Positions 1 through 64,000 of a DNA stretch of 64,000 nt are shown piece after piece. The stretch is from Anthoceros angustus (taxonomy: Eukaryota; Plantae; Anthocerotophyta). The first letter of the stretch is position 1, and each line of letters opens with the position of its first letter. The position numbers were made by a program, and so were the translations under genes. Under the pieces are notes generated by a model that saw nothing but the letters and a program-made list of their open reading frames with translations, did no database searches and was not told where the DNA came from. The stretch spans positions 1-64,000 of the forward strand of contig VJWM01000108.1 in NCBI GenBank assembly GCA_010909165.1, read 5' to 3'.

Positions 1-1340
1 CTGGGATGTAGGCCGAGGTTAAATAGTGTGGTGCTGGGCCCCTTTTATGGCGATGCAAGTTGTGGTGATGTGTGGTGTGCCGGTGAGCAATGTATGCCAG
101 TGATTGTGTCGAACCTGAAGAAAAACACTTAGAAATTTAAGGAGGAAGTGGGTATCGAGGAAGGATTTTTGGAAAGATCGTATCCAGTAGGATTGAAGAT
201 GAAGGCATAACGATCACGGAGAGCAGGCGTCCAGTGACAAGGAGGAGGCGAGCACATGTCGGCCAGAGAAGAAGAGAAAGCGGTGAAGGAGAAGCCGAGA
301 AGGTCAGTAGGAAAGGAGGGCCGAAGTTTTTGTGTTTGATGCAAGTCTCCTCCGAGACTTATGGATTTTTGGTGGGCTCGGCAATGCGACTCGGTGCGAT
401 GGAGTTCGATGACATTGGGCCTATTCTAATGTGGAGTTGGTTGAGTCTTCTCTGACTTCGGCTGGAGGAGAAGCAGAGAGAACATGGAGGGAGAGGGCGT
501 GCGGAGATCAGAGGATGGGACACATTATGTTCATGCTGTATGGGAGGCGAGCGAGTGATGGTGTGGCTCACGAGAGAGATGAAGATGGAAAAAGCGGTGG
601 TGGGCGACCTTCTTGAAGAAGCTCTCGGCATGCTCATCGGAGGAGTAGGCGACGGAATGGGCTGGAGGGGCAGATAGGTTCTGACCTCAAGTGGGCTTAC
701 AAGGATAGTTTGGGGCGACACTGCTGTCAGTGAACCACCCTACTTGATTGCATTCTTTCATTTCATGTGGAAGTGGGCGGGAGCTCGGCACAGGCTGGGC
801 GGCCATCTTGACCTATGAGCATCAAGGACAAGCTCTTAAGCGTGGAATGGGTTTTGCATCCGAAGAGATGCAAAGAGGTTACCCTCTATGTCGTTATAGT
901 CCTAGGATTGATCCCAAGGAATGGTTTTGTGTCAAGATGTTACTAAAACTATGGACTCTAGACTTACCCGTCGATCACTACCCCCCTTATCCGACTACCA
1001 TACCCAAAACCCACCACCGTGGAAGACTCGGCCACCGCGATGGCTGGTTCAACCAACGTGGTCCCACAATCGCCTCATGTGGTGACTATTTCACCGGCTT
1101 CTCTGTGCTGGGAGTTATGGACATACACACCTACATCGCCCTCACTTGCTTCCGGGAATTTCCTTGATCGGATCCAGGAGTTATACCACGACTTCTCTCG
1201 CCTCACTCCATATTTCCATGACTCCTCACTTCCTCTCCTTAATCATTTAGCGATTCTCCACTCACAATCCCTTACGCGCACTCATCGCCCTTTGGGGCCT
1301 TCCCTTCCTAAATAAATCCTCTCTCCCTCTCCTCCACGGG

Positions 1341-1418
1341 CCACCCGGACCCACTTTGGGCCACACAGACCCCTCCTTTGGGCCACCACAGACCCCTCTT
1401 GGGCCACAGACCCCTCTC
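1341..1418. repeat. Short degenerate tandem repeat (about 20-22 bp unit, GGGCCAC..AGACCCCTC, about 4 copies)
   Basis: Repeated gggccac(ac)agacccctc(c)ttt units read directly. Confidence 0.7.
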
Positions 1419-1899
1419 ATGGAATAAAACACTGGTGGCGGTTGGGAAAGAAGATCGGGAAAGAAAACGGTCGTGCTTGGGCGATTCGCCTTCGGCGATC
1501 CCGCCTCGCCTTCAAGGCAATTCCCTACCTCTTTTTCGTCCTTGATTTCCGTCACCCAGGCGTGGAGCTTGGCCACTCGCTCTCGACCATCCGAGGATCT
1601 TCCGGCCTTCTTGTGGCGGTGCGGTGCATCGAGCAGTTTGATGTTGATCGGGCGTCTCCAACCAACCTCGCATGCTTCAACACACGGAAGTTCACACAGA
1701 ATTATGCGGTAGAGACACTCAAGGGTCTCTTATACATTCGGTATGGATCTCCGACTCACTCCTCGATGTCTAGAAAATATGACCTACTACTCGGGGCTCC
1801 TACCAATTCGTAACTTTCTCCATGAACCCTCAAAACATCCTATCCTCTACCCGAAAAGGAACTCTTGGCAGTATGTCTCCTCCCTAAAATTAAGCGTAG

Positions 1900-2858
1900 C
1901 GTCATTCTTTTAGCCTAACGGTAGGTGGGGTTCCTTCTCTCGCTCTCTGCGCCTCACGATCCAGCGATTCTCCCCAAAACCTCCACCTCGCTCATCCCTG
2001 CGGTTTCTTGGCGTCTTCCATGGGCGTCGGCGTCGTCTATAGGCCCTATGCATTATTCCGCTCTTCATGTTTGGGACCACAGTGTGCTCCTCCCTCACGC
2101 CACAGCCTCCCGCGCTCATTTCCTCGATCACCACTTGGGGGTAGGCCCCGCTCCCGTTCGGAAGAACCAGGTAGCGGTGGCGGTCAAGATGTCGACCAAT
2201 GGTTTACGCCCCTCTGTCCCAACAACCACATACACATTTAGGTGAGCACGCTCACCATGCGGCGAAGCGAGGACATGAGCATCCTCATCCAGGGCCTTGT
2301 ACAATCGCCGATATAGGTCTTACCCCCCTCTCCTCCGTGGACAATCCAGGCCCTTGGGTTTCGAGGATCGCGCTCCATCTGCGGTACTCACATCGGTGAC
2401 TTCCCCACCTCGGTTCCTTCTTCATGACGGTGGCGGTTTAGCCACCGTGGTGGTACTTCCCCGGTGGTGGCTTGACTCTGCAGTTCTTTGTAGCTCTGCC
2501 CTTCTTGGTTTGGCCACCTCTCTCTTGACTCTGGCCCTAGCTTCATCTCTCTCGCTTGTATCTCTCACTTGACTTCTTGAATTTCTCGGGCGCCATTGTT
2601 TCCATTTGTTCCAGGCTCATGAGACCTCATCTTGAAGCTCTTCAATTGTAGCATCGCCCCTTGACTGATTCACTAAGGCCTCTGTTGGGTGGACATGGCC
2701 CCTCGCTCACGCACATAGGGCCGCCTCGCATTCCGTCTGCGCTCCTCTGCCACCTTGTTCTCGCCTTCTAGGCTCTCCAACTTTTCCTTGAGCAACTTTT
2801 CACTGTTGGCCTGCACTCGGCCGGTGGGAGCCATGGCTGCAGTCGAGATCACTTTCTT
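1900..2858 (-). pseudogene. Left part of a degraded minus-strand ORF of a host repeat element interrupted by the gypsy insertion (coiled-coil-like)
   Basis: Minus strand just left of the LTR reads KLLKEKLESLEGENKVAEERRRNAR. It is broken by stops and frameshifts, and similar E/K/R-rich coding resumes right of the 3' LTR. Confidence 0.35.
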
Positions 2859-4007
2859 TGTGGGCTATGCACTTCCGGGAGTTAAGAAATAAGTAGGGTT
2901 TTTTTTTTAGGATTGAAGGATAAATAAAGGCGGAAAGGAGGAATAAATTGGGGTGGCGCTTGGACGAGCTCGGAGTATACTCGGACTCGGAGTGAACAAG
3001 GACCCCGGTAATCCGGACCACAGGTCCGGACCCCGAGTCGGACCACGAGTCGGGACAGGTCGGACCCTGGCCGTGGGACTGGAAATAAGCCGGACTCGAG
3101 TTCGAGTCGAGGCGACCTCGAGGCCGGTGCTGGCGATGGAGGCCCCGACTTCGCTAGAGCGGATAATGGTGGCCCCAAGGACCCGAGGAGGCGAGGAGGA
3201 TGGCGTCGTGGTATGGCGGTTGTCGACCGCGCCCGGTAGTAACGGAGTTCGGGAGGAGGGCCCGCCTCACGGATCATCGATTGGGGTGCACCACAAGCTG
3301 TCGGGGCGAGTTGGACCACCCATCCGGGGCCGGGACCTTCCAGCCCACGGTCGGCGAAGGAGATAGAAATAGGATGGTAAATGGCCGATTAGGGTATCCG
3401 GGCGCTGCTCGAGAATAGAGTGTGTAATAAAGGCCTTGGGCGCGCGGATATAAGAGGGCTGCTCTAGTAAAACATCTTTCTCTTGGTGTTGATGCGCGTT
3501 CTTGCGGACCTTTGTGAGTCTTCTTGCTAACGTGAGTCTGAGTCACGGCGAGCCGACTCGGGAGATTGATCAAGGTCCATTGGGCGGACTTAGCGTTGTG
3601 GTGTGTGCGGGGAAGGGGTGATGACCGTGCTCGTCCGGGAGCGGCCGACCGCGACATTTTGGGCGTGTGGCGGAGGAACTCGGGAGGTGTAGAGCCGGAC
3701 GGAGGCCGTGAGCAGCGGAGGAGGTCGTGTGTAACCAGCGTCTTTTCTAAGGCGAAGAGTGTAGCGTGAGGAGAGAGAGGCGGATGCGTGAGGATGTGAG
3801 CAATCTGAGGCGAGCAGGTCCTTAAGCGTTTGGCCATAGGGCTGTCACGGTGAACGTTGTGAGTAGTTAGGAGTATGTGTGTGTTGAGGTGAGCAGGCGC
3901 TAAGGGCGGTGATCACGAAGCGATGGCAGGCCTATCATTCCCTTGAGAGCGGACTTCTTCCTACAACGACACGGGATTGTCGCGGCGCCATCGCAAAGTC
4001 CGCCACA
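2859..4007 (+). repeat. 5' LTR (about 1.15 kb)
   Basis: TG start at 2859, CA end at 4006-4007 just before the PBS; colinear with 9433-10618. Confidence 0.9.
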
Positions 4008-4010
4008 TTT

Positions 4011-4028
4011 TGGCGCCGTTGCGGGGAA
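4011..4028 (+). promoter_or_regulatory. Primer-binding site (tRNA-Asp type)
   Basis: TGGCGCCGTTGCGGGGAA 3 nt after the LTR end; matches the Athila-type consensus TGGCGCCGTTGCCGGGGA with one C missing. Confidence 0.85.
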
Positions 4029-4283
4029 TGAAATCGATGCTGGTCTGCAAAGTGCGTCCTTAGGAAGAGAAGGTAAGTGAATGCGTGGCGCGGTGACGGC
4101 GGTCAAGAGTGAACCGTCGGGAGGATCGGACGTGGTCACCTCGCGTGCTCTCGAGCCGAGGGAGAGAGAGGCGTCAAACCCGAGCACCGTCGATCGGAGG
4201 AGGAGAGCGTGGTCGTTGCCGGACCAAGGCAGTCAGGGTAGGGCGCGGAAGAAGGTAGGACACGCCTAACCCGATGGCGGACC

Positions 4284-4650
4284 ATGGCCCCTCGACCAAA
4301 CAAGCGTACTCCATATTCGGAGGAAGAAGGGCGGATGCGGAGACCTTTGTGGAGGACTTCATGTCCAAAGCCAACTTCAGCGGAGAGGAGCCGACTCATC
4401 CAGCTTTTCAAGGGTTCTCAGGGGCTGCTCAATGGTAAGTACCGACCAGGAGAATGCCCCACCGCCTCGTTTGAAGCTTTGAAAATGCCTTCTTAGAGCG
4501 GTTTCGAGGATCGACCGGAGGGTATGTATTATCAAAGTTGGAAAATCAGGCGAGGAAGAAGGAGAAGCTGGGCTCGTGAGCGGTTCTATGCCGAGGATCG
4601 GCATCAACCCATACCACGATGCAAGTACGGTGGTTCTGGCCGGTCTAGCC
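4284..4650 (+). pseudogene. Retrotransposon gag core (frameshifted)
   Basis: Stitched frames give DAETFVEDF...FENAFLERFRG...LSKLENQARKKEKLG, typical of the retrotransposon gag helical domain. Confidence 0.65.
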
Positions 4651-6059
4651 AAACCCATGGCGTCTGCTGGCCAGAAGGGCGTGGGCAAGGCGAGGCGGCG
4701 GCTACGAGGAATCGCTACATCGGAGGATAAAGAAATCCGCTCAAGGAGGCAAGAAGAAGAAGAAGAAGCGGGGTTCGGACTCAGGAAGAGTCTTGGAGGA
4801 GGAAGACCAATCGGAGGTGTCTTGAGGAGGAGGCGTCGTCCAGAAGAAGAGGCGGAGGTCTCTAGCGAGGAATCCCATGAAGAAGAGCAAGAAGGCCCGG
4901 CTAAAGAAGCGGGGTAAGAAGGAGGTGGTGACACCGGCCGGTCAGAAGCTCCGGACCCGACTCCCTCAAAGGAGGTGGCAGTGCGGGAGGACACTGGAAA
5001 AAGTGATAAAGAGAGTAGAGGACAGCGATAAACCAGTTAAGGAAGGGCCAAAAACACCACACTACGGTCGAGCATCTACGGTGTCGTGTGCCGACAACAC
5101 GGCCATTCGAAGCCCCCTCGGCGGTGCATCAAGTGGACTACGAATACGAGGAGGAGGCGAGGAGCAATGGGAAGAGGCCTATCAGTGCAGAAGCCCCCTC
5201 GGCGCGATATCCCAAAACCATGTATCCGTCAGCGAGGTCCGTCAATACGAGCCCCACGCAGGCCCGCATGGGAGCCTTGGGATCCTCCGTCTGCCGTGAT
5301 GCAAGCTGGGAATCGCCATTACTCCAGCAGCGTGTCCGTACCCAGGCGGGGTAATGGGGACTTGGCGGGCGTGTGGCGGGGTGGGCATATGGCGATGCTA
5401 TGTCCCAACCCCGCACAAGGCAGTCGATATGCCACACCAAGCGGAGAACCCCGACCACCGCCACCTCCTAAGGCTGCCGTCGGCAAGTCGAAGATGCTCG
5501 ATTGGCGGAGTGGGAAGAGATTCCAGTGCGAGATGGAAAGAACAAGAAGGTGCGGTGGGGTGTCGAAAGGAAGGGAGTCGGGCGTGGAAATCTTGGAGGT
5601 GTCTACTCGTGGCGAAGGAAGGAGCGGCGAAAGGCGCCGATTGAAGAAGAACAAGGCGAGGAAGCGTCACGGGCCGAGGAAGGCAATCAAGCGGAAATAC
5701 CGGAGGATCCACCGATGAAGGAGGGTGGGGCAGGCGGCTCTGGGAGGATTACCGAAGGAAGTTCTCCGTCGGGGACGGGGAGAAGGGCTGCCTCCGCGGC
5801 GCAGTTTCCACGGACGTGGTCGAGGTGCGAGATGTTGCGGAGGAAATGCAAGGAGAATACCGAACAAGTGACCGGGAGAGGATGAGGCGAGCAGGATCCT
5901 CGATTGGGGTAGAAGCCTCGCCCCAATGTGGCGGACGATGATGAATGACAGTGTCCTTTCGACAATTTGAGGATAACCGAAATCTGCAAGAGGTCCGTCG
6001 GGCCGTTAGGAAACCCGCCTCGGCGGAGCACCAAAGCCGGAAGGGTAGCACGTGGAAGT

Positions 6060-6420
6060 GAGGTGGTGTCCCACGGACCCAGGCGCGTGGTACAAGTGGA
6101 GATTTGGATGTATCATCAAGGATGTACCGTTGGACACGGGTCCGAGTCAACCTCATCAAGCCACGGCACGAAATTGGGCTTCACATCCTTGAACCCTCAA
6201 CGAAGACTCGAGAATGGCGGACATGTCAAGAAGAGATCCGGCGGGGAGTTAACCGAGTCTTAGCCACCATAGCGCACCCTACAAAGCTGGATTTTGTTGT
6301 GATCAAACCGGCCGGACCATTAGGGTATGAGGTGTTCTTTGGGGCGGCCATGGTGGGGTTGGCCGACAAAGCTACACTTTGGAAGGAAGGAGATTCACTT
6401 CAAGCCGGTGGTGGGACCCT
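6060..6420 (+). pseudogene. Aspartic protease domain (frameshifted)
   Basis: L-D-T-G motif at 6130-6141 followed by VNLI, LDFVVI and YEVFFG flap/GR-region remnants. Confidence 0.7.
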
Positions 6421-6959
6421 AAGGTGCGAGAAGGGAGGTTGCTATCACAGCAAGGACACCTATTGTGGGGAAGCTGAGCACTACGAAGGGTATACCTCTG
6501 GAGGACTCCTGACGAACAAGATAGTTCCGAGGAGGCGTACCCGCCAAGATCCGCCAGGAGGAGATGGATGGACTACGGGATGCCTTTGGAAGTGGTTGAT
6601 TGTTTTCGAGTAAACGCGCCGGGCTGGAGGAAGGAAGTGAGGAGGTCGGACCGGCTGAGAGGCAGTGAAGAGTCGGACCAAGGAAGCGGACATCGAAGGA
6701 GTAACACGATTCACCTCAGAGCTCTTGAGAGAATGGGGATGCGAGAGGGGATCCCGAGTGGAGGGCGAGGGGTTTGGGCCAGCCGAGCAGGAGGCAGTGA
6801 ACCGGACGACGTGGAAGAAGTGGAGGTCCGGCCAGCAAATTCACGAAGTTTAAGAAAGGCATGCCTCCGGACTGAAGGAAGGACTAAAGCACTTGGGGAG
6901 TTTTTGGTGTTCGCCTTCAAGGTCACGGACATGAAGGGCATTAGAAGTGGGAGAGCATA

Positions 6960-8050
6960 AGATCGATTTGAAGCCGGAGGCGGTGCGGTCGAATCCGACA
7001 ATACAAGCTCAACCCCAAGTATTCGATCAAGGTGAAGGAGGTCCTTGATAAGTACAGGCGGACATCATTTTCCCCATCGTCAGAGTGGGTCGCGGATTGT
7101 GGTGGTTCCCAAGAAAGCAGGACAAATTCGGGTATGCCAAGATTGGAGGAAGCTCAACGCACGGAGAAGGACCACTTCCGATGCCATTCGTGAGCGACAT
7201 TTTGGACAAGGTGGGTGGACGGACTACTTACTCCTTCTGGATGGCTACTCGGATACAACCAATTGCACCTAAGGGGTGATTGGGACAAGGCACCTTCACT
7301 AAGTGCGTTTGCCTACAAGAGAAGTGCCTTTGGGATGGCCGGGGCGCCGGTCGTTCATGCGTATGGTGACCAACGTCTTAGTGACTTCGAGGGACTTCAT
7401 GGAGATATTCTGGATGATTTTGTGTGCATGGGGAGCGGGACAAACACCTTGGGCATCTAAGAAGGTGCTTGGGCCTGGAGACTCAATTGAGCCTACACCG
7501 AGAAATGCTACTTTGGAATGACGGAGGGAATCTTGGGACATCGGGTGTCGGCGGGAATCGAGGTGGACGGGACAAGGTCCGGTCATCCGATCTACGAACC
7601 TAAAGGGCGAGAGGTTTCACAGGAATGGTGGGATACGCGGTTTATTAAGGACTTTCGAAGAGGCGGCTAAGTTGGCGAACTCTGCGGAAGGAGGAGGTTT
7701 GGACAGTCACGGGGAGCGAGAGGAGGCCTTCGGGTTCTGAGAACACCTTGGTAAGCGCCGGTTCTAAGAGGACCGGAGAGCAGAAATTTCATGTGTATGT
7801 AGAGTGTCCGCTTTTGCTATCGGAGTAGTCTTGAGCCGGGCGACAAGCGGAAGGGATTATCCGTATACTACCGGCTGCTCACCGCAGCGAAAATACACTA
7901 CAGGCCAAGCCGGGTATGGTATATCTTGTCAAGAAATTCGACACTACCTACTACCCGGTGAGTTTGTGTTCTATGTAGACCACTTCTTGTGAAGCATCGG
8001 TGAATAAAGGCGGACTGTCGGACGGATAGGTGGATATTGTTGCTGCGAGG
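6960..8050 (+). pseudogene. Reverse transcriptase plus RNase H (frameshifted)
   Basis: IVVVPKKAGQIRVCQDWRKLN, PMPFVSDILDKVGG, DGYS-YNQ, ILDDF; RNase H SAFAIGVVLS...RHYLLPGEFVFYVDH. Confidence 0.88.
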
Positions 8051-8399
8051 AGTTCACGTTGAAGTGGAAACAAGACAAAGGCACCAAAATGCGATTTCTG
8101 TCACGATTGAAAACAGGCGGTGTTGAGAGATCGGGAAGATGCGTTCCGGATGAGACATTGGTTTGCAGTAAAAGTACAACCGGAGGAGCCCACGAACCCC
8201 AAGCTACGAGGCGGCCTTAGCGAGCGGAGAAGGGAGGGTCCGCCGGTCGTCCGACCTCTGACGAAGAAATGGGCGGTACCTGGGAATGGAGCTTCCGAAA
8301 ATCGACTCGTGGACGGAGGGAGGCATTCGTGCACTATGCTCGACCCTTGAGAATGTACAACGGTGTGTGTTCAAATTAGGGCGGACGGAGTAGAGCGAA

Positions 8400-9366
8400 G
8401 GTACTTGCCGGCGAGGCAGGAGGCGGTCGTCGAGGAATGCACGAAGGATTGGGGGAGGACACTACAGACAGTCACCACCAAAAGATTTTGAAGCGGGATC
8501 TTGGTGGCCAACAATGTATGGGGACACCCACCGTTTGTGAAGTGTGATGCTTGTCGGTGGATCGGAAAGCCAACCCACGACACGGTGGCCGCTAGTACCG
8601 ATATTGCGGCACCTTTCGAAAAGTGGGGTATTGACTTTGTTGGACCTATCGACCTCGACAAGACACACACAAGGAGATACATCCCGGTGGCAGCGGACTC
8701 ACGCACCGGTGGGTAGGCGGTGGCGACAAGAGCGGACTCCAAAATCGTGGCCAAATTCTGTCACGAGAACATCATAACCCGATGCGGATGTCCTGCAGTT
8801 GGTAAGTGATAGGGAACCCATTTCCTTAATGATGTGGTGGCCGCCATGGGAGTATTTCGCATCAATCGCATGACGGCACCCTACAATCCTAAGGCCAATG
8901 GGTGAGAAGACAAATGGGCTCATCTGCAGGATTAATAAACTCACATGAACTACGCCCATGGTAGGATACCAAGCGCCATCCGTGGCGTGTTGACGAGAGA
9001 AGGTGACCACACAACGGACCCTTACTTGACCTACGGACACTCTCCGTAATGCCGGTGGGTTTGAAGTGCCCACGAGTAATGATGGAAGGAGGCGGCGGAG
9101 GAGAAAGCCGGCGACTCTTGGGGTTTGTTCGGACACGGAGGGCGGGGAAGAAGCTCGGTGAAGATGCGATTGGTGCAAAACCAGGAAGATTTTGGCACGA
9201 TCATTGCGGAATCGGAGTATGTAAAGGAAGGGGACTGGCCCTCCTTTATGATAGTCGTTACATGCATTTTCGGGCAAACTTCACGAGATGGATGGGTCCG
9301 TACCAAGTGGTGCAAGTATATGACAACGGTCCGTCCATTTTAGATGGAGGCTGCCCACTCGGGTGA
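8400..9366 (+). pseudogene. Integrase with GPY/F tail (frameshifted)
   Basis: KCDAC zinc-finger end, PFEKWGIDFVGPI, YNPKANG, LLYDSRYMHF..TRWMGPYQVVQVYDNG. Confidence 0.9.
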
Positions 9367-9419
9367 GCGGGTGGCGGGTGAAGAAGTATCATGCTTAGTG
9401 TTGGCGGAGGCGTAGCAGA

Positions 9420-9430
9420 TGAGAAGGGAG
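9420..9430 (+). promoter_or_regulatory. Polypurine tract
   Basis: gagaagggag immediately before the 3' LTR start TG at 9433. Confidence 0.7.
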
Positions 9431-9432
9431 TA

Positions 9433-10618
9433 TGTGGGCTATGCACTTCCACAGGAGTTAAGAAATAAGTAGGGTTTCTTTTTAGGATTGAAGGATAAAT
9501 AAGGCGGAAAAGGAGGAATAAATTGGGGTGGCGCTTGGACGAGGCTCGGAGTATACTCGGACTGGAGTGAACAACGGACCCGGTAATAATCCGGACCGGA
9601 GTCCGGACGTAATAAGTCCGGACCACGAGGTCCGGACCCGAGGCAGGTCGGACCCTGGCCGTAGGACTCGGAAATAAGCGGACTCCACGAGTTCGAGTGA
9701 GGCGGACCTCGAGGCCGGTTGCGGCGATGAGGAGGAGCCCCGCCGACTTCGCTAGGGGAGCAGATAGGTGGTGGCCCCGAGGACCCGAGGGGAGGCAGGG
9801 GAGGATGACGTCGTGGTAGCGGTTGTCGAGCCCGGCCAGCGGATTCGGGAGAGGAGGGCCCGCCTCACGGATCATCCGATTGGGGTGCGCCTGGCCCCAG
9901 CCGACGATTGGACCACCCATCCGGCGGGGCCGGGACCTTCCCGGCCTATCGGCGAAGGAGATAGGGGAGGAAATAGGATGGTAGGCGGCGATTAGGGTAT
10001 CGGCGCTGTTCGGAATAGGGGGTGTAATAAAGGCGCCTTGGGCGATATAAGAGATTTGCTCTAGTAAAGCATCTTTCTCTTGGTGTTGATGCAGCGTTCT
10101 TGCAGACCTTTGTGAGTCTTCTTGCTAACGTGAGTCTGAGTCACGGCGGGCACGGCGACTCGGGAGATTGATCAAGGTCACGGTGGCGGACTTAGCGTTG
10201 TGGTGTGTGCGGGGAAGGGTGGCGGTGAGTGCTCGTCGGGCCGCGGCATGCCGAGCGGAGGCAGCGTGTGGCCGGGAGGAACTCCGGGAGGCGTGTGACG
10301 GGAGAGGCCAGCAAGCGGAGGAGGTCGGGGCCTGTAACCAGCGTCTTTTCTAAGGCGAGGGTGTGAGGAGAGGAAGAAAGGGCGGATGCGTGAGGGCGGA
10401 TGTGAGCAACGTCTGACCTTGAGCAGTCCCTAAGCGTTTAGCCACATACCGGGCTGTCTGATTACGTTGTGAGTAGTTAGGAGTATGTGTGTGTTGAGGC
10501 GAGCAGGCGCTAGGGGCCAGTAGAATCACACGAAGCGAAAGCCTATCATTCCTTGAGAGCGGACTTCTTCCTACAACGACACGGGATTGTATGCGCCGGT
10601 ACCATCGGGTCGCGCCCA
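9433..10618 (+). repeat. 3' LTR (about 1.19 kb; last about 30 bp noisy)
   Basis: Colinear with the 5' LTR throughout; differences are mostly small indels. Confidence 0.88.
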
Positions 10619-12100
10619 CTGCTGGAGCCATGGCAGGAAGTCGAGAACATAGATTCCAATTGGGCTACCCGTGCCCATTCCTCTCCACAACAATTCTACT
10701 TGTGAGCTGTCACTGTCTCCACTTGACCCGGTGGTCGGTGATATCGCCAAAATGTTCCGAGCTCCGTCATGGTTGGCTATCGAAATAACCCCTCTTCTTC
10801 TAGGGTTGGTTTGCCACTACTTCCTCATCGCTCCAATCTCTCCTACTGACTCCTCCCCACCGAGAGAGCACAACATCGTTTCCTTTTATTTTCTCCTCCT
10901 TCACCGCGTTCTGTTGCCCGATTCGACAGTGACCCTAGGTAGGTGTGGGTTCCTCTTCTTCTTGTTTGTCCTTCTTCGACCCCGTTCACCGTCGCCGCCC
11001 TCCTTCTCTTGCCCTTGGAAACCTCCCCACCTTCATCCGAATCTTCTAGGAGGCGCCTCCCAGCTCTTTGGAATTTCCCGGAATCCTCCTTACACTCCTC
11101 TTCCTCTACCTTGAGGTTCCACGGTTTCCAGCTGAAGGACGACGACTTCAACTCAGATTAGACACCGGAATGCTTAAATACATGAATTAGAAAAGGTGAA
11201 ATCAAGGAGGGCCGAGGAAGGGAAGCGATTAAGCCCTCTCCTCACAAGCTCTCTCAAGATCATCCCCAATCGATTTGTGTACCTTTAACCACCTCATGAA
11301 GAAAGACCGGAGTAGTACGCATATGATCAACTTCACATTACGTAGGAGCACAAAATCCATTAATCACGGTGCAGAACACGAGTTGGAGTCACCCATCCAT
11401 TGTTCACCCTCACTTCTCAGGCTTCCATGGCCGGCTGCTGACTCTCGGGTCTTCTTTCTGGGGTCAATTACCAAGCTTCCATCCTCACGATGCTTCGCCC
11501 TTGCTTGCTTTGAGCCCCAAATCCCGATTTGCGGCCTCTTTCTCGCGTCGCCTTCTTGCGACTGGTTCTCATTGCGGGCGCACTCTTGCACCAATCTTTG
11601 GTGCAGCCGTAACACCACTTCTTCTCCATAAATTCGAGACCCACTCCGGGTACATGACTCTCACCTTCCAGTGGTCCATGTTGGGCCACTGCATGGTGGG
11701 GATTTCGGCCGCAGCTCGGGGCACCATCTCCCTTTCTCCTTGTTTTCCCAAAAAAAGAATCTCGACCCACTGCTCGGTCGAAAGAGACACCACCCTTGCA
11801 CTTTCACTCCCTCACGGCCCAGGCGCTCTTGCCTCAGCGCCTCCTTCCTCCTTCCGCTGCCCGTAGCAGCACAGTTTCCTTCCTCCGCCCGCCGCGTTCA
11901 GGCGCCTTCGCCTACTGCAATGAAGGAGACTCGGCCGGTGATTGCATCGCGCCTTGTTCTTGACTGCTCAGCGTCTGGCCCGGAGAATTGTGAGCTCGCG
12001 GTCTTGGGTGTGTCCGTCTCATGATTCGCTCCGTGTCTGGCCCGCTCCGCCACTAGGGTTGTAAACTCCCCACATGCATGCGTCCGTTCTTGAGCCGTGG
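10619..12100 (-). pseudogene. Right part of the degraded minus-strand accessory ORF of the host repeat
   Basis: Fragments EIPTMQWPNMDHWKVRVMYPEWVSNLWRRSG and PVFLHEVVKGTQIDWG, then acidic/basic low complexity; multiple stops. Confidence 0.35.
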
Positions 12101-14459
12101 TGGGCGGCCACCTCCCGGCTAGCATAGTGGCGGGGATGTAGGCACCCTAGCATATATAGACACTTTCTTATTTTCTAAAATTACCAAAACCCAAGGACTC
12201 TATTTCCAACCTACCTATCAGGTCGAAAACCTAAGGTCAAAAAAAAGTAAATTATTATCCCAAGGGCCAAGGACCATTCTCGTATAAAGACCTTACCCAG
12301 GATTCTCAAAGCACTTTGCTATACAACACTCCCAAAACAAAAAATCGTTCATCCAGGCACTTCGGAGAGGGGTTAGTATGTGGTCTTCCACGATGCTGAG
12401 GCCAAACATTGTGGACAATGAGGGGCGAGAGACATATATGTACTTACCTTGTGCAATTGTGGGGGCATGGGTTCTTGTGGAAGAAGGTGGAGGAGTCTTA
12501 CGGCCGTTTGAAGTGGTCCCTCACGAGGGATGATGCAGTCCCTCTCCCTAAGAAGGTGAAGAGACGGAGGAGGGACCCAAGGTGGAGCAAGGGTGCTTCA
12601 CCTCGGTGGTGATCTTGGATGATGAGACCACCCGTCGGCGAAGGAAAGTGCACATGTCCGAGGAGCAGTGGCACAAAGGAAGGTGGCGTGCCACCATGTG
12701 TCTGAGCAACCCCATGGAGGCGGTGGTGGAACTAACCCACCCGGAGATGGTGAGTCACGGGAGTTCCACCCAATGTCGGCAGTCGGGAGTGGAGGCGCTC
12801 ACCAAGAGAAAGGGTCGACCCGGGAGGAATGAGAAGACAAAGGCTTTGAAGGATCTGACCATCATGCCTAATTGACACTCCATTAGTGAAGCGGGCCTTA
12901 CGAGGTAGAGTTGGAGGTGAGGCATCGTCGAGGCGGTGAGCGATTGCCCTCTGATCGGTGGGAGAAGGATAGCAAGGCTATCAAGGAGATGGCGTTAGCA
13001 AAGGCGCCTAGTTGACTGGAGAGAAGGTTGGGGCTCGGCAAGATTGAAGAGCAGTGAGACAAGAAAGTAGAGGCGAATGAAGGAAGTGGCTACCTCTCGC
13101 GGAAGATTGAGGAGGCGGCGATGTGGGAAGGAGTGGTGAACTCTCGACCCTTGAGTGAGAAGGAGAGAATAGGACTTGAAAAGGCATCGGGAGGCGTGCC
13201 CAAGCCAATGAAGGCTGAGGCCAAGCTCAAGGAGGCTGGAGGAAGGGCGAGCCACATGGAGCAAGGGCGTGAGGCTCATGAAGCAACGGAGGCGACCAGC
13301 GGTGGAAGGAAGAGGTAGCCGGAGGAAAATGATGCATGCATCTTTGGTCGTCGGGAAACGCTTCCGGCTGATGCATGGCGAGGGGATCTGGAGGCATGGA
13401 AGAGATGCGGAGAAAATGTCACTTCACGTTTGGTGAGGTGGCTTGAGAGGATGCTGCAGTAAGATAGCCTCGGTGGCACGAGGAATTTGATGGATTTGTT
13501 TGAAGGGCCGGAGATGCAGGTCCACTTACATGCTAGGTCAACAAGTTGCCAAGGAGATCGTTCCTTGTTGACAAGGAAGTTGTTGGGTCCCCACGATGAC
13601 GACGGAGATTTTGGAGAATTGCGACCCTCGGAGATTCGGGACTTGGAGTGAAATGGATGCGAAGGCTCAATGTGGGAGGAGCCAATGGAAGAGGAAGAGA
13701 TTTCAGCGGTAGGTGGTTGGTGGGGTGTCTGGCGGGCAACCAACAACCGCCTTGAAAATTGCGGTAGTGGCAGTCTGGATGGCTACGGAGGCCGGTGCCT
13801 CTACAAGGCGCTGCAAGAGGGGCGTTCGTCATCAGCAGTCGGCATCCGAGACGGTGTGGAGGTTCTGTCAGTGAGTGAAGATCGGGACGGAGGCAGTCCC
13901 CAGCAAGAGGAGGAAGGCGGTGGTTGGGCACAGCCATGCCTGCGAAAGTAGAGATAGTTGGTAGGGGAGTGAATGGGTCATTAAGACCCCTAGGGGTTAG
14001 TGGGATTGTTAGGAGGTAGGTTAAGAACCTTTTGAGGCCACCTACTTAAAACCGTAAGCAACCCCTACCCCACGGACTTAATTAATGCTAGGGTTTGGGG
14101 AGCTCCTATAAGAGGAGGAGCTCCCATAATAAAATGTCATGCCTTGCTCTCGACACATGTTTTGCTACAGCGTGCGTCCGGCCGTGTGAGGTGCATGGTG
14201 TATAGGGTCTTGAGGTGTCACGGTGACGAGTGAGGCGGGGCCCAAACCTTTCTTCTGGAGGTAGTGGGTAGCGTTCGGCGGTGAGGGGCGGCATTGTGGT
14301 TGCGGTGGCAGTGCAGCGGTAGTGAAGGAAGACCCCTAGCAAAATCCGGGCAGGACGTCTCCTGCGGCCAAATGTCGCCTAGGTCCGTGAGGGCATGCCC
14401 TATGATCTGAGGCGATTCTTTGGGAGGCCGGGAGGCGCCCGGTGATAGTTAGCTAGGAA

Positions 14460-14645
14460 GAGTGGAAGAGGTAGATTAGAAGAGGAGAAGAGAAGAGAGA
14501 GAAGAGAGAAGAGAGAAGGCGAGAGAGAGGCGAGAGAGGGGAGAGAGGAGCTAGAGGATAGGGAGCAAGAGAGGAGAAGGAAGGAGCAAGAGAGAAGAGA
14601 AAAGACAAAAGAGAGGAGGAGGAAGAAACCTAGAAAAGAGGAAGG
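14460..14645. repeat. GA-rich low-complexity tract
   Basis: Runs of gagagaa/gagagaggc; almost purely purine on the plus strand. Confidence 0.8.
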
Positions 14646-14689
14646 TGAAATTTCAAGAGAGTGACAAGAGCTTGAGGCAGCCCCAAATT

Positions 14690-15186
14690 TGTCACGAGAA
14701 GGGTCTTAGGGAGTGTAGGATTTGCTGGTGGGAGGATTGCCCTTGTGCGGTGATTTGGGGGTCCCCAAGGTGGCCTGCAGTTAGGCGGTGCCTCTCGCGG
14801 CGTGGAGTCCGCGCCGGCATCGCGGCGTGGGGTAGTGTGACTTATCTAGGTGGCGGTGGTAGGAGGGGCGCTTAGTCACCGAGCGCGCCTGAGGTCGAGG
14901 GTCGAGAGGGTCGGAGGGCACCTCCATCCGTGGGGAAGGCTCCCCACTCCTTCGTGGGAACGAAACCTCTTGTCTGAACCCGAATGGGATAAGTGTGGCC
15001 TGCTGGTGAGGGTTCCGGGGGTCCTGGGAACCTCCCACCACAAGTAGTGATTTGGAGTTGGCATAGGGTTGATGGTGACGCAACGGCCCCCCTGCCAAAA
15101 CGTGAAAGTACCCACGCCGAAGGCGTTATTTGCCAGATGCACCTTGGTTCGGGCTGTTATGGCGGCTATTGTCCAGATCTGTCACA
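14690..15186. repeat. Possible LTR (about 500 bp) of another element
   Basis: Bounded by TGTCAC...GTCACA (TG...CA) at a compositional boundary; no second copy, clear PBS or TSD in the window. Confidence 0.25.
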
Positions 15187-17069
15187 TGTACGAACTCATT
15201 TACGTGCAGTCAGTCTGTAAGGAGGGAAAAAGGATGGTGTAATGCTTGATGTCGATAGTGCTGAGTGCAGCATGCACCCAAAGAAACGGATAGGGAGGAA
15301 CGCGATGAGCACTACCGCAGGATTTCAACAATCAAGCTGGGCAGGGCGTGGAAATTTGCAGGTCGTGGCTTTTCGAATCGCGCCCAGGACAACAGATGGC
15401 GTGTGGGGAGTATGTGCAACCAAGGGCGGCTCTAACCATGAATGTTCTGACTTAGTCTGCAGGGGCGTGTTGTGTGCTGCAGGGGCAGGGCAGGGCGTGT
15501 TGTGTCTTTGGATGAGCGCCTGGAAGAGAAACCAGCGAAGACAAGGTGGAGAAGGGGTTAAGGTGGATCGTGACGTCGGGATTGGGGTCAAAACATGGCC
15601 CTGATCGGGTTCCAGCAGAGGGATTTGCCTTGCCCAGAGCAGACCACTCATATAATTGGGGAGACGGACAATGCCGTACGTCACATATGGCAGCGGCACC
15701 ACAAATTGTCATTCACCGCCTCCCACGGAGGGCTCAATTGTGAGGCATCTCTCTCATTTGGGACTACTACCTCTTCTTGAGCAACACAACAATCATTTTT
15801 CTCCTGGTTTGTGTGGTATCTTGTAGGGATTTCTCGTCTAATCAGACATGGTCCATGAGTGGGTGGAGATCGGAGGAGGGCTCCTGTGCCTTGACCCGCA
15901 TGGACCGCAATCATCGAGGTGCACCCGACCCTCCTCAGCCTGATTCTCCACCCATGATAGGCAATCTTGCTCCGGGTTGGGGAGGCGAAAAAATCAATTG
16001 AGCACGGCGTTGAGTACACACCATCTTATGCGCAGTTTTAATTTCTGTGTCACTATGAAGTCGTGGAGAAGCTTAGTATTTTTGAGGCTGCAATATCTGA
16101 TATCTAGTTTGGGGCATGTGTAGAGTGCGATGCTTGATTCCCCCTTGCTTGAATGCAGAGGAGCATCGATACAGCGAGAAAGGCTAGAGGAAGTAAGGGT
16201 GACGACATGCTGCACTTACACATGCATTCTTAGAACTTGAGGCGTAATTTAAAAAGTTTACTCTGCCATCCATGTCAACATCTTTGACAAGTGGGATGTC
16301 AATGACGGGGACATGATACACCCTGTTGCCGCTTGGAAGGAGGTAACCAAAGTCGACGCAAAGCGTGATGGGAGGAAGGAGGCGGGGCCGCATGAAGAGG
16401 TCGAAGAGGCGAGCCACCATTTACTTTCTCGGTGCGTAGAACTGGTGTGCGTGGATTAGTGCGGGCGTGTCTTTGTTTCTGTAATCACGATTTCATGTAA
16501 TTATTAATTATAGTACCCTAAACAAATATTATAGTTTAATCAATGCATAAATGAGCTTGTAGAAACCCGTTCAAATTTCAAATCCGGTTGAAAGCATCGT
16601 CAGACACATTCAATCAGTACAGTCTTGAAGCATGAAGGGCATGGTTTTCGCGGTGTAAAGCCAACTAGGGTATTGTCAGAACACCAATCAGAAATGACTG
16701 TGCAGTCACCAATGAACATCCACCATTTTCTGATCTATTTCACCAATCAAGGCCCATCATGGAGTGTGTTTGCGCGCAATGAGCGACCGCGACATCATGT
16801 TGTTGGACGGTCACCGGAGCGATCAAATACGCTCTTACCAAGAAGCGGCTTTTTGAATTCAACGCCGGTAGCGGAAGAGGCGTGCAGCGGTGACGGGATT
16901 CTATGACGGGCGGGCGGGGCCGGTGCCCGTCACCGAACACTTCAGGCCTGCAGCAGGCCACGGTTACTGGGGACCCGTCCGCTGGCCGCCCATCCCATAC
17001 CCGGCGCCAAACTGCCGGATGACTTGCCCACCACCCGGCCACTGGGCATTCCATGGCAACCGGTAAGGT

Positions 17070-17215
17070 TGCCACGTTAAAAAGTAAGGAATATCAAGTT
17101 CATTATAATGTATTTTATAACGCTTTGGCTAAAAGGACCACACGTGATTCCAAGCCACTATGCGTCATTGTTACATTATATTTTGCGTTAAAAAGCCATA
17201 TGTTTTGTAGTAGTG
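17070..17215 (-). mobile_element. CACTA (En/Spm) terminus with subterminal repeats
   Basis: ttttgtagtagtg at 17203-17215 is CACTACTACAAAA on the minus strand; short repeats cgttaaaaag / ttttataacg lie just inside. Confidence 0.6.
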
Positions 17216-17762
17216 GAACGCGGAGGTCCGTAGCCCAAGCATACCCGACGGTGACCCTCAACTGGCATATTGGATGTAAGTAAGAACGGTAGGCGAGACG
17301 AAGTAGGGGAGGGAGTAAGAGAAGGTTGGTAGGTTTCAGACGTAAACGGGTCCTTAAACGTTTGTCCATCCCGGGCCTGTACGGTGAACGAGTAGAGCAG
17401 TTAGAGGACGGAAAAGGAACGCGTTGCGGTAGGCGGCCTCAGGTAGGTCATCTTTCCTAATGACGGAGAGCGTGTTGAGTAACGGGCGTGTATAAAGGGA
17501 ACAAGTCATTCCCTTGGGAATGGACCCCATATTGCAACGACAAGAGATTGGTGCCTTGGTGTAGGCCCGAGCCGGTAGTGGTTGTAACACACCAAGGTTG
17601 GATGGTTTGGTCGAGAGGGAGCTATGGGCGCAGTTTGAGCCCGGGACATTTGAACACATGTGGGAAGCAACGCCTCCCTAATGGCGAGAAGTCGGCAGAG
17701 GAGAGTGCACACACACCTGCGGGTCCTCACAGTGCACACCTTGAAGATGTGCTGGGACTTGT

Positions 17763-18300
17763 GTGAAATTGCATGGGAGGGCCACGGTTTTGGCCGAGGC
17801 GAGACGGGTGTGTAGTGAGGATGCGACATGCCCTGGCAAAGTAGCTAGGGATGATATGTTTGGGAAGTTGACTGGCGGAGCAAGGCGTCTGTTTCAAAAA
17901 CGAGTCTCAGAGCTAGTGCACACACGTATGACTTTGCTGAAACCATGGTCGGAGCATTCACCGGAGCTGCGCACAGAACTCGTTGACATCATTCATGAGA
18001 GTTTTCCCGCAGTTACTAACCGAGATTTCATCAACAAGCAATTCTCCCAGCGGTCTCGGACCAAAAATTCATTGTGCCTAGCCAGGGTGAAGTTGGCTGC
18101 AGCGGATTTGCGGAGACGTGGTGATTACGAAAAACATTTGCGCCCAGGTAATGTGTCCAAAGAGGCGTGGGTGCGAAATGTTCTCAATTGTGTCGGTGCT
18201 TGATCGAACAGCGGTGAGTGGCCAAGGGCACAACAAATGAAGGCGGCGAGGCCGGGTGGCTAAGTATGAAGGTGCGGTGCAACCTATGGACGAGGGGCCA
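17763..18300 (+). pseudogene. CACTA TnpA-like (Transposase_24-type) relic
   Basis: KPWSEHSPELRTELVDIIHESF...RPGNVSKEAW...QMKAAR resembles the W..V....K..LW..I...F / P..V....W / S...K.NR pattern of En/Spm ORF2 proteins. Confidence 0.5.
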
Positions 18301-18825
18301 TGGACTTGGAAGTTTTACAAGTTCCACAAGATGCCCACACGTGTTGAAGAAGCGTGGGCAGTGGAGCATGGTATGGAAGACATTGAAGCTTTCCAGGCCT
18401 CTCTAGCGAAGGAAGGTGTGGAAGTAAGCAATCGAAGTTTCATGTTTAATGCAATCCGTTGGCTCGCCTATGTGCTCATGCATCAGAGTCTACTCATTGG
18501 ATTTGCAGATGCGCCTTCGGAGACAGTGGCTTCCCATTCGGATGACGCACTAGGTGCTGAGAGGGAGTTGGACACACGACAGACTCCATCTCCTCCACCA
18601 CCAGATCCTAACAAGCGGATCACACGGAGTGCGATGGGATTTCCCATCTCTTTGTTTTTGGGGTAGATGGGATTTCCCATCTCTTTGTACTACATAAAGT
18701 CTCCGTTTCCATTCTTCAAACAACATGTTTATAATACATACCATCGCTCCCTCTATGCTATATACTCACTTTCTAAGCGATTATAAAATATGCCTACTAC
18801 TTTCAAAAATCATTGGCTTAGGCAC

Positions 18826-19320
18826 CTTCGAGTGCGCTGCCGGGGATCTGGCGAGGCGGTAAGAGTTCCTTTCGTCGCTATTGGGGGCACTGGTCTGCTA
18901 GCCATGGAGGCCTTTGCACCGGCGCTTTTTTAGGGAGCTGGGCCCTCTTTACTCCCATCCTAGCCTCCTATTTCTTAATATGAAATTGACACACCTTGGA
19001 TGCTTTCGTCGCGGGTGTTGAGGTGGGAGTTTTCCCCATGCAAGCCTCCTTGAGGTAAGCCAGGGGATCTAAAGCGTTAGCGAACACGACGTACATGACA
19101 ACGACAAGTGTTGGGATGCGACATCTTCGTCCCCTGTGCTAGGTAGGCCTTTTCATATCCATGACTACGAAATTCTTTGAGCTGTAAGTAGTTTCGAGAT
19201 GAGTGATCGCGGGGGTTAGTCCCCCTTGGCATGGTGCTCTTGATTGGGTTGTCCCCTTTTTTTCTCGGTGTAGATGAGATCTCCATCTCTTTTTTTACAT
19301 TAAGTCTTCACTATTTTTCC
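18826..19320 (+). mobile_element. CRE-like (RLE) non-LTR retrotransposon fragment: post-RT piece plus 3' end
   Basis: GLLAMEAFAPAxFxGSWALFTPILASYFL (post-RT region); 19170-19320 aligns by eye to the 3' end of the element at 60730-61135. Confidence 0.6.
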
Positions 19321-22300
19321 TCTTTTACAAATAACAAATATATATTATGATCATCATTATCAAAATTAATAAAGTAAATTTTCTTTACATAGCTGCAAAA
19401 ATGTATTGTATCTAACCTCAGAAGATGTAAAAATAAAATTGATTACTCAACAAAAAAGTAAGTGTTATAACATATTCAACAATGCATTCTCATGGATGGA
19501 CGATATATTCTCATAGGTACCTACACCCTACTCTATGCGGCGAGTTAGCTCTGATCTCATTCGTTAAGCGGCTTCGTCTCACTCCTTCAGCAACATGTGT
19601 CGCAGTTTGATCTCACAAGTGGGCTCAGCAACTCTCATTATGTCGCAGCTTGATCTCACAAGTGGGCTCCTCACGAGTGTCACTACAATTTAAAGGAAGG
19701 ATCTACTTGTCCAACCACATTCAACACTACGGTGTCATTCAACAGTACATTTGCGTATAAAGCTCTGGACAGGAAGGGGCCCAAGGCTGTTGAAGGAAGA
19801 GAGACGCCTAGCAAAGCTGTTCAAGGAGATGCGTGCTTCTTTCACCCGGGGCTTAGCTGCTGACGTCTAACGTATACAGTGCAGAAGAAATGGAGCAAAG
19901 CCATAAACTGGAAGTTAATTTAATCACGGTAGGTGTCAGATCTCCTGCTGAGTCTTGCCTAAAGATTCACACGTCGACACTCAAATCTGGCTAGTGATGG
20001 TCATCCTTTCTATCTCGTCGGTCATCCCTTCTGTCATCCCTCCGCCTGTCCATGTACATTAGTTCAGCCTTGTAATGGTACTCCCCCCGGGACTCGCTCC
20101 TAGAAGGTGGTGACCTCGATCTATCCCGCATTTCTCTACCCCATCTGCCTCGAGGAGATGATGGACGCCTGTCACCTCTCGGCTCATAGTCTCCAACTCT
20201 TCTGTCTCGGAACCTGTCCCGATCTCTGTCTCTGTCCAATTGACTGCCTCCAAACACCCCTTTGTCGAAGCCAGGCCTGTCGAATCTATCATCCCGATCT
20301 CGGAAGTCATCCCGGTCTCGCATCTCATCTCTGTCTCTTGAATGGCGACCACCCCGGAAATCAGAGATCCTGTCAGACATGCGGCCGATAGGTCCAGCAT
20401 CCACGTGTCGTGGTGGACCTTGAGCCCAAACAGGGGGCGGTCCTCCAAAGCCACTCATAACCCTGCCCATACCCCGTCCGATTGGATTTCCCATAAAGGA
20501 ACATGAGGAGGGGACCACGCGAAAATTGCCAGGAGCAGCACCTACTCCTGCGATGCCAACAGTGGCCAAATCTGGCGAGACTTGTTACAGTTGTTACAGT
20601 GTGTACGCCTGGCAAAATTGAGATTACCACACCTGATATATTGGCAGAGACAATCATCAGCTTAGAAGAACTCCAACAAGAGATGAAAACCCAATGCCTG
20701 ATACATCCATACTCACGTTGGCTCAGGACAGATCCAATCACCCTCCCTAGGTGTAACATTTGGGTTGTTCCTTCCAAAAGTTTCGCCACCATGTGGAATG
20801 TCTCCTGGCCCACCAAACCCCTCATCCACGTCCCGAGGAAATGGCATGAACCCTCGTCCCATGCCAGACATGGATTGTGAAGGGTGAGGAAAGCGATCAC
20901 TATGTCTCCCTAGCCTCCTATTTCTTAATATAAAATTGACACACCTTGGATGCTTTCGTCGCGGGTGTTGAGGTGGGAGTTTTCCCATGCAAGCCTCCTT
21001 GAGGTAAGCCGGGGATCTAAGCGTTAGCGAACACGGCGTACATGACAACGACAAGTGTTGGGATCGACATCTTAGTCCCACATGCTAGGTAGGCCTTTTC
21101 ATATCCATGACTACGAAATTCTTTGAGCTGTAAGTAGTTTCGAGATGAGTGATCGCGGGGGTTAGTCCCCCTTGGCATGGTGCTCTTGATTGGGTTGTCC
21201 CCTTTTTTTCTCGGTGTAGATGAGATCTCCATCTCTTTTTTTACATTAAGTCTTCACTATTTTTCCTCTTTTACAAATAACAAATATATATTATGATCAT
21301 CATTATCAAAATTAATAAAGTAAATTTTCTTTACATAGCTGCAAAAATGTATTGTATCTAACCTCAGAAGATGTAAAAATAAAATTGATTACTCAACAAA
21401 AAAGTAAGTGTTATAACATATTCAACAATGCATTCTCATGGATGGACGATATATTCTCATAGGTACCTACACCTACTCTATGCGGCGAGTTAGCTCTGAT
21501 CTCATTCGTTAAGCGGCTTCGTCTCACTCCTTCAGCAACATGTGTCGCAGTTTGATCTCACAAGTGGGCTCAGCAACTCTCATTATGTCGCAGCTTGATC
21601 TCACAAGTGGGCTCCTCACGAGTGTCACTACAATTTAAAGGAAGGATCTACTTGTCCAACCACATTCAACACTACGGTGTCATTCAACAGTACATTTGCG
21701 TATAAAGCTCTGGACAGGAAGGGGCCCAAGGCTGTTGAAGGAAGAGAGACGCCTAGCAAAGCTGTTCAAGGGAGATGCGTGCTTCTTTCACCCGGGGCTT
21801 AGCTGCTGACGTCTAACGTATACAGTGCAGAAGAAATGGAGCAAAGCCATAAACTGGAAGTTAATTTAATCACGGTAGGTGTCAGATCTCCTGCTGAGTC
21901 TTGCCTAAAGATTCACACGTCGACACTCAAATCTGGCTAGTGATGGTCATCCTTTCTATCTCGTCGGTCATCCCTTCTGTCATCCCTCCGCCTGTCCATG
22001 TACATTAGTTCAGCCTTGTAATGGTACTCCCCGGGACTCGCTCCTAGAAGGTGGTGACCTCGATCTATCGCATTTCTCTACCCCATCTGCCTCGAGGAGA
22101 TGATGGACGCCTGTCACCTCTCGGCTCATAGTCTCCAACTCTTCTGTCTCGGAACCTGTCCCGATCTCTGTCTCTGTCAATTGACTGCCTCCAAACACCT
22201 TTGTGAAGCCAGGCCTGTCGAGATCTATCATCCCGATCTGGAAGTCATCCCGGTCTCGCATCTCATCTCTGTCTCTTGAATGGCGACCACCCCGGAAATC

Positions 22301-22850
22301 AGAGATCCTGTCAGACATGCGGCCGATAGGTCCAGCATCCACGTGTCGTGGTGGACCTTGAGCCCAAACAGGGGGCGGTCCTCCAAAGCCACTCATAACC
22401 CTGCCCATACCCCGTCCGATTGGATTTCCCATAAAAGGAACATGAGGAGGGGGACCACGGAAATTGCCAGGAGCAGCACCTACTCCTGCGATGCCAACAG
22501 TGGCCAAATCTCGGCGAGACTTGTTACAGTTGTTACAGTGTGTACGCCTGGCAAAATTGAGATTACCACACCTGATATATTGGCAAGAGACAATCATCAG
22601 CTTAGAAGAACTCCAACAAGAGATGAAAACCCAATGCCTGATACATCCATACTCACGTTGGCTCAGGACAGATCCAATCACCCTCCCTAGGTGTAACATT
22701 TGGGTTGTTCCTTCCAAAAGTTTCGCCACCATGTGGAATGTCTCCTGGCCCACCAAACCCCTCATCCACGTCCCGAGGAAATGGCATGAACCCTCGTCCC
22801 ATGCCAGACATGGATTGTGAAGGGTGAGGAAAGCGATCACTATGTCTCCC
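18961..22850. repeat. Tandem duplication, about 1.95 kb unit (18961-20910 / 20911-22850)
   Basis: Near-identical copies covering the CRE fragment, 3' UTR and last 1.5 exons of the FET-like gene. Confidence 0.95.
19991..20910 (-). pseudogene. Duplicated 3' part of the FET-like gene (end of exon 4, intron, exon 5)
   Basis: GRNNPNVTPREGDWICPEPT / [18 protein letters not shown]...DHH*; 5'-truncated at the duplication junction. Confidence 0.85.
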
Positions 22851-25800
22851 TCGCCCTCTTCCCCTGTAGCCACCACCAGCACCAGCACCAGTTCTTAATT
22901 GGGGTGGACCATCATGGTCATTATTACTAACATATGAAGCTGTCCTCCTGTCATGGCTTGAGCCAGGGGCTGGATGCCCAATCGAAACCTGAATCTTGCT
23001 CCCTTTGAAATCATAGCCTGCAGTGCAGGTAGAAAAAGTTGATGTCACGGATTAGGTCAGTCTATCCCAAACTATCCCTCACAGCATGCAAGAGAAGTAG
23101 CCTAGTAGACCAGACGACTTGGCATGAACATACCATTGTACCAATTCACTAGGCCTGGTGCAGCTCGGGGGTCATCAAGTACCACTTCGGCTTCCCTTAC
23201 ACCAGTTACTTTGTCCCTGTAAAGTCTCACCATTGGTGCACCCGTTTTGCTGTTCACCTGCCAAGAAGGAACAGTTGATATTACAACAGCCAATGGTAGC
23301 CGGCTCAAGGATAGGCCTGGCCTTCAACCTGACCCAGAGCAGAAGGATAGGGGCGAAACTTCAGAGGAAAAAAAAAGGAGACTTCCACAGTCTGCAACAT
23401 TTACCACCAGCTCACCTTGATGGCCCCCGTGTCATTCAGCAAGGCCACCAGACTCTCCTCATTCGCAACTTCCGGAAGATTTGAGATGAATAGGGTATCA
23501 GCTCCAGTGGGACCATTCACGCCTGAAACCATCAGGGAAACATGCTTGGCTTAGAAAAGTTTAAAAGGAAGGATGTCCCCCATAGCTTAGCAAAGTGTCC
23601 CACCACCAGTGTGCTACCGACACTACCAGAAATAGTGACATAATGGAACCTTGAACAATCTCGGAGCGAAATAATGTCGTCACCCATTGAAAGGTCCAGG
23701 AAGGGAGGGAGGAAGCAAGTGAGTCACACTGAACCGGAAGAGAGAAACTATTCTGCACGACTTGCGCAGACTGCAACAACCCTGTAACATATGAAGACTG
23801 GACGTGATGTGTAGCACTAGACACTTGGAACACACACTAATGTTCACACCACCTAGATCTGTGAATGTCTGTCCCTGAGAATGAAAGAGGAGATAACAAA
23901 CTAACCCACCTGAGCACTGTCATGACATAACCACTCAGCTCGTCGCAGGCCACAAAGCTATCCTGTGTCACCAGTTCTTCACCCCATTTCCTTTGTTTTA
24001 CTTTTAAGCAATTGCAAAATTTACCCCAAGTGTGCCTTCTCACACCCCCCTAGCGTGACCAGGATCCTATTGTCGGCCATGAACTTAGAATTTAACCAGT
24101 TTCCTTGGAATGAGTAAGATTGTCATGAATATCCACAGAAATCTTGCAACAGCCAGTTCCCTTCCTCCTACATGAACTGTCAAAGCCAAGCACAAGCCCC
24201 CATCCATTCCATTCCTTTCCTATCCCAGGGTTTTCACGTGACCACAAAATCCTTAAGAGGGGCCTAAAACCGTGTTGCATATCCAAGACTTGTACAAAGC
24301 AGCACAAAGTGATCCTGCATATTTCTACCCCCTAACACAAAGAAGCTCCACAGCTTCCCCATAAACCTTTTGGAACCTCTCCACTGTGCAATAACAAGCT
24401 GATGAGATGATTTCTCTTAAACCTTCCTCGTACGTTGCAAATTAACCCTTAAACGCAACGCCCCAGAAGACTTGAGGCTGGCAAAAGCAAAAGTAGAAGA
24501 AGGGTGCGTTGCATGGAAGAGACTGCAATGACTACACTGGATCCAGGCGGACAACCCTCTAACAACTGGCCACACACATTGCGGTGTGTTCACACAATTT
24601 CAAAAACCCCAGCCCCCGCTTGGCATTTAAAAGCTAAGGTAGAAAACCCCGTTTGGGCTGCTGCGGCAGCAGCAGCAGCATCATCACCATCACCACCACC
24701 ACCATCAACACAGCGACCGACCAGCAGCCTCTCCAAATTCCAGTCCAGTCTAGTTCCCAGTGACGGGCCTTTTCCGCCAGCGAAATGCCCCCACCACGCC
24801 CTACCAAGCATAGCATTCCTAACCCGTGCGGCCACCACAAAGCCCCACTGCCTCTTTCCGCGTATCGCAAGAAGAAGAACTAGCGAGCTCATCATACATA
24901 GATGCCATATATCTTGGTGCGGTTCCTGCAAAGGGTTAGCCAGCCCCTTCCAGATGCATGTCCCCCTAGTCTGCGGCGGCCGCCCAAAGGTGTGCAGCTG
25001 GGGCCACCAACACTTACCGGAAACAACAGGCGCAAAGTCAGATGGCCTGAACATACCCTTCACCATGATTCCTGGCAGCAGCAGCAGCAAGACGACGGCT
25101 TCAAGTGCCCACCGGGTGCTACTACCCTGGCACCAGGCACCGGGCACCGGCACTGGCAGAGGCGGCGCTGTGCCGTGCCGTGCCTCCGGAAACCAGCCAG
25201 GGGCAGGGGCGGTAGCACGAATGCGGAGGTGGGCAGGGTAGCAGCAGCAGCAGCGGCAAAGAAAGGAGGTTTCCGGCAAAGAAGGGAGCGGTGGCGGATG
25301 GATGAATGGTTGGCAAACCTGCTGCGTCGGAAAATCTGCTCTCGCGAGCGAGGTGGTGGTCCCGATCACCCCGGCCCCCCTCGGGGTGGTGCTGGTCATA
25401 AGCAGACGAGTCCTTGCGGAAGGAGGATGCGATGCTGCTCCCGATCTCGCCCCCGCCCGCTCCGGTCCCGGTCCCGGAACCGGGTTCTCCCGGGCCGGAC
25501 CCGGCCCCGGCCCCGGGCCCGGCCTCCGTTTCTCCCTCCGCTGCGGTTGCCGCCCCTGCGGCCGACCCCTGGATCACGGTGCTGCGCGGTCGCTGCCCGC
25601 CGTGCCCGTTCTGCTGCTGCTGTTGCTGATGCTGGACCTCATGCTGCTGCTGTTGCTGCTCATAGGGCTCCCCCCGGTCCCCGGTGCGGTCGCGGAGCTG
25701 CTCCCCGCGGTCGCGGCCTCCTCCTCCTCCTCCTCCACCCCGGTGCTGCTGCAAATCCCGATCTCGGTCCCGGTCCCGATCCCGGTCCCGGTCCCGTGCT

Positions 25801-25940
25801 GGCTCCCGATGCCACTCCCACTCCGATCCATCTCCCCTCACGCTCTGCTGCCGATGATCGCCTCCCCCACCTCCGCCACGATCGTAGGCGCTGTGGCCTG
25901 GAGGCGCATGCGCCCTTTCCTCGCCCTTCAAGCTCATCAT
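21937..25940 (-). CDS. FET-like RNA-binding protein (RD/G/Q-rich N-terminus, RRM, RGG, RanBP2 zinc finger, RD-rich tail), about 615 aa; exons 25319-25940, 23416-23522, 23134-23257, 22657-23017, 21937-22571
   Basis: GT-AG introns with matching phases; [58 protein letters not shown]. Exon 5 has indels that the duplicate copy does not share. Confidence 0.85.
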
Positions 25941-28446
25941 CCCCCGCCAGCCGAACGCGATCTCCCAGTCTGCTCGCCTCCTTGCCCTCTTCAGCACACG
26001 CCCGGTCTTCTTCGTCTAGCCATAACCCATATGATAGCTTTAGAATATTATAGTATCCGGTTTCGGTTTCGTGGTGTAGTTGGTTATCCCGGTTGAAGAA
26101 ATTCGTAATCTCGCACTACCTACTATGTATCTACACTCCCACCTATTCTCGGGCCTTTCCATACTTGGTTTTTACCTTCTATGTATGTGGAAGGTTTCGC
26201 CATGTATTTAAACCCAGGGTCCCGCGAATGATGACTTGTTGAGCTCGTTGAGCTCAGCGTACAACGACAGTTGAAGTGGTGGAGATATTTGATAATGAGC
26301 TGACGCTCGTTCGACCGGGTGCACAGCGGTGAAGATTGGTGGAGATGGTAGTCGCTCTGCTACCGGTTTCCGTTCCCTTGTGTTGTTTCTCATTCGATTC
26401 TTCGATAAAATGGCATATGGTGCCTTGCCCTCTCACAAGGGTTGCAAACGATCCTTCCGATGCCAGGCTAATATGTCGAAGCATATTTTTGGTGACATGT
26501 TCGTTCGGGGTCAGTCACAAGCCCCATGGTTTGTGTTGGACGTTTTGACGGAGGGGAAAGGCAAAGTCTTGGGCACGGGGACAAGCCCCATGACATAAGT
26601 ACCATAGGGAGAAAATAAGTGGACGATGGAAGTGAAGGAGGGTCACAATTGTCTCCACATTTCGTGGACGCCCATGCTGAGTGACTTGCTAGGTAGATGG
26701 AGGGGAGGAAGTTGTGTTTTTCGAGTCTTCGGATCCCATTATAACAAGGTAGGATCCCATTATAACAAGGTAGTTGCACCTAACAACTTATACTTCACAT
26801 TCTTGAGCATGCATTCTTCACATGGAAGCTTGTTAGTGCGCTGTAGTTTGCTTAGAGCTACGTTTGCAAATCTTGCAGCCGGCAAAGAGCATCACTTCAC
26901 ATTGACTGTGGTAGCCGATGAGTATGTAAAGAAACTGGACAAAACGTGGACGCCGTTGGGTTTAGCTTTGAAGGATCCTATACTATCTGATCTCGAGGTT
27001 GAGGACGAGAATTTGAAGTTTCTTCAACTCTTTTAATCCACTGCTGTGCAAACCTCCCATCCGCTGCTTCCTGTAATTTCCAACTATATTACAAAGAGAT
27101 CCTCAATCTCTCCCACTCACAAAAGCACTTTAGTGTTTTCAGGTATGCACAGGTATTTTTATTGCAATCTCTGCTTTCTTGATTTCATTTGTGAACGCAA
27201 TTGTGTGTTGAGCAAGTTCACTTGACAGGGAGGGAACGATGGAACAATCATACCCACCAAAGTGTCAAACTTTTCTGACATTCCAGCTAGTGGGAAGATG
27301 CTAGGCATGCATTTTACGTTTGGTTGTGAAAGTGTGCTATCGGATGATAGTTAATTTGTTTTTGAATTGCCAAGTGCTTCAGCAGTAGCTTATCTGCTTG
27401 TTGAATAAGGTTTTTTTGGACAATATCAATATGTGGGTAAGGTTGCCGATGGATTGGTGGAGACTGGGGCTTCCAGATTGAGTATCCCATCACGTGTGCA
27501 TCAATATCTTTTTGATGTTTGCATATATCAATATCTAATTTACCTAGGGCTAACTCAGCTTCAACCTCTTACTCCTTTTAGGATTACGATTACAATGCAG
27601 CAGCAATTGTTCAGTCCACAAGAGACTTTGGGAGCAGACTCTCACACCACATATGAACAAACTCACACGACATATGAACAGACTTTTTGAGATGAATATG
27701 ACACTCCCTCTCCAAACTCCGTCCCCTTCCTTATGTTGAAGGGTTGGAACTTCATGGTTCCACAATCCACAGGATGAGTTTGATGAATATCTAACCTGGA
27801 CCAGAAGTTAGAAATGGCCCTTTTCGACGTCCTGCATGGACATGTGATATTTCCTTGCACCTATTGTACTTTTCCAGGGCCCTTACAGCATACAACATCG
27901 AGTATCATCAAAGTCCAAAACAAACTTGTAGTCCCGTTAGCACAAAGTTGTGCCAGCCTACTTTGCTCTGATCCATGGACTGCACAGCCACATGAGCGCT
28001 TGGCAAAAAGGGAACGTTATTCATTCACATACCCTCCAGACCAGGTTTCCTTCTAAACCGGAGTTCCTCCAGGTTTGAGAACTCCAGAACATCTTGAGAC
28101 TCTGAACAAGGACAAGGTAGACGATACGATGCTGAGTGGGGCACTGAATCTGCTTGCCATTGCCGCCAACCGGGCCAAGTTCTTCTACAACAGTCTGGGA
28201 GGCTCACAAAAGGGAAAAAGGGGCCTCTTAAGCTTTCGTCCACCAGTTGCTCCCTACTTTCATGAACGTCAAGCTTCCCACAATTGCTTATAACCTGCAC
28301 GGCTACTGGGCCATGCTTGGATGCCTTAAATGTGTGTACGGAGAAACTTGCAAAGCTTTGCCAGCCCATTATCGATTCAGGCATGGGATTGGAAGATTGA
28401 GCGGCCATGGGAATTGGGACTGGCAGGTTGGAACCTGGCGTTCAGC

Positions 28447-28530
28447 GAGGATGCGCAAAGAGTATTTGAGGGACTCGGTGAAAACGAGGTTGTAACGTGG
28501 ACTGCTCTAGGTGCAGGATACTCCGAGTAG
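28447..28530 (+). pseudogene. Single PLS-type PPR motif fragment
   Basis: EDAQRVFEGLGENEVVTWTALGAGYSE*. Confidence 0.65.
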
Positions 28531-28584
28531 GGCATGAACTAGGAGATACATGTACAGACCACGAAAGAGGAGCTAATTTGGGAC

Positions 28585-28758
28585 AAGAATCTGGAGGAGA
28601 ATATTGGGGCTCTGGAAATCAAGCTTTCACCACAGGAGATTGCGGAAATAGAGCAAGCTGTTCCACACGAAGACGTTCAGGGCACTCGATATCCGGACAT
28701 GACCTAGAAATTCCTACACGCCGTTAAGCCTCCTCTTTCAGAGTGGAAATCCACTTAG
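28585..28758 (+). pseudogene. Aldo-keto reductase C-terminal fragment
   Basis: KNLEENIGALEIKLSPQEIAEIEQAVPHEDVQGTRYPD...PPLSEWKST*; homologous to 38600-38779. Confidence 0.8.
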
Positions 28759-29680
28759 AAAGGTAGGTCTCTACCGTGTATAGTTTTGCTCAGCCTTTTC
28801 TGACGCTGTTGGCCTCTCAGCAGTCATCCTACAACCCTGTCTGCACCATGGCTTTAGAAAGAAATGCCACATTCAATCACGTAGACTGGCTGCCGATTCC
28901 GCTATGTGATGTCAAGATAGCTCCCGTAGTACATACAGCTGCTGATGCAGTGGTTGCCAATCTCTTCAGTGATAAAGTTGTAGCCAAGATAATTGCCCAA
29001 TTCCTGTTGGTTGTGGTTAGGATCGCACGTTGCATCGAATACGGACTTCCAGCACCACTTTCTCATGAAGTTGTGTCCATTCGGATGTGCATCCGTGGTA
29101 GACCTACGAAACCCTACCGACCTTTGGAGCAATTACGTCGGCTTTCTCCGGCTTTCGGGAGAGGCCACGTCGACAAGGGAGCATGGAAGATCTGAGACAG
29201 GGGTTGTGAGAAGGTTGCTATCTGTGTAGGTACGTGTCAGAATCCTTCGGCATATAGATATCAATTCCCTTGGTGAGTCCTTTGGTGGAACAATCAGGCA
29301 TCACAACAGACACTCTATTGCTTACAACTGCTCATCCACATCATCCGCATGCCTATGGAAATATTGAGAGATTTCATTTCACTCCACCGGTATGAACTCT
29401 CGGCAGTGGTTGTAAAATGGACGTGGCCCTATACAATAGAAATCTTTTGTGATGGTAAATTAGAGTATTGTAAAATTCAAGCCATTGCTAAAGAGGTCCC
29501 AAGTCCCACTGTAAGAAGCGCATTGGTTGTTGGAAAAATATTGTTGTAAAACAACAATCATTGTAAAAGTACCTTTCAAAGGACCGTTCAAAGGACCTAT
29601 GTGCGAGGGACCATTCAAAGGACATATGTGCGTTTGTTTTCTCCGGTTTTGAGCAGAGCCAATACTGACAATTCGGGAGC

Positions 29681-30922
29681 ATGGAAGATGTGCGCCCGCA
29701 GCTGGTGGAGAGGGTGGTGCGCCCGGAGCTGATGGAGAGGGTGTTGCCGGAGGTGGTGGAAAGGATCTTGGCGTTCTTGCCTAGAGACGACACCATTCGG
29801 GCAGGATTGGTGTGTCACGAGTGGCACAATTTAGTCTCCTCTCCGTCCTTCGGTAAGCTCTGCGGCCGGACGTTATCAGCATGCGACAAGCTATGTTTTC
29901 CAGCCATGTTCTCGTATGGGTCAAAGCCGCCCGGCTTTGGCCTGGACATGGAGCAGCAGAAGCTGCAACCTTTGCCTTTTTCCTGTGTGGCCTGCTGTCT
30001 GGCGACTCACAAAGGATTGTTGCTCCTGCTTTCGTTCAGGCCCAGGAACAACTGGGAGTATTGGGTAGTCAATCCTGTGACGGGGGCTGTGAGAGGGTTG
30101 CCTTCTTTTCGGCCGCTGATCGAAGGTGACAAGCAGCTGGCTGGGTATCATACTTCCTTCATGTCTTGTGCAGTTCTGGAGGTTGATGAGGATTGGCAGT
30201 CGTACACCCTGTTTTGTGTGTACAAAAGAGAGGAGTACTCTGGATTGCAGGGGAGTCTTGCGGCGGGTCCTGCCAGGCTGCTCCGCTATCGATCAGGCAC
30301 TTCGGCTTGGACCCTGATATCGAGCCGGTGTCAGGAGGAGGCGGGGGATATAGATCTCACGCGGTGCAACTTATGTTGCAACTGCGTTTTTAGTGATGGC
30401 CAGGTTTTTGGCCTGGCTCGGGCCCTGGGTTATTTTTTGGTAAGCTTTGATGTTGAAGTCATGACTTGGAAATGTGTTTGCAAGCTTTAGAGGATTTCCA
30501 CGAACCGAAAGCGGTGGTGGTATGTAATGGTTGAGTCCCGGATATCACGGTTGCAATCTCGTATTGTCGTGAAGAGGTATGACCCTGCACAGAAGACGAT
30601 GGTGTTGGAGACGCAGCTCCCAATGATGTTCGGCCACAGCGCTTTGTTGGAGTGCTCCGCACGTGGACCTTTGCTGTACGTCATGGCTACCAACGACAGG
30701 CCTTCCTACAGGGCAGTTACCTACACGGATACCTACATGGCTATCTATAATGGCAGCACGTCGGAGTGACACAATTCCAGTAGGAACATTCGGTGTGGGC
30801 TTTGGACCGCTGTTCCCGGATATCAGCCTCCCCCCTTTACGTTTTTATATGGGGGATGCCGCGCTGGAGGCTACGTAATCCCTCGAGGTGTGTTCGAACT
30901 GGGTCTCAGCACTCCCGTTCAA
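29681..30922 (+). pseudogene. F-box protein paralogue 1 (intronless; frameshift near 30490, TGA at 30767)
   Basis: LPEVVERILAFLPRDDTIRAGLVCHEWHNLVSSPSF F-box; ATHKGLL, VVNPVTG..RGLP and C-terminal FELGLSTPV. Confidence 0.85.
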
Positions 30923-31193
30923 GGCGAGGATGGGAGGGGCATATCAGGGCAATAGCCATCAGGGGTTGCTAGCTGGTTGGCACCTTTAATTCTCTGTGTG
31001 TCCAAATGGACACACACATTTATAAGAACACCGCCGCTGTTAAGCATCCTACTTAGATTGGATCCCAGAGGGAATGGATGCCCTTGGTGCAAGTAGCCCA
31101 TGACAGGAAATTCCGGTGCAGATGGACTAAAATAGACTTCTTCTTATGCATGAACTTTTTCCCCTCGAGCTTTTACACTCAAATGCTACACGA

Positions 31194-31509
31194 TCCATGT
31201 TTCCAAAAGCAGCAGCCAAGGCCTTGCTTAAACTGTCAGTTGTCTCCTCTAACTTTGATGGCACTTTGATGGCACTGAGTGTAAATGTCTACTCTGGCCT
31301 AAGCAGAACCCAATCTATCAGCGTTCAGGAGGACGATCGATGCTTGAATTGTGAAGATCGATCCCAAAATATTCAGGTCTCAGAGGAGGAGAGCTCTGAG
31401 ATCGAGCAAGCTGTTCCACACGAACACATTAATGTAGAACGTTATTTGGACCCGGCCTTCACCTTCCTGTATCCACCACACCTTCCCTGTCGACGTGGAA
31501 ATCTTCGTA
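31194..31509 (+). repeat. Chimeric module copy 1 (unknown head plus decayed AKR last-exon tail)
   Basis: ccatgtttccaaaagcagca...gatggcac head; tail SEEESSEIEQAVPHEH..RYLDPAFTFL..STWKS. Confidence 0.75.
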
Positions 31510-33249
31510 GACCGTTGCTGTCAAAATCACACCCATTATTACTTACACTTGATCATGATCAGCAAACAAAGGCCATGGTTCTCCTTTTGTTTCATGTCAT
31601 GGACAACCTCTAATTGGAGCTTCAGATAGACAGGATGGGGTAGGATAGCTAGCTAGCTATCTAGCACAGAGAAGCATGCAAGATTGGATACATGTACAGA
31701 CCACGAAAGTGGAGCTGATCTGGGACGAAGTCCCCTTCTGAGTCGTGCGAATATGTATTAAATGTTTTTTGTGCTTTTCATAAGGTCGCCTAGCCAGAGT
31801 TTGGTCACGTGCTGTTAATCCGTGACTCAAACTGCTGCTTCCTATGCAGCAAAGCAGCCACTGATCTCTGGTCCGGAGCATCCAGGCTCCCACATTTGGC
31901 AGACATTTTCAGCATTCTACTGCCAATGAAAGCATCAGCCATTGCCGAACTACTCTCCTTGACATGGACAGGATGACGACTAGAGTTTAATGCTACAACG
32001 TTGAGGGATACATGACCGCATTTGGATTGAGATGATGCCGGGATGTGGAATTGACAGTGTAAAAGAAAACCCCATGATGGTTCTCATTCCGAAGATGAGA
32101 TGGACGTGCTAAGGATATTCTTTCCAATCTCGTCTTCGAGAGAGCTTCATCTGACGGTGAAGAAGCTTCATGCCAGCTATGAGCGGATTTACCCACTCCC
32201 CAACTTGTCCAGATCATGACCCAGCCTGGGAACGTTCGGTTCCACAAACGAAATGCACGTGTGGTGCGGTGCTTCTCAGTCCATTGAACCAGTCCTGATT
32301 CCAAGGATTAAGGAGCATTTGGCGCTTAGCAATGCTCGCCATTAATCTCTTGTGGTCCACAGGTAAGCAGATCGCTGGAACTCTAGAAGCCGTAGTTCGT
32401 AAATACAATCCCTTTCCACTCCCTGCTTAAGTTGGATGCCTTCATAGTGACTCACGGTGTGACAGCACTGCACTGCAGGCACGATGGAACTGGTGCCTTC
32501 CCCCAGTTCTGACGAGCAGTAGCTTGTCAAGCGTGTTAATCATGAGCATCGAGCAGTCTGTCCTGCTCACTTGCACTGGTTTCATTCTCTGTTTCACATA
32601 AAAATAGTGTACATACTTCTACCGCTGCGTGGAAAGTCGGCTTGGCAGCCTGATTCCGCTGCTGCTTATCCTTTGAAGACGATGCTTCTGGACTCAGGAA
32701 GTATCCCGTAGATAGAACTGTCCGCATCAGATGATGACTAAAGGACCGTCTTCCTTCAATCTCAATGGATTTTGGGTCCCTGAGACTGCCATTTGACCGA
32801 CATATCCATGATGAACTGCGCATGTTGGGTTGTTCTGGTCTTGGCATACCAGATCATCCCACCTTCCAGCTTGCAGAAGCCAATGCACAGGCTGTTTCCG
32901 TTCCTACCTGCTACAATAGCTCAGCCAACAATGCGACTTTAGGTTTCTACTGGATTGTAAAAGAGGGAACCGAAGACGCCGACTCCAAAGACGCGCGCCT
33001 CGTCTCCAGCTGGGATCAGGGCCTACAAATCAAATCTCTTCTGGCCGACAACGGCACTGTGATTGCGATGGTGGACACAGCCACAACCCGCGGGTGGAGT
33101 GCGCAGCACATGCTGATTCGACCTTGCCTGCGAATGTGAAAGAATCAAAGAAAGCTCTCTTTGGTTTCATCCTTTCCTAAAACTTTTGCCCCTCTGATAT
33201 GTCTATAGCACCTCGTCTGAGATCCCCAAGAAGTGCAGCAAAGACAATA

Positions 33250-33680
33250 GTCAAACAGGTTCTCAATGCCCTCCAAGAGTCAGGAATGCGTCCTGTGAGC
33301 TGGTTGCAGCTGCCTGCGTTGAGCATGGAATGCTCACAAACTGTCTGTTGGTTCCAGTCCATTCTGACCAGGCAAAGTTCAGAAAATCCACGCGGAATGG
33401 TCACACCACTACATGCAGTGCCACAACATTTACTCACAGGACATTCTGTTTGTCAAATTGCTATTGGATGATGCGAGGCCGAAGAATAGAAACGTATCGA
33501 GCACGTTCCTGCAAGTTCTCAGGAGATCAGGGTTCCAGCAGTCACCACTGATTGAAACACAGACACCGGAAATTTGTTCCTTGCTGAAGAGACCGCACCT
33601 TACAGATACGTCAATTGGGTGAGGCTGGAAAGGTCAGGAGGACGGGGCTTGGTTCAAAATGTATGCTGCCCCAAAATGTC
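33250..33680 (-). pseudogene. Plant LRR exon relics (possible LRR receptor-like kinase)
   Basis: AG/GT-bounded 77-nt exon 33604-33680 ending PPDLSSLTQLTYL; NQLTGRIPDSWRAL near 33250-33310. A weak kinase-like remnant may lie at 32000-32900. Confidence 0.5.
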
Positions 33681-34239
33681 CTGGGAAGGGGGACAAACAT
33701 GTGAGGACGTGGAGTCGTCAACAACATGCAAAATGCTACAGAATACAACACGTACAAGGCTGGAGATGTACATTTGCCAGCTTCAGATTATGCACCTACG
33801 CATGCTATCACCCTCGTGAAAGCGTGGTCAAGAGCCAATTTCAAGCGTGGAGAGTATCACTCGCCTAGGCCTGCTGTTTAAGGTGAAAAGTGACAACATC
33901 TAGAGGACTGGTCCAAGGAACAGGGAAGAATGTGGTTCCAAAATTGAACGCACCGTGACATCTCGAATCGTTACAGTTAAGAACAACCTTTGCCTGCACA
34001 TGCTTCTGCTTCCTCATCACAGGTGAGGACGAACATCCCGCAGTGGACGAGGGCATGCATATTACCATAGCTGGAAAGAGTGGGAAGCCCCCTGCCCTAT
34101 CCCTAGCCCATATCCTATACAAGATATACAACAAAAGCTAAAACAAGCGCTTCAAATTTGAAGCTCCCCATCAACGACGTAAGGTCGCAGGTGCGACACC
34201 TTGCTTAACTGACCAAGCACTCAAACTATAGACAAGACC

Positions 34240-34415
34240 GATGCTGCAGCATACGTGTGGACGTCCAATATGTCTGTACACGGGTGCACGGATGTGGGAG
34301 CAGGCACAAAAGATGCAGGCCATCAGAAACGAATCAAGGCATGGAATCGCAGCCGGTTCAGTCGACCTCGTGCATGGATGGGCGGACATGGTCGCAGTGC
34401 CATACACAGGGTAGG
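34240..34415 (+). pseudogene. Possible PPR E-domain fragment
   Basis: LYTGARMWEQAQKMQAIRNESRHG resembles Y...G.W..A..VR..M..RG. Confidence 0.35.
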
Positions 34416-34630
34416 GATGAGACGCATCCTGAAGCTATGCGCTAAGCAAGACTGAAACCATTCCTTTTCAAAATGAAGGATGAAGTATATGAAGGATGTA
34501 CATCCCATTTTGACTTGTGCAGAGTGCCATTGCTCATGCCCCAAAAACAACGTAGCGGACCTTCGGAGGAACTATGTGCGATGTTTTCTCTGGGGCTTTG
34601 AGCAGAAGCCAATACTAAGAATTCGGGAGC

Positions 34631-35960
34631 ATGGAAGATGTGCGCGCGGAGCTGGTGGAGAGGGTGGTGAGCCCGGAGCTGGTGGAGAGGGTGGGGCGCC
34701 CGGAGCTGGTGGAGAGGGTGGTGAGCCCGGAGCTTGTGGAGAGGGTGGTGCGCCCGGAGCTCGTGGAGAGGGTGGTGCGCCCGGAGCTGATGGAGATGGT
34801 GTTGCGCCCGGAGCTGGTGGAAAGGATCTTGGCGTTCTTGCCTAGAGACGACGCCATCCGGGCAGGATTGGTGTGTCACGAGTGGCACAATATAGTCTCC
34901 TCCCCGTCCTTCAGCAAGCTCTGCAGCCGGACGTTGTCAGCATGCCCGAAGGTATGCTTTCCGGCCACTTTCTCAGATAAGTCACGGCTGCCCGGCGTGG
35001 GCAAGGACATGGAACAGCACAAGTGGCATAAGCTGCCAACTTTGTATACTCGCTTTAGTTCCTGTGGCTTTCGTCTGGCGACTCACAAAGGATTGCTGTT
35101 CCGATCCTGCGTTGGGCCGTCAGGGGCAAGGTTCAGGACGAGTATTGGGTCACTAATCCTGTGACGGGGGCTCAGAGAGTGTTGCCTTCTTTGCTGCCGC
35201 TGATTAACGATGACAAGCAGCTGGTTGGGTATTATAGTTGCTACTTGGAGGATGTATTTCTGGAGGTTGATGAAGATGGGCAGTCGTACACCCTGATCGG
35301 TATGTTAAGACGACAGGCTAGATTGGGGAGTCTTGCGGCGGGTCCTGCCAGGATGGTCCGTTATCGATCAAGCTCTTCGTCTTGGACCCTGTTACCGAGC
35401 CGGTGTCAGGAGGCGGCGGGGGATATAGATCTCACGCTGTCCCGCTTATGTTTCAAATGCGTGTTTAGTGATGTGGGTTTTAGCCTGGCGCAAGTTTAGC
35501 CTGCAAATGCGTTATTTTTGGTAAGCTTTCATGTTGAAGCCATGACTTGGGAATGCCTTTGCGAGGTGGAGGCGAATTTCCATGCACCGAAAAGTTGGTG
35601 GCATGCAATTCTTGTATCATGGTTGTGGCTGAGGCCGTGCGCGTGTGCAACCTCTTATTGTCATAAAGTATGACCCTGCACAGAAGACGATGGTGTTGGA
35701 ACAACGCTTCCAACGATGCACGGGTATGTTGGTTTCCGTTGGTGCTCGGCACATGGACCTGTGCTCTGCATAATGGCTATGTATTTCTCGGATACCTACA
35801 TGGCTACCTACAATGCCAGTACCATGAAGTGGCACTCGCAGTGGCAAAAATCCAGGAGGGTGTGGAAGCGGGGCCTTGGACCCTGTTCCCTGCTTTCAGA
35901 CGTGCGTATGCTTACGTTCTTCCAGGTGCCTTCGAACTGGGTCTCAGCACTCCCGTTTAA
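34631..35960 (+). pseudogene. F-box protein paralogue 2 with expanded N-terminal repeat (frameshifted)
   Basis: Same F-box and downstream motifs as paralogue 1; ends AFELGLSTPV* at 35960. Confidence 0.85.
34649..34810 (+). repeat. In-frame 27-bp minisatellite x6 (ELVERVVRP)
   Basis: gagctggtggagagggtggtgcgcccg units counted directly. Confidence 0.95.
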
Positions 35961-37329
35961 GGCGAGGATTCGATGGGAGGGGCTTAAACCAGTACATAGC
36001 CATCAGGGGTGTTTGGTTGGTAAATACTGTCAGGCAGTGAGGCCAGAAAACGCTTTCCCAGGTCCGTAGGCAGCCACGAACAGATTCATTCGTACTTAGG
36101 TAAGGGAGCGTATAACCGGAATCAGGATAGGGAAGTGTGTGGCGGAGGTATGCCACCGCCAGTTTGAATGCATAGCCGAGGTTGGTTGGGCGATGTATAA
36201 CAGGAGGAGGAATCCTCACTATTGTTTAAGCGGGAAGCATCATTCACCTCGTATTTCGTCTGTATGGACCATCAAGTGTTTGTCAAGTGTGGCTGCCCAC
36301 AGCCTTCTTCAGTATCTGTCCACAGTCCCCGCAGTTGTGTATCGTTTCAGATATGTGTGTATGGGAAATGCCAGATGTCATCCGTGATGACTTTTGTGAT
36401 GTGTACGTCGAAAAGTTGTGCTGACAGTGATAAGCCCCTTGTGTACAGGCAGAGCATGTGGGGGATCCCCATTTTTCCTCATTCTGCATCAGGGACAAGT
36501 GCGTGGTTAGTGTTCTGTCATTGTGTCCAGTTACTGCCTCGATAGTATGTTCACAAAGTCGCGGGAGCTGTATCAAAGCTGTAGGAGGCCAGTGAAGTCC
36601 GTATCTCAAAAACCGTTGTTTCACAGTACTGTTGAGAAACGACGTACGCTTCTTCCCCATTCTGCCGCGGGTTCAAGTTTGAAGGTGTTTCCTTGTTTAG
36701 GCATGGCGCCGGTACAATCGGGATATTTTGTGAGGAAGACGAACGTAGGGTGGGACGTCAGGACATGGGGAGGCAGCTTGCTGGTCCGCCTAGAGTATAA
36801 AGCTGGCTCAAATCTGCTAAGTCCCCAAGGCGAGGTCTTTCTGGTTACTGCTCCACTTCCATCATCAAGGCTTTTGCTTGTGTGACCTTTTGTTTTCGTC
36901 CAGGCTCTTGCAGCTCGCTGTTGATGTGCTCTTGGCTAACCCTTGTTGTTGTGACAATCCGTGTAACAGGATGATCCCTTCAGTGTGCTCCCTCTCGAGC
37001 TAGCTGCTGTTCGGATTGCCCATCGTTGCCTGACTGATCAGTGACCTTCTGTGACCTTGTATTGTGTGGAATCTGCTAAAGCCTCGTACGTCTCACGTTG
37101 AGAAACTGTGCTGTATGTGAAATGTGCATCTCCATTCCCTGTGTGCATGACAGAGCAGCAAGTGAGTGATACGCATCATATGTCCGGGTATGGAAGCAAC
37201 GCCGTATCAAGAAGTATTACCAGATGTCGACTCTGGTGTAAGCCTGCTTATGCCCTAGGTCTGACATTGTTTCTAACAGTACCTTGTAAGTACGAAGCTT
37301 TTCCTAATTCAAACACTTCACCTACACAA

Positions 37330-37765
37330 TCCATGTTTCCAAAAGCAGCAACCAAAGCCTTTCTTAAACTCTGTCACTTGTCTGCTCTAACTTTGATGGC
37401 ACACAAGGTAGATACGTAAAAATATCTGAGAGGCAGGAAGCCATAGGCGCTCAGGCCAGGAACTCGAGCGATGCGCGGAGAGCCAGCACGGTTAGGAAGA
37501 AGCGATGAGTTAATGAACAGAGGAAATCGGTCTTATGTACAGTCTGATGATTCTAGTGTGCTAGCCTAGAAACTGCTCTACCCGCTAGAGAGAATACGGT
37601 AGATGCCTTTAACATCTCATTAATACGCTCGTGTAAGCAGAATCCGATTGTCAGTCTGCAGGACAATCAATGCGTGAATTGTGGAGATCGATGAAGCTCT
37701 CCGAGAAGGAGTTTGCTGAGATCGAGCAAGCAGTTCCACACGAACACTTCACGGAAACGTTATCA
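37330..37765 (+). repeat. Chimeric module copy 2 (with about 250-bp insert)
   Basis: Same head at 37330-37402; caggacaatcaatgcgtgaattgtggagatcgat and KLSEKEFAEIEQAVPHEH tail. Confidence 0.7.
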
Positions 37766-37992
37766 GGTATGGCATACCAGATACTGCCAGAGAGTCGGAA
37801 GCGCCCATTCCCCAGAATTCTAACTTCTCTCGAACATTGAAGTGCCGCCACGTGGCCCACTCTCCAGCTCCCTTGTGCGATCCTGTGCAAACCGAGCTGA
37901 GGAGGTATCCTTGGGCGATCTGCCTTAAACAGGTCACAAAGTCAGAGCCAAATCGAGCTGATAAACAAGCTTGAGGAAGACTGTAGGCACAG

Positions 37993-38779
37993 ATAAAGAG
38001 CTGAAGAAGCTGGTGGAGGAGGGGAAGGTGAAGTACATAGGGCTGTCGGAGGCCTCAGCCGACACCATCCGGCGGGCGCATGCGGTGCACCCCATCACTG
38101 CCATACAGCTGGAGTGGTCTCTTTGGTCTCGGGATGTGGAGGAGGAGATCATTCCTCTCTGCGGGTATGATTTGGTGACCTTCACTCGGCTGCCCTTGTG
38201 TTTGTGACTTCCTCTACATCCCGACTCTCACGTAATTTTTTATCTGGCATGTGCAGAGAGCTCGGCATCGACATCGTGGTTTACAGTCCACTTGGCAGAG
38301 GCTTCTTCTCCGGGTTGAAGGCAGGCAGCCTCAGTGACTCCGATGTCCGCAAGGTTTGCGTGCTTCCAAAATGAATTGGGCTGTCTGCAGACCACGTTCC
38401 CCTCCTCTGTGCTCAATTTCAGTGTTTTGGTTGCCTTGTTGCAGACCCATCCTCGGTTTTCGGAGGAGAATTCCCAGCGCAACCAGGCCTTCTACAACGT
38501 TCTGGTGGAGATTGCCGACAGGAGGGGAAGACATCTGGCCAGCTGGCGCTTGCGTGGGTTCACCACAAGGGAGATGATGTGGTGCCCATTCCGGGAACAA
38601 CCAAGGTGCAAAATTTCGAGGAGAACGTTGGCGCGCTTGACATCAAGCTTTCCAAGGAGGAGATACAGGGAATTGAGCAAGCTGTTCCACACGAAGGCGT
38701 TCATGGAGATCGATATCATGACAAGAACTTCACCTTTCTGAACGCTACCACTCCTCCATTGTCAACGTGGAAATTGTAG
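37993..38779 (+). pseudogene. 5'-truncated aldo-keto reductase (auxin-induced PCNT115 / AKR13-like); exons 37993-38164, 38257-38353, 38445-38779
   Basis: [71 protein letters not shown]. No N-terminal exons found upstream. Confidence 0.88.
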
Positions 38780-39740
38780 TCGTGAACTGATCGCTAGCCC
38801 TGCAGAAAGCGTGCGTCCTGCACTGTAATCGCTCGCTAACACTGGGAGTCTGCGGTGCGTGCTGCTAAGCACTTCTGTATGTCCAAGCGGAAATTGCAAA
38901 TACAAATGCTCCCAAAAAGTTTAAACACTTGGTTCATGTATGCTGAAAGATGCAGCAAAGAACTCGCATTGTAAACAACACATAGCCTGGTTCGAAAAGT
39001 GGAATGCATTAGCTGTCCGCCACCTCCCACTGCATTCTAAGGTTGTAAAACTGCGGAGCAGGCATTCCTCTCCACGATTCCGACCCAAATTACATCGCCA
39101 GCTGCAAGTAGCCAAGCAAACCGTGCACCATTACCCATCAGACCAACGCCACCGCTTCCAAACGTTTGTCCAAGACCCAGGGCGTCCACCAGCTACAATG
39201 AATAAAAGGGATGCCGGTTCATAGTCCTATGCCCTTCCTTTCAAGACTTGAAAAAAAGATAACGAGGACCTCTGTGCGATCAACCCCCACGGCGGACACT
39301 CAACTACCAAACTGTGCCGGACAAAATGTATGCTGTAGGTGAGGGCATTTTTGTATGCGTAGGCATAAAGTTAAAAGAGAGAACCGACCAGTTTAGGATC
39401 AAGCTTGCCACGATTGATTTGGAAGCACCACAGATACTTGGATATGCTTGTGTGAACCCAATAACGGATGTTGTACTGCCTGCCCAGCCCACAGCCACAA
39501 TCAGTCCACGTCACTGCAACGAGTACTTCAAACCATAAGAAAAACTACAGGGTAGTCGGAACCTGCACCCGACATTCAAACAACTATGGCATCCACCCTA
39601 GCCAGATTGGCAGCGGAGAAACACCTGCAAGTCTCCCACCAGCCTCTCCTTCAGAGCTCTGGGGACTGTCCCCATCATCTTCTCCTGAACGTCGTCGACT
39701 ATTTGCTTCCTGCAAAAAGCCAACACAAGTGTTAGAGTGA

Positions 39741-40216
39741 TCCTGCCAGGATGGTCCGTTATCGATCAAGCTCTTCGTCTTGGACCCTGTTACCGAGCCG
39801 GTGTCAGGAGGCGGCCGGGGTATAGATCTCACGGTGTCCAACTTATGTTTCAAATGCGTGTCTAGTGATGGCCAGGTTTTTAGCCTGTCGCAAGTTTGGG
39901 GCCTGCAAATGCGTTATTTTTTGGTAAGCTTTTATGTTGAAGCCATGACTTGGGAATGCCTTTGCGAGGTGGAGGCGAATTTCCATGCACCGAAAAGGTT
40001 GGTGGCATGCAATTCTTGTATCATGGTTGTGGCTGAGGCCGTGCACGGTATGCAGCCAAGAGTCTCATTGTCGTAAAGAGGTATGACCCTGCACAGAAGA
40101 CGGTGTTGGAGACAACGCTTCCAACGATGCAGGGGTATGTTGGTTTGCGTTGGTGGTCGGCACATGGACCTGTGCTCTGGATAATGGCTATGTATTTCTC
40201 GGATACCTACATGGCT
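39741..40216 (+). pseudogene. F-box paralogue 3, internal/C-terminal fragment only
   Basis: Highly similar to 35342-35810; both ends cut abruptly. Confidence 0.85.
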
Positions 40217-40294
40217 TCTTCCACTCTGAAGGTCTCCGGTTCGAATCCGGGCGCAGCCAAGTTGTTGAAGGCATGGAAAGTTTTTTTTTCTTTA
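40217..40294 (+). mobile_element. tRNA-derived (SINE-like) 3' half with B box and T-tract
   Basis: T-arm tccgg-TTCGAAT-ccggg (B box GGTTCGAATCC at 40238-40248), acceptor-like gcgcagcca, then a T run; no A box or 5' half. Confidence 0.5.
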
Positions 40295-40477
40295 CTCGGA
40301 AAGTGGTTCAGCGCACCAACCCGGTCGACGGCAACAAGTTTTTGTCCCTTATTGCTCGGAAAGTGGTTCAGCGAATTAACCCGGCTCTGCAGGTCAGATA
40401 ACCTACTCGGAACTTGGCACCTATGAAAATGGGCACAGCGTCGTTTATTCTGCCTCTTGTGCCACGGGAATTACAAA

Positions 40478-40900
40478 ATGGCAAGATTTATTGGAGAGCA
40501 GATTTTTTATATTTCGATCAGCAGCTTATTTGTGTTATGCATTATAGACCTAAGTATGTGGCCAGGTGTTATAGCATTAACATGTGCTTCAAAAACAAAG
40601 TTAGAAGATGGTTCTTCGGATTCTTCTTTCAATCTATTAGATTATACGGATCGACCACCAATTCCTCCTTGTCCATGTAAGAAAGTGGAGGATACTAGAG
40701 TAGCTGTATGTCCTCCTCAAAATGTTTTAGTATGTGATTGTTATAAGATAATACGAATTGGAGCTCGATATCCACCTTACTGTCAAAATGTTTTGAATGG
40801 AAATCCTAAATGTCTTCAACGGATATTTATAGTGGGTCCTCCAGAACCTCTATGTAGTTGTCCTAGTCAGTGTAATATATGTCCATCTGCGATACCTTAG
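40478..40900 (+). CDS. Putative secreted cysteine-rich peptide, 140 aa
   Basis: ATG in acaaaATGG context; hydrophobic N-terminus (IFYISISSLFVLCII...GVIA); 12 Cys in the predicted mature part; no stop over 423 nt of AT-rich DNA. Confidence 0.7.
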   Translation: MARFIGEQIFYISISSLFVLCIIDLSMWPGVIALTCASKTKLEDGSSDSSFNLLDYTDRPPIPPCPCKKVEDTRVAVCPPQNVLVCDCYKIIRIGARYPPYCQNVLNGNPKCLQRIFIVGPPEPLCSCPSQCNICPSAIP

Positions 40901-41419
40901 TGTATAGCATAAGATTTTGCTTCTAATGTTGCTTTGTTCATATTTGTTTTAGTTTTGTTGTGTTCACTTATCATTTTTAATCTCAATAAATATTAGGTAC
41001 TTTGATCCGTTTGTAAAGGGAATATCTAGTATTTGAGCATATTAGTCATTGGTTTCATGTTTTTTTACAGCTTTAGTAGATTGGATGCTAAATGTTTCTT
41101 TGAAATTAGATTTATTTAATTCAAAGGAATATTTCTTACCTTAAGATGAAATAATGTATGATTAGGTTTGTACTATCATGGTGAGTAAGAAATGATGATG
41201 ATATAGACCGATGAATATATCTAATCATATCATTGAGGTTATCTAACTTACTCACACCTTGTCCTTTGCGCACCATGTTAACCTATGATGCTTGCTTTGA
41301 ACTCAAAGAGAAGTAGGGGAAGAAAACTCTTCTTATACCTCCAACCATAATGTAACAGTAATGTCATTGTAGTCTATAAGTACGACAGAGTTCCAAACCA
41401 GATTTGTTCCAGTTCTAGT

Positions 41420-41565
41420 TGTAATACACTTAACATATGTGTTAAGGTTTTCAATTATATTACAAGGACGCAATCATATATCCATAACTCATATGTAATA
41501 CACTTAACATATACATTAAGGTTTTCCATTATATTACAAAGAAACAATCATATGTCCATAACTCG
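41420..41565. repeat. Imperfect 2x about 76-bp tandem repeat
   Basis: gtaatacacttaacatat..ttaaggtttt..attatattacaa..caatcatat.tccataactc twice. Confidence 0.75.
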
Positions 41566-42012
41566 CATACTGCAATGTGGCACATTCATACATGCTCTAG
41601 TTTATCCTATTATGTGCAATGCAATATCCACTATCAATCGTTTTGCAAACCTTTAATATCCACCACCAACTTTCTAGGGAAATTTGGCCTATTTATTTGT
41701 GTAAATTATGCACAAATTATCGTGAGGTTGAAAAAAAAGGTACCTAAAGATGTTCTTAAAGTATACTATGTGATTAATCTATATATTCTTTGTGTTGTCA
41801 AGATGCACAAATGAAAAGATCCTAATATTGAAAAAAATACTTCTAGATTATCTACTTTCATAGGTGATTAATATTTTTAACTTTTAAGTACTAAGATCAT
41901 CAAGGCTACCTTTTCCTACCTCCTTGAGATTTTATTTCTATCTGTATATTATGATTAATTTTATTTGTTTATTTAATAAGATAATATTTGGACTGATACA
42001 ATTAGTCGGTTT

Positions 42013-42227
42013 TTTAGCTTCTCTTGGCTCCACTTAGGCTGGGGGAAGGAGGGAAGAGGGAGTTTGTGGTTTGATAAAAGTGGGCATTTAGCTTCTCTTG
42101 ACTCCACTTAGGCTGGGGGAAGGAGAGAAGAGGGAGTTTGTGATTTGATAAAAGTGGGCATTTAGCTTCTCTTGGCTCCACTTAGGCTGGGGGAAGGAGG
42201 GAAGAGGGAGTTTGTGATTTGATAAAA
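42013..42227. repeat. 74-bp minisatellite, about 2.9 copies, G-rich
   Basis: Units start at 42013, 42087 and 42161. Confidence 0.95.
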
Positions 42228-42877
42228 TGTGCTCACTTGCACCCAACTATATGATAGTTTGTGTATAAGATAATTCTCTTGACTTCTCAGCTTTTCAAAA
42301 AACACATCTTGTAATAGATACGATTATCCATCTTTTTAAAATTGAAAAGATGATTTTTCTGGACGAGATATAACTTACAGCTTGAACTACCTACCACAGT
42401 GCTATCATTATGAATACACTTGCACCTCCACATACGCTTGCACACTTGCCGTAGGAATAACTGCATTGCAGGGTCAATCACACACTTCACGTGGGACGTG
42501 TGTGGCAAGCCACTCGTTCTGGCCAGGGGCAACTTCTCTCACCACGTACATTGTTTCGATTCATCAGCATGTAACAGACAAATAATTGGGACGTGAGGCC
42601 CTGCTGGAAGCCCAGATTTCTATTACTAGCTCAGAGAGCATAAACAGGGCTGCCTAATACAGTAGGGTGCAACAAAGGGACGTATAAATTACAAACGGAT
42701 CCTGGAGCCTCAGGGTTGCAACCAGAGGCAGGCGGGAGGGGCAGGAAGGACAGCAGATAAAACACATGAAGATGGCAACCAAAACGCACCTTCTCCTTGC
42801 AAACGAAGTGCGGATTATGATGCAACAGCCACAGTTGTACAGGACATCCTAAATGTACATCCCTAATTATCTTCTGC

Positions 42878-44538
42878 CTAAGTTCTCTGCCTCACCCTGC
42901 GACCGTTTGCATCTGTGCCATCTGACACCAAACACACACTCCTCCTACTTCCGTCTTCATCGACTCCAGCAACTGTTCTTAGAAGCTCCGATTGTAGCGA
43001 GGGACAGCTCTCACGCAAATACTCAAACCCTTCAGAGTGCATAACCTCTGCAACAAGGAATAAAAGCATACACGAATAAGTAAAAAAGGATGCGAACAAA
43101 CGGACAACTCAGAGTCATGCCGGACATTAAGGACCCGGACCAGTAACGGAAGGGGACATAAGGGCATCGCAGCCAACCTGCAAGATGTTGTGCGGCAAAT
43201 TTGAGACATACTGCCTTCAACTGGGAGGCATGGTGTTGTTCAGCGAGGGCCAACGTTGTGGCCACTGTATCAGTGCTAACGTCCTCACACAACTTGGACT
43301 CACACAGCAGCCGCAGCCGATCTAAACCATATCTGTCTGCTGCAGCTAGCAAATGCTGAGCCATCAGGGTGGATGCCGCTGAAGAGCAGCAACCAGTCAT
43401 ATCATTGGTGTCGGGAAAGGCATCCCTGTATATAAAATTCAGCAGTGCCTACACACAAAGTGAAACCAAGTGCAATGCATCACGGAACTTGAAAAAGCAA
43501 AACATTCAAGAGGCCAGCCACATTAAACCGTAAACATAGTGGCCACGTTATAAAACCTGGAAGATAACTGGGGACAATGCTGCAATGAGTCAGGGAGCGC
43601 ACCTTAAACACAGGTGCCCGCATCTCTTCGATGTGCAACTTGCCACAGTTGCGATCCCTAAGAGGACCGTACAACTGCGCTTTGAACACGGGAGAACGAG
43701 CGGCAAGCACAAGCTTGTGCGCATGGAATGTTTCGCCATCCACTTCAAATGTAACATCCGTACCCTCACCGCTCTCAAGCAAGTCACCAAAGTGCTTTCC
43801 CAAATCCGGCTCTGGCACAGGAATATTGTTCAGCTTGGGACCTTGCGTGGACGAGACAACCACACCAACTGTGCAAGTGATGGCAAGGCTGTCATTCTTC
43901 AGGAAGTCTGACAGTTCTAGGACTGCTCGCCTGAAAAAGCGCTTGTAACCCCTGCATCCTCTCTCGACATCAGAACACATACATCCACACATTCGGGCCT
44001 CCAGACCTAGCCAATTCCAGCAACCCTAAGACGGTAGATCTCTGGAAAGCGGCAAGCGAGCAACCAAATCAACTTACCACATGCTGCCGCGATATTTGAG
44101 AGTATAAGGGCCGCTCTCTAGCGACCTCGCGAAGTGGCTGTGCACCTTGTGCTTGCCCTTGCCACTCTGATCCAGCAGAGTGAGCTCGAACAGCGCCCTC
44201 ACGTCCGTGCCCTCGCTGGCTAGGGCGATGAACACGGAGACGTAGAGAGAATTGTCCTCCGCGTTCTTGCCGTCGGGATAGAAGTAGATGGCCCACTGGT
44301 AGCCACCAACGCTAAAGCTCTCGCTAGCAATGTACTTCCCCACCCCCATGCCCTTGGCCAGCGAGTACCCTTGGATAATGAAGTGGTGCGAGCCGTTCTT
44401 GGTCTCGGTGACGGAGCAGGAGCGGGTGGGAATGGAGCCGAGCACACCGGAGGCCGCGGCCGCTGACGACGAGGCGGCTCCCGCTGGCGCCACGGTGCTA
44501 GGCTTCACATCCTGCAGCGCCATGGGCGCTCGAGCCAT
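42878..44538 (-). CDS. BPM: BTB/POZ-MATH domain protein (CUL3 substrate adaptor), 416 aa; exons 44078-44538, 43603-43951, 43178-43448, 42878-43047
   Basis: MATH ([43 protein letters not shown]), BTB ([25 protein letters not shown]), BACK ([13 protein letters not shown]); splice phases are consistent and the frame is intact. Confidence 0.95.
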
Positions 44539-46188
44539 GCACCGGCCGCACTCGCGTCCGGGGTACAGCACAAGGACGGGACGCGGCCAGTAGAAGAGCA
44601 GAGTGCGTGGTTGCGAGGTGAGCCGCTGGCAGACGAGGGCGTGGAGGCTGGCAGCTCTCCAAGGCCTCCATAAAACAAACGTCCGCTACGATAGCTTGCT
44701 GCGGCTTTATGCTCGGCCGACCCGGTCCGGTCCCCACTCTCATCACGAGGCCTCTCTCATCACAGGGTTACCGAGACGAGGGTGACCAAGGGGCTCCCCA
44801 AACGGACTCGGTTCACTTTTTGATTTTTTTTTGTAAGGTGCAACAATACATATGAAGTTCACGTTTAAATTTTATTGCTATCCTCTCGCGCTGAAAATTC
44901 AGATGATCTCTTCCGTTCACTTTCTTCTTTTTTTTTTGTATGGTGTTACAATACATCCCCACGTATCACGAGATTTTATTGAGGTAAAAAACGATGGGAA
45001 AAGCCCATCTAGGAGGGGACAACCAAAGGGGACCAGGGGGTCGAGGTGAAGAGGAGCAACTAAGCTCCCTACCTAAAGTCACCTACCTATCTCGTGCATG
45101 TACTGTACCTAGCTCCCTACCTAAAGTCACCTACCTAAACCCACGTATCTAGTTCAAGTTTGATTGGTATTGTTAACTTACTTCTCTCAATAAAGGTATG
45201 GCGTGCCTTGGGCGATGAACACGGAGACGTAGAGAATTGTCCTCCGCGTTCTTGCCGTCGGGATAGAAGTAGATGGCCCACTGGTAGCCACCAACGCTAA
45301 AAGCTCTCGCTAGCAATGTACTTCCCACCCCATGCCCTTGGCCAGCGAGTACCCTTGGATAATGAAGTGGTGCGAGCCGTTCTTGGTCTCGGTGACGGAG
45401 CAGGAGCGGGTGGGAATGGAGCCGAGCACACCGGAGGCCGCGGCCGCTGACGACGAGGCGGCTCCCGCTGGCGCCACGGTGCTAGGCTTCACATCCTGCA
45501 GCGCCATGGGCGCTCGAGCCATGCACCGGCCGCACTCGCGTCCGGGGTACAGCACAAGGACGGGACGCGGCCAGTAGAAGAGCAGAGTGCGTGGTTGCGA
45601 GGTGAGCCGCTGGCAGACGAGGGCGTGGAGGCTGGCAGCTCCAAGGCCTCCATAAAACAAACGTCCGCTACGATAGCTTGCTGCGGCTTTATGCTCAGCC
45701 GACCCGGTCCGGTCCCCACCTCATCACGAGGCCTCTCTCATCACAGGGTTACCGAGACGAGGGTGACCAAGGGGCTCCCAAACGGACTCAGTTCACTTTT
45801 TGATTTTTTTGTAAGGTGCAACAATACATATGAAGTTCACGTTTAAATTTTATTGCTATCCTCTCGCGCTGAAAATTCAGATGATCTCTTCCGTTCACTT
45901 TCTTCTTTTTTTTTTGTATGGTGTTACAATACATCCCCACGTATCACGAGATTTTATTGAGGTAAAAAACGATGGGAAAAGCCCATCTAGGAGGGGACAA
46001 CCAAAGGGGACCAGGGGGTCGAGGTGAAGAGGAGCAACTAAGCTCCCTACCTAAAGTCACCTACCTATCTCGTGCATGTCACCTAGCTCCCTACCTAAAG
46101 TCACCTACCTAAACCCACGTATCTAGTTCAAGTTTGATTGGTATTGTTAACTTACTTCTCTCAATAAAGGTATGGCGTCTGCTTGGGC
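44223..46188. repeat. Tandem duplication, about 0.98 kb unit (BPM promoter plus 5' part of exon 1)
   Basis: 44223-45209 versus 45210-46188; GGGC at all three junction positions. Confidence 0.95.
44970..45024 (-). mobile_element. Short 3'-end remnant of the CRE-like family (duplicated near 45950-46005)
   Basis: Minus strand ggttgtcccct..tagatgggcttttcccatc..tttt..aataaaatctc resembles the family 3' end. Confidence 0.45.
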
Positions 46189-46320
46189 AGTATGACTTTA
46201 CCTTTCTTCCCTACTGGTATAATCATACTTTACCTTTCTTCCCTACTGGTATAATACACACGGTAGTACCCTCGATAAACCCTAAATTTTAATCTCTTAT
46301 GGGATAGCAGATTCTCTACA

Positions 46321-47649
46321 ACAAACACCTGCTGTAGACTGCATTGGAACGATGATGATTAGGCAAACAATAGACTCACGAGGGTTTACTAATGCACAGA
46401 CCTATAGACAGCCATGTCAGAGGTTAGCCAACCAGCATGTCGAAAACTAGCAAATACTTTGCAAAGCCGTGAGTACAAGGACAATGTTAAACTCGTATAG
46501 AACAATAGAATGGACAAGTTTCTAGGCCTGTCTATTAGTATGATCTATTTTCTGAGGTAGCTAAAACAGCTTTGCAATGACATGCCTATGTTGTGAGCCT
46601 CATTAGAAGCAAGGTAAGCTAGTTTGAATAAGGACCCGTAGCCAATATGAACATTGCAGTGCAGAATAGAGGTAAACTACCTTTTAAAGTTTTCATCACT
46701 GATACTCTCTTAGCTATAAGCTGTAAGCAACTACCTTCTAGACATGGAATTGACTATAATTTCATGGAATTGTAGACATGCAATCCCATGTCAGAAAATA
46801 CGATTTCATATCATGCTCAAAACCGTGTTTACAATAGATATCTGATATGTTCTCACTTACCAAAACCTACCACTATAAGCTTCAAACTACCCAAATACAT
46901 GCATGCATGCTACCTATGCCACATGCTATATCTATCTGTCGCGAATGTAAAGTGCTATGCTCCCTTATGTGGGCTAGCACACCAACAAACACTGCTGATC
47001 GCATTGGAGCGATGATGATTAGGCAAACAATAGACTCACGAGGGTTTACTAATGCACAGACCTATAGACAGCCATGTCAGAGGTTAGCCAACCAGCATGT
47101 CGAAAACTAGCAAATACTTTGCAAAGCCGTGAGTACAAGGACAATGTTAAACTCGTATAGAACAATAGAATGGACAAGTTTCTAGGCCTGTCTATTAGTA
47201 TGATCTATTTTCTGAGGTAGCTAAAACAGCTTTGCAATGACATGCCTATGTTGTGAGCCTCATTAGAAGCAAGGTAAGCTAGTTTGAATAAGGACCCGTA
47301 GCCAATATGAACATTGCAGTGCAGAATAGAGGTAAACTACCTTTTAAAGTTTTCATCACTGATACTCTCTTAGCTATAAGCTGTAAGCAACTACCTTCTA
47401 GACATGGAATTGACTATAATTTCATGGAATTGTAGACATGCAATCCCATGTCAGAAAATACGATTTCATATCATGCTCAAAACCGTGTTTACAATAGATA
47501 TACGATATGTTCTCACTTGCAAAACCTACCACTATAAGCTTCAAACTACCCAAATACATGCATGCATGCTACCTATGCCACATGCTATATCTATCTGTCG
47601 CGAATGTAAAGTGCTATGCTCCCTTATGTGGGCTAGCACACCAACAAAC
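46321..47649. repeat. Tandem duplication, about 0.66 kb unit
   Basis: 46321-46984 versus 46985-47649; acaaac at the junctions. Confidence 0.95.
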
Positions 47650-49418
47650 TGTGTTGAGAGAACTTGGACAAATGTTGGGATCAGTCTGGGCTACCTTTGC
47701 ATTCGGTAAACATCGACAATCCATGTTGCCCTGGATTACAAGTCCTTGGCCTCGTTGAAGGGCAACATTTGTCAGCGTCGTACTCTCCATAGAGAACACG
47801 TAGCTTTCGCCGACAATGAGTTTTTTATTATCCCTTATTTCAATGCGGGTTTGGATTTTTAGGTCTGAGTTAAGATAGTTTTAATCCCGATCAGCTGTGA
47901 TTCTACAAAATGTTGTCTTGGATTACTTTACAAGTTATAGGCCCGTAGGCGACTTGCTGCCATTACCGCCGTGTTGCCCGCTGATCTAATAAGCCGCCCG
48001 CTCCTTTTTGTTGTTCGCGATTGATTTCTATAACGGCAGCTTACCCTATTTGTTTATGTACTTAAATCACGCCTTATACTGTCACACATACCCCTCATGT
48101 GACATCCATGTTGAATGTGCTTTAGACAAATCCACATGACACACACTCACATCGTTTGAGGTGGCCACACATATGTTGTGGTGGCGACATCATATGTATC
48201 AAGTAACGGGCATGAGATCCGCTATAGCTTGTAGCTTTGACCTGGTTGTATAGCTATGATCTGCTATCATTGAGTGTCATTTTATAGACTGTGCGGAAGG
48301 AAGACTTTCTTCCGGTGTCTTTCTCTTCGTCTAATAAGGAAACCTATCTCAAGTTCCACTCTTTGTAATCCCTTTACAGTTTCTTGTTATAAATATTAAT
48401 CTAATATTTTTTCGCAAATTTTAGGGTTTAGGGTTGTGATATTTGAGTAGAAGAGTGTGGTTCACAAGTAGTAATTGTAAGACCTAGGTACTTTGCCCTT
48501 GGATGGTAGCGCCATCCAGTCATGTGAAGACTCGTTTATTTGTCAGAACCACAAGTCTATGAGCATAAGGGTTATTGTGTCTTGCAAGCAGTTGGCACTG
48601 AACATGTGCCACAGGTAAAGGTAGGCCTACACTCTTAAAATGCTGTAAATAACCTGTGTTGAATAGATTATCCTATTTGCTATTAAATATTGATCAATTA
48701 TTTTGAATATGTTGCATGTAATTAAGAGCTCGAAAACGACCTTGTCTAGAGAAAGTAGTTAAAGTATCGAGGGTAAAATTAGATGCTGAGGAGGTTCGGT
48801 ACCAAGCCTGAAAATGTGTAACACAGCTTCTGGCTTCTAGTAGGATCTTAGCAAACTTTGAATCAAGGTCTTGTTTTGCAACAAGATCTAATTTTTTAGC
48901 TGGTTATTTCAGCTTTGTTCTTGTATATAGACAGCTCTGAAGATGTGTTCTTTTTATACCTGTTTACTTCCAAGGGATTTTTGGAGAATTAACGTTTTTT
49001 AAAAATTAACACTATTGCTATGTTTCAAAGTCTCATCCCGATACTTTGTCTTCTTAATTTGCAAGTCAATGAACCTAAGTGGGGGAGGGGTTCATTTTCT
49101 ATGTAGTTGATTAAATTATCATCTATGATGGTTGGATGGATGCTTTATAGTTTAGGATTTGTGTTGATATTTAAGTATGATTATGCTATGCAATTTCAAT
49201 ATTTTTCTATTCATTGTTCCACAATTTTGTTTATGATATTATCATTTGGTTTTGCAGATCTATCGGGATTTCAATTTGGCATTCTGCGGATTCGTTGGAT
49301 TTTCACCTCACTGTTCGTTAGCAAGGCCCTGCTCAGTTCGCTCCCGCTCCTTTTGTTTATGAGGAATGAAGATTGTGGTAGTTGTTGCATGGTGCTGTAG
49401 GTGCCTAGGAAGGGGGAA

Positions 49419-49538
49419 GGTCTGACAATCAACTCGGAAATGGTTGAGGTTAAATTCATTATTGATTGGGAGGTCGGGGACGGTCTGACAATCGACTCGG
49501 AAATGATTGAGGTTATGTTCATTACTGATTGGGAGGTC
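49419..49538. repeat. 2x 63-bp tandem repeat
   Basis: ggtctgacaatc.actcggaaatg.ttgaggtta..ttcatta.tgattgggaggtc twice. Confidence 0.85.
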
Positions 49539-50129
49539 TCCAGCCTGTCGTACGATTGTTGGCACCTAAGCTTTGGCTTTGTTGTGTTTTGTGTGGGTTG
49601 GTCCAGTCAGAAGCAGCATTACGGAGTGAGCATGATGCTGTAGGGGATGAGGCCATCGAGTGTGATTGCCTCCACGCTTTGAAAAGGTCCTTGTAGGAAG
49701 GAGTTTAAGGAGCCCTTCCTTTGTTTCTTAAAGAGTGGTAATCCCGAGAAGGTTAGTGATCCTCTACTCGGTTTACCTGGCCACACCATGGATAACCCTA
49801 ACCCGCAACAAATCCTAACCTTAACTCACAAAAACAAAAAAAAAATTGTATCAAAGATTCTTGTATCTCAAATATTGTATCAAAGATTCTTGTATCTCAA
49901 TTGGATTAGTTCAATCCTTTAATTAGACATAGCTTTCATATCTGATGACATCGGCCACGGTGGAAAAACTTATTTTGCGAACCACGATAAAAGCCCGTGG
50001 TGTACCATTGGCGAGAAGAGTATTCCATAGCGGTTACGTGGGTGAAGTCCACAATATCAAACAGAGAAGTATGTAATTCATGAAACCAGTTCGTAGAAAG
50101 TATCTAAGGCATCAAACCAAAAACAAAGC

Positions 50130-50405
50130 CTTGTGGAGAACTCCGGAAAATACCTAGTTATTTAATTTAATTCAATAAAAATGGTCTCATGCACACAACT
50201 CCCCAGGCGGAGACAAGTGTGCCCTAACTCAGGACGACACCATAGGCCACAGCCATCACCTTATGGAGAACTCCGGGGAACACCTAGTTATTCAATTCAA
50301 TTTAATAAAAATGGTAACACGCGCACAACTCCCCAATAAAAATGGTCTCACGCACACAACTCCCCAGGCCGAGACAAGCGTGCCCTAACTCAGGGACGAC
50401 ACCAT
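50130..50405. repeat. Nested about 130-bp tandem repeat with an internal 30-bp sub-duplication
   Basis: cttgtggagaactccgg...ccctaactcagg.acgacaccata twice; aataaaaatgg...cacaactcccc three times. Confidence 0.8.
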
Positions 50406-52386
50406 ATTCTGAAATATTTGTCGGTTATGTGATGTTTAATCCAATGAGTTGCGTGGCTGGCCTTGAAATGAGCCATTGACAGGTCAAGATTTTTGGAATG
50501 GAGGCTTTGGTTATTGGGACTGACTGCGGGTGTTTTGTGACGGGAGAAGCTGGGCTGTTGGAGATTTACTGCGGCAGCTTCCCCCGGGCTGTGGCTCAGG
50601 TACTCCGCTGTCCCTGCATCGCATGCTGGCGCTGCAATTCACTCGTCTCTGCGTCGCGGTTTTGCCGGTAACTTTGCTCTTGGCATGGATTTTGTGGGTG
50701 GGTGCGGTTCGAGTCGTGTGGCATTCTGGGATCTGGGGAACGCGTGTAGCCCTAGCTGCTTTACCAGGAAGGACTCTTGTGAAGTCGGAATTTGGAGAGC
50801 GTTCTGAAAATTTGAGAAGGACCGGATGCTGGAACGAACTTGAGCATACGGGGACCCACTGTCGGGTGAATGTTGCAGTTCTTGTTTCTCTGGCGGCTGT
50901 GTTTTAGAATTTGTCCTTCGGCTGTGTTTTGCAGCCATTCCAGATTGTCTCTATTCCATCCAAGCCTATCGATGGCCAGAAGACGGGAACAAGTGGGCTG
51001 TGAAAAAAGGTAAGCCGAACAGATGTGAGGGGATTTCGGGATAATCAGTGCCAGCTGAGCTTACGTGTCGCGGTGCGAATCTGTCTGTGAAGTATGCTGG
51101 ATCGCCTGTTGCCGTGTACGGGTGTTGAGCCTGGGCTTGGTAGTTCGGCTGTTAAGAAGTGTAGCATGTGGGTTGGTGATATGGGGCTACTCCTTGCCAA
51201 CTACCTATCCCAGGTAATTAAGGGACATACCGTCGTTGATACTTCACAACTTGACAAAGCCTGGGTAAGATGCTACACACGCTTTCATACGGACTTCCAA
51301 TACAGACTCGCGTATTCTCTAGATACTGACTCGTGTAGGGGACACTCGCTGTCTACAAGCTAGGGTAAACAGGATTGCTGTCCGATGCGCAACCCTCTAG
51401 CAAATCTCACGCTGCATGCAAAGAATCAACAGATGTATGCTGCCACGATGTATGCTTGCACTCAAGACTTTCAATCCAAGTCTCAACAGATGGAATAGGA
51501 AGACGACACGAACTCCTGAGACAGTACTAGTATGGCAAGGGAATAGCTCGAGTAGCTCGCTCTAGCACACCTATGACGCTCAAGAGGTGAGATGGTGCTC
51601 AAAATGTCCGTCTGCTTGATGCGGGCCTTCCTGACCACGCCTCTTACACATCTTCTAGCCCAGATAGACTTACCACACAGGGTGGCAAGGATGCCTCTCT
51701 TCCACACAAATCATTTCATCACGAAACGGGGATCAGTCTAGTGGGGATCAACAAGAGACCTGCGACAGGCCGGTGGAGGACAGGAACACGAAAAGAGTGC
51801 TCGTTCTTCGCTCCTGCTGCATTAGTTTCGGGTTCGTGGCCTTCTGCGCGCCCATGTTTCCTCGCTTGCTCAGCACCTCCTTAGGGTTTTTCTGCAGCTG
51901 GGAGCTGACGACCGAATTTGGGCAGGTATCGGCATTTGACGATGGACATGGCCGCCATCCTGCCGCACAGTAGAAGGGACGAGAAGGGTGGGCTTAAGGG
52001 CAGTAAAGCTGATGTGACATTGACTGAGCTGGCGGATTCGAACGGTTGTTCGAGTTTGCCTTCGTTTCGAGGTTCGTGCCTTATCGACTGCAGTTGTAGG
52101 CAACTACTGAGGAGGAGGATGTGGCTCTGTGTTTTTGTTGCCATGCCACCTTCTTGGTCGTGACCCTAACATCCTGCTGTTTTCTGGGTTCAGTGCAGGA
52201 AGAAGGAGGATCTTTGACATGTGGCTTGCCAAGCCGCCCAGAGCTTTTTCAGCCAAGTTTCTTGTGAACGCAGGTGAATAGCAGTCTGCAATTGGTTTTT
52301 CTTCAGCTTGCAGGCGACCTTCTGTTGGAAGTAGGTGCGATTGTTTCATGTCTGCTTTTGATTTGGAGGCTCTGTGTGCTTTTCAG

Positions 52387-52512
52387 TTCATACGATGGAA
52401 GAGCTTAAGCTGACTGGTAATCACTTGACCGGCTCTCTGCACCTCTTGTTTGGTTCTCATCGACGTTTGACTTCCTGCCCCACTTCAGCTTTTGAAGGAG
52501 CTATTAACTCAG
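52387..52512 (+). pseudogene. LRR exon relic
   Basis: tttcag / gtatg-bounded segment reading MEELKLTGNHLTGSLHLLFGSHRRLT...FEGAIN. Confidence 0.55.
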
Positions 52513-53689
52513 GTATGTGTGCTCAAAATTACTGGAATGCGTTACAAGCAGTTGATTATATGGTTCTCATGTTTTTGGTACTGGGTTGAAGGTCTATTGC
52601 ACGGCGAAGGATCACTGGAAGTCAAAGCCGTTCTTTGATCACATTCTCTCATTTTCAGTGTTGGACAGCCGGATATGGTTCAGAAAGGATCAGGTAGTCC
52701 AGTTTCAATGTAGAAGTGTCTGCAGGTATTTCTTGTCGGACTAGTGAATTGCTGGCTGTCCCAAATGGATCATGCAGGTCTTTCCCGTATGGACTAACTA
52801 TTGAGCCATTCACAGATATGTCCCCCATCACCGGTCTCGAAATGCTGTTACGCCCGCGTTTGCAGAAGATGACGCTGAAAGAGGTGCACATTCAGATGTG
52901 TTTTTCAAAAAGTTGTGACGTTGTCACAGTTGCTTTTTCGCACTGGACCAAGGTTGACTTTAGATCTGATAAAGGTCTTTGGTGAAGCTTTAGTGGACAG
53001 ACACCGTACAAGAACCCTTTCTGTGTGTCTTCCAACAATGTTTGCCGTTTCCCCTGCAGCTCCATCCCTGGTCCGTATCAAGCTACACTTCTCTGTGACA
53101 TCTGTTGACAAATGGTTGGTCTTGCAATTTCGATCCGAAGCAAAGCGTACGAAAGATGGGAAAGAAAGTAACCCGTAGTGGACAAACTGGACTGTCGGAT
53201 GTGTACTGGTGACGTGAGACCTGTGGTACACGTTGAGCATACTTGTTGGTATGCTGCTGTTCATTCCACGGGCTGTTCCATTCTTGCCTTCTGCCGTGAA
53301 TCTTGTTTCTGTTTCCATGATGTTGCTTGCACAGTTTTGTAGGAAAACACGCATACTGGTTTCCTCTCATAACAGAAACGGCCTTCTTCTCTTCCCTTGC
53401 AAATGTGATTATCTCTACAGGCCATGCCAGATCCTCGAGGCTTCCTTTGTGAGAGGGCCTGGTGGTTGTTGGAAACGTGAAAGTTTTCGCTGTGTTGTGC
53501 TGATAAGTGGACAAGCCTTTCCCTATCTCTTTGTCACGGTAGACTAAACTTACGACGCACAGTTAAGCGGGAGAAATTGCAGGTGGCGGGGCTCTATCGT
53601 TAAGCCTTTTACTCCTTATGCAGGAATGAGGAACAGCTAGGGCTCGAGCCAGCCTTACCAGTAGAAGCAGCTGCTAGGACGTTGCATTT

Positions 53690-56100
53690 CTGAATGTTCC
53701 CTGCGGTCTGCCTTGCTCCGGCTGGCCCTATGGTAGGGAAGGGCTCTTGCTCGATGGCCTCCTCCACCACATCATCAGCGTCCGAATCCCAAGGCCATTC
53801 GGCTGCCAGAGGCCGATGCACGAGCCAGGGCAAGAGCAACTTGCAACAGGTTAGAAGGCATCGTCATAGCGCTCGACGTCACCAGATGTTTTTCACCAAC
53901 TCTGTCCAACACGACCCGAGCATCCTCTAGGCTCCTACACTTTGCATACATGTCTACCAAGCTGTTGGCAGCAAACACATCATCCTGAAGCTGTAGTTCT
54001 CTGATTTGTGTATGAAGCTGCTTTTCCACCTTCAAAGCTGGGTTGCCCACACTTGCACATGCCTGCAGGAGGCAAACCAATGTCATAGAATTGGGTGCAG
54101 CTAAAGCTTTTTCTTTACATAACACTAAAAAGTTCGAGGGCCTTCTTCCCCAGACCCTGCTTAGACTATCCGGCTAGCATGGCACTTCAGGTTACCACAT
54201 CTTTCTGAGGAAGGGCATCATGTACACGGTCAACATCCTCTAGGCTCCCGCACTTGGCATACGTGTCTACCAAACTGCTAGCTACAGCTTGAAGCCCTTT
54301 TTCTCTAATTTGTTTATGGAGCAGCTTCCCTTGCTCCACAGCCGTATTGGCAGCACTTGCACATGCTGGAGGGACACAAATGTCACAGAATCGTCTTGAA
54401 CCATGCATTCCTCTTGCATAACCTTATAAAGACTAAGGGCTTCATGCCCTATACCCCGCTGGGAGTAGCCTCCTATCATGGCATTCCATGCCACCACATC
54501 CTGTTAACCAAGTTTGGCAAAGACGCTCCGATCATGCGCATCATCTATGCTCCCACATTTTGTATACACGTTCACCAGGCTCACACCTACGACTAAGCCT
54601 CAAGTCTTTCTTGTCTAATCTGGGCATGAAGGTTTGGTCCATCGTGGGAAGTTGGGTCGGAGTAAAAAAGGAGAAAGCTGACCACTTATACCTGTGTGAA
54701 GAACTCCTCAAAAAGCTCAAGAGGAGCATTCCGGAGCAAGCTGAAGTCCTTGGCACCAGATCACGCACCTCTTCTGCGTCTGTCATGCTGCCGTCTGACT
54801 CCAAACCCAGGTTTGCAGCTTCCGCGTGTACGTCTCTTCCCTGCTGAAGATAGTCCGACTTCACTCTGCCCATCCTCAGATGACAACTTCTTCTTTTCCT
54901 GCCGGGGTGCCACACGCATGGAAAGCACTGACCAAGGTTCGCGCATCCGGCCTCACGCCCTCCTTCTGCATCTGCTTAAACACCTGGAAGCCCTTTCCTC
55001 CTGCGCCCTGCTGAGCACACGCTGCGTTCATGGGCAGCCCATGACACCATACCGCGCCCGGGCAATCGGTTGAACACCAGTTGTGTGTCCCGAATGCTCC
55101 CACACTGTGCCTACATACTAAGCAAAGTGTTGCAGACGAAGATGGCAGAATTAAGCCCCCACTCTGTAGCTCCTGCATGCACTTTCCTTGCTTCTCGCAG
55201 GGATCATGTCAGTTTCACATCTTGCCCATGTAAATATGGCGCTTTCCTCCTTTGCAGCAAGGCAGCCGCATGCACGAGGAGCTGTTACAAATGCGTGCAC
55301 ATCGTGCCTGCAGCGCTCCCTATGAGTCTGTCTGTCGACCTGCAAAGCTTTGAGTCCTTGGTCCTCCTCGGCATATCCTCGAGGCTATCACGGCATTCCA
55401 TTCCACCACATCACGCTTGCAAACCTTTAAACACCTGTTCAGCATCGTTGATGCGCCCGCACTTTGCGTACGTAGTATGTGTTTGATCGCCGTGTGTAAG
55501 GCTGCAGGTGTGAACTACGAAGTGTGGTCGACCAGCAGTGAACAATCACGAGCTGGAGATCCACAAGTTGGAGTTGGAGCTTCGTGTACCATGCATGGGG
55601 TTGGATGGAAGAGAACGCATGGTCGTCGTCCTTTGTCATGTTTGTGGATTATTTACACTTCACCAGCGGCTGCAGACGCATCAGACAACACTGCCGGACA
55701 ACTGCCGGACACCTGCATGTTTGGGGGTTTGAACAGTTTTATTATTCCATGGAAGTGCTACCAACATCCATGCTTTGTGGGCTGATAATGTGTTTCAATG
55801 GTGGTCAGCAATGCAACTTATGTGAAGGTTTGAATCATGTGAACAGATTCCCGAGCCAGTTTCCTTTGTACGAGTTGCTTGTGTCATGGCATTGGGTGGC
55901 AGGCACCGATGAAGGGCCTGCACACCCAGCGGAGCATGCAGGAAGCCCTTCGTCTGTCCAGTGCGATGCCAGCAGAGGGAATAGCTATAGCGGATTCTGT
56001 GACTTTTGTGTGATTGGGTTTCAGGCATAGACAACACTGCATCCACCCACCCTCCCATTGGCATACTGCATCTTCCCATGTTTTTTTCCTGTGCAGACCA
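53690..56100 (-). pseudogene. PLS-class pentatricopeptide-repeat pseudogene (multiple decayed motifs)
   Basis: VVAWNAMIGGYSQRGIGHEALSLYKVMQEE, SSLVDTYAKCGSLED, NSLVDMYAKCRSLEDARVV, FKQMQKEGVRPDARTLVSAFHAC; many stops and frameshifts. Confidence 0.88.
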
Positions 56101-56540
56101 AGTTCGTCTAAGATGTTCAAATGATTTCAGAAATGTTGCCTGTACAGTTGCGATCTGCTGTCGGCAGGCAACTTGAAGTTGACTGGGCTTGCCTGAGGTA
56201 AGTGTCTTCTACCTGTTACCTGTGGACGTTGGCCGTTCCGGTGGACAACATGGTCTCAAATCTCCGTCTTTAACAGTGAAGATGACTTGATTTTGCTCGT
56301 TGACGGGAACAGATTACTCACCAGGGGAATTGATCTGCAGGCTGAAAATGTTGTGATCCCAAGGATTCTGACACACATCTTCACAGGTCACGCACAACTG
56401 AGAGACAGAGACTCAATCGATATATGCCATGGTCACAGAAATTGATTGAGATGTATCAAAGAAGCAGCAAGGCTTCACTTGCATAATAATGTGTGATAAG
56501 TCACAGCAAGTTCTCTAAAACAAATAGTCACAATAACGGC

Positions 56541-56837
56541 CTAGGAAGATTTCCACGTCCAAAGGGCAGGCGTGGTGGAATAGTGGTAGAGAAAGGTGAA
56601 GGCCTGGTCCTAATAACGTTCTCCATGAATGTGTTCGTGTGAAACAGCTTGCACTCCCCTCCTCGGAGACGTTGATATTTTGCGATCGATCTCCAGAGTT
56701 CAAGCATTGATCGTCCTGCAGGCTTAGGGATGGGTTCTGCTTAGGCGATATTAGATTTCTGCATTCGGTGCCATCAAAGTTAGAGGAGACGACCGACAGC
56801 TTAAGCAAGGCTTTGGTTGCTGCTTTTGGAAACATGG
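56541..56837 (-). repeat. Chimeric module copy 3 (inverted relative to copies 1 and 2)
   Basis: Minus strand reproduces the head (MFPKAATKALLKLSVVSSNFDG frame) and the AKR-tail remnant. Confidence 0.75.
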
Positions 56838-59035
56838 AGAATTCAGAGGGCCAAGACCAGGCCAGGGGGCCAAAATCAGGCCAGACCGGATGCTGCTAGG
56901 CAAGGAGAAGGAGAGGTCGACCTCCGCACCCGATACGTAATCCCAATTGGCCCTTCTGCCCCAGAACTGGGCCTCGAAAGCGAAGGTGTTGAGAACGTTG
57001 GTGCGACACCGGTCCATCGAGGATTTCAGGACATTGAAGACGCGTGGCTTCCTTTTCAGGACTCTACGGTCTATAAGAAATGTTTGAGATAGCAGTTGCC
57101 ACCATGCGTGGAAAACCACAAATTGGATGCATGCAATCTCCAGATATGTCTTCATTACCGCAACCATTAAGGCCATTTTTGTAAATACGGAAGAATTGCT
57201 GCATCCAATCAGATTGGGCTTCCTTATCAGGAGTCTTAACTTCAAAGGTCTATACGAAATGTTGGAGCCAGTATTTGTCCAGCGGCACATGAAGCAAGAT
57301 ATAGTTCGTCTTCACAGGGATATGTAACACGAGTGCAATATTGCACCCGATTCTTTTACATTCCTGTGCCCTCTCCAGGGATGTGCAAGGGTGGCCAATT
57401 GGCACCTGGGAAGCCAACTTCATGCACAGATCAAAGGACAAGCCTTAGGATCCAAGCTGAGGTAGCTGTAGTCTGATAAGCGACTATTGATGTGGATGCT
57501 GCATCACTTGTTGCTGGAGTCAATGCCTGCTCAATTGCTTCTACCCAAACCTTATGCCCCAAGACATAGGGCAAATGTAGCAAATATCTTGCTCCCATTG
57601 TTGCTTGTCTCCATATGTTTTGTGATTGCACCGGGAGTGAAGGCCGGGTGAGGGTGTAGTTTGCCAGCTGATGCCAACCAGGCAAGCAAGGCAGGAGAGC
57701 ATGTGTTCGGAGAAGGCGGCCAGACAGAGAGTCCTGAGCTTAAGAACCGAGGTCGCTGAACTGTGCCAGGGCCAAGCAAGTCCACCTGTGGACTCGGTCC
57801 AGCTTCCGTCCTCTCCTCCATCACTGGCCAGGGTCATGATCCCACTCTTCCATATCTGGAGCAGCCGGTGAATTCAATTCTGGGCCAGTTCCCTCCTCCA
57901 TGCCCTCTCTACGCACCTGCGCAAGCATCCGCTTAGCCCTCGACCAGTATTGGACGAGCGTTGTGTGGAGGCTTGAAGTCGGCTCGTTGCTCAATTCCAT
58001 GTACATCTGGGAGTGAGATGCAGACCCGGGCTCGTCCGCGCGCTCTTCCTCCCCGACCGCACGGGCAAGTATGCCCCGAGGCCGGATCTCAAGTTCTCCA
58101 GCGAGCGATTCCTCCTGGTCCGTACCGAGGAGAATGCCCTGAGGCCGGCTCTCTTGTTCCCGGGGCTTCCCTAGGCCTAGCCCCGCCTCCACCTCCATTG
58201 CGCGATCCTCATCACCAGTAGCCTCCCGCGCATCGGGATCCGGAGCATTCCAGGCGACCTCCTTCTCCTTGCCTGGCAGCATCCGGCCTCACAGGATCGG
58301 CTCTTCCTCTGGGCATCGTCCTTCTGCCCCAGAAAGGAGCCTCGAAGGCAAAGGCTGCCCAGTCCACTTGCAGACCTCTGTGAGAGGCGCCATCATCGAG
58401 GAGAGGCTCCCCAGGCTGCCCTTGGTAGGTTACACCTTGTTTTTCAGAGTTCTCAAAAATCGAACAAGGCGGAAGGTGCTCGACAGGGCTTACTTCAGCA
58501 GCATGGGACTGAGTGACAAAGGTCTCAATCCAAGATGAATAAATTCTGCTGGATCGGGAAGGTGCCCTCATCCAGCCGAATTCGTCCTCCAAGTCCTGCG
58601 CAGTCACGATGGCATCAGGTCCCTGGGATTCAGGCCTTGGTCACTCAGCGTTATGCTGCGGAAGGAAGCCCTGCAGAGCAGCTGCCGCCTCCTTCTCTCC
58701 TCACCGCCAGGCATTGCCTCTTGCTGTTTTGGTGGCGCTATGTCACGCCCGAGTTCAAGTAAGGTCTTCCAATACCGGCAGCCTTGGTCGCGCCATGTCA
58801 CGCCCATCGAGTTCAAGTTAGGTCGTCCAACGCCAGCGGCCTGTTTTTAAATGGCGCCAACAGGGAAGGAAGCGGGAGAACAAGAGAGTTCCCTACACAT
58901 ACGTATTCCGCCCACTTGTCAAGTTAACGGTCCCGACGTACGGAAACCCTGCATCTTCCTTTTACTACGTCGGGAACCCTGCATCTGCCTTTTACTTACG
59001 CGCGGTCTGCTGCCAGTTCACGACCCGCTTCACTA

Positions 59036-59575
59036 CAGTCCACCCCCCCTAATTGGGACTGGTTCGGAGTGCCTTTAGAGGTCCCATTAAGGGAAGTGTC
59101 CCGATTGTATTTTCCCTATTTAAAAATAATAAAAATGTTATAAACTTAAAAAAAATCAAAAAATACCCAAAAAAAGAAAATTTAAATTTGGATTGATAGG
59201 TTTCACTAAAAATAACTTTTAACAATTCTTTATATAGTTGTTTGAAAGCTAGCACTCTCTCTAAGCAGCATCAAAAAACCTCTATCTATCATAAAGGAAA
59301 AAGCTTAGCTTAAGAGTCTTCAATCACACCTAAAAGTCTATTGTGCTCTCAAATAATAGATTCTTTTTTTTTCTTTTTTTAAATTTTTTTAGTAAAAAAA
59401 TTAGAAATCCCATTTAGGGAGGTGAAACTAACATGAATGTATGTTTCAAAAGGTCCCAATTATCATTTAGGGAAAAGTCCCATTTATTACATTGTAAACT
59501 AAAGGGAGTAGGATGGGAGGTCCCATTTAGAGAGGAATCCCATTTATAGAATTCCCAATTAGGGGGGGCCGACTG
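59036..59575. mobile_element. Non-autonomous Tc1/mariner-type (pogo-like) element, 540 bp
   Basis: TA flanks at 59034-35 and 59576-77; 23-bp TIRs CAGTCCACCCCCCCTAATTGGGA and CAGTCGGCCCCCCCTAATTGGGA; internal TCCCATT repeats. Confidence 0.85.
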
Positions 59576-60337
59576 TATATCGTTAGGGCCTACACGTTTG
59601 GACAAACGTGAGTTATGATTTTCCTTTTATCGAAATGTTTGAAAGTGGACTATCACTAACCCGAAGACCATTTTGCCCGAGGCTCGCGTTCTCGCGTCCG
59701 AGAACAAGATTCGACCAGCCCGCGATTGTTACCACCGCAACGTTGCCCTTTGACTCTTGTTGGACCATTACACCAACAATAATTGTGCTATGTACAATTA
59801 AGGTAGAAGAATCACTATGGGATAGAAAAATATATTGGTGAACGATAAAAGAAAAAAGACAAGAAAGTAGTGATAAAAAAAGATAATACAAAATAAAGGG
59901 ATGACGAAGAATCAGTCGAATAATATTTAAATAATTAGATAGAAAGAAATATTAAGAATAATTAATTTATTTCTATCAAAAATATTATTTGATATGTAAC
60001 ATGAAACAACCTTTAAAAATAGTAAGTCCTTATATTGCCGTATAGTGATGTAAGATCCTCATTGATATAGGATCCTCTTCACATAATAATTCTTGTCTTG
60101 AATTTGGGTGAGAAAAAGCTCTAATACCTATCAGTTGGGCAAAGCCTCAAGACAACATATGTGCATACGTATATGGCAGTCAGGAATGATATCTACATAT
60201 GTAAGTCTTTTCATTCTCTCCAACTATGCCAACATTTGTGGCGTGTGCATAGGTCCTTTCAATTTTTCCAAACAATATGTACTGCTAATTCGTCTTCTTG
60301 ATTATTCTTGGATTCCTTCCAAGCAATTAACGATATA

Positions 60338-61357
60338 CAGTTAGCCCTCCTTAATTGGAAAACCTATAGATGAGATCCCTCCCTTCGGATCTCGCTCCCC
60401 TTGAAAGTATGGAGGGATAAAAGGAAAAATTCCCTAAATGACAAATTGAACATACTAGGTTCAGACATTCAAAGTAATTGTACCTTCTTAATTGGGATTT
60501 CTCATTTTTTATTTTAAAATTTCTAAAATACAAAAATCCTTATTGATGTAAGCACATCATGATCCAAATAGGTTCATAATGGCTGGAGGTTCAATAGATT
60601 TCTAAGTGCAGTTGAAGACTCCTAAGCATAGCTTTTTCCTTTATGATAGACCAGTAAAGATTTTTTTTTATGCCGCTTAGAAGGAGTGTTGGCTCTTAAG
60701 CAGTTAGGTAGAAAAATAGTAAGGAACGTGGAGACTTTATGTAAGGAAAAGAGGTGGGAAATCCCATCTACCCTGAGACGAAGGGGACAACCCTCAGGAG
60801 GGCACTAGGCCAAGAGAGACTAGCCCCATGATCGTCCATCTTGAAACTACCTATTGCTCCGAGAATGTCATGGTTCGGGGTCTATCTACCACCGGTGCCG
60901 ACGATGCTGCATCTCCTAGGCTTGTTGCCGTCCTGTACACTACGTTGGCCAATGCCCTCTGCAGGGCCGTCGACATCCATTGCCTGAAGAAAGCCACTGA
61001 ACAAGAAAGGGAGAGACCAACCCCATTCTTCGGACTCTGGTATTCCTTGGCACAAGCCTTGATGAACTTGGAGAAATCCTTGCCCATGGCCCCGTGAGCC
61101 TCGATGGCAAGGGGGATGAACGCGTGGCCACCCTGAAAAGTAATAGGTACTAGTGAGTTGGTTTTAGTGAAACCCATTGATTGAAATCTAAATTTTTCTA
61201 TCTTTTAGATTTTTAGATTTTATTATTTATTTTAAATTGGAAAAATGCAATTGGGATACCTCCGACCTCTAAAGTCGCTTCCATATGGAAGCAGCTTTCG
61301 AGGTCTAAGTCCCTAATTGGGACTACATGCATGTAGTCCCAATGAGGGAGGGCTGAG
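60338..61357. mobile_element. Related Tc1/mariner-type element carrying a CRE-like fragment (copy A)
   Basis: TA + CAGTTAGCCCTCCTTAATTGGAA left TIR; degraded right TIR TCCCAATGAGGGAGGGCTGAG + TA. Confidence 0.6.
60730..61135 (-). mobile_element. CRE-like non-LTR retrotransposon 3' end (RLE C-terminus), copy A
   Basis: FIPLAIEAHGAMGKDFSKFI...WMSTALQRALA is the typical post-endonuclease F.P...E..G / W...LQR..A signature of CRE-clade elements. Confidence 0.7.
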
Positions 61358-62004
61358 TAGCGACAAAGCGTCAGTGGCAACTAGCTCATAAGCGTCATCC
61401 CTTCGACATTTGGGAGCTGCTCCCGGTTGGCCACCACAGAACTGTGCTATGTACAATTAAGGTAGAAGAATCACTATGGGATAGAAAAATATATTGGTGA
61501 ACGATAAAAGAAAAAAGACAAGAAAGTAGTGATAAAAAAAGATAATACAAAATAAAGGGATGACAGAACCGAATCAGTCGAATAATATTTAAATAATTAG
61601 ATAGAGAAATATTAAGAATAATTAATTTATTTCTATCAAAAATATTATTTGATATGTAACATGAGCAACCTTTAAAAATAGTAAGTCCTTATATTGCCAG
61701 TATAGTGATGTAAGATCCTCATTGATATAGGATCCTCTTCCACATAATAATTCTTGTCTTCGGAATTTGGAGCTGATCAGAAAAAGCTCTAATACCTATC
61801 AGTTGGGCAAAGCCTCAAGACAACATATGTGCATACGTATATGGCAGTCAGGAATGATATCTACATATGTAAGTCTTTTCATTCTCTCCAACTATGCCAA
61901 CATTTGTGGCGTGTGCATAGGTCCTTTCAATTTTTCCAAACAATATGCATGACTAATTGTCTTCTTGATTATTCTTGGATTCCTTCCAAGCAATTAACGA
62001 TATA

Positions 62005-62992
62005 CAGTTAGCCCTCCTTAATTGGAAAACCTATAGATGAGATCCCTCCCTTCGGATCTCGCTCCCCTTGAAAGTATGGAGGGATAAAAGGAAAAATTCC
62101 CTAAATGACAAATTGAACATACTAGGTTCAGACATTCAAAGTAATTGTACCTTCTTAATTGGGATTTCTCATTTTTATTTTAAAATTTCTAAAATACAAA
62201 ATCCTTATTGATGTCATAGCACATCCAAATAGGTTCATAATGGCTGGAGGTTCAATAGATTTCTAAGTGCAGTTGAAGACTCCTAAGCATAGCTTTTTCC
62301 TTTATGATAGACCAGTAAAGATTTTTTTTTATGCCGCTTAGAAGGAGTGTTGGCTCTTAAGCAGTTAGGTAGAAAAATAGTAAGGAACGTGGAGACTTTA
62401 TGTAAGGAAAAGAGGTGGGAAATCCCATCTACCCTGAGACGAAGGGGACAACCCTCAGGAGGGCACTAGGCCAAGAGAGACTAGCCCCATGATCGTCCAT
62501 CTTGAAACTACCTATTGCTCGAATGTCATGGTTCGGGTCTACTCTGCCGGTCAAGCGATCTTGCATCTCCACAGGCTTGTTGCCGTCACCTCGTTGGCCA
62601 ATGCCCTGCGGGGCCGTCGACATCCATTGCAAGAAAGCCTTGAACAAGAAAGGAGAGACCAACCCCATTCTTCGGACTCTGGTATTCCTTGGCACAAGCC
62701 TTGATGAACTTGGAGAAATCCTTGCCCATGGCCCGTGAGCCTCGATGGCAAGGATGAGCAGCGTGGCCACCCTGAAAAGTAATAGGTACTAGTGAGTTGG
62801 TTTTAGTGAAACCCATTGATTGAAATCTAAATTTTTCTATCTTTTAGATTTTTAGATTTTATTATTTATTTTAAATTGGAAAAATGCAATTGGGATACCT
62901 CAGGCCTCTAAAGTCGGCTTCCATATGGAGGCGACTGAGGTCTGTCTCTAATTGGGACTACATGCATGTAGTCCCAATGAGGGAGGGCTGAG
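62005..62992. mobile_element. Copy B of the Tc1/mariner-type element with CRE-like fragment (62389-62774)
   Basis: Same TIRs and insert as copy A, within the tandem duplication. Confidence 0.6.
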
Positions 62993-64000
62993 TAGCGACA
63001 AAGCGTCAGTGGCAACTAGCTCATAAGCGTCATCCCTTCGACATTTGGGGCCGCTCTCCGCTAACCGAACCCGGTCGGCACAATTCCCAAGGAACGAGAT
63101 CACCAAGGCAAGATGTGGAACTATTTGTGCCGACTCATTAGCATACACAGATCCCGTGTCATTATGGTATGGGGTCTAGTCCGAAGGGAATGACCTTTCC
63201 GTTCGCTTGCGATTTCCTACTCAGATCACCTAACTTACCCTTCTTCTCTGCATCGGCAACCTTCCTGATCACATGCTAAGAACCTGATTCCCATCTCTCT
63301 TACGGGCTCTCACTGGGAGGAACCCGCGTAGGATCGGGGTTCCACCTCCAGGCTCTGGTCCATTCCACAACAGAGGTGCGTACCTACTCTCTATATCCTC
63401 GGTAGCGTGTTACTCATCAGCAGCGTCCGCGCACCTTACTTTATGTCTCACCGTTACATTACCGTACAGGCACAGTACAGCCAAAGTTTAAGCACTCGTT
63501 CTCATCCCAGTGTCCTCTCTCACCCGTGGCTCCCTCGCCGCTCTACTCTTGTCGACCTCGTCCGCACCCTGAGATGCCTGGTTGGAGTTGCGTGTTCCGG
63601 TGGGTGGGTTGACACCTCACGCGTCATGCGACCGCTGACCAGTCGGTCCTACACGCCTCCCGTGCCTTGGTCTTCGCTCCCGCCTCAGCCACTTGGGGTC
63701 CACACGGAAGAGCGGGTCTCGACTTCTCCACACCTAACACAAGAAAGCCAAAGATAGGGGTTTGTCTCAACCCCATTTTGGCCCCAACCATCCGTAAATG
63801 CACATGTCTCATTTCACTGCTTGATTTGCGAACCCACCATGCATCCGAGCCCAAAAGAAGACCTATGTGCCCACCGTCCGCACAAATGCGGACACACCTT
63901 TGTACCAAGTGGATGATCGCACTTATGCTCCAAAGAGTCGGAGTGCACCGAACGTCGCGACTTATACTCCAAAGAGGTGCAATACACCGGGTTTGGAGAG

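Follow-up and report, generated by a model that had tools for sequence, protein, structure and literature searches.

The sequence at positions 40478-40900 (+ strand) of a 64,000-nucleotide stretch of the hornwort Anthoceros angustus (contig VJWM01000108.1; the whole stretch is referred to here as the window) is an open reading frame (ORF) of 140 codons followed by TAG. On balance, our analysis favours the view that it is a genuine, intact and intronless gene encoding a secretory precursor with an 11-cysteine, proline-rich core, which would act as a defence- or ligand-type mini-protein. The encoded protein has a new cysteine framework and is an orphan, lineage-specific representative of a familiar kind of gene. 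Evidence for this was drawn from base composition, from comparison with a single distant homologue (here called P0001), from family and structure searches and from the architecture of the locus. The parts of the gene, with the evidence used to delimit each, are as follows.

40478..40900, + strand: coding sequence of the cysteine-rich precursor, intronless, 140 codons and TAG (ORF, GC content of the three codon positions, stops in the other frames, homologue P0001)
40478..40588, + strand: putative long signal peptide, residues 1-37 (hydropathy, -3/-1 heuristic, AlphaFold helix, alignment with P0001)
40589..40651, + strand: acidic, Ser-rich and poorly conserved spacer, possible propeptide, residues 38-58 (sequence; few identities in the alignment)
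40652..40897, + strand: core, residues 59-140, 82 residues with 16 Pro, 11 Cys and a net charge of +5 (composition and alignment, 11/11 Cys)
40985..40990, + strand: AATAAA, possible polyadenylation signal 85 nt past the stop codon, a hexamer that is frequent by chance in AT-rich DNA (sequence reading)

An earlier annotation made without any searches, the sequence-only reading, had described an intronless ORF of 140 residues with a good start context, and both the ORF listing and our reading of the sequence agree with it: the start codon sits in acaaaATGG and the frame is intact, with no defects in it. The GC content of the first, second and third codon positions is 0.44, 0.46 and 0.19, respectively, and the drop from the first two positions to the third is the periodicity expected of a coding sequence under AT-biased mutation combined with selection at the protein level. 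The window contains 213 ATG-ORFs of at least 60 residues, and no other among them has a third-position GC content (GC3) below 0.30. The A/T-rich third positions that had been set against GC3-rich F-box and BPM genes were likewise recovered, as the BPM exons at 43032-44568 (- strand) and the F-box exon at 34631-35161 range from 0.49 to 0.81. Every cysteine codon is TGT except that of C21 (TGC), in keeping with the earlier remark on the codons of the mature protein. Each of the other five frames contains 8-11 stops across the 423 nt of the ORF. Based on the strong codon periodicity, these stops and the existence of a homologue, the ORF is a genuine coding sequence.

The homologue was obtained with HMMER from a library of 1.84 billion protein representatives, in which P0001 (139 residues) was the sole match, with an E-value of 6.9e-6 for the whole library and 31% identity. 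The alignment spans query residues 16-138 with 43 identities over 122 aligned residues, and all 11 core cysteines are aligned at an overall identity of 31-35%. By our own arithmetic, the chance of finding 11 of 11 identical cysteines at about 35% overall identity is approximately 1 in 100,000. The two proteins share the same order of parts (hydrophobic signal, variable spacer, PPxPxCPC motif and core) as well as the motifs PPxPxCPC, CPx5VxVCDC, KC and LCxCPxxCxxCP, with slight differences in the length of three loops (x11, x10 and x17 in P0001 versus x13, x9 and x13 in the window protein). The sequence-only reading had made its proposal dependent on a homologue with conserved cysteine spacing, and P0001 keeps the whole framework while the rest of the sequence diverges, as is generally the case for secreted cysteine-rich peptides (CRPs). 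A rough Nei-Gojobori comparison, which is not precise, gave a dN of 0.66 and a saturated dS of about 1.5, and the ratio is consistent with purifying selection across the divergence.

P0001 is a singleton cluster originating from one 1549-bp contig (locus L001) in the Logan assembly of run SRR33208241. This contig is AT-rich throughout, with a GC content of 0.36 overall and 0.31-0.41 per 200-bp window. The P0001 gene is also intronless, has a GC3 of 0.21 and is preceded by at least 768 nt of AT-rich DNA. A blastn comparison of L001 with the window revealed no DNA similarity beyond the coding sequence. Judging from the alignment, the window protein belongs to a real, very sparse and undescribed family in which P0001 is the one other known member; with two members, support for the family is thin.

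A chance ORF in AT-rich intergenic DNA, with no gene present, would agree with the exact-protein look-up, in which neither the protein starting at M1 nor that starting at M27 had a matching record among called genes, leaving the ORF without an annotation or expression record, and with the low protein language model recognition score returned by the ESM Atlas. Stop codons are, however, common in AT-rich DNA, and an ATG-ORF of at least 140 residues was produced in only 5 of 2000 shuffles of the surrounding AT-rich block. The strength of the third-position periodicity and, above all, a full-length homologue with the E-value given above and every core cysteine aligned also argue against it. We attach almost no probability to this explanation, which the P0001 match has already effectively refuted.

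Searches for further relatives were carried out at several levels. Neither the whole protein nor its core alone, and neither P0001 nor the P0001 core, matched a Pfam family at E ≤ 10, while sequence and profile searches of the PDB returned noise only, and the ESM Atlas gave no usable match with both proteins as queries. In a word-indexed search of 5.8 billion clusters, neither the full protein nor the core alone retrieved anything, and a profile built from the two sequences retrieved P0001 only. Back-translated pattern scans of viral contigs, of JGI metagenome contigs and of GTDB (one genome per prokaryotic species) yielded no confirmed relative, and tblastn of the protein against the window identified no paralogue. 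The literature search produced nothing specific on hornwort cysteine-rich peptides or on giant-virus insertions in hornworts. As no match was found in Pfam, the PDB, the ESM Atlas or the viral, metagenome and prokaryote sets, a new small family is supported at the sequence level. Two statements of the sequence-only reading are thereby strengthened: that the protein fits no described CRP family, given the empty Pfam result and the PDB noise, and that it represents a new one, given the P0001 match together with the absence of relatives in Pfam, the PDB and the ESM Atlas.

The 140-residue protein contains 13 cysteines, namely C21 within the hydrophobic N-terminal stretch, C36 near a possible cleavage site and a further 11 in the core, where they fall within the C-terminal 76 residues. 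The core spacing, C-x-C-x10-C-x7-C-x-C-x13-C-x9-C-x13-C-x-C-x3-C-x2-C, is exactly that given in the earlier reading, and the acidic, Ser-rich spacer described there is present as well, at residues 38-58. The core is 20% proline and 13% cysteine and carries a net charge of +5 in the window protein compared to +1 in P0001. It has no CC dipeptide, contains CxC three times and ends in C-x-C-x3-C-x2-C. N-x-S/T sequons, a C-terminal hydrophobic tail, a membrane anchor and a retention signal were looked for in the 140-residue protein and none was seen.

The claim of 12 cysteines, an even number, did not hold. This count needs cleavage before C36, which stays in the mature protein if the signal is removed after A33, but cleavage after A37 fits equally well. 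Since P0001 has no cysteine at the place equivalent to C36, the conserved number is, by this alignment, 11 and therefore odd. An odd number of conserved cysteines is unusual for a fully disulfide-bonded peptide, and it would imply one free thiol or an intermolecular bond, with metal binding as a less likely alternative. The proposed internal triplication also failed: the best self-alignment of the core scored 36 compared to 30.8 ± 5.3 for shuffled cores, and the idea was rejected as the observed score was reached by 55 of 300 shuffles (67 of 300 for P0001). A 12-nt exact repeat coding QNVL occurs at 40717 and 40783, is of borderline significance and is not kept in P0001.

At the N-terminus, R3 lies in the n-region and is followed by a hydrophobic core at approximately residues 9-27 (mean Kyte-Doolittle hydropathy of 2.1 over 19 residues), a stretch compatible with the signal-peptide-like N-terminus noted earlier and predicted by AlphaFold to form a helix at residues 2-27 with a pLDDT of 84-86. 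The -3/-1 rule, applied as a heuristic, is satisfied after both A33 and A37. At 33-37 residues, the resulting signal region is of unusual length, and it includes an acidic residue, Asp24. In P0001, the signal is cleaner and more typical (22 residues) and aligns with the N-terminus of the window protein, such that both proteins have a hydrophobic N-terminus with a -3/-1-compatible site. The signal peptide of the window protein is considered probable on these predictions. For the protein as a whole, AlphaFold reached a pLDDT of 41.6 when given the single sequence and of 47.6 when given the two-sequence alignment, values too low for a fold to be assigned. The weak model is beta-rich at low confidence, and a Foldseek search of the PDB with the better of the two models gave no match, a result that carries no weight at a pLDDT of 47.6.

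The possibility of a strongly diverged member of a described family, such as Bowman-Birk, GASA/snakin, the LTP-like proteins with an eight-cysteine motif or STIG1, draws on the C-x7-C-x-C at residues 78-88, which equals the Bowman-Birk loop spacing, and on the CxC motifs, which are found in several of these families. The likeness to Bowman-Birk inhibitors extends to a nine-residue loop from cysteine to cysteine followed by x-C, proline within the loop and a small domain that is here putatively secreted and held by many disulfides. The reactive loop of these inhibitors follows the pattern C-T-P1-S-x-P-P-x-C, and the double-headed domain has 14 cysteines forming seven disulfides. The corresponding loops (CPPQNVLVC for the window protein, CPAMKVPVC for P0001) lack the Thr-P1-Ser-x-Pro-Pro sequence in that there is no Thr at P2, no Ser at P1' and no Pro-Pro at P3'-P4'. 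The earlier observation that the spacing is shared and the loop sequence absent is thus valid for both proteins. There are also 11 cysteines instead of 14, and no second matching loop. Hence, Bowman-Birk identity (PF00228) was rejected, as the loop pattern, the cysteine count and the Pfam model all fail.

GASA/snakin proteins (PF02704) have a C-terminal 12-cysteine domain with CC pairs, and membership was rejected because there is neither a Pfam match nor a CC dipeptide. The eight-cysteine-motif proteins (nsLTPs, 2S albumins and hybrid proline-rich proteins) follow C...C...CC...CxC...C...C and were rejected on the absence of the CC pair and of a Pfam match. With the CC pair that both of these groups require absent, the Bowman-Birk loop sequence missing and the Pfam and PDB searches empty or at noise level for both proteins, descent from a described family is, in our estimate, very improbable.

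A similarly small probability is given to a metallothionein-like metal binder, in which cysteine clusters of the CxC, CxxC and CxxxC types would coordinate Zn, Cu or Cd instead of forming disulfides. The three CxC motifs, the C-terminal C-x-C-x3-C-x2-C and the odd conserved count of 11 would suit such a protein. However, the hydrophobic N-terminal signal of both members points to the secretory pathway, an oxidising environment, none of the metallothionein families in Pfam matches, and the cysteines are spread across 70 residues with hydrophobic stretches between them that are beta-like in the low-confidence model. Plant metallothioneins are cytosolic proteins with terminal cysteine clusters and no signal peptide; membership in this group was rejected on the hydrophobic, signal-like N-terminus of both proteins and the missing Pfam match.

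The closest general likeness is to the secreted CRPs of plants (defensin-like, GASA/snakin, EPF, LTP-like and EC1, among others). As in these, the precursor is small and intronless and is built from a probable N-terminal signal, a spacer that varies and a cysteine-rich domain at the C-terminus, only the cysteine framework is kept between distant members, and few lineages are involved. The window protein differs from them in its new cysteine pattern (11 conserved, three CxC, no CC), and in a core that is 20% proline, and neither sequence nor profile searches matched it to a described family.

The features of the surrounding locus are listed below.

39741..40216, + strand: third, cut-off copy of the F-box array unit and left neighbour (92% to 35343-35805 and 74% to 30268-30689)
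40423..40431, + strand: two out-of-frame upstream ATGs, at 40423 and 40429, with the overlapping open reading frame 40414-40680 (sequence, ORF listing)
40469..42017, no strand assigned: AT-rich block, GC 0.29-0.36, comprising the coding sequence and 1.1 kb of non-coding DNA (change-point analysis, composition, dinucleotides)
41420..41564, no strand assigned: tandem repeat, 74 bp x 2, lying within the block (repeat search)
42013..42234, no strand assigned: purine-rich tandem repeat, 74 bp x 2.9, at the right edge of the block (repeat search, change-point analysis)

Change-point analysis placed the left boundary of the AT-rich block at 40469 (support 40444-40502) and the right boundary at 42017 (41987-42037), so that the ORF lies at the left end of the block and its ATG within about 10 nt of the edge. 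The coding sequence has a GC content of 0.36 and the following 1.1 kb one of 0.29, compared to approximately 0.49-0.50 in either flank. The observed/expected ratio (o/e) is 0.45 for CpG in the block compared to 0.70-0.80 in the flanks, and 0.98 for TpA compared to 0.64-0.77. No convincing ORF was listed in the remainder of the block, and the two 74-bp tandem repeats are unrelated to each other. On the left, homology to the F-box array unit ends at about 40218 in the alignment and is followed by approximately 250 nt of unique, GC-normal DNA; the right neighbour is a BPM (MATH-BTB) gene with exons at 43032-44568 (- strand). Rfam produced only a sub-threshold chance match across 38000-43500, and ARAGORN found no tRNA.

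As the block starts about 10 nt from the ATG, the window copy is without the AT-rich upstream DNA that is present beside the P0001 gene. No TATA-like box was seen in the 150 nt upstream of the ATG. The out-of-frame ATGs lie 55 and 49 nt upstream of the start codon and would hinder translation if the transcript begins upstream of them. Because of these three features of the sequence, expression of the window copy is in real doubt.

Several other features of the window were recorded. The units at 30268-30689, 35343-35805 and 39741-40216, spaced about 5 kb apart, constitute a repeat present three times beside the F-box ORFs 29681-30490 and 34631-35164, and look like a tandem F-box gene array with its last unit cut off. 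Where the array homology stops (about 40218), a stretch begins that resembles the 3' half of a tRNA gene (40222-40289, + strand), with a T-arm GGTTCGAATCC and then an acceptor strand ending in GCAGCCA, followed by a run of nine Ts at 40281-40289 that is like a Pol III terminator. We take this stretch to resemble tRNA-Val; neither ARAGORN nor Rfam reported anything there. Shortly before the ORF, at 40278-40417, the motif CTCGGAAAGTGG occurs together with its flanks three times, 51-60 nt apart. Further to the right, 44217-46188 is a tandem duplication of about 990 bp (44217-45213 and 45204-46188, 97.6-98% identity) that overlaps the MATH-domain exon of the BPM gene (44074-44568). Positions 1-18000 show a strongly positive GC skew over long stretches (0.2-0.37 per 1-kb window, at a GC content of 0.52-0.60); the ORFs tested in this region had no Pfam match, and the skew could reflect a strand-biased repeat or a purine-rich array. 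A 1.5-kb stretch at 24500-26100 has a GC content of 0.68 and long overlapping ORFs on both strands of up to 383 residues, the longest of which had no Pfam match and no exact-protein record. The AT-rich patches at 59051-62400 and 48251-49350 (GC 0.30-0.36, CpG o/e 0.18-0.58) contain no low-GC3 ORF and have no similarity to the block at 40469-42017 by blastn.

The main competing explanation is that the copy in the window is silent and either arrived recently or was rearranged: a 1.5-kb AT-rich piece bearing the coding sequence and its 3' flank without a promoter would have inserted, or remained behind, where the F-box array ends. We regard this as possible though rather doubtful. On this view, the piece would have come by transposition, capture or horizontal transfer from an AT-rich genome or genome compartment, and the ORF would be idle in its host and intact only through the recency of the event. 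The position of the composition boundary, about 10 nt from the ATG where P0001 has its long AT-rich upstream region, is what such a history would leave, and so are the GC3 of 0.19, unique among the 213 ATG-ORFs, the CpG and TpA ratios of the block compared to its flanks, the out-of-frame upstream ATGs and the absence of the protein from called-gene records. The cut-off array unit followed by an apparent tRNA 3'-half fragment also indicates that rearrangement occurred at the left side.

However, the block edges lack the marks of an insertion (terminal inverted repeats, a target-site duplication and a poly(A) tail), blastn detected no second copy of the block in the window, the scans of viral, metagenomic and prokaryotic sequences yielded no confirmed relative, and the ORF is without any defect. 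AT-rich patches of 400-1650 bp that are similar in GC content (0.30-0.38) and in CpG depletion make up approximately 11% of the window; AT-rich intergenic DNA is an ordinary component of the A. angustus genome, and the block therefore need not be foreign. A mobilised or foreign origin, as suggested in the sequence-only reading, is thus possible but not required. Among specific routes of arrival, a transposon-like insertion was rejected as the block edges lack terminal repeats and a target-site duplication, and a retrocopy was rejected as there is no poly(A) run near the AATAAA. An improbable further reading is that the gene is a founder of the undescribed 11-cysteine, proline-rich family that either entered the plant by horizontal transfer, with an AT-rich eukaryote as donor, or spread outwards from it. 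It seems just as improbable that the protein, under such a transfer, would be used at the plant surface in defence or in dealings with symbionts, with its odd cysteine serving covalent dimerisation or attachment.

Under the favoured reading of an intact gene for a secreted mini-protein, the precursor would be imported into the ER during its synthesis by means of the N-terminal hydrophobic signal, which may be cleaved near residues 33-37. Oxidative folding would then produce a compact, probably beta-rich domain held by five disulfides, leaving one cysteine free or in an intermolecular bond. Because no retention, membrane-anchor or N-glycosylation motif is present, the product would be expected to follow default secretion to the apoplast or cell wall. 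By analogy to other plant cysteine-rich peptides, our best guess is that the window copy, being cationic with a core charge of +5, might work there as a defence-type or ligand-type mini-protein. The sequence-only reading had put forward defence, protease inhibition and gamete or symbiont signalling as candidate functions. Non-seed plants have many lineage-specific secreted cysteine-rich peptides, few of which have a known role.

On present evidence, the gene adds modestly to a familiar class and does not represent a new type of system. Its interest lies in a new cysteine framework that combines an odd conserved number with a very high proline content, and in which the single distant relative marks the residues that are constrained. 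With its AT-rich codons amid GC-rich genes, it also offers a small case in which the arrival or persistence of such genes can be studied. If it is expressed, the protein is small and would be easy to synthesise or express for tests of antimicrobial activity, protease inhibition and receptor binding.
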